Positions 1 to 64,000 of a stretch of 64,000 nucleotides of DNA are shown piece by piece. Below the pieces are notes generated by a model, which saw nothing but the letters and a program-made list of their open reading frames with translations, searched no databases and was not told where the DNA came from. Made by a program: the position numbers and the translations under genes. Origin of the DNA: Akkermansiaceae bacterium (GTDB lineage Bacteria > Verrucomicrobiota > Verrucomicrobiia > Verrucomicrobiales > Akkermansiaceae); the NCBI GenBank assembly GCA_051251915.1, contig JBPOGF010000001.1:1-64000 (forward strand). The letters are read 5' to 3'. Every line of letters begins with the position of its first letter. Position 1 is the stretch's first letter.

Positions 1-44
1 CAACCATAGACAGGCTTTTTCTGATAGTATTTTCTAACAGAAAT

Positions 45-287
45 TTATCGATGAGTACCCTTAAGTCCGTGCCATTCAGGACCGACCCCTGTTGCTTGAC
101 CCCTGTTGCTTGACGCTTTACTGTAGGCGAGGAAGTCGGCGGTTAGTTGGCAGCAGATGGCGTGGTAGCCTTGGTCGTCTGGGCCTACGTTGCATTGGCC
201 GTCGCGGTAGAAGCCGGTGAGGGGATCTAGGCTGCAGGGGATGAGTGGTTCTCCGAGGACGTTTTTGTTAGATCCAGTATTTTCCAT
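45..287 (-). pseudogene. DUF2237 family protein, 3'-truncated by a repeat element
   Basis: N-terminus NVLGEPLIPCSLDPLTGFYRDGQC...HAICCQLTADFLAYSK is typical DUF2237. The expected GNDLSTP...WCLCA half is replaced at ~115 by repeat-derived sequence. Confidence 0.8.
60..114. repeat. GACCCC-ended element terminus with 14-bp tandem duplication
   Basis: CTTAAGTCCGTGCCATTCAGGACC followed by (GACCCCTGTTGCTT)x2 at 84-97 and 98-111, then GAC; lies exactly at the DUF2237 breakpoint. Confidence 0.6.
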
Positions 288-329
288 GGTTAGAGACTAC
301 ACTTGTTGGGGTGATTCACCACTGATTTG

Positions 330-447
330 TTGGGTTGCTTGGGTTGTGCCCTGCGGGAGCTTACCACGAATCGGCACGAATGGGGTGGGCGATGAAACGT
401 TTTGAACCGCTGAATTCACTGAATGAACGCTGAACTTGGGTTGATGG
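330..447. repeat. Composite intergenic repeat (CACGAAT and CGCTGAA modules, CTTGGGTTG motif)
   Basis: ACCACGAATCGGCACGAAT and ACCGCTGAATTCACTGAATGAACGCTGAACTTGGGTTGATGG match modules at 8563-8681 and 12839-12921. Confidence 0.7.
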
Positions 448-790
448 ATTTTTTTGACCTCACTGCAAACCTAAATTCACTCTAGGAGGAGAGAGTGAGA
501 TCACGCAGAGACGTAATGGAATGAAGTCAAAAGGCACTGAAACTACGGAACAGGGTTGATGGTCGCGTATAAAGCCACGCGGTGGCGGGACTCACGCGAT
601 TAACCACGTGCAGCGTTGCTGTTTTACGTGGGGTAGATGTATTTTGAACTGCTGGATGCATCGAGTGATACTTAATTTTGATGATATTAAATCTGATCTC
701 TAGAAAGACAAATTATAAATTATAGGACTTGTTTCTTAACCGTGCTTTTTCTCCGTTGCTTTTTTATTTAATTAAGCTTAGATCTTTATT

Positions 791-3700
791 ATGTTAATAG
801 AGTCTCTTATGTCAGGAATTGGTGTGTCCATTTCAAGTTCATTATTAAAATTATGGTTAAAAGATAATGCACTAGCTTCTGATGTAACTGTAGATATAAG
901 TAAGATAATTATTACTAAGTTTTCAGACATATTTACACAAAAAAAAGTTAGGAGAACATTCGAAAATATTGGAGATCAAGCTGCCAAAAGTATTAGTAGT
1001 TTAATAAAAAAAGAGGCTTCTGGTATAAATGAAGATCGTCTTAAAATTATTGCAGCTGCAGCTAGCGAGACTTTGACGAATACCCCAATAGATATAGACC
1101 TATTAATTGATAAGAATTTACAGGATGAAAATTTGCTTTGCTATTTACTTGAACGAACGGGAGCGCAAGGAGGTAATCCAGCTTTGGCATTAAATACGAA
1201 AGGTCTTACAAATTATACTAAAGTTGAGACCGAATTGTATAGAAACCTGTTAAGTCATTCTGCTCAGATAATTGTGGACACCGCATCTAGTTTTCCCAAA
1301 TTTGATGTTAAGATTAACGGAGCTTTGTTGAATAAGTTAGAACATATTGCAGAAGAATTAATGGATGGTATGAATCTAATTGTTGAAGAGCGTTCAGATA
1401 GGTATGAGGGCGATTATAGGAATGCCTGCGTCAGAAAACATGATCAGTTAGAGCTCTTTGGAGTAGACTTAAATGAGGCAAATCAACGTTACAACCTTAG
1501 TGTAGCATATGTGACTTTGATGGTTGAAAGTAAGCAAAACAACTCTAGTAGTATAATGCTATCTGTTGAAAGCGAAACGGGTTGTGAGGATATAGGTAAT
1601 GATGCTGATTTAGATGTAAGAACTTCAATACAAGCTCATCAAGCATTACTCGAAAACCAGAGATTGTTCATAAGAGCTCCTGCGGGAGCTGGTAAAACAA
1701 CTTTACTTCAGTGGTTCACGGTCTTTTGCGCAGCTAGAAAGTTAGAAGGTGATTTGAAGCAATTTAATGGTTTTGTTCCTTTCTTTATAAAGTTAAGGGA
1801 TTGTGTAGATGGCAAGTCTACTAAAGACGGGTCATTTAACTTACCTGATATCTCAGATTTTGCATCTTGCAGTGTAAGTACTATTGGTAAATCAGCACCT
1901 GATAATTGGATTTATGACCGGCTCAAGTCTGGTAAAGCATTTGTTCTTATTGATGGCTTAGATGAAGTTACTGAGAATAAAAGAGAAGATGTGAAAAAAT
2001 GGTTAGGCGAGCTGGTGGAAACGTTTCCTGAGGTTCGTTATGTCGTCACATCGCGACCTCATGCTGCAGAAGAAGGTTGGTTAGATGCAGATAGCTTTAC
2101 AGATGCAGAACTGCAAGAAATGGAAACTAAAGATGTTTATGAATTTGTTGAGCATTGGCATGATGCAGTATCGGACGGGATTAATGCGCCAGAGGAGAAA
2201 GAGGAGGTAAAAGAACTTTCAAATGCACTTATTGAGAAGCTCTCAAAAAACCCTTCTATTCATAGACTTGCGACGAGTCCTTTATTATGTGCGTTACTCT
2301 GTGCTCTTCATCGGCAACGTGTACAGAATTTACCTAATGATAGATTAGAGCTGTATAGAGTTTGTGTAGAGATGTTTCTGAGGAGAGATGAAGAGCGTAG
2401 AATTGATGGTTCTGACTACATAAAAATTACCGATAGACAGAAATTTGAACTTCTACAAAAAATGGCTTGGTGGATGATATCAAATGGGAGGACAACTATA
2501 ACCCCTGAAGAAGCTGCAGAAAGATTTCACGATTACTATGATCTTTTGCATAGGGTCGATTCTATAGTGAATGCAGGTAAGAAGGTCACAGATTTATTTC
2601 TACAAAGAATCGGTATTATTAGAATGCTAGCCCACAGCAAGATAGATTTTCCGCATAGAACTTTTCAAGAATATCTAGCAGCTAGAGAGGCTGTGGATGG
2701 AGATCATACCGGGCTATTAGTTAATAATGCTCATGACGACCAATGGAGAGAAGTTTTTATACTAGCTGCTGGGTTACTTCCCCCTTTAAGGGCTGAGCAA
2801 ATGCTGGCAGAATTACTTGAGAAAAGTGATCTAGATGTAAAAAATCGAGAAACTCTTATTTTAACCGCAATTGCCTGTCTAGCTGTAGTAAATTCGCAAG
2901 CTAGTAAAGACTCAACGGTCTATAGAGAAATTAAGAAAAGACTCAACTCTATCCTACCCCCATCTAGTATGACAGAAGCCAAAACTTTAGCTGCGGCAGG
3001 CGATTTAGTAGTTCCATATTTAGAGCGACCAAGTTCGATGAATGTAATTAAAGCAAAGGCTAGTGTTAGAGTACTTGCTCTAGTAGGTACTGATTTAGCA
3101 CTTGAGACACTTAAAGCTTATGCGAATGATAAGCGCATAGGAGTATTAGATGAACTAGAAATGTCAGCGAAATTTGCAAGTAATTTTGAAGCTTATTCAG
3201 AGATTGTTTGGGCTAATAAAAGTAAAATTAATTTATCTTTTGAACAATGCTGTGATATTTCGTTCTTATCGAAAAATAATAATATTAGTAAACTATTATT
3301 ACAATATTCTGGTATCCAGAATATTGAAGCTTTAAGTCACACTACTAATATAGAATTTTTAGATATTAGTAATACAATAGTTGAAAATATTGAACCTATA
3401 ATCAATAATTCGGGATTAAAATTTCTGAATATGTCTGAAACAAATGTTGTGAAATTAGACCCACTAAGCAATATGACTAATTTAGCGCACTTAAATATAA
3501 CATATACCTCAATAAAAAGCCTCGCAGTCTTAAAACGATTAAGAAATCTTATACATTTAAATATATCCTATTCTGAAGTAGATGATTTGGAGGCTTTAGA
3601 AAATCATGAAAATTTGGAATATTTAAATATTAGTCATACAGATGTTTCGTCTTTAAGTGGTATTGTTAATAATAAAAGATTAGTGCATTTAGATATCTCT

Positions 3701-3961
3701 TCTACTCAGATAACAGACCTGGATTTAATAAGTGAATTTCCACTATTAAAGGAGTTGTTAGTATGTGATCAGTTTGAGAATCAAAAACAATTAATCAAGG
3801 ACTTTACGCCAATTATGAAATTAAGAAATCTTCAATATATACATATTCCAGATAACTGGGAAATAGATAATGAGGTTATAGAATGGTTTATAGAGACGGG
3901 TGTCAGATATAATAGATCTTGGTTAGAAAATTTAATTGTAGAGAACTTGAACGAAAATTAA
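791..3961 (+). CDS. NACHT-domain NTPase with helical N-terminus and C-terminal leucine-rich repeats (bacterial NLR-like protein)
   Basis: Walker A APAGAGKTT, Walker B VLIDGLDEV, sensor VVTSRP, PLLCALLC, FPHRTFQEYLAA, WREV. At least 7 tandem 22-aa LRRs (e.g. LEYLNISHTDVSSLSGIVNNKR). Strongly AT-rich compared with its neighbours. Confidence 0.9.
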   Translation: MLIESLMSGIGVSISSSLLKLWLKDNALASDVTVDISKIIITKFSDIFTQKKVRRTFENIGDQAAKSISSLIKKEASGINEDRLKIIAAAASETLTNTPIDIDLLIDKNLQDENLLCYLLERTGAQGGNPALALNTKGLTNYTKVETELYRNLLSHSAQIIVDTASSFPKFDVKINGALLNKLEHIAEELMDGMNLIVEERSDRYEGDYRNACVRKHDQLELFGVDLNEANQRYNLSVAYVTLMVESKQNNSSSIMLSVESETGCEDIGNDADLDVRTSIQAHQALLENQRLFIRAPAGAGKTTLLQWFTVFCAARKLEGDLKQFNGFVPFFIKLRDCVDGKSTKDGSFNLPDISDFASCSVSTIGKSAPDNWIYDRLKSGKAFVLIDGLDEVTENKREDVKKWLGELVETFPEVRYVVTSRPHAAEEGWLDADSFTDAELQEMETKDVYEFVEHWHDAVSDGINAPEEKEEVKELSNALIEKLSKNPSIHRLATSPLLCALLCALHRQRVQNLPNDRLELYRVCVEMFLRRDEERRIDGSDYIKITDRQKFELLQKMAWWMISNGRTTITPEEAAERFHDYYDLLHRVDSIVNAGKKVTDLFLQRIGIIRMLAHSKIDFPHRTFQEYLAAREAVDGDHTGLLVNNAHDDQWREVFILAAGLLPPLRAEQMLAELLEKSDLDVKNRETLILTAIACLAVVNSQASKDSTVYREIKKRLNSILPPSSMTEAKTLAAAGDLVVPYLERPSSMNVIKAKASVRVLALVGTDLALETLKAYANDKRIGVLDELEMSAKFASNFEAYSEIVWANKSKINLSFEQCCDISFLSKNNNISKLLLQYSGIQNIEALSHTTNIEFLDISNTIVENIEPIINNSGLKFLNMSETNVVKLDPLSNMTNLAHLNITYTSIKSLAVLKRLRNLIHLNISYSEVDDLEALENHENLEYLNISHTDVSSLSGIVNNKRLVHLDISSTQITDLDLISEFPLLKELLVCDQFENQKQLIKDFTPIMKLRNLQYIHIPDNWEIDNEVIEWFIETGVRYNRSWLENLIVENLNEN

Positions 3962-4040
3962 GAAATTAGTAAATAATAATAAATTGGAAATAAAAAAGTA
4001 TCGAGTTAGGTAAAAATGAGTATAGAAAGTTTGAAATTTA

Positions 4041-4110
4041 AATGCACTTCTGACCCCATGTTTTAACATAGTCCAAACAGTCAGTATGACTTACCCGAGA
4101 CCTGACTCCT
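4041..4110. repeat. Two GACCCC-like element ends downstream of the NACHT gene
   Basis: AATGCACTTCTGACCCC (4041-4057) and AGACCTGACTCC (4098-4109) resemble the GGACCGACCCC end at 79-89. Confidence 0.4.
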
Positions 4111-4176
4111 CTCCTCCTCTTTTTACATGAGCCATTACTTGCGCTGAGATGTGATGCAAATAAGTTGTATGAAACT

Positions 4177-4557
4177 ATGAATTCCATTTCCAAAGAAGAA
4201 TCGATTAGATGTGCCTTTTTCGGGGCGATTGTTGCAGATGCGCTCTGCTTGGGGAGTCATTATGAGTATGATGCGGTCAAAATTTATGAGGCTTATGGGT
4301 GCCGGCCGATTGAAAAATTTATGTCGCCTGGTGAGCTGATGGGTGGGCAGACGCATGGGATAGGGTGGGGAGAGAGGAATTATCATCCGGGGAAGAAGGC
4401 GGGAGGGAGCACTGACTATGGAGACTATAATATTCTTGTACTAGAACATTTGGCTGCCACTGCGGAGCCTGTGAGGGGGGGAGCGTGGCTGAGATTATTC
4501 CGCATTGGATGGATCGGTTGGAGAATGAGACTGAGTGATTATTGGCTGGTTAGATAG
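4177..4557 (+). pseudogene. ADP-ribosylglycohydrolase family fragment (truncated, likely frameshifted)
   Basis: AFFGAIVADALCLGSHYEYD...NYHPGKKAGGSTDYGD matches the ARH N-terminus. Only ~100 aa of a ~300-aa family is present. G7 run at 4475-4481; a REP-like copy follows. Confidence 0.75.
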
Positions 4558-4570
4558 TTGGATTTTTATT

Positions 4571-4680
4571 GCGCCACTTTCAGGGCTTGTTTTTTTTGTT
4601 TTGGGGGAGTCCTAGGGCGGCGTTGCATCGTTGATGCTGTCTTGCCCCAGGCTGTTATGTGTCGCCCTCGTTGGGGCTTG
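4571..4680. repeat. REP-like palindromic element, copy A
   Basis: CGCCRCTTTCAGGGCTT...CCTAGGG..GCATCGTTGATGC..CCCCAGGCTGTTATGTGTCGCCCTCGTTGGGG; shared with 6431, 8418 and 12943. Confidence 0.85.
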
Positions 4681-4822
4681 CTTGGGTTGTCGCGTATAAC
4701 GGTTGAGCGGCTCTAAAGGAGTGGGTGTGATTCCGGAGGAGTGGAGGGAGACGCTTGATCAGTGTGGGTATTGTGATGAGTTGTTGGGTAGGTTGCCTTT
4801 GCTGAGGGGGTAATCCGTTAGC

Positions 4823-4906
4823 GGTGATCGGTGATCGGTGACTGGTGACTGGTGACTGGTGACTGGTGACTGGTGACTGGTGACTGGTGACTGGTGACTG
4901 GTGACT
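4823..4906. repeat. Heptamer tandem repeat (GGTGATC)2(GGTGACT)10
   Basis: Counted directly; ends 8 bp from the stop codon of the aldo/keto reductase. Confidence 0.95.
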
Positions 4907-4914
4907 TTCGGCCC

Positions 4915-5853
4915 TTACAGCGCCTGAATGAGCTGTAGCATTTTCTTGCGCTCTGCTGGGGTGGGTATTCTTCCGCGTAGTGCTCCTACGTTATCAATCA
5001 CATGCTTTTCTTTTGTGGTGCCTGGGATGATGACGGTTACGTCAGGATGGCCTAGGATGTATTTGAGGAAAAATTGTCCCCAGCTATTCACTCCAAATTC
5101 TTTAGACCACTCTGGAATTTCTATCCCCTTGGCTACTGTAGAGCTAAATAACTTACCACGTGCAAAAGGGACATTCACCATGACGGCAACGCCTCGGTCA
5201 CGTGCCATGGGTAGCACCTTTTCTTCGATCGAGCGGTCTAGTAGGTTGTACTGGCATTGGATAAAATCTACCTTGTGATCCTTCATCACCTTGGTGGCCT
5301 CATCATTCAGATTGGGCCTAAAATGTGTGATGCCGACGTAGCGCACTTTACCTGCCTCCTTCAGTGCATTGATCGTCTCTAGATGAGCTTCGGTGTCTTT
5401 TAAATTATGCACCTGGAGTAGGTCAAATTTTTTCATGTTAAGATCTTTAAACGACTGCGTATTCTGATCTATACCAGCCTGTTTTCCGTGAATGCTGGTC
5501 TTAGTGGCGAGGAAACATTTCTTCCTTGCTTCAGGACCTAGTTCATCTAGCGCTCTACCGATTACTTGCTCTGCATCTTTATAAGAAGGGGAAGTATCGA
5601 TGACTGTGGCTCCTTCTCGTAACAGGGCTGCAATCGCATTTTTTCTCTGGTTGAAGTCTGCCTTTAAATTACCAAAATCCATCGCTGTTCCTAGACCAAC
5701 AGCAGGTATCTTTTCACCTGTAGAATGGATGGTGCGATGGAGTAGGGGGCTAACTTTTGGTTTAGAATCAGTAGGATTCGCTATGCCCAAGCCACTGGTA
5801 GCAAGGAGACCTGCAGTGGCGCCGGATAGTTTGAGGAATTCTTTGCGTGTCAT
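4915..5853 (-). CDS. Aldo/keto reductase with Tat-like signal peptide
   Basis: IPAVGLGT, IDTSPSY, ATK, DLLQVHN, GKVRYVGIT, IPGT AKR motifs; N-terminal TRKEFLK plus hydrophobic stretch. Confidence 0.9.
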   Translation of the reverse strand: MTRKEFLKLSGATAGLLATSGLGIANPTDSKPKVSPLLHRTIHSTGEKIPAVGLGTAMDFGNLKADFNQRKNAIAALLREGATVIDTSPSYKDAEQVIGRALDELGPEARKKCFLATKTSIHGKQAGIDQNTQSFKDLNMKKFDLLQVHNLKDTEAHLETINALKEAGKVRYVGITHFRPNLNDEATKVMKDHKVDFIQCQYNLLDRSIEEKVLPMARDRGVAVMVNVPFARGKLFSSTVAKGIEIPEWSKEFGVNSWGQFFLKYILGHPDVTVIIPGTTKEKHVIDNVGALRGRIPTPAERKKMLQLIQAL

Positions 5854-6197
5854 AGTAGTGTTAGGATAGTTTTGAATGAAGATTTAAGGTGTAATACCAC
5901 TCCGCAAAACAGATCAGACAAATGGTTTTATGAGGTATTTTAGATAGTGTTTCACATTTAAGGTGGAAAGCGGGTGCTTTTTGTTTCTACCTGCGTTATT
6001 CCTCAGTCATGATGCCCACATCATTCTTTCGTCATGCCTTGATAGAAATAAAAATCACTCCGCCATTTGTCTGATTTGTTTCACTACATGGTATTATCTT
6101 AAATTGGCACGAAAACTTACCTCTAGCAAATGGAAAAATATAGGGAGCGAAGCTTTCTTACAAGGTATTCACCTGCATTGGTTTACTTTGCTTAGGG

Positions 6198-6372
6198 GGT
6201 GATCGGTTAGCGGTGATCGGTGGTTGGGATGCTGGGGGTGGTTGGTGTGCGTCTGCGGTTGGGTTGATTGGTGGGGCTGTGTTTGAGGGCTTGACGGGCT
6301 TGGGTTGTGGGTTGGACCCAGGGTTGCCACCCTGGGCTGGTATATATTTCCCCGTTGGGGAAGCTTGGGTTG
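6198..6372. repeat. Composite repeat (heptamer module plus CCCAGGG/CCCTGGG hairpin), intergenic copy
   Basis: About 90% identical by manual alignment to 11042-11213 inside the helicase gene. Confidence 0.9.
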
Positions 6373-6430
6373 TCGCGTATAACGGCTTTGCCGCGCGCGA
6401 TTTAGTTGGGTAATGAGGTTGTTGGGTTTT

Positions 6431-6543
6431 TGTGTCGCCGCTTTCAGGGCTTGGGTTCTTGGGTGGGGGGTGTCCTAGGGTTGCGTTGCATCGTTGATGC
6501 TGTCTTACCCTAGGCTGTTATGTGTCGCCCTCGTTGGGGCTTG
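6431..6543. repeat. REP-like palindromic element, copy B
   Basis: Near-identical to copies A and C; CCTAGGG...CCCTAGG stem enclosing GCATCGTTGATGC. Confidence 0.9.
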
Positions 6544-6693
6544 CTGGGGTTGTGTGCTTGGGTTGATAGGAGATTGGAAATCTCGGGCACGTTGCTTGGG
6601 GTGTCGCATATAACGGGTTTTTCCGCACGCGGTGGTTTAGTTGATTGGAAGAGGGGACTTGGAGTTTTCTGGGGGTAGGCGGATGTTGTGGTG

Positions 6694-7995
6694 TTATGCT
6701 GAAAGCATTTTTAGGGTCTGGGTAGATCGTTGTTTGATGGCGGTTGAGATTTGGTGGATGACGGGGTGCTTGATGCCTTTTGAATGAAGTTGTTGTTCTA
6801 GTAGTGCGGCAACCTGTGGAGCTTCTTCTGCTAGGTGTCGTATTCGTGCTATGAGTTGAGCTGGTTTTATGCGTAGTTGCTTGGCGCATGTGTGCCAGTG
6901 GCGGAGTTCGATTTGTTTGAGCTTGTAGCTAGTGCCAATTTTCATCGCAAATTTTACTTTGTGCGGATTGTAAATGTTTGGGTATGGCAGTGCACTGGCG
7001 ATGTCGTAAAGTGGAGCGAGTCTAGTGACTGTTTTACCGCTGCTGAGTATGGAGTAGTTTTTCGCATGGGCATCAGTTCCTACGATCAGGTAGTTGAGTA
7101 TGATGGCGTCTGCTAATTTTAGAATGTCTTGGTAAGCATCGCTTGAGATAGACCATATTTTTTCTGCAATATCGTTTATCGAAGGACCGCCATCGGACTG
7201 ATACTTGAGGTGTGGGAGAACTCCAAGTGCTTGGCAAAAGTCTTCTTGGTGGACTCTGTGGCAGTGACCCTCATGAAAGAAACGATCGTAGCGTGTTACG
7301 ACGATCACTGGAATCCCTGCGCAATGGATGACCTCAGATTCTGCTACAGACATGCCTAGGGCTTCTGCTAATTTTAGGCAAAAATGTTCGTTTTCCGCAA
7401 AGCCATCAAATTCTCCGAGTGCTGGTTTGAGTATGTGGGTGGTAGGGGTGAGTCCGCTCGGGATACCCCATTGACCGGTCAGAGGAGATTTATAGAGGGC
7501 TGTTTTTGGTTGAGCGCCGGCTAGGCTAAATTGGCCTTGATCTGCGGCTGTGCGTTGTAAGCTCTGATTATCACGGATGCTGAGAATGAGTTTATCTAGT
7601 TGATCTTCATCGAGCCAATCAATTTGGTCGATTCGGTCATGATGGTTTGTGTTTAGTAGTTCCGCTTCTCGATCTTCTGCGATGAATTGGATCGCTCCAG
7701 GGCAATCTTGACCTACATGATTTAGTAAGCGGAAGACATTACGGGAGGAGACGTGGAATTGTTTTCCATATTGATCGAGGATGCTTTGGTTGTCTGGTAA
7801 TAAGCCCCATAAATAAGCTTCTACTAGAGAGTGTGAGAATATGCTTTCAGCTAGTGGCATGGATGCAGATAGAGCAAAGCTTTCTGCTGACTGTAGCCAG
7901 CTGGACGCGTAATGAAAGCTGAGACGGTTGTCTGTGTAGGTCACAGTTCCTAGCTTCTGCTGATTGGCAATGATACTGAGAGATTCACTTTTCAT
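6694..7995 (-). CDS. hipA: HipA family Ser/Thr kinase toxin
   Basis: LSASMP, LLPDN, VGQDCPGA, P-loop FSLAGAQPK, THILKP, NEHFC, RYDR, HQEDFCQALG, GTDAHAKNYS, LAPLYD. Confidence 0.95.
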   Translation of the reverse strand: MKSESLSIIANQQKLGTVTYTDNRLSFHYASSWLQSAESFALSASMPLAESIFSHSLVEAYLWGLLPDNQSILDQYGKQFHVSSRNVFRLLNHVGQDCPGAIQFIAEDREAELLNTNHHDRIDQIDWLDEDQLDKLILSIRDNQSLQRTAADQGQFSLAGAQPKTALYKSPLTGQWGIPSGLTPTTHILKPALGEFDGFAENEHFCLKLAEALGMSVAESEVIHCAGIPVIVVTRYDRFFHEGHCHRVHQEDFCQALGVLPHLKYQSDGGPSINDIAEKIWSISSDAYQDILKLADAIILNYLIVGTDAHAKNYSILSSGKTVTRLAPLYDIASALPYPNIYNPHKVKFAMKIGTSYKLKQIELRHWHTCAKQLRIKPAQLIARIRHLAEEAPQVAALLEQQLHSKGIKHPVIHQISTAIKQRSTQTLKMLSA

Positions 7996-8275
7996 CGCTA
8001 GAGACTAGGTGTTTTGGTTTAGAGCTTAAGTTATTGATATACATCTCAGAAATGCTCTGAGGTTCTGGTGGCTTCTGGGCGATGAGCTGGACTCCGAGTG
8101 CCTTGAGTGTGCGGAACACTAGGGCGATTTCCACAGTCTGCTTTCCTTTCTCTAAGCTGATCAACCAATCGCGGCTGACTCCAGAACGGGTGGCTAGTTC
8201 TGCTTGTGTCCAACCACGGTTCTGCCGCTCTTTTTTTACGAGATTTGCAAGATCATTAACGTTGATAAGATTCAT
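7985..8275 (-). CDS. hipB: HipB-like Xre/Cro HTH antitoxin
   Basis: ERQNRGWTQAELATRSGVSRDWLISLEKGK HTH; overlaps hipA start by 11 bp. Start reassigned to ATG 8275 because the upstream extension covers the operators. Confidence 0.85.
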   Translation of the reverse strand: MNLINVNDLANLVKKERQNRGWTQAELATRSGVSRDWLISLEKGKQTVEIALVFRTLKALGVQLIAQKPPEPQSISEMYINNLSSKPKHLVSSDEK

Positions 8276-8294
8276 TAGAATCTCTATATAACAT

Positions 8295-8367
8295 TGTAGT
8301 CGAACGGCGACAAGGGTAAAAAGAAGGTGAACGTCTACATTTATGTTGGTGTAGGTGAACGTCGACT
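8295..8367. promoter_or_regulatory. Three putative HipB operators
   Basis: TGTAGTCGAACGGCGACA (8295-8312), AGAAGGTGAACGTCTACA (8322-8339), TGTAGGTGAACGTCGACT (8350-8367): 18-bp pseudo-palindromes at 27/28-bp period directly upstream of hipB. Confidence 0.7.
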
Positions 8368-8417
8368 TTAGAATGTGCAAATTGGGTAGGAGTTCTTATG
8401 TTGTTTTTTTGGGGTTT

Positions 8418-8528
8418 TGTGTCGCCGCTATCAGGGCTTGGATTTTGGGTGGGGGTGTTCCAGGGTTGCGTTGCATGGTTGATGCTGTCTGACCCTGGGC
8501 TGTTATGTGTCGCCCTCGTTGGGGTTTG
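8418..8528. repeat. REP-like palindromic element, copy C
   Basis: Direct repeat of copy B; similarity extends into GCTGGGGTTGTGTGCTTGGG. Confidence 0.9.
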
Positions 8529-8562
8529 CTGGGGTTGTGTGCTTGGGATGATGGAACTTTTT

Positions 8563-8681
8563 ACCACGAATCTTCACGAATCTTCACGAATGTGCTTGCT
8601 GCTGCGACCTGCGGTGCTGGACCGCTGAAGGCGCTGAATTACGCTGAATTACGCTGAATTACGCTGAACTTGGGTGGATGG
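8563..8681. repeat. Short tandem modules (CACGAATCTT)n and (CGCTGAATTA)n joined by GACCTGCGGTGCTGGACC
   Basis: Read directly; the 18-bp linker recurs at 12839. Confidence 0.85.
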
Positions 8682-9113
8682 GTAGGGAAACTTGGGTTGT
8701 GTGCTTGGGTCATTTAGGGGGTGGTGGGGGCTTGGCGGTTGGAAACCTCCGCCAGGTGTTGGGCTAGATGGGGGAGATGGATTGTAGGGTGAGGATGGGT
8801 TCTTGGGATTTATTGGATTCTATTAGGTCTAGGAGGGCGGTGAGCGCTGAGTCGTGGACTTCGATCATAGTAAAGGAATCGAAGCCTTTAGGATATTGAG
8901 CGGAATAGTCTATTCTGGTCTATTCTGTTAGGGTTGTAAGGTATACCTTTAAGATAAAAGGGTTGTTTTATTTGTGTGAGTTTTGACAGCCGAGATCCTC
9001 CTCAGTTGGCATGATTACTGCTTATTTTTGAAGACTTGACCAATATATGGTTTCAAAAGAGGTTGTCTCGTCCTGATTCTTATGATGCGACAACTGATGA
9101 AAATTAATAAAAA

Positions 9114-9824
9114 ATGAAGAATATTAAACAACAAACAATGAAGGGTGAAAGACAGAGTTTACTTAGCAGGCCTACGCGTCCAATTGCAACGATCGTCTCA
9201 CTAATGGCAATGTTACAGGTATCAGAGGCGACTCTCTCTGTTACTGTGACTGGCGATGCATTAGGCAATGGTTCTACTTGGGTATTTAATGGTACTTCAG
9301 TAGTGACTCTAAGTAGTGATAATGAACTAGAAGAATTCGACGCAGAAAAAAATGTGAATTATTATTTTCATTCTAGTGGAGATTTCGATGGGAACTATAC
9401 AGATCAGTCAATTTACTCTACTAAATATTACAGAGGATTCACTATGGATGGTGGTACGGTAGAGGGATCTACTTCAGGAGGATTTACATTTGACGGACTT
9501 TTAGTTGATGGAGATGGAGGTGGAGCTGCAGCTGGAGGTGATGATTTTGGCTGGTTATTGGGTGACCAAAGTCCTCATACTTTTGTTGCGGGAGAGACGC
9601 TCACGTTTACGAATTATACCTTGGTGACTGATCTTGATATTACAACATTTGGTTTTGATGCTACTAAGATAGATAATAATGGAGACACCTTTACCGTAAG
9701 TTCTGAATCTGAGCCTATGGGTTTTTTGACGATGACATTTACCGCTGTTCCAGAACCATCTAGCACGTTGTTGCTAGGGTTAGGGGCGATGACGTTTGTT
9801 ACGCGTCGTAAACGTAATCAGTAA
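9114..9824 (+). CDS. PEP-CTERM sorting domain protein
   Basis: C-terminal VPEPSSTLLLGLGAMTFVTRRKR; signal peptide-like N-terminus. Confidence 0.92.
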   Translation: MKNIKQQTMKGERQSLLSRPTRPIATIVSLMAMLQVSEATLSVTVTGDALGNGSTWVFNGTSVVTLSSDNELEEFDAEKNVNYYFHSSGDFDGNYTDQSIYSTKYYRGFTMDGGTVEGSTSGGFTFDGLLVDGDGGGAAAGGDDFGWLLGDQSPHTFVAGETLTFTNYTLVTDLDITTFGFDATKIDNNGDTFTVSSESEPMGFLTMTFTAVPEPSSTLLLGLGAMTFVTRRKRNQ

Positions 9825-9981
9825 ATTGTTCTAATATAAGGGCAGTATCCTTTATTAATTTTTAGAGGTTACTGCTTTTGTATTATCGCGATTGTGGGGA
9901 TTATTCATTTGAGTTCCTTAATCTATGTGACCTGCTGTGTATTTTTCAAGTGTGGAGTGCTTCTTGATAGGAGCTGTATTA

Positions 9982-12714
9982 TCAGGTTGTTGCTATGGGG
10001 GCGATTGTCTGAAGGATGAGGACTGGTTCTGTGGATTTGTTTGATTCTGTTAGGTCTAGGTGGGCGGTTAGGGAGTAGTCGTTGTGGAGCTCGTCGTCGG
10101 TGATGGTTTGGGTTATTTTTAGGAGGTTGGGGTCGTTGGTTTCTGTCATTGAAAAATGCTTTTTGTTGCGGGCTTCTGGGTCTAGGCGGATGTTGTGGTG
10201 GTCTGTGAAGTAGTCGTCTAGGATGGGGTCTAGTCGGGCGATGGTCCAGGGGGTGCTGTCTGGGTCGGTGGGTTGGAAGAGGGTGAGGAGGTCTGTTAGG
10301 TTGTCGTGTGCTAGGTGTTTGATGGCGGTGAAGATTTTTTCTCGGACTAGTTTTGTTAGGTTGGTTTTGTCGTGGGTGAAGGGGTGGTTGGAGGTAAGTT
10401 TTTTCTTTTCTTGAGGCTGGTAGTCTGGGTTGCGCATGGTTTCCCATTCGTCGATTAGGGATGAGTCTACGTTGATGAGGTGGTCTTTGAGGTAGGTTTC
10501 TGCGTCTAGGACTTCTTCTGTTTTGTGGGACTGGGGGACGGTTTGGGAGAGGGTTTTGTAGACGTCTGTGAGGTGGCGTAGGAGGATGGCTTCTGAGCGT
10601 TCTAGTTTGTAGTGTTTGATGTAGTCTTCGAATGACATGTAGTCTGCGAACATTTCTCTGGCGACGGATTTGGGGCGGATGGATTCTGAGCTGATCCAGG
10701 GGTGTTTGGCGCGGAAGGTGTTGAAGGTGTCGTAGATGTAGTTTTTTCCGGGCATGGGGTGGGTGACTTCTTCGAGTTTTTCCATGCGGTCGTCGTATTC
10801 GACTCCGTCTGCTTTCATTTCTGCGACGAGTTCTGATTTGGCTTTGTTGACTTGTGCTTTGAGGATGGTGGCGGGGTTTTCGTGGATGGCTTCTACTAGG
10901 GAGAGGACGTTGAGGACGTATTTTGGGTCTTCTTTGTCGAGTTCAGGGATGGCGTCTAGGAGGTAGAGGCCTAGGGCTTGGTTCATGGAGAAGTCTTCTT
11001 GGAGGTCGATGTTTAGGCGGACCTTTGGGGGTGAAGTGATCGGTGATCGGTTAGCGGTGATCGGTGGTTGGGGTGCTGGGGTTGGTGGGTGTGCGTCTGC
11101 GGTTGGGTCGTTGGTGGTGCTTTGCTGAGGGCTTGACGGGCTTGGGTTGTGGGGGGGACCCAGGGTTGCACCCTGGGCTTTTATATTTATCCCCGTTGGG
11201 GAAGCTTGGGTTGGTGGTGATTGGGGAGAGCTTCGCTCTGATATTGGGATGATGGATAGGACGCGGCCGCGGACTAGGGAGATGAACATGGAGCGGGCTA
11301 GGGTGCGGAGTTTTTTCTTGGAGAGTTCTGTGCCGTGGGAGGCTGAGATGATGCGTTTGAGTTCTGTGCAGCCGTCTTGGTTTTGGCGGGAGAGGACGTT
11401 TAGGAGGGTGTTGTGTTGGAGTTTGAAGCTGGAGATGAGGGGTTCTGGGGGGGAGGTTTGGAGTTTGTTGAAGGTGTCTGCGGTCCAGGCTACGTAGCCG
11501 AATTCTGGGGGTTTCTTTTTGACGATTTTTTTCTTTTTGGTGGAGGCTGCGGCTTTGGCTTCTAGGCGGAGGTTTTCTATTGCGTGTGCGGGGGCTTGGG
11601 CGACGACGTAGCCGATGTCATCGAATCCTCTTCTTCCGGCTCTTCCGGCGATTTGTTTGAAGTCGCGGACGGATAGGATTTTCATGCCTGAGCCGTCGAA
11701 TTTACAGAGTTGGGTGAAGAGGACTGAGCGGATGGGGACGTTGATGCCGACGCCTAGGGTGTCTGTTCCGCAGATGACTTTGAGGAGGCCTTGCTGGGTG
11801 AGTTTTTCTACGAGGACGCGGTACTTGGGGAGTAGTCCGGCGTGGTGGATGCCGATGCCGTGGCGGAGGAGTTTGGAGATTTCTTTGCCGTATGGGGAGC
11901 GGAAGTTTGCTTGGTGGAGGGCTTCTGAGATTTGTTTTTTTTCTTCTTTGGTGCAGACGTTTGTGGAGAGGAGGGACTGGGCGGATTCTGCGGCGGCGCG
12001 CTGTGAGAAGTGGACGAGGTAGACTGGGGATTTGTTGGTCTCTACGAGTTCGGTGACTTTTTCTGTGAGGGGGATTTCTGAGTAGTCGAATTCTAGTGGG
12101 ACGGGGCGCTGGTCTGAGATGACGAGGGAGGTTTCGGCTCCGGTGAGGTCTGTTAGTTCTTTTTGGAAGAATTCGGTGTCGCCGATGGTGGCGGACATGA
12201 GGAGGAAGCGGGACTGGGGGAGGGTGAGGAGGGGGAGCTGCCAGGCTACGCCGCGGTCGGTGTCTGAGTAGTAGTGGAACTCGTCCATGATGATGTCTTG
12301 GACGTTGGCTTCTGCGCCTTCGCGGAGGGCGAGGTTGGAGAGGATTTCTGCGGTGCAGCAGATGATGGGGGCGGTGGAGTTGACGGTGGCGTCACCGGTG
12401 ATCATGCCGACGTTTTCTGGGCCGAAGGTGGAGCAGAGGGAGATGAATTTTTCGTTGGCGAGGGCTTTGATGGGGACGGTGTAGTAGGAGGTGCGGCCTT
12501 GGCAGAAGGATTTGTAGTGGTGGGCGAGGGCGACGAGGGATTTACCGGAGCCGGTGGGGGTGTTGAGGATGACGTTGTTGTCTGCGAAGAGCTCTAGGAT
12601 GGCTTCTTCTTGGTGGTCGTAGAGGTCGATGTTGGCTTCGATGAGTTGTTCGAGGAAGTGGTTTAGGATGTTGTCGGGGGTGAAGTTTTGGATTGGTGGT
12701 TTGGTGAGGTGCAT
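9982..12714 (-). CDS. Ski2-like DEAD/DEAH box RNA helicase (DUF3516 family) with in-frame repeat insertion
   Basis: [52 protein letters not shown]; Pro/Ser/Thr-rich insert at codons ~497-561. Confidence 0.92.
11032..11226. repeat. 195-bp in-frame repeat insertion within the helicase
   Basis: Contains a copy of 6198-6372; bounded by TTGGGG at 11025-11030 and 11221-11226. Removing it gives ...[11 protein letters not shown]... Confidence 0.85.
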
Positions 12715-12724
12715 TTTGAGTAAG

Positions 12725-12921
12725 GGAAAAGGTTAAAGGAAAAAGGGTTTTTGGTGATCGGTTAGCGGTGATCAGTGATCGGTGGCTTGGGTTGATGGAA
12801 TCTTGGGTTGGGTGCTTGGGTTGTGGTGCTTGGGTTTTGACCTGCGGTGCTGGACCACGAATCTGCACGAATTTTCACGAATTTTCACGAATGTTGCTTG
12901 GGTTGGTGGAACCTTGGGTTG
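12725..12921. repeat. Composite intergenic repeat (GGAAAAGGTTAAAGG, GGTGATC, CTTGGGTTG and CACGAAT modules)
   Basis: Modules shared with 330-447, 4823, 6198, 8563 and 14090-14142. Confidence 0.8.
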
Positions 12922-12942
12922 GGTGCTTGGTAGGTGGAATTA

Positions 12943-13053
12943 TGTGTCGCCGCTTTCAGGGCTTATGATTTTTTTGTGAACATCCCAGGGCTGAGATGCA
13001 TCATTGATGCTGCTTGACCCTGGGCTGTGTATGTGTGGCCCTCGCAGGGGCTT
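12943..13053. repeat. REP-like palindromic element, copy D (more diverged)
   Basis: TGTGTCGCCGCTTTCAGGGCTT...CCCAGGG..GCATCATTGATGC..CCCTGGGCTG. Confidence 0.8.
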
Positions 13054-13060
13054 TCTTGGG

Positions 13061-14077
13061 TTATTTGGTGAAGTTTTGCTGGATGTAGGCTTGGCAGAGG
13101 TTGGTGGTGGCTTGGATGGCTTTTTTGTGGGTGCGCTCGGTGGAGTGTGAGGCTGCTACGCCGGGGCCGATGAGGCCTACGCGCATGTCGTTGCCGGCGC
13201 GGAGGGCTGCGGAGCCGTCTGAGCCGTAGAAGGGGTAGACGTCTTGTTTGTAGGGGATGTTGTTTTCTTTTGCTAGTTTTACGAGGGTTTGGCGCATGCG
13301 GTAGTCGTATGGGCCGGTGGAGTCTTTGGCGCAGATGGAGCATGAGACTTCGTTTCCTTCGCAGGCGTCGCCAAGGACTCCCATGTCGATGACGAGGAGG
13401 TCTGTGATGGTGGGTGAGTAGCCGCAGGTGCCGCCGTGGCCGACTTCTTCGTAGTTGGAGAAGAAGATTTCTACGGGGATGTTTTGGTCGATGTATTGTT
13501 TGGCGAGTTGGAGGAGGATGAAGCAGCCGGCTTTGTTGTCTAGGAAGCGGGATTTGATGAAGCCGGAGTCCATTTCTTGGTAGTTGACGTCGAGGCAGAT
13601 GATGTCTCCGATGCAGATGCCTAGTTTGTCGATGTCTTGGCGGTTGTAGACTTCTTGGTCGAGGCGGATGTGCATGTTGGAGATGCTGCGGGGGGTGGAT
13701 TCTCGTTTGTTGTTGGTGTGTGATGAGGGGTCATTTAGGAGGATGGTGCCGGTGTAGATGTGGTCATCTAGGGTGCGGATGCGGACGTATTCGCCTTCTG
13801 CGCCGGAGAGTGAGAGGCCGCCGAGGAGGGAGAATTTGAGGGTGCCGTTGGAGTTGATGCCTGAGACGATGGCGCCGAGGGTGTCTACGTGGGCTGCGAT
13901 GGCTAGGCGTGGGTTGTCGCCGAAGGTGCAGCGGACGGCGCCTTTGTTGGTGAGTGTGGGTTTGTAGCCTAGGTCTGTGAGGTAGTTGACGATGTAGTCG
14001 CAGGCGTGGTAGGTGAATCCGGATGGGGAGTCGATTTCTAGGAGTTCTCTGAGTGGTGTGTAGTCGGTATTAGGCAT
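13061..14077 (-). CDS. M42 family metallopeptidase
   Basis: SPSG, AHVDTLG, SRFLDNKAG, NYEEVGHG, DMG, YGSDG, SHSTER. Confidence 0.92.
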   Translation of the reverse strand: MPNTDYTPLRELLEIDSPSGFTYHACDYIVNYLTDLGYKPTLTNKGAVRCTFGDNPRLAIAAHVDTLGAIVSGINSNGTLKFSLLGGLSLSGAEGEYVRIRTLDDHIYTGTILLNDPSSHTNNKRESTPRSISNMHIRLDQEVYNRQDIDKLGICIGDIICLDVNYQEMDSGFIKSRFLDNKAGCFILLQLAKQYIDQNIPVEIFFSNYEEVGHGGTCGYSPTITDLLVIDMGVLGDACEGNEVSCSICAKDSTGPYDYRMRQTLVKLAKENNIPYKQDVYPFYGSDGSAALRAGNDMRVGLIGPGVAASHSTERTHKKAIQATTNLCQAYIQQNFTK

Positions 14078-14316
14078 GTCTTTTTTTTAAGGAAAAAGGT
14101 TAAAGGGGAAAGGAAAAAGGGCTTGGTTGTTGGCTTGGGTTGATGGTGCTGATTCTTTAATAGGTCAACGATGGGGATTTTATAGAGAATTGACAGAATT
14201 TAGCAGATTTTTTTTGGTGTTGGGCTATGGCTTTGAGATGGCTTAGGTAATGGTTGGATTCTTGTGGTTGCTGGCTGATTGGCTAGGTATGAAAAAACTT
14301 GTGTAAATGATGAGAA

Positions 14317-16302
14317 ATGTCATCTTTTTGGGATATGTCTAAGTCACGAAAATTCCTAACAGCATTTTGTAGTATCCTAGTTAGTTCGCAGGTAATCCAT
14401 GCGGATGATAGGCCGAATATTTTATTTATTTTGTGTGATGATCTTGGTTACGGGGATGTGGGGGTGTTTTACCAGAACTCACGGGGGGCTAAGGAGGCTT
14501 CATTTAAGACGCCACATATTGATCAGTTGGCGAATGAGGGGATGCAGCTTAGGGCGCATTATGTGGGGGCACCGGTTTGTGCGCCTTCGCGTGCGACACT
14601 TATTCTGGGTCAGTCACAGGGGAATTCTCCGGTGAGGAATAATCAGTTTGATAAGGCGCTGCCGGATCAGCCGACGATGGCGTCTACGCTGCAGGATGCG
14701 GGGTATCATACGGGGTTGATAGGTAAGTGGGGGATGCAGGGGAATAAGGATAAGTCAAAGGAGGGGGCTGATGTGTGGCCGGCGTATCCAACGAAGCGTG
14801 GGTTTGATTACTTTTTGGGCTATGTGACGCATGTGGATGGTCATGAGCATTATCCATTTGAGAATATCCATTTTAAGCATAAGAAGAAGGATGGTAAGGC
14901 GTTTAGAAAGGCGCAGCTTTGGGAGATGGAGAATGAGATTGGGGCACAGTTGAAGGGGTGCTATACGACGGATTTATTTACGGCGGCGAGTAAGAAGTTT
15001 CTGGTTTCTCATGTGAAGGATACTCCGGAGAAGCCGTTCTTTTTGATGCTTTCTTATGATACTCCGCATGCGGCGACTCAGATAGCGACGATGCCTTATC
15101 CTGATGGGTTTGGGGTCAAGGGTGGGATTCAGTGGTTAGGTGATAGTGGTAAGATGATCAATACGGCTAGTGGTTCTGCTGATAGTTATATACATCCGGA
15201 CTATGTGAAGAAGGACTGGAGGGATGTGTCTAAGCGGTATGCTTCATCGATCCGGAGGATAGATAATTCGGTGGCGGATGTGATGCAGACGCTTAAGGAT
15301 CTGAATGTGGATGAGAATACGATGGTTGTGTTTTCTAGTGATCATGGGCCTTCGAAGGAGTCTTATATTCAGGAGAAACTTAAGCCGGATTTTTTCAGGT
15401 CGTTTGGACCTTTTACGGGGATTAAGCGTGATGTTTGGGAGGGTGGTATACGCCCGGGTGCTATTGTGAGGTGGCCTGGTAAGATTAAGGCTGGGATGGT
15501 GAGTGAGTCTCCATCACAGATGCAGGACTGGGTGCCTACGTTCTGTGATCTGGCAGAGACTGGGACGCCGGCTATAGCGGATGGGGTGTCACTTGCTCCT
15601 ATTTTGACGGGTGAGGATGCTGCTGGGTCAGAGATTTATGTGGAATATTACGAGGGTGGAAATACGCCGACGAATCAGTATTTTGCTAAAGGTAGAGCTG
15701 GGCAGAAGCGTGGTGAGATGCAGGCGATCCGTCAGGGTAAGTACAAGGCGATTCGTTATAATGTGAAGAAGCATGATGATGCGTTTATGGTGTTTGATGT
15801 TGTTGCGGATCCGTCTGAGTCGACTGACTTGGCGGGTAAGCCTGGGGTGCCTGATCAGCAGCATTGGTTAGATGCTGTATCAAGGCATCACCATAAGAAT
15901 CCTACTGCGAAGCGACCTTACGATGGAGTGGAGATTGCGGCATTGGATCTGGAGGCTAATCCTCATGTGAAAGTGACTAAGGCTAGTGGTGGAAAGACTG
16001 AGTATGTTTCTCGTGATAGTTATAAGCTAAGTGGATATATCCATGTGCATGATTCAGGGAAGTATACTTTTGCGCTGCCTGAGGGAGTGAAGGGGGTGTT
16101 GAGGATTCATCGGATCAATGTGTTGGATACGGATTCTAAGCAGGCCTATAAGAATGATAATATGTTGAATCTTGAGGCTGGGTATCATCCGTTTGCGCTT
16201 TATCTTAGTGAGATGGTAGATTCTGTGGAGGTGTTGCAGTGGAAGGCTAAGGGTGCTGAGGCGTTTGAGGTTATTCCGGCGGCGAATTATTTTCAGGAGT
16301 AA
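14317..16302 (+). CDS. Sulfatase (S1, formylglycine-dependent) with PA14-like C-terminal domain
   Basis: PNILFILCDDLG, CAPSRA, GKW, SSDHG, EGGIR; signal peptide. Confidence 0.92.
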   Translation: MSSFWDMSKSRKFLTAFCSILVSSQVIHADDRPNILFILCDDLGYGDVGVFYQNSRGAKEASFKTPHIDQLANEGMQLRAHYVGAPVCAPSRATLILGQSQGNSPVRNNQFDKALPDQPTMASTLQDAGYHTGLIGKWGMQGNKDKSKEGADVWPAYPTKRGFDYFLGYVTHVDGHEHYPFENIHFKHKKKDGKAFRKAQLWEMENEIGAQLKGCYTTDLFTAASKKFLVSHVKDTPEKPFFLMLSYDTPHAATQIATMPYPDGFGVKGGIQWLGDSGKMINTASGSADSYIHPDYVKKDWRDVSKRYASSIRRIDNSVADVMQTLKDLNVDENTMVVFSSDHGPSKESYIQEKLKPDFFRSFGPFTGIKRDVWEGGIRPGAIVRWPGKIKAGMVSESPSQMQDWVPTFCDLAETGTPAIADGVSLAPILTGEDAAGSEIYVEYYEGGNTPTNQYFAKGRAGQKRGEMQAIRQGKYKAIRYNVKKHDDAFMVFDVVADPSESTDLAGKPGVPDQQHWLDAVSRHHHKNPTAKRPYDGVEIAALDLEANPHVKVTKASGGKTEYVSRDSYKLSGYIHVHDSGKYTFALPEGVKGVLRIHRINVLDTDSKQAYKNDNMLNLEAGYHPFALYLSEMVDSVEVLQWKAKGAEAFEVIPAANYFQE

Positions 16303-16323
16303 GTTGCGGTAGTAAGTTTTGAT

Positions 16324-16361
16324 ACGCCAGATCCTGTTTCTCGGGGTTTGGCGTTTTTTTT
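16324..16361 (+). terminator. Rho-independent terminator
   Basis: ACGCCAGATCC...GGGTTTGGCGT plus T run after the sulfatase stop. Confidence 0.7.
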
Positions 16362-16428
16362 GTGGGGATAGTTGTCTTTTTTGGGGTGGAGTTTGTCGTT
16401 TGCCATGGGGGGATTTTTGTTTTAGCGT

Positions 16429-19400
16429 GTGGGCATGATAGGTATACATTTTAGCAGGCTAGCGATGATTTTGACGGCGGTGGTGGGGGTGTCTCATGGT
16501 GAGTTGTGTATGGCTTCTGAGCGGGCGGTAGCTTTTAAGGGTGTGACTGAGATGGTGGGTGACTGGCAGGGGGATCAGCATGTGTATGTGCGTGGGAAGC
16601 TGGGGGTGCCGCAGAAGTCGCTGGATGCTTTTGAGAAGTGGCTGGATGAGAATGGTAAGAACTGGACGGTGATCTTGATGCAGAATGCGCAGGGGCAAAG
16701 CTGGAAGGATACGCGTGGGGTGAGTTATTATGGGATGGATGCGGTGGAGAATGCGGTGGGGCGTGGGTTGTCTAACAATGAGAAATTTTCTGAGCTGTTA
16801 GATGCGGATGATGAGAAGCGGAATGGGGCGATTTTTGTGTTATTTTTGGAGGAGAGGAAGTTTTCTTATTTTGGGGAGGCTGCGTATGATGCGAGGTTTC
16901 TGGGGGAAGATGCGTGGGTGGGAAATCTGGATCATAGTGCACGACAGGCGATGCGGGGTGGTAGTGGTGTGGTGAATGCTGCGAAGGATACGATTAAGGT
17001 GATTGATGCGAAGCTGAAGAGGGCGAAGACGGAGGAGGTTCAGCGGAGGGAGCGGGCGAAGGTGGAGAAAACTGAGACTCAGGCGTGGGTGATGCGTGAG
17101 GCGAAGGCGATGGAGGTGAGTTTGAAGTCGCTGGCAAAGCAGGCAGGGGAAATTAAGGCGGTTGCTGGGGCTGAGGGTGGAGATTTGGCGAATCCGCCGT
17201 TGAATGATTGGCAGCAGGTGATCAGTGAGGCGCAGGGGAATCCGAATCCGTTTTTGGCGAAGCAGGCGTTGGTGGAGGTGGGCCGTGAGATGGGGAGGCA
17301 GAAGCAGGCGGTTGTGGATTGGTATGGATTTTCTGATGAGATGGCGAAGCTTGAAGGTGAGTTGGGGGAGTTTAGCGCTGATGAGAGTTTTCCGGAGGCT
17401 GGTGGGAGGTTGAGTGATTTGGAGAAGACAATTTTGTTGGCGAAGGGGGCGCATGCTAAGGGGGAGAGGAGTCATCATGAGATGCTTGAGAGTGCGCGGA
17501 ATGAGTTGGGGTATTTGACTGTGACTAATGAGCGGTTGCGAGGTGAGAGGATACGTAAGGAGGCGTATGAAGAGGAGCAGAGGGAGGTGGCTAGAATGAT
17601 AGCTTATCAGCGTAAGCAGACGATGAAGACGACGGCGATAGCTGGCGGGAGTGCTGGCGGGGCGGCGTTGTTAGGGTGTGGGGTATTTTCTAACAGGCGT
17701 AGGAAGAAGCGTAAGTTGGTGGCGGAGCAGTTGTATGGTGAGTGGAAGGAGGCGATGGGGTTGCGGGTGGATAAGCTGTTTGCGGTGATGGATAGGGCTG
17801 CTATTGTGGTGGGGTCTGAGCGTGATCTACCTGAGCGAGGGTATCAGGGGGAGACGCTGGATAGGTCTCTAACGGCTATTAAGAATGTGGATAAGGCGTT
17901 TGTTCTGACAGCGAGTGTGGATAAGGCGTTGGAGGAGGCGAAGGGGTTGATTTATCCGAGTAATGTTGGTTCTAAATCTGTGAATGTGTTTTCGCGCGGG
18001 CGCTATGATGATGCGCTGGAGTTGTTAGAGAGAAAGCCGCTGGGGAGTCATCTGCCGCTTGATGAGATTAAGGTGATGGATAGGGGTGAGGCTCAGATGT
18101 TAGGTAGTAGGGAAAATGCGGAGAACGTGGAGTTGAGCTTTACGGAGTTGATAGCAGAGTTTGATAGGACTGTGGATGAGGCTGTGGCTGAGCTGGATGT
18201 GGTGGAGCATGCTTGGGAGACTATAGCGGCGAGAACTGAGACGTTGGGGAATGCTTTGAATGAAATTTCAGGGAAGGATGAGGAGTTGGAGAATTTGGCA
18301 ATGGATGATGATTTGTTTCGGATGGATGCGTTGTTTGAGGAGTGGTTGCCGGTGGCTGAATTTCATCATTTAGAGGGGATCGAAGTGGGTAAAACTGATC
18401 CGGTGACGGCGCTTATTGAGGAGGTGACTCATGGTGATAGGATGGCTGGTGAGATGGCGGAGATGATTGGTAATGTGGTGGAGTTTCGTGATTCTGAGAT
18501 GGATGAAATTGTCGATGGGGCGAAGAATTTAAATGAGTTGCACCGGAGGAATGATTGGGTGCGGGAGCGTATGGAGGGACTGGATGATGAGTTGGATGAG
18601 TTGTCTAGGAGAGGGATGAGGGAGACTGTTAAGGACGGGGTAGTGAGTCAAAAAGAAGTGATGTTTGCGCTTAATGAGGAGGTGGCACAGGCTTGTAAGT
18701 TGGCGAAAATGTCGTTGGCGGCGATTCCTAAGTCGATAGAGGCGGCGCGTGAGAAGACGGTTTCTGCGCGGTCTGAAATAGCGACGTCGCTGGATCTAAC
18801 AGCGGATGAAATTCTTAAGGAGAGAGATGCTTGGAATCCGGATGTTATGTTGGCGGAGGCTGAGAGGCTGCGTGTTTCTACTCAGCTTTGTTTGGATGAT
18901 GGGTTGACGCAGCAGGCGCAGTATTTGGCTGATCAGTCGATGAAGAATATTGATGAGACGAATGCGGTGGTTGATGATGCGTTGCTAGCTAATAGTGGCT
19001 ATGAGCGGGAATATGCGCATGTGGGTGAACTTTTAGCGGAGGCTGATGGTCTGAGGGATGCTGGTGTGGGGATCATGTCTGATCTGGTGGGTGAGTATAG
19101 TAGGGGGGCGCTTCAGGTGGACCCTGAGAATAAGGCAGCAGGGAATTTTATTGAGGTTGAGGAGGCTCTGCAGGGGGCGCATTCTCAGCTTAGTAAGGAT
19201 ATAGTGACGGCTAAGGGATATCAGCAGAAAGGCTGGGTGCTTCATGCTAGTCAGCACTTGGTAAATGCGAAGGAGGCCTATGAGCATATACGTGGGATGC
19301 ATGAATTTATTGCAACTAGGCAGAGAGAGTTGGCTGATCAGGAGCAGAAGAATATTCTTACACTTGGGACGCATGAACGGGATCTGGCAAGTCTTAAGGA

Positions 19401-20286
19401 GGCTCTGGATGATGCTAGGGTTACTCGTGCTACGCAGAGATTTTTCCGAGAACTGGAGCTGGTGTTTGGACAGGTTAATTTGGCGGTGAACCCTGAGCAT
19501 GGGGAGTCGAATCCTTTTGAGGCAGAGAACCTGTTAGATGAGATTAAGCAACGGGTGTTGGCACTGGAAACACGGATACAGGGGGATAAAGAGACCTTTG
19601 CATCGGCTGAGGCGTCATTGAAGCAGTTGGTTGGATTGAATGAGCAGGGGGTGGGTTTGATTAGGGCTGCGCAGAATGATGGGATTAAAGATAGTGAACA
19701 GACTGAGGATTGTATTTCAGATATTCATCGAAGTGCGGATCTCATTGAGGCGCATCAGGAGATTCTGGATGAGCCGCATAATAACTGGTCAAATCTGTAT
19801 GATGAGGTTCAGTCGACCTATGAATTTCTTTCGGCATCGGTGTATAAGTTGAGGGAAGAACTGGAGAAAGCTAAGGCTGCACTGGCGAATATACGGTCTG
19901 CGTCACGCAATGTTTCTGGGGCGATGCATTGGTCTGGGTCTTATGGGGTGAGCATCACGGGGTCTTATGGGAGTGATGAGTTGAGCCGGGCTCAGCGTGC
20001 TTTAGATACTGGTGATTATCATCAGGCTACGAGTTATGCGGCAGCGGCCCAGCGTGAGGCGAGGTCTGCTATTTCAAGTGCTGAGTCGAGGGTGGCTAGC
20101 ATACGTCACCAGCGAGAGGAGGCGGCGAGGGCGAGACGGAGAGCGCGGAGTCGGGCGAGTACATCTAGTTTTGGTAGTGGGTCATCTTCTCGGAGGAGTT
20201 CAAGTTTTGGTAGTAGTTCATCCCGAAGTTCATCGTCTAGATCATCTGGGAGTAGTGGGTCTGGGTTCTCTCGATCAGGATGGTAG
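16429..20286 (+). CDS. Large membrane-anchored coiled-coil protein with TPM-like N-terminus and Ser/Gly/Arg-rich tail
   Basis: Signal peptide; GAIFVLFLEERKF beta motif; one hydrophobic segment followed by RRRKKRK; ~800 aa helical region; ends SSGSGFSRSGW. Confidence 0.6.
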   Translation: MGMIGIHFSRLAMILTAVVGVSHGELCMASERAVAFKGVTEMVGDWQGDQHVYVRGKLGVPQKSLDAFEKWLDENGKNWTVILMQNAQGQSWKDTRGVSYYGMDAVENAVGRGLSNNEKFSELLDADDEKRNGAIFVLFLEERKFSYFGEAAYDARFLGEDAWVGNLDHSARQAMRGGSGVVNAAKDTIKVIDAKLKRAKTEEVQRRERAKVEKTETQAWVMREAKAMEVSLKSLAKQAGEIKAVAGAEGGDLANPPLNDWQQVISEAQGNPNPFLAKQALVEVGREMGRQKQAVVDWYGFSDEMAKLEGELGEFSADESFPEAGGRLSDLEKTILLAKGAHAKGERSHHEMLESARNELGYLTVTNERLRGERIRKEAYEEEQREVARMIAYQRKQTMKTTAIAGGSAGGAALLGCGVFSNRRRKKRKLVAEQLYGEWKEAMGLRVDKLFAVMDRAAIVVGSERDLPERGYQGETLDRSLTAIKNVDKAFVLTASVDKALEEAKGLIYPSNVGSKSVNVFSRGRYDDALELLERKPLGSHLPLDEIKVMDRGEAQMLGSRENAENVELSFTELIAEFDRTVDEAVAELDVVEHAWETIAARTETLGNALNEISGKDEELENLAMDDDLFRMDALFEEWLPVAEFHHLEGIEVGKTDPVTALIEEVTHGDRMAGEMAEMIGNVVEFRDSEMDEIVDGAKNLNELHRRNDWVRERMEGLDDELDELSRRGMRETVKDGVVSQKEVMFALNEEVAQACKLAKMSLAAIPKSIEAAREKTVSARSEIATSLDLTADEILKERDAWNPDVMLAEAERLRVSTQLCLDDGLTQQAQYLADQSMKNIDETNAVVDDALLANSGYEREYAHVGELLAEADGLRDAGVGIMSDLVGEYSRGALQVDPENKAAGNFIEVEEALQGAHSQLSKDIVTAKGYQQKGWVLHASQHLVNAKEAYEHIRGMHEFIATRQRELADQEQKNILTLGTHERDLASLKEALDDARVTRATQRFFRELELVFGQVNLAVNPEHGESNPFEAENLLDEIKQRVLALETRIQGDKETFASAEASLKQLVGLNEQGVGLIRAAQNDGIKDSEQTEDCISDIHRSADLIEAHQEILDEPHNNWSNLYDEVQSTYEFLSASVYKLREELEKAKAALANIRSASRNVSGAMHWSGSYGVSITGSYGSDELSRAQRALDTGDYHQATSYAAAAQREARSAISSAESRVASIRHQREEAARARRRARSRASTSSFGSGSSSRRSSSFGSSSSRSSSSRSSGSSGSGFSRSGW

Positions 20287-20293
20287 AGCAAGA

Positions 20294-20323
20294 AAAACCC
20301 AGTGTTAAAGAACACTGGGTTTT
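20294..20323. terminator. Bidirectional terminator
   Basis: Perfect 13-bp stem AAAACCCAGTGTT/AACACTGGGTTTT between convergent genes. Confidence 0.85.
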
Positions 20324-20367
20324 GAGTTTTGAGGTTTGTTACCTTTATAGATTCAGACTAAGCTGAC

Positions 20368-21543
20368 CTAGTTGATTTTAAATACAGGAACGTCGTCTAG
20401 TTCTATTGGGTATTTAATCTTCTTGAGTCTTTTGATGTCGTCAGAGTCAAGAGGTTCGGCGCAGAACGGGGGAAGAATGTATTGGCCATCTTTGTTCTTC
20501 TTGTATTTGACGCCTTTTTCTTCGACGAAGAGTCCGCCGCCAACGAAGCCACCTGGTGACTCTCCGATAACGATTCGGATATCGTCTCCTTTTCTTAGGC
20601 TGATAAATTTTTTATTTCTGCGCATTTTTACTTTGTCAAACATCGTTGCGCCAGGGACGTCTTCTCCTTTATCAAAGTCTCCCGTGTGGTCTGACCAGCT
20701 TCCGTCAAAGACGACTTTATCGTTCACATAGACTACGAGTAGGTCATCATAGCGGCCGGTGAATTTTATCTCATTCGGAGCATCTGCCACTAGTTCTCCT
20801 TCATAAATGATGAGCAATCCAGATGGGTCGACTTCTTTTTCCACACCGAAAGCTTTGGGAGCGATGTGAGCTCTAGAATTACCCATCACGACGTGGGTGA
20901 ATGTGAGTTCTAGGTTTGCTTTGTAGTATTTAGCGAGTCTAGTGAGGGAGTATTTGCCACGGGCAAGGCTTCTGATTTCGCTTTTATAGATATCGATTCT
21001 GCCACGGCTGGAGTTTTCTTTGAAGAAATCACCTAGTTTGGTGGGTGATTTTTTAGAAGATTGTTTTAAGTCGTAGAATGAACCTTTCATGCCTGAGCCA
21101 CCGCTACGTCCGAATGGGGTATTTTTGCCACCACCAGCAGCTCCATTGCCGCTGCCGTTACCCCAGCCATCTCCGAAGTCGTCACCGCTGCCGAAGTCGA
21201 GAGAGGGTTCAGTGACGGTGATATCTGGCACGGGGACTGCTGTAGGTGAAGGGGTGCTAGTGGCGATGACCTTAGACATTGAACTGGATGGGGAGCTGGG
21301 CTTTTTCTGCACTTGATCTGTCATCTCAGGTTTAGTTATTTTTTCTTCAGTATCGCTTTTGGAAGAATAGGTGACTAGTTCCTCAGTGTTTTTAAACAGT
21401 GAGGAAAGAGAGATCATCCAGAGGATACCTACAAGAAGAGTGCAAATAAGTAAGGCAATAATGAATGACGTGATTGTGACGTTTCGTTTCTGCGCTGCTA
21501 AACGCGCTTGGGTTTCAGGGTTTGTGGGTACGTGTAAACTCAT
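20368..21543 (-). CDS. Membrane-anchored hypothetical protein with Pro/Ser/Gly linker and PA14-like domain
   Basis: Single N-terminal TM segment, low-complexity linker, then GRYDDLLVVYVND motif. Confidence 0.6.
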   Translation of the reverse strand: MSLHVPTNPETQARLAAQKRNVTITSFIIALLICTLLVGILWMISLSSLFKNTEELVTYSSKSDTEEKITKPEMTDQVQKKPSSPSSSMSKVIATSTPSPTAVPVPDITVTEPSLDFGSGDDFGDGWGNGSGNGAAGGGKNTPFGRSGGSGMKGSFYDLKQSSKKSPTKLGDFFKENSSRGRIDIYKSEIRSLARGKYSLTRLAKYYKANLELTFTHVVMGNSRAHIAPKAFGVEKEVDPSGLLIIYEGELVADAPNEIKFTGRYDDLLVVYVNDKVVFDGSWSDHTGDFDKGEDVPGATMFDKVKMRRNKKFISLRKGDDIRIVIGESPGGFVGGGLFVEEKGVKYKKNKDGQYILPPFCAEPLDSDDIKRLKKIKYPIELDDVPVFKIN

Positions 21544-21732
21544 AATGTTAAGAAGTAGTTTTAATGTCTTCTATGACTATAACTCATTAAAGTAGTTTTT
21601 TATTAGGAGGAAGCAAAAAAAATATATTCAAAACATTAGAAATCATACAACTAAGTGTGCTTTCAACTGTTTATAGTCCCATAAGAGCGAATCTAGCTTT
21701 TAAATCACTAGAATCTAAGCAAAATCAACAAT

Positions 21733-22599
21733 ATGAATAAATCATTAGTAATTACAATGTCATTGGCCCTTTTCGGGTTTTCAGGACTCACCATGGCTAA
21801 GCCTGAGGGAGACAAAGGACCTAAGGGGCCAAGAGGTGGAGATCACCGCAAAGAATTGATGGAGAAGTTCGACACCGATGGTGATGGCGAGCTCTCTGAC
21901 GAAGAGAAAAAAGCAGCGAAAGCAGCTTGGGTAGCAAAAATGAAGGAGAAGCTCGACACTGATGGTGACGGCGAAGTATCTGACGAAGAGAAGAAAGCGT
22001 TACGCGACAAATTTGGCAAAGGTAAGCGTGGCGAAGGCCGCAAAGGATCTGGACCAAAAGGATCAAAGGGACCCAAAGGCGAAGGTTCTAAGGGGCCTAA
22101 AGGTAAGTTTAGCGAAGCGATGAAGAAGAGACTTCTTGAGGAATTCGACGCAGACGGAAATGGTGAACTCTCAGATGATGAGAAGAAAGTGGCTAAGGAA
22201 GCGATGAAGAAAAGACATGAAGCGATGAAGGAAAAAATGGCTGAATTGAAGCAGAAGTCCATGGAGAAGTATGACACTGATGGCGACGGCGAGCTATCAG
22301 ATGCTGAGAAGGAAGCAATGAAAGTGTCAGTCAAAGCGGCTCACGATGCATTCAAAGCAGGAATGCTCGAGAAGTATGATGCTGACGGTGACGGAGAACT
22401 CTCTGACGATGAACGCAAAACAGCTCAGGAAGCTGAGAAGGCAGCACTCATCGAAAAGTTCGACGCTGATGGTAGCGGTGAACTTGAAGGTGAAGAGCGT
22501 GCAGCAGCAGGTGACTGGATGAGAGAGAACCTTCCTTTCAGGCACATGGACGGATCTAAAGGCAGAAAAGGACCTAAGGGTAAGAAAGGTGAGGAATAG
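21733..22599 (+). CDS. Secreted EF-hand calcium-binding protein
   Basis: Signal peptide; six D(T/A)DG(D/N/S)GE(L/V)xxxE loops; KGPKG repeats. Confidence 0.88.
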   Translation: MNKSLVITMSLALFGFSGLTMAKPEGDKGPKGPRGGDHRKELMEKFDTDGDGELSDEEKKAAKAAWVAKMKEKLDTDGDGEVSDEEKKALRDKFGKGKRGEGRKGSGPKGSKGPKGEGSKGPKGKFSEAMKKRLLEEFDADGNGELSDDEKKVAKEAMKKRHEAMKEKMAELKQKSMEKYDTDGDGELSDAEKEAMKVSVKAAHDAFKAGMLEKYDADGDGELSDDERKTAQEAEKAALIEKFDADGSGELEGEERAAAGDWMRENLPFRHMDGSKGRKGPKGKKGEE

Positions 22600-22653
22600 T
22601 CCTAACCTAACCTAACTTTACACTATGTTGTAACATAAAAGATCATAATTATT

Positions 22654-22684
22654 AGGGGAGTCTCTTAGGGGGCTCCCTTTTTTT
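22654..22684 (+). terminator. Rho-independent terminator
   Basis: AGGGGAGTCTC-TTAG-GGGGCTCCCTT plus T run. Confidence 0.75.
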
Positions 22685-22722
22685 ATTGTGGGGATGGTCT
22701 AGTTGTCTTAGTTTTTGCTTGG

Positions 22723-23994
22723 ATGATTAAGAAACTCACTTTTGCGGGGATTACCGCGTTAATTCTATTCGTTAGCACGAGTTGTTCACCTTTTGCGACA
22801 CCTGGCCAGACGGTCTTGGCTCCTACTCCGCTGTCGTTAGCTTATGGGAAGATTCAGTCTTTAGAAGAATTTGGGAAGCTGGATCTGAGTAAGCCAGTTC
22901 CTGTCTTCATCTGTAGCAGTAGGAATATAGAACCACATGGAGATAGGGTGGATCCTTTTGGTAATAAGCGAAGTGAGAAATTAGTCCCTTATTTGGCGTT
23001 AGCTAAGGTCTCGATTGGCAAAAATACTTCACCTGAGGAGGTTCTTAGGGAGACGGTGAGTGTGGGAGCGAAAAAGAGGACGCGTGTGAAAATGGAGAGT
23101 TTGGAGATGTTCGATAGTCCGAATCTGACACCATTTTCTTCTTTGGCAGATAAGAAGCGAGAGTTTATCAAGAATAAGTGGCTGAAAACGATAGCTTTGG
23201 AGATGAATAAGAGTGAGCGAAAGGAGCTGACGATTTTTGTGCATGGTTATAATACGAACTTAGTGGAGAACACTGAGCTTCTGAGTGAGATGTATCATTA
23301 TGCTGCTCGACAAGGAGCGGTGGTGAACTATGAGTGGCCATCTGCTGGGAGGCTCGTGGGCTATTTTCAGGATAAGGGTAATGCTGAGCAGAGCACACGG
23401 ATGTTCCGTAGTTTCATAAGCAGGGTAGCGCAGATCACGGGGGCAGAGAGGGTGAGAATTATTGCGCACAGCGCGGGGAACCCTATTGTGGTGAATGCTC
23501 TGAAGGATCTGAGGTTGTTGAACAGAAAACTTACCCCTAGGCAGTTGCAGGAGAAGTTTAGGATTAGTCAGGTGATACTGGCGGCACCGGATATGGACTC
23601 GATGCGTTTTATGAATGCGGTGTTTGATCGGTTTTTCGAGATGTCAAAAGATGTTAGTGTGTATGCGTCACCTAATGATAGAGCGTTGTTGCTTTCTGGT
23701 AAGCTCTTTGGGACGAACCGCTTGGGGAGTGCGATTGGTAAATTTACTGACTGGGAGAAGGTGGCGCTTAAGAAGGCGGAGAACCTGCAGTTGATTGATG
23801 TCACGGTGCCGCAGCGTAAATATGGGAGTCTTCTAGGGCACGGGTATTTCCACCGTGACCCATGGGTGAGCTCAGATATCCTCTTGAGTGGTGTTCGCCC
23901 TAATGCTGGGGATAGAGGGCTGGTTAGGAGTAAGGATAGTGTTTTTTGGGAGTTTACCAATGACTACCCTGATAAGTTGAAAAATTTACGTTAA
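22723..23994 (+). CDS. DUF900 family alpha/beta hydrolase lipoprotein
   Basis: IFVHGYN, WPSAG, IIAHSAG, LAAPD, DRAL, GHGYF; lipobox-like STSC. Confidence 0.85.
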   Translation: MIKKLTFAGITALILFVSTSCSPFATPGQTVLAPTPLSLAYGKIQSLEEFGKLDLSKPVPVFICSSRNIEPHGDRVDPFGNKRSEKLVPYLALAKVSIGKNTSPEEVLRETVSVGAKKRTRVKMESLEMFDSPNLTPFSSLADKKREFIKNKWLKTIALEMNKSERKELTIFVHGYNTNLVENTELLSEMYHYAARQGAVVNYEWPSAGRLVGYFQDKGNAEQSTRMFRSFISRVAQITGAERVRIIAHSAGNPIVVNALKDLRLLNRKLTPRQLQEKFRISQVILAAPDMDSMRFMNAVFDRFFEMSKDVSVYASPNDRALLLSGKLFGTNRLGSAIGKFTDWEKVALKKAENLQLIDVTVPQRKYGSLLGHGYFHRDPWVSSDILLSGVRPNAGDRGLVRSKDSVFWEFTNDYPDKLKNLR

Positions 23995-24032
23995 ACTTTA
24001 AACCTCCTGCACTCTCGTTGCCAGAGGGACCT

Positions 24033-24665
24033 TTAGTTAGTGAAGATTTCGTAGATCTGAATGTCTTCTTCGGTCAAGAAGTAGATATCGTCAGCGTCAG
24101 CGGCATTGATCGAGAAGAAGTAGAAATCATTTGCTAATTGGTTACGGAGACCAATGCTCAAGTAATAATTGATGTAGAAATCATGAATACTGTCATCAAT
24201 TGGGTAGTCTGAGGCTTGTTGGTTCGTAGAATCTGCCCAAGCGTTGACACCAACAAGTGTATTAAACCCTCTTGTTCTGTTATCACCTGCAAGGAATAGA
24301 TCTACTGCTCCTGAGGCAATGATGCCCCTGTCTACGATATGTGTGTCGAGGCGTAGATCATAGATTTGTTGGCCTATAAGGAAGTTCACATCGTCACTGA
24401 CAGAGCCTGGTGCTTGATCAAATAGGATGGTATGAATTTCAGGGTGCTCATTGATCATTTGATTAAACTGGGAGAGGGAATTACTGTCGATAATTCCGTC
24501 TAAGACCGCAGATTTATGATCTTCTGATACGTAGAATGGCGGGTAATTATGCTGATCTAATTCGTTGTCGTAAGCTGAATTATTATATCCATCACATGAG
24601 TTTAGCACTACGAGTGATGATATCATCGCTAACAATCGAAATAGAAAAGTGATAGATTTTTTCAT
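24033..24665 (-). CDS. Lipoprotein, COG3904-like (ClpP/crotonase-like fold)
   Basis: Lipobox LNSC; PGSVSDD and IASGAVDLFLAG motifs. Confidence 0.55.
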   Translation of the reverse strand: MKKSITFLFRLLAMISSLVVLNSCDGYNNSAYDNELDQHNYPPFYVSEDHKSAVLDGIIDSNSLSQFNQMINEHPEIHTILFDQAPGSVSDDVNFLIGQQIYDLRLDTHIVDRGIIASGAVDLFLAGDNRTRGFNTLVGVNAWADSTNQQASDYPIDDSIHDFYINYYLSIGLRNQLANDFYFFSINAADADDIYFLTEEDIQIYEIFTN

Positions 24666-24711
24666 AACGAACTAACCTACCACAGTTTACCCTTGAATGT
24701 CAATCTATTCC

Positions 24712-25590
24712 CTACTTCCTGCGTTTGTATGATTTATTCCTTGGGGTAGGGCGAGATGCTTTAGGGGCTGATCTGCGGGCTGTTTTCTTGGTTTTTACAG
24801 GGGAACTGCGGTGACCTCTAGATTGCTCTTTAGGGTTAGTCTGGAGCATCTGGATGTCTTCTTCTGAGAGCTCAGCCCAGCGTCCAGTTTCTAGTCCTGT
24901 GTCGATGATCATGCCGATGCGGACGCGCACTAGGCGGGCTACATTGAGGTGAAGAGCTTTACACATGAGGCGGATCTGGCGTTTCATGCCGGTCTCAAGT
25001 GTGATGAGCATTCTTCTTGGTGAGAGGCGTTTGACTGACTTGGCTTTCGCGCGAGGCATTCCTTTACCGATGAATACTCCACGTAGGAAGGTGTCTAGGA
25101 CTTCGTTGTCGTATGCTTGGTTGGTGGTGACGAGGTATTCTTTCTCGACCTTTTGTGATGGGTGGGCGAGTCGCTGAGCGAGGTCGCCGTCATTGGTGAG
25201 GACGAGGAGTCCTTCAGAGTCCTGATCAAGTCTGCCTACGTGGTTTAGGTGTCTGAGTGTGGGTGGGAGGAACTCATAGATGGTGTCACGCTGTAGTTCA
25301 TCGTTTTTAGTGCAGACGCAGCCTCTTGGTTTGTTGAAGAGGATGGTTTTGATTTCCTTGGGGAGGACGCGCTTGCCGTCAATTTTGACAAAGTCTTGGT
25401 GGCTGACTTTCTGTGAGAGGTCAGTGCATGGGTAGCCATTGACCTGGACGAGTCCGTCTTGGATGAGTTGATCGCACTTGCGGCGAGAGTCGATACCGCA
25501 TGATGCGAGGTATCTGTTGAGACGGAATTCTTCAGGAAGAAATTCTTCTGAGTGGTCGTCTGGTAGGGATTGGTCTTCTGGTGTGGTCAT
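24712..25590 (-). CDS. rRNA pseudouridine synthase (RsuA/RluB family) with S4 domain
   Basis: RLNRYLASCGIDSRRKCD, NKPRG, VGRLDQDSEGLL, EKEY. Start reassigned to ATG 25590. Confidence 0.92.
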   Translation of the reverse strand: MTTPEDQSLPDDHSEEFLPEEFRLNRYLASCGIDSRRKCDQLIQDGLVQVNGYPCTDLSQKVSHQDFVKIDGKRVLPKEIKTILFNKPRGCVCTKNDELQRDTIYEFLPPTLRHLNHVGRLDQDSEGLLVLTNDGDLAQRLAHPSQKVEKEYLVTTNQAYDNEVLDTFLRGVFIGKGMPRAKAKSVKRLSPRRMLITLETGMKRQIRLMCKALHLNVARLVRVRIGMIIDTGLETGRWAELSEEDIQMLQTNPKEQSRGHRSSPVKTKKTARRSAPKASRPTPRNKSYKRRK

Positions 25591-25649
25591 GGTGTTGGTG
25601 CTGAAAATATAGTTTGGTAAATGGAGGGGGGTGGTGAAATATGGGAAGA

Positions 25650-25688
25650 AAGAAAGCCCGCGAGGCGAGTTTATCGCGAAGCGGGCTT
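25650..25688 (-). terminator. Terminator downstream of the small basic protein gene
   Basis: AAGCCCGC...GCGGGCTT stem with an A-rich left flank (U-tract on the minus strand). Confidence 0.55.
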
Positions 25689-25741
25689 GTCGAAATGTTT
25701 GTATGGATGGTGATTTGATAATAAAGTAGCGAACTACTTTA

Positions 25742-25897
25742 TTAATCAATTACCTTAGTTTTAGGAAGACCAGTTGGAGACTGTCCTTCTTTCCACTTAC
25801 CGTTTTCTTTGAGTGCTTTTACGCGCTCGAAACGCTTCATAACTGATCGCTTACCTTGTGCGCTACCTTGTGCTTTGAGACTTGAATGCTTTGACAT
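25742..25897 (-). CDS. PVC-superphylum small basic protein (TIGR04137-like), missing from the ORF track
   Basis: Translated by hand: MSKHSSLKAQGSAQGKRSVMKRFERVKALKENGKWKEGQSPTGLPKTKVID (51 aa); MSxHxSL...R.V.KR.ER...W...GLPK signature. Confidence 0.9.
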   Translation of the reverse strand: MSKHSSLKAQGSAQGKRSVMKRFERVKALKENGKWKEGQSPTGLPKTKVID

Positions 25898-26008
25898 AAT
25901 GAAAATTGTTTTTGTTGTGAGGGCGTTAGATAGTGCGAATTGCGAGGTTTGGCAACTAGAAAGTGGAAGTTAATTGAGATTTCTGCAAAAAAGAGCATTT
26001 TTTGGCAG

Positions 26009-26046
26009 AAAAAAGCACTTCAGCGGTGACGGCGAGGTGCTTTTTT
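26009..26046 (-). terminator. Terminator after the Bax inhibitor-1 gene
   Basis: AAAAAAGCACTT...AGGTGCTTTTTT inverted repeat. Confidence 0.65.
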
Positions 26047-26068
26047 AGAGAGAATAGGATCTCAGGAA

Positions 26069-26821
26069 TTAATCACTGCTAGCAAATGACATGAGGATTC
26101 TGAGGATATACCAGAATAGTAGAGCTACTGAGGCGAATAGGCCGAGTGAGGCAGCTACGTATTGGTTGGTATTGTATTGGTGGATGATGTTGCTAGTGCT
26201 GTAGAGCACGCTGATGGATGCAAATACGACCATACCGGCTGAGAACCAGGTGCCGAGGTTGATATTCACGCCAGGGATGAAGGATAGACCAATGAGACCG
26301 AGAGCGATGAATCCACCGATTTTAAGGAATCCGCCTAGGAAGGAGAAGTCTTTTTTTGTGGTGAAGGCTACGAGGGTGATACCTCCAACGAGTGCACCAG
26401 TCATGAATCCGGCTTTGGCAATGAGTGCTTGGCCTGGGAAGTAAGCGCTCGCCATGTAGATCATAGGGAGGAAGATGAGAGCCTCAGCTACTACATAGAG
26501 GCCTAGTCCCATGTATTGCTTTTGGACTGAGGTGTTGCTCATTGCCCATTTGTTAGCGACCATGGAGACTACCATGAATGCACCTAGAACGAGGAGCCAG
26601 CCAGCGCCGGATCTCATCATGGTTTCAGCAAGGTTAGTCATCACTGTGCTCTGGAGGAAGAACCATTCTAGTGCGGCGAATGCTGCGATGGCTCCAGCGA
26701 GGTGGGTGTATGTCTTACGGATGAATTCCGCTCTGACATTCTCTGACTGCGCAGCTACCGAGTATGGTGATGCGTAGGGATTTTGATTATTAGGGGTATT
26801 TTGATTCGTGTAATCTTGCAT
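26069..26821 (-). CDS. Bax inhibitor-1/YccA family membrane protein
   Basis: Seven hydrophobic segments; RAEFIRKTYTHL, TKKDFSFLG, YVAASLGLF. Confidence 0.9.
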   Translation of the reverse strand: MQDYTNQNTPNNQNPYASPYSVAAQSENVRAEFIRKTYTHLAGAIAAFAALEWFFLQSTVMTNLAETMMRSGAGWLLVLGAFMVVSMVANKWAMSNTSVQKQYMGLGLYVVAEALIFLPMIYMASAYFPGQALIAKAGFMTGALVGGITLVAFTTKKDFSFLGGFLKIGGFIALGLIGLSFIPGVNINLGTWFSAGMVVFASISVLYSTSNIIHQYNTNQYVAASLGLFASVALLFWYILRILMSFASSD

Positions 26822-26932
26822 AATAGTGTGCTTGGTTGTGGATAATATAGGAGGTAGTTTGGGATGCGCAACGGAAATTTTAATAGATAATCATAGACGA
26901 TTGTCCTTAAGAAGAGTAGAGGTTTAGTAGTA

Positions 26933-27610
26933 ATGTATTGTATTAAATTCTTTTGTCAGAGGTGGGGGGGACTTTTCATTTTTAACTTGTTACTGCTGAG
27001 TGTCACTTATGGGGATAGTTCATTTGTAGTTCATGAGAATTGTGAGTTAGTGGATGAGAAATGGAATGATGGAGATAGTTTTCATGTGAAACTAGAAGAT
27101 GGAACAAAGCAGGTTTTTAGGCTTTATGGGGTGGATTGCATAGAGACTAATCATAAGGAGGAATTTATGAAGTCGAGATTGGATGCTCAGGCGTATTATT
27201 TTGGATTGTATGGTAAGGATTCCGAGAAGGAGCGGCTTGAAAGAATGATTGGCTTAGGTAAGTTGGCGGCTGAGGGGGTAAAGAAGTCCTTAAGAGATCC
27301 CTTTACTGTGATCACACAGAACAAAAGTGCAGGTGGTTTAAATGATAGTCGCTCTTTTTGTTATGTTATAACAAAGCGAGGATCGGATCTAGGTGAATGG
27401 CTGGTGAGAGCTGGATTAGCGAGGGTGTATGGTTCTATAGATAGGCGACCAGGTGTGGGTGAAGGGGTGTATAAACAAGGATTATATGATATGGAGATGA
27501 CGGCGATAGGGATGCAGTTAGGGGCGTGGAAAGAAACAGAATGGAAATATTTTGCACGTGAACGGAAGGAATATCGTAAACTTACCGAAAAATTGTTCAA
27601 ATCACCATGA
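26933..27610 (+). CDS. Thermonuclease (SNase-like) family secreted protein
   Basis: NDGDSFHV, RLYGVDCIET, DLGEWLVRAGLAR, GAW. Confidence 0.85.
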   Translation: MYCIKFFCQRWGGLFIFNLLLLSVTYGDSSFVVHENCELVDEKWNDGDSFHVKLEDGTKQVFRLYGVDCIETNHKEEFMKSRLDAQAYYFGLYGKDSEKERLERMIGLGKLAAEGVKKSLRDPFTVITQNKSAGGLNDSRSFCYVITKRGSDLGEWLVRAGLARVYGSIDRRPGVGEGVYKQGLYDMEMTAIGMQLGAWKETEWKYFARERKEYRKLTEKLFKSP

Positions 27611-27746
27611 TGAAGAGTGGTTTAGGGACGATCAATCCTTGCTTCTATCTGGTTAGTCTGTTTTTCTCTGTGACATACTTTAGATCTTGGTTGAAAAACC
27701 AGCATATCGATTATCACTCATTTATTATCACCCACATTATTCAATT

Positions 27747-28628
27747 ATGGCTATTCCACAATCTACTATCGCGCTCGTTTATGATTATGACCAGACGCTG
27801 AGTCCGCGCTATATGCAGGACGATGTACTTTTTCCGGAGTTTGGGATCAATCCGGCGTCATTTTGGGAGAAGTGTAATGTTTTGGTGAAAGAAAAGAAAT
27901 GGGATGGTGAGTTGGCTTATCTTAAGTGTTTGCTGGATTATTTAGCGATGGATGGTGTTTCGAATGATCGGCTCACTGAGTTGGGTGCTAATCTGACATT
28001 TTTTCCGGGGCTTCCTGAGATGTTTGAGGAAATAGAGGGGCTTTGTCTTACGGATCTGCATAAGGCGGCGGGGATAAAGGTGGAGCATTATATTGTGTCT
28101 TCTGGGTTGAAGGCATTGGTGGATGGTAGCAGGATGGCTAAGCATTTTAAGAAGATCTATGGTTGTGAATTCGGCGAAGACGAAAATGGGGTGATTAGTT
28201 TTCCTAAGCGTGCGATTTCTCATACGACTAAAACGCAGTTTCTTTTCCGGATCAATAAGGGTCTGCTGGAGTATGGTGAGGATGTGAATGACCACATGCC
28301 TGAGGCTGTGCGTCCGGTTCCATTCCAGAATATGGTGTATGTGGGTGATGGCCCTACTGATGTGCCTTGTTTTACGGTGATGCAGAAAAATGGTGGTCAT
28401 GCCATTGCTGTGTATAATCCTGAGGATGAGACGAATAGGAGCTTTGATAAGTGTTTTCAGATGTGTGCTCATGCGAATCGTGTCAAGCACATCGCGCCGG
28501 CGGATTACAGGCGAGGGAGTCATTTACGCCTGATTCTTGAAAAAATGGTTAGGGAAATGGCCGATAATATTCTATCAAAGCGTCAGAGCGAGGTTGATAG
28601 CGGTAAGGTTTCAGCCCCACAATTTTAG
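27747..28628 (+). CDS. HAD-superfamily hydrolase
   Basis: YDYDQTL, IVSSG, KTQFLFRINKG, YVGDGPTDVPC. Start reassigned to ATG 27747. Confidence 0.88.
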   Translation: MAIPQSTIALVYDYDQTLSPRYMQDDVLFPEFGINPASFWEKCNVLVKEKKWDGELAYLKCLLDYLAMDGVSNDRLTELGANLTFFPGLPEMFEEIEGLCLTDLHKAAGIKVEHYIVSSGLKALVDGSRMAKHFKKIYGCEFGEDENGVISFPKRAISHTTKTQFLFRINKGLLEYGEDVNDHMPEAVRPVPFQNMVYVGDGPTDVPCFTVMQKNGGHAIAVYNPEDETNRSFDKCFQMCAHANRVKHIAPADYRRGSHLRLILEKMVREMADNILSKRQSEVDSGKVSAPQF

Positions 28629-28645
28629 AATTAAAAACCAAGTAG

Positions 28646-30034
28646 ATGAGTAAAAAGAATAATTTTCATTTCGTAGGAGTATGCGGCACAGCCATGGGAT
28701 CAGTGGCGGCAGCAATGAAGGCAAAGGGTTACCAAGTGACAGGGTCTGACCAGAATGTGTATCCTCCGATGTCGACATTTTTGGAGAGTCAGGGGGTGGT
28801 GATTTCATCTGGATATAAGGCTGAGCATATACCAGCGGATACGGATGTTATTGTTATTGGAAATGCTATTTCACGAGGGAATGCTGAGGCTGAGGAAGCG
28901 CTTAATAGGAAATTGCTCTATTATTCACTACCGGAGGTTCTTAAGGATATTTTTCTGAGGGGGAAGAGGAACTTGGTGGTTTCAGGAACTCATGGGAAGA
29001 CGACTACTACGTCGATGTTGGCTTGGATTTTGGAGTCGGCAGGGAAGAATCCTAGTCATATGATTGGTGGGATTCCTAGTAATCTTGGTAAGGGGGCGCG
29101 GTTTACGGATAGTGAATTTACGGTGCTTGAGGGGGATGAGTATGATACGGCTTTCTTTGATAAGCGCTCAAAGTTTCTTCACTACCTTCCAGAGGTGGTG
29201 ATCATGAACAACATTGAGTTTGATCATGCGGATATTTATAACAACATTGATGAGATTAAGCTGACGTTTGAGAGGCTGTTGAAGATTGTGCCTCAGAATG
29301 GGATTGCGTTTATTAATGGAGATGATCCGAACTGTCGCGATGTGGCGGTGGGATCACCGGCACCGGTGAAACGTGTGGGACTGGGTGAGCTTAATGATGT
29401 GATCATTGAGGATATAGCTTATGAGGGTGATACGAGTAGTTTCACTTTAACTGGTGAGCGCTATACGGTCCCGATGTCTGGTGAGTTTAATGTAAGGAAT
29501 GCGGCGATGGCTGTGATGGCGGCGCTGTTCTCTGGGCTTACGGCGGATGAGATTCGCGAAGGTTTGTTAGGGTTTTCTGGTATAGCGAGAAGACAGGAGT
29601 TGAAAGGGGAAGCTGGTGGCGTGAAGGTGATTGATGATTTTGCTCATCACCCGACTGCGATTGATCTAGCGATTGATGCGCTGAGGCAGCGTTATCCTAG
29701 TGAGAATCTGTGGGTGTTGTTTGAGCCGAGGTCTAATACAACTAGGCGTAAAGTTTTCCAGGTGCCGCTTGCTGATGCACTTTCTAGAGCGGATAAGGCG
29801 ATAGTGGCTGGGGTGCCAGATCCTGAAAAAGTGGATGAGAATGATCGGTTAGATCCTCGTCAGTTGGTATCAGATATCAAGGCGCATGGCACTGATGCGT
29901 GGTTTATCGACCAGGTGGATGATATTGTTAAGCACGTGGCTGCTGAGGCTAAGGCTGGCGATGTGGTTGCTGTTTTGAGTAATGGTGGGTTTGGTGGGAT
30001 TCATGATAAGCTGTTAGATGCTTTAGCAAAATAG
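28646..30034 (+). CDS. mpl: UDP-MurNAc:L-Ala-gamma-D-Glu-meso-DAP ligase
   Basis: GVCGTAMG, GSDQNVYPPMS, GTHGKTTT, EGDEYDTAFFDKRSKF, DDFAHHPTA, EPRSNT, SNGGFGGIH. Confidence 0.95.
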   Translation: MSKKNNFHFVGVCGTAMGSVAAAMKAKGYQVTGSDQNVYPPMSTFLESQGVVISSGYKAEHIPADTDVIVIGNAISRGNAEAEEALNRKLLYYSLPEVLKDIFLRGKRNLVVSGTHGKTTTTSMLAWILESAGKNPSHMIGGIPSNLGKGARFTDSEFTVLEGDEYDTAFFDKRSKFLHYLPEVVIMNNIEFDHADIYNNIDEIKLTFERLLKIVPQNGIAFINGDDPNCRDVAVGSPAPVKRVGLGELNDVIIEDIAYEGDTSSFTLTGERYTVPMSGEFNVRNAAMAVMAALFSGLTADEIREGLLGFSGIARRQELKGEAGGVKVIDDFAHHPTAIDLAIDALRQRYPSENLWVLFEPRSNTTRRKVFQVPLADALSRADKAIVAGVPDPEKVDENDRLDPRQLVSDIKAHGTDAWFIDQVDDIVKHVAAEAKAGDVVAVLSNGGFGGIHDKLLDALAK

Positions 30035-30042
30035 AATAGCTG

Positions 30043-31347
30043 ATGTTACCTGAGTTAGTCACTGAGATTCCGGGGCCTAAGTCGTTAGAACTTGCGGGGG
30101 AGCTTCGTAAATACGAGAGTCATAATGTGACTTATACTGCGCCGGATTGGCCGGTTTTTTGGGAGAGGGCTAGTGGGACTAATGTTTGGGATACTGATGG
30201 GAATAGGTTTGTGGATCTGACCAGCGCGTTTGGCGTGGCTGGGTTGGGGCATACTTATGCTCCGCTGACGGAGGCTATGCGGAAGCAGTCGGAGAAGCTG
30301 ATCCATGCGATGGGGGATGTGCATCCTACGGCGCTAAAGGTGGAGGTTTGTAAGTTACTTTCAGAGATGACCTTTGAGCGTTGGGGGTTAGGGGTAGGGA
30401 AGTCTGTTTTGTCTAACTCTGGGTCTGAGGCTGTGGAGACTGCGTTGAAGACTGCTTTTATTGCTACGGGGAAACCTGGGGTGATTTGTTTTGAGGATGG
30501 GTATCACGGGCTTGGATATGGGGCGTTGTTAGGAAGTGGGTTTGAGAAATTTCGTCAACCTTTTGAGTCACAGCTTGCAGAGGTGAGGCTAGAGGTAAGT
30601 TTTCCGTCATCGGTGGATATGTTGGATTTAGTTAAGGGGGAGTTGGAGGCGATTGATACCAGTAAGTTTGGTGCTCTGTTAGTGGAGCCATTTCAGGGTA
30701 GGGGTGGTAAGGTTATACCGCCAAAAGGTTTTCTGGGAATGCTTAGGGAGTGGTGTGATGCGAATGGGGTGGTGTTGATATTTGATGAGATTTACACTGG
30801 GTTTAATCGCACAGGTAAGCTTTTTGCGTGTGAGTGGGAAGGAGTTTATCCAGACCTCATTTGTTTAGGGAAGGCGCTGAGTGGGGGGTATCCAATTTCT
30901 GCTTGTGTGGGGAGGTCTGAGGTGATGGACAAGTGGCCGGTGTCGCCGGGTGAGGCGTTACATACGAGCACGTTTTTAGGAAACCCGGTGGGCTGTGCAA
31001 TGGCGGTGGAAGCTCTCAATATCCATCAAGATGAGAAGCTGGCAGCTGATGTGCTAAAGCAAGGTGAAGAGCTGATGGTGATGTTGGGGGAAATTAAATC
31101 TCCAATGGTTCATGAGATTCGTGGGCGTGGATTGATGATTGGTATGGAGCTCAGAAATCCAGATGGTTCACCAGCGGGCTCTATTGCTGGGCAGATTCTC
31201 AGTAAAATGCTGGCAAAGGGGGTGATCATGTTAGCTGATGGCAAGCATGGGAATATTCTCGCTTTTACTCCACCATTTCATCTTAAACTTGGTGAAATGG
31301 TGTTTGTGGTCGAGTGTTTGAGAGAGTTGCTAGAAAAGGAGGGGTGA
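30043..31347 (+). CDS. Class III PLP-dependent aminotransferase
   Basis: NSGSEAVETALK, YHG, EPFQG, FDEIYTGFNRTG, LGKALSGG. Confidence 0.92.
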   Translation: MLPELVTEIPGPKSLELAGELRKYESHNVTYTAPDWPVFWERASGTNVWDTDGNRFVDLTSAFGVAGLGHTYAPLTEAMRKQSEKLIHAMGDVHPTALKVEVCKLLSEMTFERWGLGVGKSVLSNSGSEAVETALKTAFIATGKPGVICFEDGYHGLGYGALLGSGFEKFRQPFESQLAEVRLEVSFPSSVDMLDLVKGELEAIDTSKFGALLVEPFQGRGGKVIPPKGFLGMLREWCDANGVVLIFDEIYTGFNRTGKLFACEWEGVYPDLICLGKALSGGYPISACVGRSEVMDKWPVSPGEALHTSTFLGNPVGCAMAVEALNIHQDEKLAADVLKQGEELMVMLGEIKSPMVHEIRGRGLMIGMELRNPDGSPAGSIAGQILSKMLAKGVIMLADGKHGNILAFTPPFHLKLGEMVFVVECLRELLEKEG

Positions 31348-31364
31348 TGCTTTAAACTATTTCG

Positions 31365-32081
31365 TTAAAGATCACGAATTGGAGCGTTATAATAGGTAAC
31401 AGAAGTTGAGCCAGCAGGGGAATAGATAAGAATGAGAGATCTTCTCCTTGCGCTGTGTCTCCACATTTGGCGGATGAATGTTAGACGCTTTTTGGTATTG
31501 GGATCGACCCTGTCTATTTGAACGTTGTATTCTTCATTTGGTTGCGCGGCATTTTTGATAACAGCAGTGGATTTCGCTTTCAGAGTCAGCTTTTTGCTAC
31601 CAACTTTTCCAAAGACTCTATTGTTGGTGAAATTGATAAACATGCGGTCTCCTGGACCTAATTTGGCAGGGTTGGCATTGACCACTTCAAAGCGGATGGG
31701 CATCACTGGGTTCTGTGGGTCATTGAAGGCTAGAATGAGGATTTTCTTCCATCCTTTTGGGACTCGAATAGACGGGGCGTTTTGAGGGAATTCTGTATCT
31801 TCAGCGAGAATCGATGGGACAAATCTCAAGACGACCTCGCCGGGGGCTAATTCGATAGATGATGAGAAATTGTTCCTTGGTAATGTGACCTCCAAGGGGG
31901 GGGCTTCTGCGTGGTAGATTACAGCAGTTTTAGGGGCTTCTTTAGGAGCTTTAAAATAGAGTATCTGAGCGGTTCTCTTTGTTGTCTTCTTTGCTGTATT
32001 CTGGGCGAAAACGGTTGAAGTCAATACAACCGTGAACAGTGATGTTATCAGAGTGATTCTTAGGTAGTTGATGTATTTCAT
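31365..32081 (-). CDS. Secreted hypothetical protein, partner of the PilX-like gene
   Basis: Signal peptide; beta-rich; starts 7 bp after the stop of the upstream gene. Confidence 0.75.
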   Translation of the reverse strand: MKYINYLRITLITSLFTVVLTSTVFAQNTAKKTTKRTAQILYFKAPKEAPKTAVIYHAEAPPLEVTLPRNNFSSSIELAPGEVVLRFVPSILAEDTEFPQNAPSIRVPKGWKKILILAFNDPQNPVMPIRFEVVNANPAKLGPGDRMFINFTNNRVFGKVGSKKLTLKAKSTAVIKNAAQPNEEYNVQIDRVDPNTKKRLTFIRQMWRHSARRRSLILIYSPAGSTSVTYYNAPIRDL

Positions 32082-32088
32082 AGATTGA

Positions 32089-35000
32089 TTAAATTTCGTC
32101 TTCGGAGAGCCAGCGGAAGGATACGACTACGAATTTCCTGCCGTATTCCTTGTTTAGATCAGACTGTAGGTCCGCAAATTCTGTAGATTCGTCCAGCGGG
32201 TCAACGTAATCTGCTTTTCTCTGGACTACTGCTTCACACCAACTTTTGGCGGTAACTTTTCCGCTAAGGTCTTTTACTTCCCCATATGCACGGATGACGA
32301 AGGTGTCATCACGAGCGGTCAAGATAGGGGCGATAGGTCTGAGTATGTCTGCTTGCCTTGGCCAACCGGGAGTGCCGTAAGCTGCGTAACCTTCTGCGGC
32401 CTTCGGATACTCGTAGATAGATGCCGCATCAGAAGGGAGTGTTGCCTGCTGTGGAAATGCTGCTTGGATTTCTGCGAACGGATTATCTGTAGGGAGTTCA
32501 GCTAGTTTCATGAGGGCGGTTTCAATGGCTCCCGCCATTGCTAGGTTGTCATCAGTGCTTAGCTGTCTGTTGACAAACTCGGATAGTGATAGGAAGGGGC
32601 CGCGCGCTTTGACTTGTTTGACTATTTCGGTAGCAAGAGCCTTGATTTGTGAGTCAGTCATTGTGCTGTAGGTGGCCAATCTAGCCTTTTCGCTATCTGA
32701 TGAAGATAGAGGGTCTCCTGCGACGGTTGTTCTGCTAATAACGGTTTCAGATGAGGTTTGTAGCTTGGTGCTCCAATCGTCAGCACTAGCGGCACCTACG
32801 GATGAGTAGGGGACTTGCACTTCTCTCTGGTTCATGAGAAGAGCGGTCCAAGCATCGACGGATGTGGAATTGATATTGAACATGCCTTCGACTTCGATTT
32901 CAGAAGCAATATCATGCCATATTTCCGTGTTCGAGAGGGTGTCGGTAGCAGCTGTGGTTGCCTGAGTATCAGATACTGGTTTGGCGGGTAGGTAGCGCTG
33001 GTTTCTGAGAGGAGTTTTTCTGGAAAGGTGATCCGCGTAGACCTCTTCGATGGTGCGGTTTTCAATTTGGGTGAATGCTTCAACGTCGGGAGTGATGGAG
33101 GAGATGAACCAGTCATCGAAGAACACGTGGTTACTGACGTAGCTGTGATCATAGCTAAAGGTGTTGCTACTGTCGTTGATTTTATTTCGGGCGATGTGTG
33201 GGCTTGCGTGGCTATTTCCTATGGCATTGGAGACTCTGGGAGCGTGTTGGTTTCTGAAGCGAACATCAAAATGTTGAAGTTCACCTAGGGATAATAGGGG
33301 TTGGGTAGGAAGTTCTGCTATTGTCCAACGGTTTAGGCCTAGGCCTGATTGGAATGATGAGCCTACGTAGCCGCTGTGATCGTTCCCGAACGCAGCGGAG
33401 TCGTCGGACTGGGGAATGAAGGGGTCTTCCCATGAGTTAGGGGCGAAGATTTCCCATGTATAGGGACTCTCTTCAGCACTGACTCCTGCGGCGATATTGG
33501 TGCCAGTAATAATTGGGTTTGTATTGATATAGCCTTTTGTATGAATTTTTGAGAGTTGTTCTGATGTATCCTCATTCAAGATGGTTCTCAGTCCTACCGA
33601 TACGACTAAAAATGGGCTGTCTTCTTCTTGAGCGCTTTTTAGGGTCTGGTTGTCATTGACTAGGCTAGGCAAAGGAAGTTTTTCCTCAATGGTATCTGCT
33701 GGAGTGTTCATCCTATATCTTACCGACTTACTATTGAGATCAGCTCCGTCTGGAGTGTTCTGAGTCCTGGACCAAAAATACTGCAGATCGGCGAATACAT
33801 TCCCGTTATTTATTTTGTGTTCCCAGTCATAGGTAAACTTGTCGGTTGCAACACCGTCAGAGACACTAGCACCGGTCGATAGAGCTCTAACAAAGCTACC
33901 ATCAATGCGTAAGCCTGGGTCTAAATAGATAACCTGAATGCCGCTTTCGCCTTCGCCCTCCCTACCATAGAGACGGGATTCTCCGGGTTTAAACGTATTG
34001 TCATCACCCTGATTGGGGCTGACAACCATCCGCATCATGGGGGATTTTCCACTGGTCTCGATTAAATCCTGGATGTTTACTAGGGCTCTTGGCTGGTCGC
34101 CTACATTGACGTAGAGATTGAAAGGGAAAGTGGAGTTGTAGACGTGTAACAGGTTTGCAGGGGCAGATTCTATCGCTACGTTGTATGGATTCCACATGGT
34201 TACCGCAGGTTTGAATAGGAAGCGTGGAGTATAAACGTCATTTTTCACTGTGGCATCATATCCAAAGGCGAAGTGAGCTCTGGCCATGACGGGTTGGATA
34301 CTGATCCAGTCGCTGTCATTAGTAGCGACGGAATTGAAGTAGGGTTCTCCAGAAGTTGAATTTTTCTGAACTTTTTTGTAGAGAGATACAAAATCCATCA
34401 GTGCATGCCAACTCATGGCAACGTTATCTACGGAGACCCAAGGATAAATAGAAGCGTCTGAAGCGTTATTAGATAGTCTTAAGGAGGATTCCATTTCTTC
34501 CGCATAAGGTTCAGCTGAGAAAACGGGGAGACCGGTGGTTGGTAGGGTTCCTTCGTTCCATTTTTCCGCCATGAGTGAGAGATCGCGACGCCATCCACCG
34601 GTGGCTGTATTGGTGAGTAAGCCACGCGAGTATGAAGTAATGGCATGATGATATTTTTGGGATGCTGTTTCAGCGGCGTTGGTATTACTAGCGAGATCGA
34701 GGGTTCTTAACGAGACGGCTTTTCCGAGTTCATCTGGATTATCAAAATCAAAAGAGGAAGCATCGGCCAAGCCATTGGAGGCTAATCTTTGGCTCCATTC
34801 TTCATCCCCCGTGGGATCTGAGTCTGGTTGTTTGATGAGGGCTTTAGAGTTTTGACCTTGGATCCACCAAGCGTATGCGCCGGTTTCATTAATATCTGTG
34901 GGTATGAGATGGACCTCACCTTCGGTTACTGTTCCTAAACTTCCTTCAGCTAGTAGAGGAACAGTGTTAGTGCCTTCCATGAGGTCGGGGGGGGATGTAG

Positions 35001-35433
35001 CGTCTGCATCAGCTCCATCTCCAGAGATAAGCCAACCAAGGAAACGTCCGTCTGAGCCTGAAGTATAATCTTGAGCTTTGGCAGCGTAATCTGGCTGAAC
35101 GGGGAGGCCGGTTGATTTGTTGTGATTGTTTCCCTCCCAGGAGCGCCAGACACCCGTCAGCTGTTGTGGGCCGTTACTGCTGGCAAGTGCATCAGCGGGG
35201 GCTGTGACTCTTGTGTCTGAGCCAGCCATTTTCTGTAGTTCACCGATGGCAATCATCAAAGCCATGCGAGCATTACTCTTCGCAAGGATGTTATCTTTCT
35301 TGGTATTAGAGGAACGTGTTTCCACGACAGACAGCGACATCGTGGCGATTGCGATGATCATCAAGAGCGCCATGATAGTGATCGTCGAAATAAGGGCGAA
35401 GCCTCGAGAATGGGTTTGTTGGGTATTTGTCAT
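32089..35433 (-). CDS. Large PilX-like type IV minor pilin (Verru_Chthon cassette protein A-like)
   Basis: Prepilin-like RG/FALISTITIMALL without Glu5; ARMALMIAIGELQK..G.DTRVTA; C-terminal GPFLSLSEFVNR, RDDTFVIRAYGE, CEAVVQR, GRKFVVVSFRWL. Confidence 0.8.
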   Translation of the reverse strand: MTNTQQTHSRGFALISTITIMALLMIIAIATMSLSVVETRSSNTKKDNILAKSNARMALMIAIGELQKMAGSDTRVTAPADALASSNGPQQLTGVWRSWEGNNHNKSTGLPVQPDYAAKAQDYTSGSDGRFLGWLISGDGADADATSPPDLMEGTNTVPLLAEGSLGTVTEGEVHLIPTDINETGAYAWWIQGQNSKALIKQPDSDPTGDEEWSQRLASNGLADASSFDFDNPDELGKAVSLRTLDLASNTNAAETASQKYHHAITSYSRGLLTNTATGGWRRDLSLMAEKWNEGTLPTTGLPVFSAEPYAEEMESSLRLSNNASDASIYPWVSVDNVAMSWHALMDFVSLYKKVQKNSTSGEPYFNSVATNDSDWISIQPVMARAHFAFGYDATVKNDVYTPRFLFKPAVTMWNPYNVAIESAPANLLHVYNSTFPFNLYVNVGDQPRALVNIQDLIETSGKSPMMRMVVSPNQGDDNTFKPGESRLYGREGEGESGIQVIYLDPGLRIDGSFVRALSTGASVSDGVATDKFTYDWEHKINNGNVFADLQYFWSRTQNTPDGADLNSKSVRYRMNTPADTIEEKLPLPSLVNDNQTLKSAQEEDSPFLVVSVGLRTILNEDTSEQLSKIHTKGYINTNPIITGTNIAAGVSAEESPYTWEIFAPNSWEDPFIPQSDDSAAFGNDHSGYVGSSFQSGLGLNRWTIAELPTQPLLSLGELQHFDVRFRNQHAPRVSNAIGNSHASPHIARNKINDSSNTFSYDHSYVSNHVFFDDWFISSITPDVEAFTQIENRTIEEVYADHLSRKTPLRNQRYLPAKPVSDTQATTAATDTLSNTEIWHDIASEIEVEGMFNINSTSVDAWTALLMNQREVQVPYSSVGAASADDWSTKLQTSSETVISRTTVAGDPLSSSDSEKARLATYSTMTDSQIKALATEIVKQVKARGPFLSLSEFVNRQLSTDDNLAMAGAIETALMKLAELPTDNPFAEIQAAFPQQATLPSDAASIYEYPKAAEGYAAYGTPGWPRQADILRPIAPILTARDDTFVIRAYGEVKDLSGKVTAKSWCEAVVQRKADYVDPLDESTEFADLQSDLNKEYGRKFVVVSFRWLSEDEI

Positions 35434-35550
35434 ACGGGTTTTGGGTGTGGATTACAATCACATAATGTAATTACATTGTCAATGTAGTTGTTGCCTAATT
35501 TCTAGCTTATCCGGTAGAAATTGGGCCCTAATGCGAGAGAAAGGTAGACT

Positions 35551-35595
35551 ATTATAGTGCTTTTCTCAGCTTTGTGTATCGTATGTTTGTGCGAT
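35551..35595 (-). promoter_or_regulatory. Promoter with 18-bp activator box and TATAAT
   Basis: Minus strand ATCGCACAAACATACGAT (35595-35578), 21 bp, TATAAT (35556-35551). Confidence 0.7.
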
Positions 35596-35636
35596 GCCTT
35601 AGAGGCCAGAATATCGAAGCCTTTTTGTGTTTCTAT

Positions 35637-36296
35637 TCAATCTCCAGCTTTAAGAACGCCGGTGCGATATGCTTTTCTAATGGCAGCTGGGGCATTTTTG
35701 ACATCAAATTTTTCGTAAATATGGCGGACATGTGTAGCGACAGTGAATGTGCTTATGTTGAGTTCGGTGGAGATTTCTTTTTTTACTTTGCCTTCACTAA
35801 GTAATGTGAGGACTTCAATCTCTCGAGCTGACAATAGACTTTCTTCTGGGATTCTAGGCATCTTTGACTGAATGGTCTCTATCATTAATTGAGCCACTAT
35901 GGGGTCAAGTGATGCACCACCGGTGATTACTGTTTTGATGCCCTCCCTGATCTGTGTTGTGCTAGCGGATTTCAATAGGTAGCCATTTGCTCCAGCTGAA
36001 ATGCAGGTTAGGATGTCTTTCTGACGGTCAGATTGGGTGAGGATGATGATTTTTATGTTCGGTTGGTACTGTTGGAATATGGGGAGGGCTTCTATACCTG
36101 ACATGCCGGGGAGGTTTAGGTCTAGCAGAATGAGATCGGGTGGGGAGTGGTTGTTCTGAAGTTCACGTAGGGCTACTTCTGCGGTGCCGAATTGGCTGCA
36201 AAGTTCCATTTCAGGTTGGTCTTCAAGAGCACTGGCGATGCCTAGGCGGTAGGCTCGATTATCTTCTACCAGCATGATTTTAGTTTTTGGGTTCAT
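35637..36296 (-). CDS. NarL/LuxR family response regulator
   Basis: LVED, LLDLNLPGMSG, GYLLK receiver; LSAREIEVL...TVATHVRHIYEK HTH. Confidence 0.95.
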   Translation of the reverse strand: MNPKTKIMLVEDNRAYRLGIASALEDQPEMELCSQFGTAEVALRELQNNHSPPDLILLDLNLPGMSGIEALPIFQQYQPNIKIIILTQSDRQKDILTCISAGANGYLLKSASTTQIREGIKTVITGGASLDPIVAQLMIETIQSKMPRIPEESLLSAREIEVLTLLSEGKVKKEISTELNISTFTVATHVRHIYEKFDVKNAPAAIRKAYRTGVLKAGD

Positions 36297-36346
36297 TAGA
36301 TTATTTTTTGAAGGGGCTGTTTTTTGCGTTTTTGGGCTGCGTTTTT

Positions 36347-38362
36347 TTAAAAGCTTAGTTTGAGGAATTTTTTAGGTCGGATCTGGAGTGTGATGCAGGT
36401 GCCACCATTCTGGGGTTTTTCTATAGTAACCTTGCCACCGAGTAGACGTGCGCGACGTTTGAGTGAGGCTGGAGGTTGGAGTTCTCCTACTCCGGTTCCA
36501 TTGTCGGTGACGGAGAGCTGGAGTTTTCCGGAGTGAGCTGAGAGGTGTATCTTGACACGGGTGGCGCCAGAGTGGCGGAGAATGTTAGTGAGGCATTCCT
36601 TGTAGAAGCGGAAAAACCCATTTCTTCTGCGCGGTGATAAGGAGCGTATGATTTCCTCATCTGTGATGGTAATGGTGTAATACATGTCAGCGAGCAGGCG
36701 GTCTGCTAGTCTCTTCATCTCACCAGATAGATCTGCATAAATATCTTTTGCTGCTAACAGGTTAGTGCAGTAGCTTGCTGTTTCTCCGGTCTCTTTGGTG
36801 AGGTCGCATACAGTATCGGTGTATTTCATGAGTTTGCTCCATTTTCCGTCATTGTTGTGCTCTTCTACCTCTTGCTTGGCCAGATTACCGAAGAGGCCGA
36901 TCGCGTAGAGGTTGGCTCCGAGTTCATCATGCAGGTTCGCAGCGATACGCTCGCGTGTTTCGAAGATGGCTCGCTGTCGGGCAACTTTCTGGATTAGTAC
37001 GAGAATGATACCTCCGGCCAGCAGGAAAGCGATCAACCATGCTGCTAGTTTGAGGTTCGTGCTTTGTTTCTCGTATTGAGTGGTCAATTGAGCGATGACC
37101 TGTGGGCGTTCGATTTCGAGATCATGGCGAAGTTGTAGTTGTTTCATCCATGTCCGAACGGGAAGAATTTCGCCATATAGGTTACTACCATCAGTCAGAG
37201 CCTTAAATGAGCGAGTGTCTGGGCGGTGGGTTCCCGTTCCGCTAATTGGTTTGGCAAGTGCTACATTTATACCCTCAGAAAGCACTTCGATTTCGGTGAA
37301 TCCTATCTGGAAAAACTGACTTTCCGGATTGGCATCGGTGAGTCGGACATAGCGGCAGCTAGTTTCGGGTAGTTGCCACATGATCAGTGGCCCGATGTTT
37401 TCGAGACTTTTAAACTGAAAATGGAGCAGTTCAGTGGCATCTGAAAAATCAGCAAGGTTGGCAGCTTCTATCTTTAGATGGACAGGAATGCCGAAGTTGC
37501 CAGGGTGCGCCTGTGGTACGGTGTCGCTCTGTTCCACTGCATGGAGATGGATTCCAGAAATGGCAATCGGCTCACCTAGGTCGACGGTGAGGTGGGGATT
37601 GCGGGCTTTTTGGCTGACGTAGGCGATACTTTTTTTCCCAAGGGATCCATCCATTAAATAGGGGACGTTGCCATCAGTCAGGAAGCGCGATCCCCAAGCG
37701 CTTTCCAAACGTTCATTCTGGTTGGATGAAGCCGTAACTGGTTGTCGCAATGCTACATTTTCCTCCCCGCTGAATACGAGAATCTCGGAGAGCTGTAAGA
37801 CATACCGTTTATCGAAAAATCTGGCGCCGAGTAGAGTTGCCTCGATCTTAATCCAAGACGCCTTGGTCCCTTCTTTAACCTGAACCACTAGCGGGGCTAC
37901 CCGAGGAAGTAGGTGCTCAGTGGAGGGGTAATCCGCTATGACAGTTCCTGCACTGTCATTATCAGTGCCAGCAATGATACGGAATGAGTGAGGGAATGCA
38001 TGTGCGGTAAAGCCAAGCTTGGAATCTCGGTACAGCAGCGGAACTAGTACTACTTCGTCGATAGAGCGTTCTATTCCAAGGTCGATCTTTATCCATTCGG
38101 TGTGATCTCCGGTGATGTGGCTCATTGAGCGGTATCCGATGGCTCCGATTCCACCGCGTAGGCTGGGTTGTGCTAGTTCTTTGAGCTGGTGGTCAATATT
38201 ACTTAATCGCTGTTCGATCCCAGGGATATCTGTAGATGTTAGTGTATCGTCCTTACCGTTGCATGCGTGCAGGAAAAGTCCTGCCAATAAGGCTGTCCCA
38301 ACTGTTAGTAAGATCTTTAACACGGCTATTCTCATATCACGAAAAGCATTGAAAGAGAACAT
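36347..38362 (-). CDS. Sensor histidine kinase (HisKA_3 type) with periplasmic discoidin/F5-8C-like domains
   Basis: RERIAANLHDELG H-box, ECLTNILRHSGA, DNGTG; extracellular WIKIDLG, NVALRQPV, LTDG and NVALAKP repeats; TM before the H-box. Confidence 0.9.
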   Translation of the reverse strand: MFSFNAFRDMRIAVLKILLTVGTALLAGLFLHACNGKDDTLTSTDIPGIEQRLSNIDHQLKELAQPSLRGGIGAIGYRSMSHITGDHTEWIKIDLGIERSIDEVVLVPLLYRDSKLGFTAHAFPHSFRIIAGTDNDSAGTVIADYPSTEHLLPRVAPLVVQVKEGTKASWIKIEATLLGARFFDKRYVLQLSEILVFSGEENVALRQPVTASSNQNERLESAWGSRFLTDGNVPYLMDGSLGKKSIAYVSQKARNPHLTVDLGEPIAISGIHLHAVEQSDTVPQAHPGNFGIPVHLKIEAANLADFSDATELLHFQFKSLENIGPLIMWQLPETSCRYVRLTDANPESQFFQIGFTEIEVLSEGINVALAKPISGTGTHRPDTRSFKALTDGSNLYGEILPVRTWMKQLQLRHDLEIERPQVIAQLTTQYEKQSTNLKLAAWLIAFLLAGGIILVLIQKVARQRAIFETRERIAANLHDELGANLYAIGLFGNLAKQEVEEHNNDGKWSKLMKYTDTVCDLTKETGETASYCTNLLAAKDIYADLSGEMKRLADRLLADMYYTITITDEEIIRSLSPRRRNGFFRFYKECLTNILRHSGATRVKIHLSAHSGKLQLSVTDNGTGVGELQPPASLKRRARLLGGKVTIEKPQNGGTCITLQIRPKKFLKLSF

Positions 38363-38430
38363 AAGAAGATGAAAATGTATTCAGGTTACTTTTTCATCAG
38401 GTTGACTCATGCTTACTAGAAATCCAGCTC

Positions 38431-38475
38431 ATCGCACAAACGTGCGATACTCAGAGTGAGTATCTGTGATACAGT
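38431..38475 (+). promoter_or_regulatory. Promoter with 18-bp palindromic activator box and extended -10
   Basis: ATCGCAC-AAAC-GTGCGAT (38431-38448), 21 bp, TACAGT (38470-38475) preceded by TGn. Confidence 0.7.
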
Positions 38476-38532
38476 TATAACAGAATTGACGACCATTATC
38501 ATTCTAATAACAAATACTCACAAATAAAAATA

Positions 38533-39342
38533 ATGAAAAAAACACTAACAATTTTAAGCGCTGGTCTAATGATGACAGGTGCGGCACAGGCGGTAACAAC
38601 TCTAATCGACTTCAATAACCTCAATAATGCTGATGTAAATACCTTGGATGTAGGAGGAGTAACTACGGATCTCACAGTTGTAAGATCTACAGTTACTGTC
38701 TCAGGAGCCGACCAGTATCATTTCGCAGTGAGTTATATGGGCGCAGACTTTGACGGTGATACTGTTAATGATACTCTTACCTTTAACTTTGTTGCTACTG
38801 GTATGAGTGGAAATACGGTGAGTTCGGGCTTTACAGTTGGTGGGAATCAGGAAAGCACAACAGGCTCAGTCGCACTAGACGGTGCTGCTGCTAGCCTTGG
38901 TACAACAGCCTCTACCTTTCATGTTGGAGCCACTAACATGAACGCTGGTGAAACTCTTATCTTCACTATTGACAGTCTTGTCGTATCTGGAACTACGGGT
39001 CCAGATGTATATGGCGCAACATTCACTGGTTTTGATAGAGTTCTTCTTGATCAGACATCGGGCACAGGGAATAGTCATCTTGGCATTGTTGGTTCTGGGA
39101 CAGATCTACTTTCGACTCAATTTGGCACGAATAAGACATACAATGTTGGTACTTATTCTCAGATTGGAGCGCAACCACTTTATATTTCTTCTGATGCAGC
39201 AATCAATGATTCTACTCGCCCATTTAACTGGGGAGTAGGACAACTTGATTTCGGCGTAACCGTGGATGTAGTACCAGAACCATCATCAACAGCTCTTCTT
39301 GGCTTAGGTTTTGTAGGATTGTTGATCCGTAGAAAGCGCTAG
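38533..39342 (+). CDS. PEP-CTERM sorting domain protein
   Basis: Signal peptide; VPEPSSTALLGLGFVGLLIRRKR. Confidence 0.93.
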   Translation: MKKTLTILSAGLMMTGAAQAVTTLIDFNNLNNADVNTLDVGGVTTDLTVVRSTVTVSGADQYHFAVSYMGADFDGDTVNDTLTFNFVATGMSGNTVSSGFTVGGNQESTTGSVALDGAAASLGTTASTFHVGATNMNAGETLIFTIDSLVVSGTTGPDVYGATFTGFDRVLLDQTSGTGNSHLGIVGSGTDLLSTQFGTNKTYNVGTYSQIGAQPLYISSDAAINDSTRPFNWGVGQLDFGVTVDVVPEPSSTALLGLGFVGLLIRRKR

Positions 39343-39383
39343 TTAAAGAGTTAGGGGGTAAATACTTTCTCAATCAAAAATTT

Positions 39384-39416
39384 AACGGGTGAATAGTGAG
39401 TCTATTCGCCCGTTTT
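39384..39416 (+). terminator. Terminator/stem-loop after the PEP-CTERM gene
   Basis: AACGGGTGAATAG-TGAGT-CTATTCGCCCGTT plus T-rich tail. Confidence 0.75.
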
Positions 39417-39537
39417 CATTTTGTTTTTTAAATAGAATAAAATTTAGGATAGAATAGTTTGAAGGAATACTGTTATAGTTCCTGAAAATCGACTGATAGT
39501 TACTCAGAAATTTAAAACATTAAGAACCCAAAAATTT

Positions 39538-40662
39538 ATGAAAATCAATACACACACACTGACATTGATCGGCTGCGCGCTCGGTCTTGCAAATGCGAAC
39601 GCTTTAGAGCCTTTGACGGATGGAACTGCTGGTTATGTGGATCGTCAGGCGAAGCGGCTTCTTAATAAGCTGGATACGAACAAAGATGGAAAAGTTCAGA
39701 AGGTGGATAATGAGAAGTTATGGAAGCGTTATGGGCGGTATGATAAGGATAAAGATGGTGTTCTGAACCATGAGGAGGCGATGAATTCTCTAAGCAAGGC
39801 GATGGATACTCCGGGTAAGGAGTTGATGAATGTTTGTTATAAGCAGGTGGATGGGCGTAAGCTTTATATGGATTTCTATTTTCCGGATGAGGATACTAAG
39901 ACTGATAAGCCCGTGGTGGTGTTTACCCATGGGGGAGGATGGGCTGCGGGGAGTAAGGATAAGGCGGGGACTGGTAGTTTTGCGGAGGTGCATAAGGCGC
40001 TTCTGAAGGAGGGGTTTTGTGTGATGTCAGCGGGTTATCGACTTGTGAATAAGGGAGCGAACTCAGGGATGCGGGATTGTGTGATAGATGCGAAGGATGC
40101 GGTAAGGTTTATTTCTGCACATAAAAAGGAACTAGGGATTGATCCTAGCAAGATTTATACGTTTGGGGATTCAGCTGGTGGGCAGATGGCTCAGATGGTG
40201 TTACTTGCATCTCCGGATAGTTTGAAGGGTGATCCAGAGTTGGCGGAATTTAGTTATAAGACGGTAGCTGGGGTTTCTTGGTATGGGCCGTGTGATTTTC
40301 AGGATATTAGTTTGTTTAATCACGATGATAGAGATAATTTCAAGGATAGGTTCGGCGCGAGAATTATGGGTGGTGGGGCTAAGGCTGAGGATAAGGAGAA
40401 GCTTTATAAGGAGATGAGTCCGGTGAGCTATCTGACGAAGGAGAGTCCGCCGTTGCTGATGATTCAGGGAGATAAAGACACTACCATTCCTGTGAAGCAG
40501 GCTTATAGGATGCAGGAAGAACTAAAGACTGTTCCTGCACCTGTGGAGATCATGATTGTGAAGAATGCTGGGCACAACTGGCGTTCGGTGGATGCTCCTA
40601 TTGAGCCGACAAGAGCGGAAATAGTTCAGAAGACGATTGAGTTTTTCCTTAAGCATAAGTAA
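39538..40662 (+). CDS. Alpha/beta hydrolase (BD-FAE/HSL-like esterase) with N-terminal EF-hands
   Basis: HGGGW, GDSAGG, QGDKD, AGHNW; DTNKDGKV and DKDKDGVL loops. Confidence 0.9.
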   Translation: MKINTHTLTLIGCALGLANANALEPLTDGTAGYVDRQAKRLLNKLDTNKDGKVQKVDNEKLWKRYGRYDKDKDGVLNHEEAMNSLSKAMDTPGKELMNVCYKQVDGRKLYMDFYFPDEDTKTDKPVVVFTHGGGWAAGSKDKAGTGSFAEVHKALLKEGFCVMSAGYRLVNKGANSGMRDCVIDAKDAVRFISAHKKELGIDPSKIYTFGDSAGGQMAQMVLLASPDSLKGDPELAEFSYKTVAGVSWYGPCDFQDISLFNHDDRDNFKDRFGARIMGGGAKAEDKEKLYKEMSPVSYLTKESPPLLMIQGDKDTTIPVKQAYRMQEELKTVPAPVEIMIVKNAGHNWRSVDAPIEPTRAEIVQKTIEFFLKHK

Positions 40663-40810
40663 AGTCCTTAGAAGCGGGGCTTTGCCCTGGAAGCGGGGAG
40701 CGGGGAGCAGCTAAGCGTTTATCAGCCTTGAATGGTATGATACGATGCTTCTCAATGATGTGGCACCTCGGCATGACCTAAACATTTAAACTACCAATGA
40801 ATTACAAACT

Positions 40811-42409
40811 ATGAACAAGATACTCGCTACTACACTTTCACTTTGTTTCAGCCTTGCAGTTAATGCGGCTGAGAAACCTAATATTGTTTACATTTTAGCT
40901 GATGACTTAGGTTATGGCGATGTGCAGTGCTTGAATTCTGAACGTGGTAAAATAGCGACGCCGCACATGGATAAGTTGGCGGTGGATGGGATGACCTTTA
41001 CGGATGCTCATACGACTTCTTCTGTCTGCACTCCGACTCGGTATGGTATTATTACTGGGCGGTATAATTGGAGGTCGAAGTTGCAGGTGCATGTGCTGGA
41101 TGGTTATGGGTTACCTTTGATTCCTACTGAGAGGACAACGGTTCCGAGCTTTCTGAGGGAGAATGGCTATACGACTGCGATGATAGGTAAGTGGCATATT
41201 GGTCTAGATATAGCGACTACGGATGGGAAGAAGGCTAAGCCGGCAGGTGGACTGCCTGGTAAACTTAAAAAAGGTGCATTACCACCAGCTGAACTCTCTA
41301 ATATTGATTGGAAAGCGGAGATCAAAGGTGGTCCGGTAGATCTTGGTTTTGATTCTTGGTTCGGCATTACTGCCTCATTAGACTTTCCGCCGTATGTGTG
41401 GATACGTAACCGAAACTGGGTAGGTGAGGGAACGCATGTGAAGGCATTCCGCAGACCTGGTCCCGCTACTGATGACTTTGAGGCTATTGATGTCCTCGAC
41501 AAGCTTGCTGCTGAGTCCGTGAAATTTATCACAGAATATAAGAGTGAGAAGCCGTTCTTCGCATATATCCCACTTCCGTCACCGCACACTCCTATCGTTC
41601 CGAATAGCAAGTGGCAGGGGAAAAGTGGTATTGGTAACTATGGTGACTTTGTGATGCAGACTGATGCCTTTGTTGGGCAGATTGTTAAGGCGCTAGATGA
41701 CCGTGGAATTTCGGAGAATACTATTTTGATCGTTACTAGTGATAATGGTTGCTCGAAAGCGGCGAACTTTAAGAATTTGGAAAGTCATGGGCATTTTGCC
41801 AGTGCGCAGTATCGTGGTTCTAAGGCTGATATTTGGGAAGGTGGGCATAGGGTGCCATTTTTTGTGAAGTGGCCGAAAGTGATTAAGGCGGGTAGTGTCT
41901 CGAATGAGCTTACTTGTCAGAGTGATTTGCTTGCTACTTGTGCTGAGCTGGTGGGGAAAGAAGTTCCGAAGAATGCGGGGGAAGATAGTGAGAGTATATT
42001 GCCTGTTTTCAAGGGTGAGGAGACTGATTTTAGTCGGAAGGGGATCATTCATCATAGTGTGAGTGGGCATTTTGCTTATCGTGAAGAAAATTATAAGCTG
42101 ATTCTGGCGTATGGTTCAGGGGGCTGGACTGCTCCTAAAGAGGTGCAAGCGATGAAGGCTGGGGCGGCGAAAGCGCAGCTCTATGATTTAGCTGCTGATC
42201 CTGGTGAGAAGAACAATCTCTATGTGACGCAACCTGAAGTTGCGGAGCGGATGCTTGCTCAGTTGACGAGTTATGTGAATGCTGGGTCATCTGTGGAGGG
42301 TAAGGAGTCTAAGAATGATGTGCCGATCCAGCTTTGGAAGACTGGTGGTGGGAAGCAACTGAAGGAGCAAAAGGTTCCTAAGAGGAAGAAGAAGGCAGCA
42401 ACTAAGTAG
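40811..42409 (+). CDS. Arylsulfatase (S1 family)
   Basis: ADDLGYGD, CTPTRY, GKWH, SDNG, KADIWEGGHRVP. Confidence 0.94.
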   Translation: MNKILATTLSLCFSLAVNAAEKPNIVYILADDLGYGDVQCLNSERGKIATPHMDKLAVDGMTFTDAHTTSSVCTPTRYGIITGRYNWRSKLQVHVLDGYGLPLIPTERTTVPSFLRENGYTTAMIGKWHIGLDIATTDGKKAKPAGGLPGKLKKGALPPAELSNIDWKAEIKGGPVDLGFDSWFGITASLDFPPYVWIRNRNWVGEGTHVKAFRRPGPATDDFEAIDVLDKLAAESVKFITEYKSEKPFFAYIPLPSPHTPIVPNSKWQGKSGIGNYGDFVMQTDAFVGQIVKALDDRGISENTILIVTSDNGCSKAANFKNLESHGHFASAQYRGSKADIWEGGHRVPFFVKWPKVIKAGSVSNELTCQSDLLATCAELVGKEVPKNAGEDSESILPVFKGEETDFSRKGIIHHSVSGHFAYREENYKLILAYGSGGWTAPKEVQAMKAGAAKAQLYDLAADPGEKNNLYVTQPEVAERMLAQLTSYVNAGSSVEGKESKNDVPIQLWKTGGGKQLKEQKVPKRKKKAATK

Positions 42410-42431
42410 TTTAACCATTTACAATAAGAAT

Positions 42432-43187
42432 ATGAAAACTGGTATCAAACGATCAATTACGTGCATGTTAGCGCTAGCATGTAGTTATAGTTTCCCACTG
42501 CAGGCGGCACCTGAAAAGGGGTCTACTGCGGAGAAGAAGGTGACCAAGGATTGGGCGTGTGAGCCGGTGGAGGGGTTGCCTAATGTTCTTATTTTGGGTG
42601 ATTCGATTTCGATTGGTTACACGCTGCAAGTGCGTGAATTGTTGAAGGGGAAGGCAAATGTTTACCGACCAGTGAATAAGGCGGGGACGAAGCCAGTGAA
42701 CTGTAGTGGAACTACGGATGGGTTGAAACGATGTGGAGCAAATCTTAAGGCTCGCGAGTGGGATGTGATACATTTCAACTGGGGGCTTCATGACCTGAAG
42801 CATGTGAAGAAGGCGGGGACTCACCAAAACTCGAATAATCCTAAAGATCCGACTCAGGCCTCGCCTGAGGTGTATGGGAAGAACTTGCAGAAGATTGTGG
42901 ATGAGTTGAAAAAGACTGGTGCTAAGTTGGTATTTGCAACGACTACACCAGTAACAGCTGGAACCACGGGGCCGCTGAGAAAGGTTGAAGCTCCGGGGAT
43001 GTATAATGAAGTGGCGTTGAAAGTGATGGAGAAAAACAAGATTCAGGTGAATGATCTCTATGCTTATACGTTACCTCATTTAGCGAAATGGCAGTTGCCT
43101 AAGAACGTTCATTTTAAAGGTGAGGGGTCAATGGAGCTGGCGAAGAAGGTAGCTGCAGTGATTGGTGAGAAGCTTGATAAGAAATAA
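42432..43187 (+). CDS. SGNH/GDSL hydrolase
   Basis: ILGDSISIGY, FNWGLHD, NVHF. Confidence 0.92.
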   Translation: MKTGIKRSITCMLALACSYSFPLQAAPEKGSTAEKKVTKDWACEPVEGLPNVLILGDSISIGYTLQVRELLKGKANVYRPVNKAGTKPVNCSGTTDGLKRCGANLKAREWDVIHFNWGLHDLKHVKKAGTHQNSNNPKDPTQASPEVYGKNLQKIVDELKKTGAKLVFATTTPVTAGTTGPLRKVEAPGMYNEVALKVMEKNKIQVNDLYAYTLPHLAKWQLPKNVHFKGEGSMELAKKVAAVIGEKLDKK

Positions 43188-43279
43188 TGCTTCAAGAGGG
43201 AGAGTGGCTATCCTAAATTTTATGTAAAATATAAGATGGTGGTGAGAGGGTGTGGTCGTATAGGTTTAAATCTTACGTT

Positions 43280-45247
43280 ATGAAAAGGCACTACTTCTTT
43301 ACTTCTAAAAAAAGGCTACTCACTTACGGAGTTGAGATTGCTCTCGGCTTGTTGATTACTGGTTTCGCTTGTGCGGGGGAGTCTAGACCGGAAAAGCCGA
43401 ATATTGTTTTATTGCTGACTGATGATCTTGGTTGGCAGGATGTGAAGTGCTATGATGTTGATAAGCCTTCTCCGATGGAGACTCCGAACATCGATGGTTT
43501 GGCGAAGAAGGGGATAAAATTTTGGCAGGCTTATTCACCTGCGCCGACATGTGCGCCGACTCGTTGTGCGATTATGAGTGGGAATCATCCGGCTCGTGCA
43601 CAGAAGACTCATGTGGTGGGGGGGCATCCGCCAACTGTTCAGAATAAGACTGGATGGAAAGTGATGGCTCCGTGGCAGAGTGGTAGGATGCCTGAGAATG
43701 AGGTTACTCTTGCTAAGGTGCTTCAGGGAAATGGATATACTACGGGGCATAGTGGTAAGTGGCATATGGCGATTAACCATAAGGCGTTTCCTCAGCCAGA
43801 GGATCAGGGGTTTGATTGGACTAAGAGTGAGATAGGGGCGACCACTAGGATGAGACCTAGTAGGCTTAGTGATTTCGCGACTGATGAGGTGGGTGATAAG
43901 TATAAGCTGGATGAGAATGGATTTCCTTATCATGCGAATAGCGCGAATGCTATGGAGTTTCTAGAGGAGAGTCAGGATAAGGGTAAGCCATTTTTTCTGT
44001 ATTATGCTACTTGGTTGGTGCACACGCCGATCCACACTAGGAACGAGCGATTGCTTGATAAATATTGTCAGAAGTTGGGGATAGATAAGGCGAGTTTGAA
44101 AGCGACAGGTTGGGATGGGGGCGGGCAGACGAATCCATTTTATTGTGCGATGGTGGAGGAGTTGGATTATCATGTGGGGAAGGTGTTTGATTACTTGGAA
44201 AATACCGATGATCCGCGTTGGCCTGGGCATAAGTTGAGTGAGAATACGTATGTGATATTTACTTCTGATAATGGGGGGATGGAGAGAATGCCGGGTGAGA
44301 TCATTACGGATAATTATCCTCTGAATAGAGGTAAGATTTCTGCGATGGAGGGTGGTGTTAGGGTGCCATTGATTATTACTGGGCCGGGAGTGCCGAAGAA
44401 TGTGGAGTCGGATGTGATGGTGAATGGGTTGGATTTTTATCCTACGATTCTTTCGCTGACTGGTGTTAAAAAGCCTGAGGGTAAGGAGTTGGATGGGAGT
44501 GATTTGACTGCTCTTTTGAAAGCTCCTACTGATGGGACATTGGTTAAGAGTTCTGATGGTTCTGTTAGGGATACGATGGTTTGGCATTTTCCGAATTCGG
44601 CGGCGCTTGAGAGCACGATACGGGTTGGGGGGTATAAGTTGATTCGTAACTATGCTAATATTGATGATCCGAAGAGACCGAGGCTTGAGTTGTATGAGCT
44701 GTATAAGGATGAGGATGGGAAACAAGTTAGGGTGGACATCGAGGAAGCTAAGAATTTAGCGAAGCGACAGCCTGAAAAGGTCAAAGAAATGGATGCTAAG
44801 CTTACTGAGATTCTGACTGAGATGAAGGCTAGTTATCCTTATCGAAATCCGCATTACAAGGGAGCTCTCAAAGGGAAGGATAGTGTGTGTGGTGTGAAAT
44901 CTCATACTTTAAAAGGGCAGGAGATTAACGTCGTTTATCAGGAGAATGGAGCTAAGCTTAGACGGGCGAATCTGTTGTATACTTTGAACGGGGGAGATAG
45001 GTATGAAGAGTGGTTTAGGATACCAGCGAGGCTAGAGGGAGGGAATCAGGTTTCGGCGACTTTGCCGGAAGGCTCTACGCATTATGTGATCAACCTTATC
45101 GACCAGAACAATTTTCTTATTAGTTACCCAGAATTACCTGATGAGATTACCTTAAAGAAATCTGAGAAGACTTATTCTGACTATGCTTTGAAGGGCAATA
45201 CTGTCTTAGAAATTAGGCCTAAGAAGAGAAAGAAAGCAGCTCACTAG
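43280..45247 (+). CDS. Sulfatase (S1 family) with C-terminal extension
   Basis: TDDLGWQD, CAPTRC, GKWH, SDNGG, EGGVRVP. ATG 43280 preferred over GTG 43250. Confidence 0.92.
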   Translation: MKRHYFFTSKKRLLTYGVEIALGLLITGFACAGESRPEKPNIVLLLTDDLGWQDVKCYDVDKPSPMETPNIDGLAKKGIKFWQAYSPAPTCAPTRCAIMSGNHPARAQKTHVVGGHPPTVQNKTGWKVMAPWQSGRMPENEVTLAKVLQGNGYTTGHSGKWHMAINHKAFPQPEDQGFDWTKSEIGATTRMRPSRLSDFATDEVGDKYKLDENGFPYHANSANAMEFLEESQDKGKPFFLYYATWLVHTPIHTRNERLLDKYCQKLGIDKASLKATGWDGGGQTNPFYCAMVEELDYHVGKVFDYLENTDDPRWPGHKLSENTYVIFTSDNGGMERMPGEIITDNYPLNRGKISAMEGGVRVPLIITGPGVPKNVESDVMVNGLDFYPTILSLTGVKKPEGKELDGSDLTALLKAPTDGTLVKSSDGSVRDTMVWHFPNSAALESTIRVGGYKLIRNYANIDDPKRPRLELYELYKDEDGKQVRVDIEEAKNLAKRQPEKVKEMDAKLTEILTEMKASYPYRNPHYKGALKGKDSVCGVKSHTLKGQEINVVYQENGAKLRRANLLYTLNGGDRYEEWFRIPARLEGGNQVSATLPEGSTHYVINLIDQNNFLISYPELPDEITLKKSEKTYSDYALKGNTVLEIRPKKRKKAAH

Positions 45248-45267
45248 AGAATCTAACCAATTTATTT

Positions 45268-48200
45268 ATGAAACCTATTCAACTTTTTATTGCTGGTGCG
45301 CTGGCAGGTTTATCTACGCTTTGTAGTGCATTTCCGCAGGTCTCCCAATTATCTAACAGGGATTATTCATTTGGTTATTGGGAGAATGGGGTGAGGAAGC
45401 ATAAGGGTGATGATTCTAGAGATATTTTGAGTCTTGAGACTGGTTATTTTGGGTTGCAGCTGGATATGGCGCAGTTGGATATGGCGCAGTTTGGCCTGAT
45501 TGATGATGAACTAGATTATGAAGGAGCATTGGCTACTAATGGAAGCCGGATGCAGGAACTTCAGAGTGTTGACTTGAAGATAGAATTAGAAAAAGAGGGT
45601 AAGGTTTATACGGCGGTGAGTAGTCTGGCGAGTAAGGAGCGTGCGGAGGGGAAGAAGTTTCAGGGTACGATGTTGTGGGAGTCGGCTCGGTATGTGCAGA
45701 ATTATGAAATTCAGGGGGTGGAATTTAAATCGGCGGATGGTGAGAGCTTGGTGGCGGATTCTACGTTGCAGGTGATAGCATGGCCGAGTTCAATAAGTTT
45801 TACGGCATCAGTGACCCCGACTGAAGATTTTAAAGATGGACCTGCGGCTGGGTTGGTAGGGCAGGGGCTATGTATTGTGGATGAGCAGAAGATGATAAAG
45901 CATGAGGCTGGGTTGGAGAATGAGGAATTCACGGTGGAGAGCTGGATTAAGGTTCCTAAAGCGCTTGAGAATAGGGGGCGTGGGTGGATTATTTCTAAAA
46001 CAAAGAATGAGACACATGATGGTAATTATGGGTTGATTTTGTCAGGTGGGAAGGTGAGGGCGATGATGAATATTGGTGGCAAGGGGGCTGAGAATAGACA
46101 TTTTATCGATTCTAGAAGTAAGTCGATTGTGGCTGATACTTGGCACCATGTTGCGCTGACTTATGATGGTAAGACGTTTTCACTATTTTTGGATGGAAAT
46201 CTTCAGGGTTCGAAAGTGATTGGGAAGAAACGTAATTTAGCGACAGGTGATATGACGTTGGGTAAGCGTGCTGATGGACATGGTGGAGTGACTCCGGTAT
46301 TGCTGGATCAGTTGCGGGTATGGGATAGGGCGTTGACTAGAAATGAACTTTTACAACATACGAGAAAACCTGGGGAGCTCAAGAATAGGGATGGGCTGAC
46401 GTATGAGAATCATTTTGAGAGTAAGACTCCGATTGAGCACACTGTATGGAAGGATGCGAAGTTGAGTGTGAGGTTTGGTGATCGTAAACATAGTAAGTAT
46501 GGGGAGAAGCTGGTTTCTGGTGAATGGAAGGTGGGGGAGAAGCATAAGGTTACGGTGAACTGTGATCTGGGAGGGAAGATGAATCCGGCGACTAAGGTTA
46601 GCGTTGTGATGAAGTTAACGGATGTTCCGCCTGTGACCTATGATAAGGAATTTAATTGTTACGTAGCGCGCATTGCACAGCCTAAGCGTGAATGGAAGAG
46701 GGGTGAAGGGGATTTGCGGAATTATGATGAGGTTGATATCACGGTGGAGTCTGATGGGGTGAGTTCTGTGCCGTTTTTGTTAGAGTTGTTTAAGCCTGCT
46801 GGGATTACTGGGTTATGTCCAATTTTGTGTGATGAGAATGGGGTTCCGACTGGGATTCCTGTTCAGTTGAGTAAGAACTGGCATTATCCGAAGATGGGTA
46901 GTTACTTGAGATCCTCTATGCTGTTGCCGACGGTGAAGGGGGTGCAGAAGTATAAGTTGAGGATTGTTTATGGTTTCTATGGGACGGTTCCATCGGCTAG
47001 TCATTCGCAGTTATCGCTGGTGGGTTATGGGGGTAATGGTCGATGGGATCAGTTGGCGATTGGATCTTGGGGGGAGACATATTGTATGGATATGGATATG
47101 AGTTTGGTGGATGTGGCGGTGACGGATATTAGGATGTTGATGACGCGTGATGGTAAGGATGGGAAGAAGTGGCAGTGGACGGATGCTGGCTGGGGTGGTG
47201 ACTGGTTAGGTCTGAATAATGCGGCAGGTGATAAGCTGTTGTTTAAGGGGATGAAGGCTGCTTATGTGTCTCATGGGCCTTGTCTCACAGAGGTAAAATA
47301 TAAGGGTTTTTATGGATCGCAGAGTGAAGTGGATATTGATTCAACGGTGAGAACATTGCGCACCAATGATCATGCACGGACATTTAGCACGATGAAGTAT
47401 CGTTTTGATAAGGTGGTGAAGGCGGATGGGTGGTTGTTTAAGATGGGGAGGTCACATCATTTGATGACTCCAGAGATTAGTTACGGGAATAAGGCTGGTT
47501 TGATTAAGGAGTATAAGGCTAGTGATGATCTTAAGGCTGGAGCTACGTTTGTTCCAAAGACTACACTAATGGGAGCTGGTCCTTGGTGGGTGGCTTTTCC
47601 TAATGCTGAGTTAGGTGGTGATAAGAAGTGGGGGACAGGGTATAGGGCGATGGTGATTCGTTCTTATAAAGTGACTGCTGGTGGGAAAGAGTATAGGCAG
47701 CCGGTTGTTGAATTTCCTGTTTATAAAAAGCATGAGTCTGGGGTGAATATTGATTTCTTGCTGACGGCACCTGAGGGAGTGACTGAATTTCAACCTGGGG
47801 ATGAGGTGGAGCTTGAGGTTGAGTGGATCACGTTGCCGAATGAGGCTGATGATTACTATGGATCGAATGAGGTTTTTAGGGATCATGTTGCGAAGAATCC
47901 TGGGTCGTGGAAGACGACGCATCGGGAGGCTGTGGGGAATGATCTGAAGGTTGTTGTTGGAGGTGGGAGGTTGATTCATCAGTATCCGATTATTATTGAG
48001 GCTGAGAAAGATGAGGTTGTGGTGGAGATAGTGGGTGGGGTTGGTTATGTGCCGATAAGATTTGAGGGGCTGGAGACGGCTGAGGGTTATACGATTTATC
48101 AGGTGGTTGATGGTAAGGAAGTGAAGCTGGATCAGGCGGTGCATGGCAATGACTTTTGGCAGACTGATTATGATGTGAAGTCTAAGACGTTTAAGATGAC

Positions 48201-48270
48201 GTTTAATTTACCGCTGGATGGGATGGAGGAATCGAAGTGGGTTCTGAAGAAAAGCAAATCAACTAAGTAG
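45268..48270 (+). CDS. Secreted 1000-aa protein with internal LamG/concanavalin-like domain
   Basis: FTVESWIK, WHHVALTYDG, LDQLRVWDRAL; flanking regions not recognised. Confidence 0.8.
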   Translation: MKPIQLFIAGALAGLSTLCSAFPQVSQLSNRDYSFGYWENGVRKHKGDDSRDILSLETGYFGLQLDMAQLDMAQFGLIDDELDYEGALATNGSRMQELQSVDLKIELEKEGKVYTAVSSLASKERAEGKKFQGTMLWESARYVQNYEIQGVEFKSADGESLVADSTLQVIAWPSSISFTASVTPTEDFKDGPAAGLVGQGLCIVDEQKMIKHEAGLENEEFTVESWIKVPKALENRGRGWIISKTKNETHDGNYGLILSGGKVRAMMNIGGKGAENRHFIDSRSKSIVADTWHHVALTYDGKTFSLFLDGNLQGSKVIGKKRNLATGDMTLGKRADGHGGVTPVLLDQLRVWDRALTRNELLQHTRKPGELKNRDGLTYENHFESKTPIEHTVWKDAKLSVRFGDRKHSKYGEKLVSGEWKVGEKHKVTVNCDLGGKMNPATKVSVVMKLTDVPPVTYDKEFNCYVARIAQPKREWKRGEGDLRNYDEVDITVESDGVSSVPFLLELFKPAGITGLCPILCDENGVPTGIPVQLSKNWHYPKMGSYLRSSMLLPTVKGVQKYKLRIVYGFYGTVPSASHSQLSLVGYGGNGRWDQLAIGSWGETYCMDMDMSLVDVAVTDIRMLMTRDGKDGKKWQWTDAGWGGDWLGLNNAAGDKLLFKGMKAAYVSHGPCLTEVKYKGFYGSQSEVDIDSTVRTLRTNDHARTFSTMKYRFDKVVKADGWLFKMGRSHHLMTPEISYGNKAGLIKEYKASDDLKAGATFVPKTTLMGAGPWWVAFPNAELGGDKKWGTGYRAMVIRSYKVTAGGKEYRQPVVEFPVYKKHESGVNIDFLLTAPEGVTEFQPGDEVELEVEWITLPNEADDYYGSNEVFRDHVAKNPGSWKTTHREAVGNDLKVVVGGGRLIHQYPIIIEAEKDEVVVEIVGGVGYVPIRFEGLETAEGYTIYQVVDGKEVKLDQAVHGNDFWQTDYDVKSKTFKMTFNLPLDGMEESKWVLKKSKSTK

Positions 48271-48276
48271 AGAACT

Positions 48277-48534
48277 ATGAAAAATTCAGCATTTTTTCTG
48301 AGTATAAAGTGGGCTGCAGGTTCATTCACATAGTGAGGTTCGATATTTCCTGAAGGGGGAGTTTAGCGTCTTTTCAGCAAAGCTTGTGGCGGGTTATCAA
48401 GCATCGGTTACTTACGAGGTGCATGTGGATGGGAAGAAGGTCTTTGATTCAGGGAAGTTTGGAGGGAAAAGTGAGCCTAAAGACATTGAGGTAGACATTG
48501 CTGGGTGATGTGGGCCAATGCTTTCTGTAAATAG
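48277..48534 (+). pseudogene. Degraded NPCBM/NEW2 carbohydrate-binding module gene remnant
   Basis: Hand translation GLQVHSHSEVRYFLKGEFSVFSAK...SVTYEVHVDGKKVFDSGKFGGKSEPKDIEVDIAG*, then out-of-frame WANA; the ATG at 48277 is out of frame. Confidence 0.65.
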
Positions 48535-48633
48535 GGGTGGATTGGGAGCGACTCGACTCAGGTGAGAGATGCATTATTGCCTTCCTATTTTCTCTGGGTG
48601 CTCTAAATTGAGGGTCGAATAAGCAATTGAAAT

Positions 48634-49509
48634 ATGATGAAGCTCAATTACAAAACCATGCTTGCTACGGCGGCTTTATTATTAGTTAGTGGCTCGGCGA
48701 TGGGGCAGTCGGTAGATCTTTCGGTGAAATGGAAGCTGGGTAACCAATACAGAATGGAGCAGGATGTGGTGGTTGACATGACGATGCCTGATCCGCAGGG
48801 GAGTGGGGAGATAGCTAGTAAAATGAAGATGGTGTCGGTGATGAGTGGTGCTGCTTCGGTTGATCAGGAGGGGATTGGTCTTGATATGATGTTTGATAGA
48901 GTTTCTATGAATATGGCGATGTCAGGAAAAGTGCTGATGAAGTATGACTCTAGCAAGCCGAACGCAGAAAACCCGATGGATAAGACGATGGAGACCTTGA
49001 AGGAGGTGAAGTTTAAGTCGATATATGGGAAGTGGGGACAGTTTATTGAGTTAACGGATTTTGATGATCGTCTTTTGAGTCCTGAGATGGGGATTACTAT
49101 GGGGTCGATTGAACGGTTGTTGAGGCAGCAGTCGCAGATGGTTCCGTTTCGAGAAGTGGGGGTAGGTGAGGTTTGGGAGTCGAGGATAGGGACTTCATTA
49201 CAAGGATTTGATCATGGCTTTATGTGTGACTATGCATTCAAGCTGGCCTCCGTTAAAGAGGTGGATGGTAAACAGGTTGCTAGAGTTGAGTTCACAGCTG
49301 AAATGGAGAAGGTGAGAGTTCTTCATGATGAGGTGGAGATGTTGCTGAGTGCTAAGAGCATTACAGGTTATTACTTATTTGATGTGTCAGAGGGGCAATT
49401 CACTGAGAGTAAACTATCTTTCGATATGGGGGCTGATGTTCAAGGTTCGGAAATGCTGATGAAGACGGATTTGAAAATAAAGTATGAGAGTAGTCCAAGG
49501 GAAAAATAG
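48634..49509 (+). CDS. Secreted hypothetical protein (DUF6263-like beta-rich)
   Basis: Signal peptide; YDS, P..EVGVGEVW and GYYLFD pattern. Confidence 0.6.
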   Translation: MMKLNYKTMLATAALLLVSGSAMGQSVDLSVKWKLGNQYRMEQDVVVDMTMPDPQGSGEIASKMKMVSVMSGAASVDQEGIGLDMMFDRVSMNMAMSGKVLMKYDSSKPNAENPMDKTMETLKEVKFKSIYGKWGQFIELTDFDDRLLSPEMGITMGSIERLLRQQSQMVPFREVGVGEVWESRIGTSLQGFDHGFMCDYAFKLASVKEVDGKQVARVEFTAEMEKVRVLHDEVEMLLSAKSITGYYLFDVSEGQFTESKLSFDMGADVQGSEMLMKTDLKIKYESSPREK

Positions 49510-49602
49510 GCACTTTCTCTAGGTAATGTGTAAAAAAGTATAAAATCGCCTTGCATCTTGTATCGTTGAGGCGTAACACATGCCCACCAAAGAGTGAAAA
49601 AA

Positions 49603-49676
<74 letters not shown>

Positions 49677-49684
49677 CTCTTTAT

Positions 49685-49709
49685 AACCCTTGCGAATGCA
49701 AGGGTTTTT
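49685..49709 (+). terminator. Terminator after the tRNA
   Basis: AACCCTTGC-GAAT-GCAAGGGTT plus TTT. Confidence 0.8.
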
Positions 49710-49853
49710 GCTTTTTAAGGGGGGAGGTTATTTTTGAGTTAGTCTTGGTTTGACTTCTATTGAGAGCGTGATTAGGACTGGTGGCAAAGTTGTCTTGTGG
49801 GATGTTTCACAAGCTGATATGTTCAATTTCCAACATTCAATATTCTATTTCAA

Positions 49854-51137
49854 ATGATCGGACCTATTTCACAAAAGTTATTTGCTAAGGCAAAAGAAAT
49901 CATACCTGGCGGGGTGAACTCACCTGTTAGAGCGTTTAAAAACGTGGATGGAGATCCTTTTTTTGTGAGGAAGGCACATGGTAGCCGGATTACGGATGTG
50001 GATGGGAAGACTTATATTGATTATATAGGGACTTGGGGGCCTGCGATATTGGGGCATGCACCGATTGTGATTACGCAGACGATTCATGAGGTGGCTAAGG
50101 ACGGGGTTTCATTTGGAGCTCCGAATCCTTGGGAGATAGAGATGGCGCAGACGATTGTGGACTGGGTTCCTAGTGTGGAGAAGGTAAGGATGGTGAATTC
50201 CGGGACTGAGGCGACGATGTCTGCTATTAGATTGGCGCGTGGGTTTACTGGTCGTGATAAGTTGCTCAAGTTTGAAGGTTGTTATCATGGGCATGTGGAT
50301 CATTTATTGGTGGCTGCTGGTTCTGGTGCGTTGACTCATGGTGAGCCAGATAGTGCGGGAGTTCCTAAGGATTTTGCGAAGCATACGATTACGGTTCCTT
50401 TTAATGATCCTGCTGCGGTGGAGGAAGTTTTCAAGGCGGTTGGTGATGATGTGGCGTGTATTATTTTGGAGCCTATTCCGGCGAATGCGGGGCTCATTAT
50501 GCCGAAAGAAGGTTTTCTTGAGTTTCTCAGAGAAATAGCGACGCGTTACGGTGCGGTGTTGATTTTTGATGAGGTGATGACTGGTTTCCGTGTGGCGCGC
50601 GGCGGTGTGCAGGAGCTGATGGGAGTGACTCCGGATCTTACTTGTATGGGTAAGGTTATTGGTGGTGGACTTCCTGTGGGTGCGTTTGGTGGTAAGGCTG
50701 AAATTATGGATTTCTTGGCGCCAGATGGTCCGGTTTATCAGGCTGGGACGCTGAGCGGGAATCCGTTGGCGATGGCTGCGGGGTTACGTCAGCTTAAGGA
50801 ACTTGAGAAGGCTCAGGGTTGGGATCATTTAGAGATTTTAGGGCAGAGACTGGAAGATGGTCTGCGTGGGTTGTTGAAGGAAAATGGTCTGAATTATCAG
50901 TTAAACCGAGTTGGATCGATGTTCTGTCTGTTTTTTACGGACAAGGAAATAGTTAACATGGACGATGTGAAGGGTGCTGATATGGAGGCATTTAAGAGAT
51001 TTTTCTGGGCGCTGTTAGATGAGGGAGTTTACTTCGCACCGAGCCCGTATGAGACAGGATTTATTAGTATGGCACATAGCTTTGGCGATATTGACGACAC
51101 GCTTGATGCGGTCGGGAAGGCTATGAAATTTATATAA
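49854..51137 (+). CDS. hemL: Glutamate-1-semialdehyde 2,1-aminomutase
   Basis: PGGVNSPVRAF, NSGTEATMSAIRLARG, GCYHGH, GKVIGGGLPVGA, YQAGTLSGNP. Confidence 0.97.
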   Translation: MIGPISQKLFAKAKEIIPGGVNSPVRAFKNVDGDPFFVRKAHGSRITDVDGKTYIDYIGTWGPAILGHAPIVITQTIHEVAKDGVSFGAPNPWEIEMAQTIVDWVPSVEKVRMVNSGTEATMSAIRLARGFTGRDKLLKFEGCYHGHVDHLLVAAGSGALTHGEPDSAGVPKDFAKHTITVPFNDPAAVEEVFKAVGDDVACIILEPIPANAGLIMPKEGFLEFLREIATRYGAVLIFDEVMTGFRVARGGVQELMGVTPDLTCMGKVIGGGLPVGAFGGKAEIMDFLAPDGPVYQAGTLSGNPLAMAAGLRQLKELEKAQGWDHLEILGQRLEDGLRGLLKENGLNYQLNRVGSMFCLFFTDKEIVNMDDVKGADMEAFKRFFWALLDEGVYFAPSPYETGFISMAHSFGDIDDTLDAVGKAMKFI

Positions 51138-51156
51138 CGAACACACAAAAAATATT

Positions 51157-51450
51157 ATGAGAGCTAAAGATATGATCATCGCAGTAGAGACTGTTGATAA
51201 ACCGATTTTCACCAATGAAACTGAGCGCTGCCTCTACTTGGTAGGGATCGGAAAATGGGAAGATGCGCATGAGTTTGTAGAGAAGTTGCCTGAGCCAGGA
51301 GCTTCTTGGATACATGCGATGATGCACCGTGAAGAGGGTGATAAGGAGAATGCGAGATATTGGTATCTAAAGGCAGATAAGCGCATACCGAAGCCGACTG
51401 TTAGTATGATGGATGAGTGGACGGAGATTGTAAAAGAGCTGCTTACTTAG
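51157..51450 (+). CDS. Conserved hypothetical protein
   Basis: W.DAH...WIHAMMHREEGD..NARYWY motif. Confidence 0.75.
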   Translation: MRAKDMIIAVETVDKPIFTNETERCLYLVGIGKWEDAHEFVEKLPEPGASWIHAMMHREEGDKENARYWYLKADKRIPKPTVSMMDEWTEIVKELLT

Positions 51451-51471
51451 GAGTTCTAGAGGTAAGTATTT

Positions 51472-51957
51472 CTAGTGACTTTCGTATTGATTGCATAGTT
51501 CTAGAAATCTATCTAAGATTTTTAGCTCCTCTTCGGTCAATTCCTTTATTTGTTGGCGGCTGGAACATGCTGTATAAACAGCATCGTAGCCGTAATCTGG
51601 GAATTCGCTTAAATAGTGGCACATGTAGGCTGGGAGGTAGAATCGCCAACCTTCTGGATCCGAGAACGTGAAATACTCTTGATAGCATTCGGTTTTTGCT
51701 TTCGAGATTTCACGCCAATTTGATTCGGGATCTTCCAAAGAAAGTTGAGTAAGGCGTTGTGGTGAAATTTCCCATTCATCGTCAAGTCCACGGGCAACTC
51801 TGAGTGTTATTTTGGGCTTTGGTATTGAAGTGAATGTATTTTCTATGAGATCGCGCAATTTTAGAGCTTCGGCATATCCTGCTTCAGCTTTTTTTATACG
51901 TGTAATCTCAGACGGATCATAGCCTCTGTCGCGTGCTTCTTGGGATGAGATTCTCAC
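51472..51957 (-). CDS. Hypothetical protein (DUF6714-like)
   Basis: F.DPEGWRFYLPAYM motif; abuts the kinase stop codon. Confidence 0.6.
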   Translation of the reverse strand: MRISSQEARDRGYDPSEITRIKKAEAGYAEALKLRDLIENTFTSIPKPKITLRVARGLDDEWEISPQRLTQLSLEDPESNWREISKAKTECYQEYFTFSDPEGWRFYLPAYMCHYLSEFPDYGYDAVYTACSSRQQIKELTEEELKILDRFLELCNQYESH

Positions 51958-51958
51958 T

Positions 51959-53965
51959 TTATCTCGGGAGGCTGAGTTGGAAGCAGGCTCCTTTGGTTTG
52001 GTTGTTTTTGGATTTTTTGGCGATGGTGAGGTCGCCGCGCATGGCTCTGGCTAGGCGTTTACAGAGGGCTAGGCCGAGGCCTACGCCGGGTTTGGTGTGG
52101 GCAGCTTCTTTGGCGGATTTGTGGAAGGGTTTGAAGAGGCGTTTTTGTTCTGAGCGGGCGATTCCGTCGCCTTGGTCGCAGACTTGGATGTTGATTTTTC
52201 TGTTTTTGACTTCTGCGAGGAGGGTGATTTCTTTGCCGTGATTTTCGGCTGAGGCGTATTTACAGGCGTTGTCTACGAGGTTAAAGATGATTTGTTCTAC
52301 GGCAGTTATGTCGATGTTGAGGGGTTCATCTGATGAGCTGTCTGAGAAGACGGTGTTGACGAACATGTTGTCTTCTTGGGCGCGTTCGTTGAGGCGGGGT
52401 TCGATGCGCTGGATGAAGTGGTAGAGGGAGATGGTTTCTACTTTTACTTTAGAATTGGCACTGCCGCGCTCGATTTGTGAGTATGAGAGGACATTTTCTA
52501 CGAGGTGGGAGAGGCGTTCTGACTCGTGCTTGAGGGTGGTGAGGTAGGCTTGTTGTTTTTCTTTGTCTGTGACCATGCCTGAGGAGAGGAGGTCTGAGTA
52601 GAGGCGGAAGGTGGTGAGTGGGGTGCGGAGCTCGTGGGTGACGGAGGATACGAATGCGGCTCTGCGTTCTGACATTTTGAGGACGCTTTTGAGCATGAAG
52701 AAGCAGGCGATGATGGCGAGGATGGCGCCGAGCCAGGCGAGACCAATGGGGCCGGTGATGTAGTCTGTGGGGGTGGACTTAACGACTCCGAGGTCATTGT
52801 GGACGAGTCGGAGAGGGAGGCTGAGCATGGTGGTTTCATCACCTTTTGCTTTGTGGCCTTTGAGGAGGTTGACGATGTCTTGCTCTACGGGGATGAGATT
52901 GGCGTGGGGGAAGAGGTCATGGATTTCTGCGAGGAGTTTGTTAATGAGGACGGTTTTGTTGAGCCAGATTCCTTGGACGCTATCGCTGCTGGATTCGCTG
53001 ACTTTTCTGACGAGCATGAGTTCGTTGCTTAGCCAGAGTGGATTGAAGGGAGTGGAGAATGGTTCTTCGAGTTGGTTTAGCTGGTTTAGCTGATTGATTG
53101 GTGGAGTCTGGGGAGGAGCTGGCTTAACGGGTTTGGAGGGGTTGGTGGGGGCTACTTTTTGGGTTAGCTCAGGGGTAAGTTTTTCTTGGGTTTGCTGGAT
53201 GCCTTGTGCCCATTCTTGGGTGCGTTTGCTGCTGGCAATTCTTGAGACGGCTTTTTGTCTGCTGCCTTTATCAGCGAGGGTAAGTTTTTGCTGTTCGTCT
53301 GGGGCGTTGAGAGATTCTTCGATGGTGACTTTGCTATTGGTGTTTTGGGAATAGCTGTTGTAGCTGAAGTCTTGTGGTTGAGCTTTTAAGGATGTATCTA
53401 TTTGTGCGGCACTCCAGTTATCTAGTGAGACGTGGGCGGCGGCGCAGGTGAGTGAGCGATTATCAGAATCAGGTAGGATGGGGACTGTGGATGGTGCTAA
53501 CTTGGTGGAGAGAATGCCTTTGAGTTGATCGAGCTGTTTGTTGTGTAGTTCGTTGTTTTTCACATCAATCCCATTACCTATGAGGTAGTTGGTTCCGTAG
53601 ACTTGTGGTGAGTTTACTGAGTGCTTTCTATTAGGTTCTAGGTTCCAGTAGAGGTTCGCGGTCTCTGGGGTGTTGTAGTAGAATGAATTTACGTTACTGG
53701 TGTAGGCTGGGTCTGGGTGCTCGATGAGTTCAGGGTTCTTAAATTCATAGACTGAGCGTTCGTCCTCGTTGGCAATGATGGATGCTGCGAGGGTATCTAG
53801 CCGCCACATGGCGAGCCGGATACGACCTTGGCGGTGTGCGTCCACTATCTGTTGGGAGTGCTGGACGTCTTTCTGAATCATCCCATTGGTGATGACTCCG
53901 AAGGCTGTGAGCACGATGATGACGCAGAGTGCTGCGATGATCCAGATAGTGGATGTTTTATTCAT
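51959..53965 (-). CDS. Sensor histidine kinase (HisKA)
   Basis: FVSSVTHELRTPLT, NLVDNACKY, DQGDG, GVGLGL; two TM segments. Confidence 0.93.
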   Translation of the reverse strand: MNKTSTIWIIAALCVIIVLTAFGVITNGMIQKDVQHSQQIVDAHRQGRIRLAMWRLDTLAASIIANEDERSVYEFKNPELIEHPDPAYTSNVNSFYYNTPETANLYWNLEPNRKHSVNSPQVYGTNYLIGNGIDVKNNELHNKQLDQLKGILSTKLAPSTVPILPDSDNRSLTCAAAHVSLDNWSAAQIDTSLKAQPQDFSYNSYSQNTNSKVTIEESLNAPDEQQKLTLADKGSRQKAVSRIASSKRTQEWAQGIQQTQEKLTPELTQKVAPTNPSKPVKPAPPQTPPINQLNQLNQLEEPFSTPFNPLWLSNELMLVRKVSESSSDSVQGIWLNKTVLINKLLAEIHDLFPHANLIPVEQDIVNLLKGHKAKGDETTMLSLPLRLVHNDLGVVKSTPTDYITGPIGLAWLGAILAIIACFFMLKSVLKMSERRAAFVSSVTHELRTPLTTFRLYSDLLSSGMVTDKEKQQAYLTTLKHESERLSHLVENVLSYSQIERGSANSKVKVETISLYHFIQRIEPRLNERAQEDNMFVNTVFSDSSSDEPLNIDITAVEQIIFNLVDNACKYASAENHGKEITLLAEVKNRKINIQVCDQGDGIARSEQKRLFKPFHKSAKEAAHTKPGVGLGLALCKRLARAMRGDLTIAKKSKNNQTKGACFQLSLPR

Positions 53966-54651
53966 GATGCGATCATGTATCCTTTACCTCTGACGGTTTG
54001 TAGGATGCTTTGGTTCTCGTCTTTGAGTTTATTTCTGAGGTGAGCGACGTGCATGTCTATGGTACGTGTGTTGACGCCCTTGGGGTCTAGATTCCATACT
54101 TGTCTGAGTATTTCATCTCTGGCGATGGCTCTGCCTGAGTTTGAGACGAGGTAGAGGAGGAGCTCGGATTCTTTGTCAGAGAGTTCTTCTTTGGTGTTGT
54201 CTGCTGTGTAGAGGATTTCTCTTCTAGAGAAGCTGGCGGTGCCGCTGGTGAAGTGGAATTCTTCGACGCGTGGGGCTCGTTCATTACTGCGGCGTAGGAC
54301 GGCGTCTACTCTGGCGAGTAGCTCACGGACGCTGAAGGGTTTGACGACGTAGTCATCGGCTCCCATACTGAGACCTTTTACACGGTCTGCTTCTTCTCCA
54401 CGGGCGGAGAGGATGATGACGGGTTGTCCGGGGCGATTTCGCTTGAGAGCCTCTAGGACTTCAAAGCCACTGTGATGTGGCATAACTAGGTCTAGTAATA
54501 ATAGGTGGTACTGGGTGGATAGGGCGTAGTTCATGGCTTGTCTTCCATCTCCGGCTGCCATCACGTGGTAGCCTGAGAATGTTAGAGCATCGACCACTCC
54601 CTGCCTTACTGCTGGGTCGTCTTCTGCGACTAGGATTGTAGTAGTATTCAT
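53962..54651 (-). CDS. OmpR family response regulator
   Basis: AEDD, LLDLVMP, GADDYVVKPF, RTIDMHV, TVRGKGY; overlaps the kinase start by 4 bp. Confidence 0.95.
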   Translation of the reverse strand: MNTTTILVAEDDPAVRQGVVDALTFSGYHVMAAGDGRQAMNYALSTQYHLLLLDLVMPHHSGFEVLEALKRNRPGQPVIILSARGEEADRVKGLSMGADDYVVKPFSVRELLARVDAVLRRSNERAPRVEEFHFTSGTASFSRREILYTADNTKEELSDKESELLLYLVSNSGRAIARDEILRQVWNLDPKGVNTRTIDMHVAHLRNKLKDENQSILQTVRGKGYMIAS

Positions 54652-54754
54652 GGTGTGAGAATATCATAGTCACAAAATGAAGTCTATTTTGTAAATAGTA
54701 TGTAAAATGGGCAATAATTATCCCCTTTTGGGTGTGGTGGCAAGGTATGGGGAA

Positions 54755-56158
54755 TTACTCAGCTTGTTTGGCTTTACGGAAGTCTGGGTTTGGCTTGGTG
54801 GGGACGGGGGCGTTGATTTTCTTTCTCCAGGCTTCTAGTTTTGCGGTGAGTTCGGTGGCTTTTGACTCGTAGCTGGTGGCCAAATTATTTTTCTCACTGG
54901 AGTCGTATTTGAGGTTGTAGAGCTCGATGTCATTGTTCTCGAAATACTGGATGAGCTTCCAGTCGCCTTGACGGATCGCTGATCCTGGGCGTGTGCGGAA
55001 GACTGGGTCTTGGGATTGGTCATTGCCGCCTTGGAGGTAGATAGGGAAATGCCAGTAGAGTGCACGGTCTGCAATCTGACCATCAAAAAGTAGCGGAAGA
55101 ATACTGACTCCATCAAGGGGTTTGCCTGGTATTTCAGATTTAGTGATGTCTAGAAGAGTGGGGAAGAAGTCTAGGTGGCTGACTGGGGTGTCACACTTTC
55201 CCGGCGAAATTTTATTAGACCAGCGGATGATGAGAGGCTCGCGGATGCCTCCTTCGTAGTATGAGCCTTTTCCTGCTCGGAGTGGAGTTTGCTTAGAGTG
55301 GTTGTAAACGCCGCCATTATCTGAGGTGAAGATGATGATGGTGCTATTGGTTAGTTTTAGATCTGAGAGTGCGTTCATGAGTCTGCCGATGTTGTCATCG
55401 AGACTGGAGATCATGGCTGCGTATTCTGGGTTGTTCTGAGACTCGTTGCCTTTCTTTTGTTTGAATTTAGCGACTTTTTCTGCTTTTGCTTGGATGGGTG
55501 TGTGAACGGTGAAGTAGGGGAGGTAGAGGAAAAATGGGGTGGCTTTGTATGTCTTGATGAATTTTATGGCTTCGTCTGTGAGTCTGTCTGTGAGGTATTC
55601 GCCAGGTTCATTGTTTACTAGGTTTGGGTATTTGTATGGGCTGTGATAGCCACCTGAGTATGGTCCACCAGCTTCTGAGCCAGCGATATTGATATCAAAA
55701 CCATTTTTAAGGGGGTTTTTAGAAACGTGCCATTTTCCGATGGTGCCAGTGATGTATCCGGCTCGTTGCATTAGGTGTCCGAGTGTGATCTCGTTGCTTT
55801 TGATATGGAGAGTGTTTTTAATGGGGATGAGTTTACGGGTGTGGGATTTTCCTCGGTCTGATTCATTGACTGTGTAGACGCCATGACGGGGGGTGACCAT
55901 TCCGGTGAGGGCTGATGCTCTGCTGGGGGCGCAGTTGGATGCAGCTGCGTAGGCATTGGTGAATACCATTCCTTTAGCTGCGAGTTTATCGATGTGTGGG
56001 GTTTCGTAGAATTTGCTACCTTGGTATCCTACGTCTGCCCAGCCTAGATCATCGACATTGATGTAGATGACGTTGGGTTTATTGTTCGCGGTTGCTAGTG
56101 TGGCAGACGCGATAGACACAATTAGAAGGAGGGCAATCTGTGCTACAAGTTTTTGCAT
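54755..56158 (-). CDS. Sulfatase (S1 family)
   Basis: DDLGWAD, CAPSRA, GKWH, SDNGG, KGSYYEGGIREP. Confidence 0.94.
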   Translation of the reverse strand: MQKLVAQIALLLIVSIASATLATANNKPNVIYINVDDLGWADVGYQGSKFYETPHIDKLAAKGMVFTNAYAAASNCAPSRASALTGMVTPRHGVYTVNESDRGKSHTRKLIPIKNTLHIKSNEITLGHLMQRAGYITGTIGKWHVSKNPLKNGFDINIAGSEAGGPYSGGYHSPYKYPNLVNNEPGEYLTDRLTDEAIKFIKTYKATPFFLYLPYFTVHTPIQAKAEKVAKFKQKKGNESQNNPEYAAMISSLDDNIGRLMNALSDLKLTNSTIIIFTSDNGGVYNHSKQTPLRAGKGSYYEGGIREPLIIRWSNKISPGKCDTPVSHLDFFPTLLDITKSEIPGKPLDGVSILPLLFDGQIADRALYWHFPIYLQGGNDQSQDPVFRTRPGSAIRQGDWKLIQYFENNDIELYNLKYDSSEKNNLATSYESKATELTAKLEAWRKKINAPVPTKPNPDFRKAKQAE

Positions 56159-56209
56159 GAACTATTTTGCTAGGAGATAGAGAATGAAGTCCAGCGAAAA
56201 ATTAGAGTT

Positions 56210-56905
56210 CTAATTTTGCGGTGGGTGATAGCAGTAGCCTAGTCCGCGTCTGGTCTGGATGACTTCTGCGCAGAGTGGTGATGCTGAGGTAAGTTTTGCT
56301 CGGAGGGTTTTGATGTGTGCGTCTACGGTTCTGTCCATGGCTGATCCGGGGTCATCCCACGCGTGTTCTAGGAGTTGTTCTCTGGTGAAGGTGCGGCCTG
56401 GCTGGGAGATGAATGTGGCTAGCAGTTTGTACTCGTGTGCGGTGAGTGCTACTGGCTTGCCGAAGCAGTGAATGGTCATGGCGTCAGTGTCGATGCTGAT
56501 GCCTTCATTGGTGTGCTTGATGCGCTCCTGTGGGGAGCCGCTGGATGTTCTTCTGAGAATGGCTTTGATGCGGGCGACGAGTTCGCGTGGGCTGAATGGC
56601 TTGGTGACGTAGTCATCGGCACCGAATTCTAGGCCTAAAACGCGGTCGATTTCTGAGTCTCTGGCGGTAAGGAATAGGATAGGGATGCCGGAGTCTTTAC
56701 GGATTTGTTGGCAGACATCGAGGCCAGTTGTGTCTGGTAGGCCAATGTCTAGGACTACGAGTGAATAACATTTCTTGTCATGGACTAGCGAGATGGCCTC
56801 GGCTCCTGTGGTGACGTGGGTGGTCTGAAAATGCTCAGTTTCTAGAGCATAAACGATGGTTTCTGCGATGGAGGATTCATCTTCGACTATGAGAATATGG
56901 GGCAT
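56210..56905 (-). CDS. CreB-like OmpR family response regulator
   Basis: EDESSIAETIVYAL, LDIGLPD, GADDYVTKPFSPRE, DRTVDAHIKTLRAKL. Confidence 0.9.
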   Translation of the reverse strand: MPHILIVEDESSIAETIVYALETEHFQTTHVTTGAEAISLVHDKKCYSLVVLDIGLPDTTGLDVCQQIRKDSGIPILFLTARDSEIDRVLGLEFGADDYVTKPFSPRELVARIKAILRRTSSGSPQERIKHTNEGISIDTDAMTIHCFGKPVALTAHEYKLLATFISQPGRTFTREQLLEHAWDDPGSAMDRTVDAHIKTLRAKLTSASPLCAEVIQTRRGLGYCYHPPQN

Positions 56906-56962
56906 AGGTTAGTAATGGGGCTTTGAGTGTATGCCTAGGTTTACGGTTGAAGTTCTAACTAC

Positions 56963-57544
56963 TTACGTTTGGGTTTTGATTTTTTCGATGTTGCAGCGGA
57001 TTCTGTATCCTTGACGCTGCGGGCTGGTGCCGGCTTTCTGGAGCCAGAGTAGGATGTCTTTTTCTAGTTGGTCACAGTCATCATGCCACTCATCAGCTTG
57101 CTTGAGAACGAGTATAGATTCTCGTATTTCGCTGAAGAAGACTTCACGTGCGCCGAGTTTCTTGAGTGCATGCATTTCTGTGTGGAGGATCTGGTAGAAG
57201 GAGAGTTCGTAACCGTTACCAGCTTCTATTGCTGCGCGTTCTAGAGAGATGGTGATGGGTGGGCATTCTATTTCTAGTGCGTTGGCTATGGCCTCACAGC
57301 CGATCCTTTTTAAGGTGTGCTGGATGCGGGTGAAGAGGAGCTCTATGTTGAGGAGTCTTAGAGGGCACTTGTGTTCTAGATAATATACGATGCCATCATA
57401 GACGTCATCGACGAAGGAAAAATGTGGTTGGTTGGCTCGGTGCGCAGCTTGCTCGATGGCACGACGAATCCAATAGGTATCGTAGTCTGATATCTGGTGT
57501 TCTCCTACTTGGAGCACGGGCATGTTTCCTGCTATGCAAATCAT
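56963..57544 (-). CDS. Hypothetical protein downstream of nrdR
   Basis: Intact 193-aa ORF, co-directional with nrdR. Confidence 0.75.
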   Translation of the reverse strand: MICIAGNMPVLQVGEHQISDYDTYWIRRAIEQAAHRANQPHFSFVDDVYDGIVYYLEHKCPLRLLNIELLFTRIQHTLKRIGCEAIANALEIECPPITISLERAAIEAGNGYELSFYQILHTEMHALKKLGAREVFFSEIRESILVLKQADEWHDDCDQLEKDILLWLQKAGTSPQRQGYRIRCNIEKIKTQT

Positions 57545-57607
57545 ATTACTGTATAGGTCGGCGAGAGAATTTTAGGTTGGAAGAATAGGTTCAGAGTGTT
57601 GATTGGT

Positions 57608-58099
57608 CTATTCGTTGAAAAGTGGTGGTTGTAGTGGGTCTTTGCGTCCTCGGTATTCTAGTCTTTGAATTTCTTTGATGAATTCTCCTACGTCCTCGAA
57701 CTGGCGGTAGACTGATACATACCTGACGTATGCGACCGGGTCTATGTCGTAGAGTTTGTCTGTCACCTTAACTCCGATGACTCCGGAGGGGACTTCTGAG
57801 AGGTGGTCTTTGTGTAGCTCTGCTAAGATTTCTTCTACTGCTCGGCCGAGTCTGTCCATGGAGACGGGGCGTTTCTCGCAGGCTTTTACTAGGCCTCGGA
57901 GTAGTTTCTCTCGGTTCAGAGTTTGGCGTGAACCATCACGTTTCACTACACGTAGTTCGGTGCGCTCGATCTGCTCGTAGGTGGTGTATCGATAACTGCA
58001 CTGTAGGCACACGCGTCTTCGCCGGGTGGAGGTCCCGTCTTTTGACATTCGTGAGTCGATGACTTTGTCATCAAGTGAGCCGCATTGGATACATCGCAT
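57608..58099 (-). CDS. nrdR: Transcriptional repressor NrdR
   Basis: MRCxxC...KVIDSR...RRRRVCxxC..RYTTYE Zn ribbon; ATP cone VVKRDG...AYVRYVSVYRQF. Confidence 0.97.
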   Translation of the reverse strand: MRCIQCGSLDDKVIDSRMSKDGTSTRRRRVCLQCSYRYTTYEQIERTELRVVKRDGSRQTLNREKLLRGLVKACEKRPVSMDRLGRAVEEILAELHKDHLSEVPSGVIGVKVTDKLYDIDPVAYVRYVSVYRQFEDVGEFIKEIQRLEYRGRKDPLQPPLFNE

Positions 58100-58331
58100 G
58101 TGAAATTTTCTCTTGGAGTGAAATCGTGAAATACTGTTGTAAAATAGGATGGTTTTCTACGATTCGTAAATGTAAAAAATATTGTGAATAAGTTACTTGT
58201 GTAGGTGATTAACTTTACTTGATTATTATTTTTATGAATTTTTGGGTGTCATGGTGAATTGCGTCAAATATATAGGGAAATATGGGCGAATTTGAAAAAT
58301 CTTAGTTCTTGGCAAAAGAATTTATAGGTGC

Positions 58332-59279
58332 ATGATGCGCCCACAAATGGCTGGCAGGAAAGCAAAACAAGTTAACAAATCCGAAGTTAATAGCGAAGTA
58401 GTTTCACTTCGTGAAGATCTTATGGTGCTCACGAAAATCCGTCTGAATACCTTCGTTCTGATCACCACGTTATTTGGCTATATCCTTGCGTCTAAGAGTA
58501 TAAGTGGGGTGTGGGTGGATGATTGGTGGAGATTGGTTCATACGCTTATAGGAACTGCTGCTGCGGCTTTTGGTAGTGCGGCATTTAATCAGTTGATGGA
58601 GATACAGCAGGATAGACAAATGAAGCGTACTGCGAACCGTCCTCTGCCATCGAACCGAATGAATGTGGTTACTGCTTTTGGGGTTGGCTGGGTGTTGAGT
58701 GCGTTTGGTGTGATTCATTTGGGAGCCAAGGTTGGGACGTGGAGTGCGTATCTGGCGGCTATTACGATTGTGATTTATGTCTTTATTTATACGCCGATGA
58801 AGCGCAAGTCATCGGCGAATACTCTTGTAGGCGCGATACCTGGAGCGATTCCTCCGGTTATTGGTTGGGTAGCAGCTGGTGGTAACTGGAGTGATGGTGA
58901 GGCTTGGTATCTTTTCGCATTGTTGTTTCTTTGGCAGCTACCGCACTTCGTGGCTATCAATTGGTTATGTCGTGAGGAATATGAGGAAGCTGGCTATGTG
59001 ATGTGGAGTAATGGGGATGTGAGTGGCAAGAAGACGGCTAGGTTGGCATTGATCTTCAGTGCTTGTCTTGCGTTACTGGCTCCTATTGCGTGTTTACCGG
59101 GAATTGAGTATGCCAATTGGATTTATGGGATTGGTGGTGGGCTAGCGGGAGTTTATATGTGCTGGCTGGCTGTGAAATTTAGCAGAGCTGGGACTCGTGA
59201 GTCATCGAGAGGGTTATTTCTGTTCACGCTATTATATTTGCTAATAGCGCTAGGATTACTTGCATTTTGCTGGAACTGA
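58332..59279 (+). CDS. cyoE: Protoheme IX farnesyltransferase (heme o synthase)
   Basis: NQLME..D..MKRTANRPLP, YTPMKRK, GAIPGAIPP, LWQLPHF. Confidence 0.93.
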   Translation: MMRPQMAGRKAKQVNKSEVNSEVVSLREDLMVLTKIRLNTFVLITTLFGYILASKSISGVWVDDWWRLVHTLIGTAAAAFGSAAFNQLMEIQQDRQMKRTANRPLPSNRMNVVTAFGVGWVLSAFGVIHLGAKVGTWSAYLAAITIVIYVFIYTPMKRKSSANTLVGAIPGAIPPVIGWVAAGGNWSDGEAWYLFALLFLWQLPHFVAINWLCREEYEEAGYVMWSNGDVSGKKTARLALIFSACLALLAPIACLPGIEYANWIYGIGGGLAGVYMCWLAVKFSRAGTRESSRGLFLFTLLYLLIALGLLAFCWN

Positions 59280-59313
59280 GCGTAGGGAAGCAGGGGAACT
59301 GACTAAGTAAATC

Positions 59314-60198
59314 ATGAAACCTCAACAACCATATCAACCCGCTGAACGAGATCCCGTGGCGATCCGCCGTACTGTGATCATTCTCTTCTTGCTGATGTTA
59401 GTAGGGGGCTTTTTCATTGTCTACAAGTATAAGCAGAAGATGGGCGATGAGATGACGGAGGTCCAGAAGGGGAGACCTGCGAAGACTCTTGGGATCATCA
59501 AGACGAATTTCCAGGTAGAGGGGCCTGAAGGGAAAATTTACCAAGATGGATTTACATTCCTGGAAAACAAAGTCTCGTTGATGACACTGATCTCACCGGA
59601 ACTTGAGCGTGAGTCAGAGGTTTTAATAAATGTTCTTAAGGAGGCCTCTGACCGTTATGAAGGGGAGGAAAGATTTCAGATTGTGTGTATATCTGCAGAT
59701 CCATTCAGTGAGGTAAGTGCGGATCAGCTGAAGGCGTTTTGTGTGGAGCATGGAGGTGGGGAAAACTGGTTTTATCTTACTTCTAAGAGTGAAGAATTTT
59801 CTAAATATGTGAATAAGGATCTCAAGCTGGGTGATGTGACTCAGAAGTATAAGGATTCTGATAAGCGGGTATTTCCGGATGTGACGAGAATAGTGGATTA
59901 CCACATGAATCTGCGAGGGAAGCAGGATGACTTCTATTTTGTAGCACGTAGTGATGCTCAGGCAGAGTTTGGTAAGGATAACTTGCTCAGTGAGTGGCAG
60001 AACTACATGTATAAGAATATTGATTACATTCTCACTGAAGAATCAGCCGACAAAGAATTTTCTAAGACAAATAATTCCAATAGATATCATTTCCCGTTGA
60101 TCGTATTCGGTGGGTTTATCCTCTTTATTCTGATCATGGGGATGCGCCTCAAGTTTCAGCGTAAGAAGGAAGCAATTACTAATAGAAAGAACAAATAG
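59314..60198 (+). CDS. Membrane protein with degenerate SCO/thioredoxin-like domain
   Basis: Two TM segments; ISADP, NWFYLT, IVD...LRG SCO-like motifs; no CxxxC. Confidence 0.55.
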   Translation: MKPQQPYQPAERDPVAIRRTVIILFLLMLVGGFFIVYKYKQKMGDEMTEVQKGRPAKTLGIIKTNFQVEGPEGKIYQDGFTFLENKVSLMTLISPELERESEVLINVLKEASDRYEGEERFQIVCISADPFSEVSADQLKAFCVEHGGGENWFYLTSKSEEFSKYVNKDLKLGDVTQKYKDSDKRVFPDVTRIVDYHMNLRGKQDDFYFVARSDAQAEFGKDNLLSEWQNYMYKNIDYILTEESADKEFSKTNNSNRYHFPLIVFGGFILFILIMGMRLKFQRKKEAITNRKNK

Positions 60199-60200
60199 TT

Positions 60201-60977
60201 ATGAGCCAAACAGTAGAAAACAAATTTGAACAGAGACAAAGTGGCGATACAAAAAAGATCGTGATGATCTATTCCATTGTAGCCATCATTTGCGCGATCA
60301 TCATCGCGTGCTTTATGTTTCTAGGGAAATATATGGGAGCCGCCGCAGAAGAAACAGCTGATGCTGGGGAGAGGAATGTTGTAGAGGTTCAGGTAATGTC
60401 GATGGAGGAAAGCATTGGGTTAAATGACATTGTGAAGTTAGAAAAAGATTTTACTGCTACAAATCAAGATGGTGAGACGGTGACGCTTCAGTCGCTCAAA
60501 GGGAAAGTTTGGGTATTTGCGCAGTTTTACGGTTCATGCCCAGAGTGCAATAAAGTGAACTTTGAAATCCTGACTGACGTCTATGAAAAATATAAGGACG
60601 ATCCTAATTTCCAGCTCGTGACAGTGAGTGTGATGGAAGAGGAAGATGGCGTAAAGGCGATGAAGAGTATGGCGGATGCTCTCAAGGCTGAAACTAAGAA
60701 CTGGTGGTTCCTGACTGCGGATGTGAGTGAGGTGAACGAGTTTTGTTCAGACAATATGCTATATGCAAGGTTTGAAGATAATACGGATAAAGAGGGCAAC
60801 GGAATGGAGGGTGCTATTTTCCATGATATGGGGATATCTGTATTTAATGGAGATATGGTTATGAAGGCTAAGGTGGATGTTTATTCACAACTTCAGGCTA
60901 GTAATGATCTAGGAGCTGAACTTAAAAAGAAGCAGCTAAACCTTGAGGTGGCTGCGGCAATTAAAGCTCTAAAATAA
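60201..60977 (+). CDS. SCO1/SenC family protein
   Basis: DFTATNQDG...LKGKVWV..F...CPEC, NWWFLT, conserved His (IFHD). Confidence 0.8.
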   Translation: MSQTVENKFEQRQSGDTKKIVMIYSIVAIICAIIIACFMFLGKYMGAAAEETADAGERNVVEVQVMSMEESIGLNDIVKLEKDFTATNQDGETVTLQSLKGKVWVFAQFYGSCPECNKVNFEILTDVYEKYKDDPNFQLVTVSVMEEEDGVKAMKSMADALKAETKNWWFLTADVSEVNEFCSDNMLYARFEDNTDKEGNGMEGAIFHDMGISVFNGDMVMKAKVDVYSQLQASNDLGAELKKKQLNLEVAAAIKALK

Positions 60978-60982
60978 GATTA

Positions 60983-61552
60983 GTGATGAGTGATTTAAAT
61001 ACTTACCTCCAGAGAAAACCAAATTTAGCCTTAGGCAAGACGCTGAAGATAGTTACTTGGGTTCTTACTGCTGTGGTGTTGATTTTGGTGGGGTTGATGC
61101 GTAGGCCGGAGTTGAAAATTCCATTGCCTGATGGTGTGAGTATGGGATTTCTTCCTCCTGTTCATGCTGCATTAAATTCTATTGTGGCGATTAGTTTGAT
61201 CATGGCGGTTTGGATGATTAAGAGGAAGAACATTAACGCGCACAAGTTATGGATTGGTATTGCGATGCTTAGTTCGGTGCTGTTTTTGCTTTGCTATGTG
61301 GCTTATCATTTCACTACTACTGAGACGCTCTATGCTGGTCAGGGGGTGATGCGTAGTGTGTATTTCTTCTTACTGATTACCCATATTGTTCTAGCGGGTA
61401 TTAGTTTGCCATTCATTCTGTTGACGTGGCTTTATGGTTTTACTAACCAGTTTGGGAAGCATAAAAAGATGGCGAAATGGGTATTTCCTATCTGGCTTTA
61501 TGTGGCGATTACTGGTCCTATATGCTACTTTATGTTGAAGCCTTATTATTAG
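60983..61552 (+). CDS. DUF420 family membrane protein (cytochrome oxidase assembly associated)
   Basis: HAALN, FLLCYVAYH, YFFLLITHIVL, HKKMAKW.FPIWLYVAITG. Confidence 0.9.
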   Translation: MMSDLNTYLQRKPNLALGKTLKIVTWVLTAVVLILVGLMRRPELKIPLPDGVSMGFLPPVHAALNSIVAISLIMAVWMIKRKNINAHKLWIGIAMLSSVLFLLCYVAYHFTTTETLYAGQGVMRSVYFFLLITHIVLAGISLPFILLTWLYGFTNQFGKHKKMAKWVFPIWLYVAITGPICYFMLKPYY

Positions 61553-61613
61553 GTGAAATTGCGGATTGGTTGAATCTGTTAGCTTTTTGATTTAGTTTGG
61601 TTAAATTACAAAA

Positions 61614-61660
61614 GCGCAATATGTAGTATGTTTTGCGTAGAAAAGCGCAACATGTTGGTT
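61614..61660. promoter_or_regulatory. Tandem NrdR-box-like sites upstream of smc
   Basis: GCGCAATATGTAGTAT (61614-61629) and GCGCAACATGTTGGTT (61645-61660), 31 bp apart; both fit the CwAyATnTwG core. Confidence 0.65.
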
Positions 61661-61775
61661 TTGTTGCCAAATGTCCTTGGAGTAAATAGTTGGGCGGAGT
61701 ATAAGATTACTGTTCAGTAAAATTGATCTCCCCGATCAAGTTCCTGATACTTCCCATCTTCAACCAAGTAAAACT

Positions 61776-64000
61776 ATGTATCTCAAATCACTCGACATTC
61801 ACGGATTCAAATCTTTCGCCAATAAGACGAAGTTTGAGTTTCATAAAGGTGTTACTGGTATCGTTGGTCCGAATGGCTGCGGTAAGAGTAACGTGGTGGA
61901 TGCGATTCGTTGGGTGCTGGGTGAGACGAGTGCTAAGGCGTTACGTGGTGGTGAGATGGCTGATGTTATTTTCAATGGTACGGATAACCGTAAGCCGATG
62001 GGCATGGCTGAGGTCACGCTTACTATGGGTGACTGCGAAAAGGCGCTGAAGGTGGAATACAATGAGGTGGGCATTACGCGTCGGGTGTTCCGCGATGGGA
62101 AGAGTGAGTATCGGATTAATGGCACGATCTGTCGTTTGCGTGATATTCATGATCTGTTCATGGATACTGGGATAGGGCGTACTGCTTATTCTATCATGGA
62201 GCAGGGGAAAATTGACATGCTTTTGTCCTCTAAGCCTGAGGATAGACGGCAGGTATTTGAGGAGGCAGCGGGGATTACTAAATTTAAGAAAGAGAAGAAA
62301 GAGGCGCTGCGCAAGCTGGATTATACACAAGCGAACCTACTTCGCGTAAGCGATGTCCTAGCGGAGCAGGAGCGCAGGATGAACTCGTTGAAGCGTCAGG
62401 TGGCGAAGGCTAGGAGGTATCAGTCATTGGCTAAAAATGTGCGTATCTTGGACACTCATCTGAGCCATAAACGCTATGTTGAAATTAAGGCTCAGGCGGA
62501 GGAGTTGAGGCGGTCGATTTGGTCGTTAGAAGTGCGCGAGCATGAGATAGAACGGGATCTTCCGGAGAGAGAGCAGGCGGTGATCGAAGCACGGGATAAT
62601 GCGCAGGAATTGGAGAGCCAGCTTTCAGAGATCCGGCAGATGCTGAATGAGAGGCGTAATAATGCGAATGCAGCACAGAGTAAAATAGCCTTTAATAATG
62701 AGCGGCAGGCAGAGTTGTTGGGGCGCATTGAGCAGAATGAAGTTGAGATTGAAGAAACACGGCAGAAGTTAAGTCAGCAGGAGATGGATCTGCAATTTGC
62801 GACGGTTTCACTTAGTGATATTTCAGAGAAAATTGTCAGGCAAGAGGTTGCCGTGGCTGAGCAGGAGGAGAAACGTGCTATAGCGAAGGCTCACCGAGAG
62901 GAGAAAGAAGCGCAGTTGAGGGAGACTAGGGCGGAGTCTAATAGGACGCAATCGCTCATTGCTGCGGCACAGGCAAAGATAGAAAGTGCGCTGGCTCAGT
63001 TTGAGGGGAATAGGGAGCGATCAAGGCATCTTGCAGAGGATGAAGATAAGCTGAGGCTTGAGCGTGAGGAGGCAGTGTCTGAGCGTCAGAAGATAGCTGA
63101 GGAATTAGACACGAGAGTCTCTAAACTCGCTGGACTTGCTGAGGAGTTCGAGAGTCACGAGAGGAGTTTTCAGAAGTACCGTGGCACGCTTGATGCGACA
63201 AGGGAGGCGACTGCTGACCAACATAAGGAGCTGGCTAAATCATCATCTCGACTAGAGGTGCTCAAGCAGTTGGTGAAGACTGGTGAAGGTCTGGAGCAGG
63301 GGACGCAAGCGGTGCTATCTGGTCTGGATGATAAGGAACTCTATGAGCCTGGAGTCCGTGGAGTTTTAGCAAATTTCATCCAAGTAGAAGGAGATTTCAC
63401 TAATGCTGTGGAAGCTGCGCTTGGTGCACATTTACAGACGGTTCTGGTGAGGGACTCGATGTTAGCGGAATCCATTATTGATACTCTTACGCTTAAGAAA
63501 ATGGGGCAGGCTGCGATTGTACCGGAAGATTTTATACCTACACATTCTGAGGTGCAGTTGTTGCATCTTCCTGATGGTGGGATTGCGTGGGCGGTTGATA
63601 AAGTGAAGAGTGAGAAGGTGGTGACGCCGATCATTGAGAAACTGCTTTCGAATGTGCTGATTGTGGAAGATCTGGCTGCGGCACTGAGGCTAAGGTCACA
63701 ACTGCCGGACGTTACCTTTGCTTCATTGAAGGGTGCTGTGCTTAGTTCTGAGGGGGTAGTGCGTGGAGGAGAAGCTAGTGGAGAAGGTTCATCTGTGCTG
63801 GACAGGCAAAATGAGATCCGTGATCTGGAAACTCAAACGGCTACTTTAGTGGAGCAAGAGACTGAGTCTAAGCAGAAGCTCGAATTGCTAGAAAACCAGA
63901 TTTCTGAAAGCCGTGAAGCAGTAGAGGTGGCGAGGGAAAGACTGCAGAAAGCTCGCGTGGATGAGTCTACTCTACAAGGTCAACTCACGTTAGCTACTAG
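61776..64000 (+). CDS. smc: Chromosome segregation protein SMC (5' part, runs off the window)
   Basis: Hand translation [15 protein letters not shown]...[23 protein letters not shown]...[11 protein letters not shown]; coiled coil and hinge (AVEAALG) follow. Confidence 0.96.

Follow-up and report, generated by a model that had tools for sequence, protein, structure and literature searches.

The preprint by Kibby et al. (bioRxiv 10.1101/2022.07.19.500537) reports that bacterial NACHT (bNACHT) proteins protect against phage. It names NNH1 as a domain, and the legend of its Fig. S3 places NNH1 among the domains of the tested proteins, leaving unstated which of them carry it. It also describes bNACHT16 of Vibrio campbellii, which combines NACHT with C-terminal LRRs, as highly similar to human NLRs, and reports that winged-helix His and Thr mutants of bNACHT16 inhibit the growth of E. 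coli. According to a further preprint (bioRxiv 10.1101/2024.12.17.629029), bNACHT11, a clade 14 bNACHT, assembles into a NACHT-driven heptamer when it binds phage proteins, and its N-terminal region does the killing. The extreme N-terminus, as the presumed death effector, is intolerant of additions; the protein carries an MDPIT motif in an extension of 45 residues, and its sensor is a SNaCT. In our literature search, we found no experimental work on the NNH1 domain or on the protein described below.

The present gene lies in the window, a 64,000-nucleotide stretch at the beginning of contig JBPOGF010000001.1 of an Akkermansiaceae bacterium. The RpoB of the marine host is 88% identical to that of Rubritalea species in a homology search, which marks the host as a Rubritalea-like verrucomicrobium. 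The NNH1-NACHT-LRR family is already known and named, and the gene adds a verrucomicrobial member to it. We consider that the locus probably holds one intact, cytoplasmic NNH1-NACHT-LRR bNACHT protein, encoded by a horizontally acquired single-gene insert and acting by the mechanism proposed below. The coordinates of the features are given in Table 1.

Table 1. Features of the NNH1-NACHT-LRR locus (nucleotide positions in the window; residues of the protein as aa)
Feature	Position	Strand	Basis or remark
Multi-copy IS-like repeat end	1..77		Contig start; truncates the DUF2237 gene
DUF2237 gene fragment	45..287	-	PF09996, profile positions 1-68 of 115
Native DUF2237 upstream region	288..728		Contig 4 paralogy
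AT-rich leader of inserted gene	729..790	+	GC 0.31-0.35; no counterpart in the contig 4 paralogue
Inserted NACHT-LRR gene	791..3961	+	ORF of 1056 aa, no internal stop
NNH1 domain, presumed effector	791..1390 (aa 1-200)	+	PF22733; all-helical AF2 model
Pre-NACHT conserved element YEGDYRNACVRKHDQLELFGVDL...LSVAYVTL	1403..1519 (aa 205-243)	+	Invariant residues, modelled short strands
NACHT module	1646..2710 (aa 286-640)	+	PF05729; P-loop, Walker B, sensor-1 TSRP, winged-helix His motif
Helical spacer, NACHT to LRR	2711..3175 (aa 641-795)	+	AF2 helices 650-806
Putative LRR sensor, 22-residue internalin-type repeats and C-terminal helical cap	3176..3958 (aa 796-1056)	+	Repeat period, six LRR_4
AT-rich 3' tail of insert	3962..4130		Right border approximate
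ADP-ribosylglycohydrolase gene, 5' fragment	4165..4557	+	PF03747, positions 2-66 of 287; 24.2 bits, below the cut-off of 26.2

The protein is a bNACHT related to the NLRs, with the curated NACHT profile, the key motifs, and the three-part build all in place. In the Pfam profile search, NNH1 (PF22733) was found at residues 9-190 (E 6.6e-22, 78.9 bits against a cut-off of 27) and NACHT (PF05729) at residues 292-458 (54.9 bits against a cut-off of 26.7). The first-pass annotation, a reading of the letters by a model, had described a helical N-terminus of about 200 residues without recognisable enzyme motifs; the length and the helices are correct, but the region is not unrecognisable, as it matches a named Pfam domain. 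The same annotation took the NACHT module to be intact, and this is confirmed by the Pfam match and by the P-loop APAGAGKT (residues 296-303), the Walker B motif FVLIDGLDE (residues 384-392), the TSRP motif (residues 420-423), and the winged-helix motif FPHRTFQEYLAA (residues 620-631), which keeps the conserved His. Relative to the family, the P-loop bears the G296A and S300A substitutions; with G296A, it presumably still fits the PROSITE pattern [AG]x4GK[ST]. In the pre-NACHT element, Gly224, Ser237, Ala239, Tyr240, and Leu243 are invariant in a 40-sequence alignment. The tandem 22-residue LRRs noted at the C-terminus likewise hold: residues 876, 898, 920, 942, 964, and 986 mark an exact 22-residue period, and the Pfam search gives six LRR_4 stretches (PF12799) above the cut-off.

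How does this protein compare with the described systems? The full-length AF2 model (pLDDT 80.9) has NLRC4 (4kxf, E 6.6e-18), NLRP3 (7pzc), and NOD2 (5irm) as its top PDB matches, which, together with the domains, substantiates the animal-NLR-like three-part build. The protein shares with these NLRs the layout of NACHT and C-terminal LRRs and the winged-helix His. However, the identity is 12-15%, the N-terminus is NNH1 in place of CARD or PYD, and the LRRs belong to the internalin type with 22 residues per repeat, unlike those of animal NLRs. Consistently, a PDB profile search matches the LRR region to internalin and Roco LRRs. The winged-helix His motif corresponding to that of bNACHT16 is retained, where bNACHT16 is compared by its published description. 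The NNH1 family resembles bNACHT11 in that the domain starts at the very N-terminus; the two are likened by layout, and the window protein has the 200-residue NNH1 and the LRRs instead of the extension and the SNaCT sensor.

In their likeness to animal NLRs, the NNH1-NACHT-LRR proteins rank with the closest that bacteria have, and the family is very widespread. A homology search yielded 611 proteins at E<=1e-3 among the 8000 scored, relatives are encoded by 497 of the 601 candidate stretches from species genomes, in many phyla, and the N-terminal 285 residues match 757 representative clusters. The architecture is common, because 118 of the 119 relatives listed carry PF22733 and 103 carry PF12799 (LRR_4; counted from the table). 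Therefore, the full NLR-like architecture to which the first-pass annotation drew attention is present, but it is not special to this gene. Short representatives (<450 aa; 42 of 149) were considered as stand-alone NNH1 proteins and rejected: a P-loop occurs in 24 of the 42, and most of them stop inside or just before NACHT and look like fragments.

Many relatives are actinobacterial, so the actinobacterial kinship suggested at first sight is correct in kind, but the nearest relatives are gammaproteobacterial. They come from Candidatus Thiosymbion (nematode ectosymbionts), Leucothrix, and marine MAGs; a Poribacteria MAG also has one. The gammaproteobacterial relatives have the identical domain trio in the same order and are 45-50% identical over 84-96% of the length. 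In the tree, the window protein is sister to five gammaproteobacterial sequences (SH-aLRT 99), and differs from them by a long terminal branch (0.74) and by the P-loop substitutions. The window copy also differs in having a verrucomicrobial host and in being far more AT-rich than that host.

The horizontal acquisition of the gene, as first suspected, is well supported by its low GC, its absence from 24 of 24 congeners, and its gammaproteobacterial sisters in a verrucomicrobial host. The GC of the gene is 0.347 (GC3 0.25), as compared to 0.472 (sd 0.032) for the genome, in agreement with the AT-richness noted earlier, and only 4 of 7790 windows of the same size in the genome have a GC as low. 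At E<=1e-10, none of the 24 congeneric genomes, 18 of which are at least 90% complete, contains a homologue. The accompanying statement that the gene lacks the local G/T skew is half correct. The T excess is gone, with an AT skew of +0.00 to +0.11 inside the gene as compared to -0.10 to -0.49 in the flank windows at 4251-9000, but the G excess persists (GC skew 0.02-0.29). The gene is probably accessory and probably arrived as a single-gene AT-rich insert, spanning about 729-4130.

The left border of this insert is placed at 728, because the paralogy with contig 4 (C4) ends there: window 105-728 is 93.6% identical to C4:703-79 and stops at ..TATAGGAC, where C4 goes into an IS-like end. On the right, the GC climbs from 0.27-0.33 to 0.46 over 3750-4500. 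Outside the gene, the insert contains no ORF of at least 50 aa. The two flanking gene fragments reported in the first pass, of DUF2237 and ADP-ribosylglycohydrolase genes, are both real. However, both have their 5' ends toward the NACHT-LRR gene and are broken on the sides away from it; therefore, they are not scars of its insertion and were broken by other events. In the DUF2237 fragment, the homology ends at residue 61 (the first 61 codons) and the remainder is replaced, while full-length open frames of 130 aa lie at C4:521 and C4:5024, and also in congeners. The IS-like repeat that truncates it (window 1-77) is 100% identical to C5:1-77 and recurs at C3:1-76, at C9:1-85, and at the ends of C25 and C29; the flanks of the copies diverge after ...GTGCCATTC. 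On the other side, a local repeat (4542-4704) starts near the end of the hydrolase homology. The element-like ends reported in the first pass could not be confirmed, as the sole inverted repeat bracketing the gene is an A/T-rich 16-mer at 88% (754-769 / 3988-4003). There is no tRNA in window 1-12000. Among the congeners, DUF2237 was found in 6 of 24, in which no hydrolase homologue lies within 1.5 kb and no DNA matches the insert borders. For the aldo/keto reductase at 4915-5853, the 24 congeners yielded no match at E<=1e-30, and no unoccupied insertion site was found in them.

The window begins at a contig end within a repeat, the region is repeat-rich, and the genome is assembled in 36 contigs, so the AT-rich piece might be an assembly chimera or a contaminant that is not in the chromosome. 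This is very improbable. In each of two runs, one contig extends through both borders and matches 620-4678 with 0 differences, although the two runs belong to one study and may be the source data of the window itself. This junction-spanning contig has depths of 48.2 and 22.2 in the two runs, similar to the 45.2 and 25.2 of its neighbour, and the estimated contamination of the genome is 0.21%. Joints skipping just the insert were absent among the joints listed, which have sides of 21-40 letters and lie in repeats.

Is the acquired gene still functional? Its composition is strongly foreign and unameliorated, its surroundings are crowded with broken genes and repeats, and the scan called neither a promoter-like site on the + strand ahead of the start codon nor a terminator-like site downstream. 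In addition, of the 149 columns that are highly conserved in the family, the protein deviates at 11, including two P-loop positions, against a family median of 5. These observations would suit a recently acquired passenger gene, unexpressed or decaying and without function in the host. On the other hand, the predicted ORF proved to be real and intact, a stop-free frame of 1056 codons in 35% GC DNA, in which the catalytic and winged-helix motifs are all retained. The 11 deviations fall within the family range of 0-19, and the consensus promoter scan leaves out non-sigma-70 promoters. We therefore regard a functionless passenger as quite unlikely.

We now return to an intact NLR-type protein. 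Its regions differ in conservation, with a mean pairwise identity of 0.52 in NACHT, the best conserved, 0.45 in the spacer, and 0.28 in the LRR region, the lowest. The LRR region is also the most length-variable part across the family (86-415 aa), and this pattern suggests a sensor-like role. An alternative is that the protein is a regulatory or host-interaction STAND protein with "eukaryote-like" LRRs, of the surface- or host-associated marine bacteria, rather than an anti-phage protein. The origin of the nearest relatives in nematode ectosymbionts, Leucothrix, and marine MAGs, the Poribacteria relative, and the internalin type of the LRRs would agree with it. So would the PADLOC comparison (PADLOC-DB v2.0.0) that the first-pass annotation had listed among its checks, which went against a catalogued defence system, matching 0 families at E<=1 for any system protein model. 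In this protein, however, the LRR follows a cytoplasmic NTPase in one chain, and the N-terminal helix belongs to the helical NNH1 in the AF2 models, which speaks against reading it as a signal peptide that is cleaved off. The scores of the NCBIfam internalin models are far under their cut-offs (59 bits against 1275; 49-59 bits against 1050-1600 across the class 1 models), and only the 22-residue repeat type is shared with the internalins. Moreover, the patchy distribution over many phyla and the variable sensor fit a conflict system. A host-interaction role is improbable on this evidence.

NNH1 is the presumed effector of the protein. It is all-helical in both AF2 models (pLDDT 84.5 for the N-terminal model). 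Foldseek against the PDB with the 220-residue NNH1 model gave no match at E<=1e-3, and neither did the BFVD search. In the wide VIA-align search, the matches were mostly single long helices and the Z did not exceed 6.4, which is within the noise for helical models, and the ESM Atlas returned nothing at or above 0.9, the best being 0.86 (unnamed) and 0.84 (NNH2). NNH1 is thus devoid of a recognisable enzymatic or pore fold, and the killing step lacks structural support.

Animal NLRs, the best structural matches of the protein, signal via adaptor domains. The absence of an enzymatic or pore-like fold or profile in our NNH1 searches would also be expected if NNH1 were a non-toxic, CARD/PYD/Death-like adaptor, the clustering of which recruits or activates an effector encoded elsewhere. 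The neighbourhood speaks against such a partner. The gene stands alone, as the first-pass annotation had it: across 80 related loci, no neighbour family is common beyond one genus, and the largest non-self neighbour cluster comprises 6 loci, all from Amycolatopsis. The gene also entered the genome alone, as a single-gene insert, and any adaptor partner must therefore be pre-existing or universal. Furthermore, hyperactivated bNACHT16, an LRR protein that may or may not carry NNH1, poisons E. coli. We thus judge an adaptor role rather unlikely. The surroundings of the gene hold an adjoining HipA/HTH pair, generic helicase matches, and one PDC-S34 candidate 24 kb off, and are not a clear defence island. 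As for possible carriers, tblastn against plasmids gave 83 records, none covering at least 80% of the query; most of the matches begin at residue 204 or later and are hence without NNH1. The phage search gave merely two weak NACHT-only matches.

The named executioner modules with an N-terminal helix are the fungal HeLo/Hell, the bacterial Bell, the plant CC with its MADA motif, and the MLKL 4HB. Like the HeLo, Hell, Bell, CC-HeLo, and MLKL-4HB modules, as presented in bioRxiv 10.1101/2024.11.07.622273, NNH1 is a small all-helical N-terminal domain in NLR-type proteins. It shares with the HeLo/Bell-type modules described there a conserved, glycine-containing, hydrophobic first helix, a resemblance of layout only, and is about twice their length. 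This conserved N-terminal helix of NNH1 comprises residues 2-23; Gly11 is conserved in 103 of 121 sequences and Trp22 in 117 of 121. In hydrophobicity, residues 1-19 exceed every other 19-mer of the protein (Kyte-Doolittle 1.45), and NNH1 begins at most three residues from the N-terminus in 125 of 149 representatives. The membrane-targeting Pfam families of the HeLo/Hell/Bell/CC kind matched 0 of 46 NNH1 N-termini, while PF22733 matched all 46 of these aligned N-termini. A four-copy prediction of residues 1-220 gave a median of 0.43, as compared to 0.35 for the control, and counts neither for nor against self-association of NNH1. With its conserved first helix at the very N-terminus, NNH1 could be a HeLo/Bell-like membrane module, a reading which we put forward as possible but doubtful. 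NNH1 may be a hitherto unrecognised bacterial branch of the N-terminal-helix executioner modules, fused directly to NACHT-LRR as a one-chain "resistosome". Following ligand-driven wheel formation, the helix with the consensus M-x-LLETL--G-G-AIAK--LK-WLKD would leave its helical sheath, cluster with its counterparts, and breach the inner membrane.

Most likely, the protein is a conflict sensor of the NLR type, built as one chain, in which NNH1 would kill the cell or arrest it; its action may be pictured by analogy with those bNACHT and NLR proteins that have been studied. At rest, the protein would be closed, with the nucleotide bound by NACHT and touched by the His motif of the winged helix. 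The variable LRR solenoid, with its 22-residue repeats, would then bind a foreign ligand, most likely a phage protein, upon which the NACHT modules would assemble into an oligomeric wheel. Finally, the clustered N-terminal NNH1 domains would kill or arrest the cell, resulting in abortive infection.

The locus represents a clean case of a single NLR-type gene crossing phyla without attached mobile-element genes. The donor lineage is now seen in marine Gammaproteobacteria, and the recipient is a verrucomicrobium. If NNH1 is indeed a membrane-targeting executioner, then the killing logic of the plant and fungal resistosomes would be tied to the bacterial NACHT-LRR receptors.

The single long open reading frame of the insert is intact and stop-free. 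Its product, the window protein, joins an N-terminal NNH1 domain (PF22733) to a NACHT module (PF05729) and leucine-rich repeats (LRRs; PF12799) with a period of exactly 22 residues. At the sequence level, these LRRs resemble those of internalins and Roco proteins; the protein scores far under the cut-offs of the internalin models. It deviates at 11 of the 149 columns conserved at 90% or more in its family (family median 5, range 0–19), including the P-loop substitutions G296A and S300A, and Ala296 remains compatible with the classical PROSITE pattern [AG]x4GK[ST]. An AF2 model of the full-length protein, based on an alignment of 40 sequences, has a mean pLDDT of 80.9, and its top PDB matches are the animal NLRs NLRC4 (4kxf, E 6.6e-18), NLRP3 and NOD2. 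With the motifs also present, the first-pass annotation therefore described the protein correctly. Conservation is lowest, and length varies most, in the LRR region (identity 0.28, 86–415 aa; NACHT identity 0.52).

Features of the window, its protein and related sites (C numbers denote other contigs of the source genome)
Feature	Position	Strand	Remark
IS-like repeat end	1-77		also at C3, C5 and C9 starts and C25 and C29 ends
DUF2237 5′ part	45..287	-	profile match, fragment
DUF2237 sites	45-728; C4:79-703; C4:4962-5209		truncated in window; two full-length 130-aa open frames on C4
Insert	~729-4130		left border 728/729; right border within 3962-4130
NACHT-LRR gene	791..3961	+	1056 codons
ADP-ribosylglycohydrolase 5′ part	4165..4557	+	profile match, fragment
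G/T-rich repeats	4542-4704; 6406-6567; 8393-8552; ~12919-13062		62-91% alike
RF01687 matches	4611-4678; 6317-6362; 6474-6541		below threshold
Possible hydrolase C-terminal end	4723-4812	+	by eye (…IPEEW…)
Heptamer tandem array	4809-4906		GGTGACT/GGTGATC, ~14 units
Aldo/keto reductase gene	4915-5853	-	adjoins insert
HipA-like kinase toxin gene with overlapping HTH gene	6694-8380	-	HipA_C + Couple_hipA
1285-aa ORF	16429-20286	+
391-aa ORF	20368-21543	-
313-aa ORF	27687-28628	+	PDC-S34 (E 4e-90)
P-loop APAGAGKT	residues 296-303		window protein
Walker B FVLIDGLDE	residues 384-392		window protein
TSRP	residues 420-423		window protein
Winged-helix motif FPHRTFQEYLAA	residues 620-631		window protein
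LRR starts	residues 876, 898, 920, 942, 964, 986		window protein

The NNH1-NACHT-LRR architecture is not rare. Of 8000 proteins scored in a word-indexed search, 611 were relatives at E<=1e-3; among the 119 relatives listed, 118 carry PF22733 and 103 PF12799. On contigs taken from one genome per species, relatives are encoded in 497 of 601 candidate stretches, and residues 1-285 alone matched 757 representative clusters at E<=1e-3. The relatives belong to Pseudomonadota, Planctomycetota, Verrucomicrobiota, Bacteroidota, Chloroflexota, Acidobacteriota and Myxococcota, and many of them to Actinomycetota; the likeness to actinobacterial families suggested in the first-pass annotation was a fair lead. 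The claimed novelty is not upheld, as the window protein adds a new, diverged sequence to a large family that already has a name. Across 80 related loci, no family of neighbouring genes is common to more than one genus, and the gene therefore works, or at least travels, alone. That it is an inert passenger appears improbable.

The gene is foreign to its host. The window forms the opening 64 kb of contig 1 of its source genome (4.0 Mb, 36 contigs). This genome encodes an RpoB that is 88% identical to that of Rubritalea species and 83–85% to those of other Verrucomicrobiales, and it holds no second full copy of the NACHT-LRR gene. The window protein has no match at E<=1e-10 in 24 congeneric genomes (18 of them at least 90% complete), and four of 16 same-order genomes yielded partial matches only (23–36% identity), to NACHT or LRR alone. 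The nearest proteins anywhere are 45–50% identical, those named coming from Candidatus Thiosymbion, Leucothrix arctica and an Alteromonadaceae MAG. We placed the first 790–800 residues in a quick IQ-TREE search without bootstraps, together with 45 of the 80 fetched loci; the other 35 were mostly additional actinobacterial copies and fragments. The window protein, a row of unusual letter make-up on a long terminal branch (0.74), is sister to these nearest relatives, five gammaproteobacterial rows (SH-aLRT 99), while the remaining two verrucomicrobial rows fall elsewhere. The absence from congeners, the RpoB affiliation and the tree placement together support horizontal acquisition, without pinpointing a donor. 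The first-pass observation is right for the most part, and its horizontal-transfer and NLR-like readings hold.

Composition bears the same mark: the gene is AT-rich (GC 0.347, GC3 0.25; genome GC 0.472), and only 4 of 7790 equally long genome windows reach this AT content. The plus-strand T excess marked in the flanks is absent from the gene while the G excess persists, and the earlier remark that the gene lacks G/T skew is therefore half right. At the left border, the truncated DUF2237 copy and its upstream region (105-728) are 93.6% identical to their paralogue C4:703-79, and the similarity ends exactly there; the right border lies somewhere within 3962-4130, where GC rises again. The “element-like ends” are not confirmed, since we found no convincing terminal repeats (at best a 16-nt A/T-rich inverted pair, 88%), no tRNA within the window's initial 12 kb, and no second ORF of at least 50 aa elsewhere in the insert. 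That the insert is an assembly artefact is extremely improbable: in each of two public runs—both from one study, and possibly the source data—a single contig covers 620-4678 with 0 differences, at a depth matching that of the neighbouring contig, which argues against a chimera.

The two flanking gene fragments are real, but neither was broken by the NACHT-LRR insertion, as both turn their 5′ ends toward the gene. The DUF2237 homology stops after codon 61, beyond which lies the IS-like repeat end, and the hydrolase homology ceases near 4540, at the start of a local G/T-rich repeat. Read by eye, the stretch 4723-4812 behind this repeat may specify the hydrolase's C-terminal end; if so, the hydrolase gene lost its middle, not its 3′ end. 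A heptamer array separates the hydrolase remnant from the reductase gene. The IS-like repeat end belongs to a multi-copy element that breaks the assembly and whose interior is absent from the 36 contigs. The flanks directly outside all copies resemble GGGaCaGaCCC, suggesting that the element either prefers such a target or has a terminal motif; on C4, the DUF2237 paralogy stops where the contig runs out in an IS-like repeat, at that repeat's opposite end. Parts of the G/T-rich repeats, which are intergenic, weakly match the Rfam Acido-Lenti-1 RNA (27.8–29.3 bits; gathering score 37).

None of the 24 congeneric genomes matches the adjoining aldo/keto reductase gene at E<=1e-30, and the variable region therefore exceeds the insert. 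The HipA-like gene overlaps an upstream HTH (HipB-like) gene; the two make up a type II toxin-antitoxin pair and lie 2.7 kb from the NACHT gene. Farther along, the 313-aa ORF strongly matches a PADLOC candidate defence family, and neither the 1285-aa nor the 391-aa ORF is matched in Pfam (E<=1e-3) or by PADLOC.

How might NNH1 act? A full-text literature search for “NACHT” and “NNH1” together returned one relevant paper, the preprint of Kibby et al., which names NNH1 and counts LRRs among bacterial NACHT sensor types (bioRxiv 10.1101/2022.07.19.500537); hence the papers searched include no known functional study of NNH1. The AF2 model of residues 1-220, based on an alignment of 46 N-termini, each of which matches NNH1, is all-helical (pLDDT 84.5). 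Searches of the PDB with Foldseek and VIA-align (best Z 6.4), and of BFVD, returned nothing convincing, and no HeLo-type Pfam family is among the matches of the 46 N-termini. NNH1 begins within three residues of the protein N-terminus in 125 of 149 representatives. Its first helix is its most conserved part (E4 93/121, G11 103/121, K16 102/121, W22 117/121, D25 96/121), and residues 1-19 are the most hydrophobic 19-residue stretch in the protein. In the Bell/HeLo/CC superfamily, helices are described to cup an N-terminal hydrophobic membrane-targeting helix, and a glycine in this helix is essential in Bab (bioRxiv 10.1101/2024.11.07.622273). NNH1 resembles HeLo/Bell/MADA proteins in layout only—a strictly N-terminal, conserved, hydrophobic first helix—and a similar “released N-terminal helix” mechanism is a tentative possibility. 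An adaptor role for NNH1 is unlikely.

Two observations count against a defence reading: PADLOC gave no match for the window protein, and the neighbourhood is without clear defence-island character. A non-defence, host-interaction role seems improbable. Among bacterial NACHT NLR-related proteins (bNACHTs), several of 27 genes tested are reported to confer phage defence, and bNACHT16, which bears LRRs, halts E. coli growth when its winged-helix His or Thr is mutated (Kibby et al., bioRxiv 10.1101/2022.07.19.500537). Likewise, bNACHT11 is reported to form a heptamer upon phage-protein binding and to kill via its extreme N-terminus, which is intolerant of additions (bioRxiv 10.1101/2024.12.17.629029). 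The analysis itself establishes the identity and intactness of the window protein and the foreign origin and solitary context of its gene. By analogy with these studied relatives, from which all functional steps are drawn, the window protein is most likely a one-chain NLR-type conflict sensor: the variable LRR region would bind a foreign ligand, the NACHT module would then oligomerise, and the clustered NNH1 domains would arrest or kill the cell.
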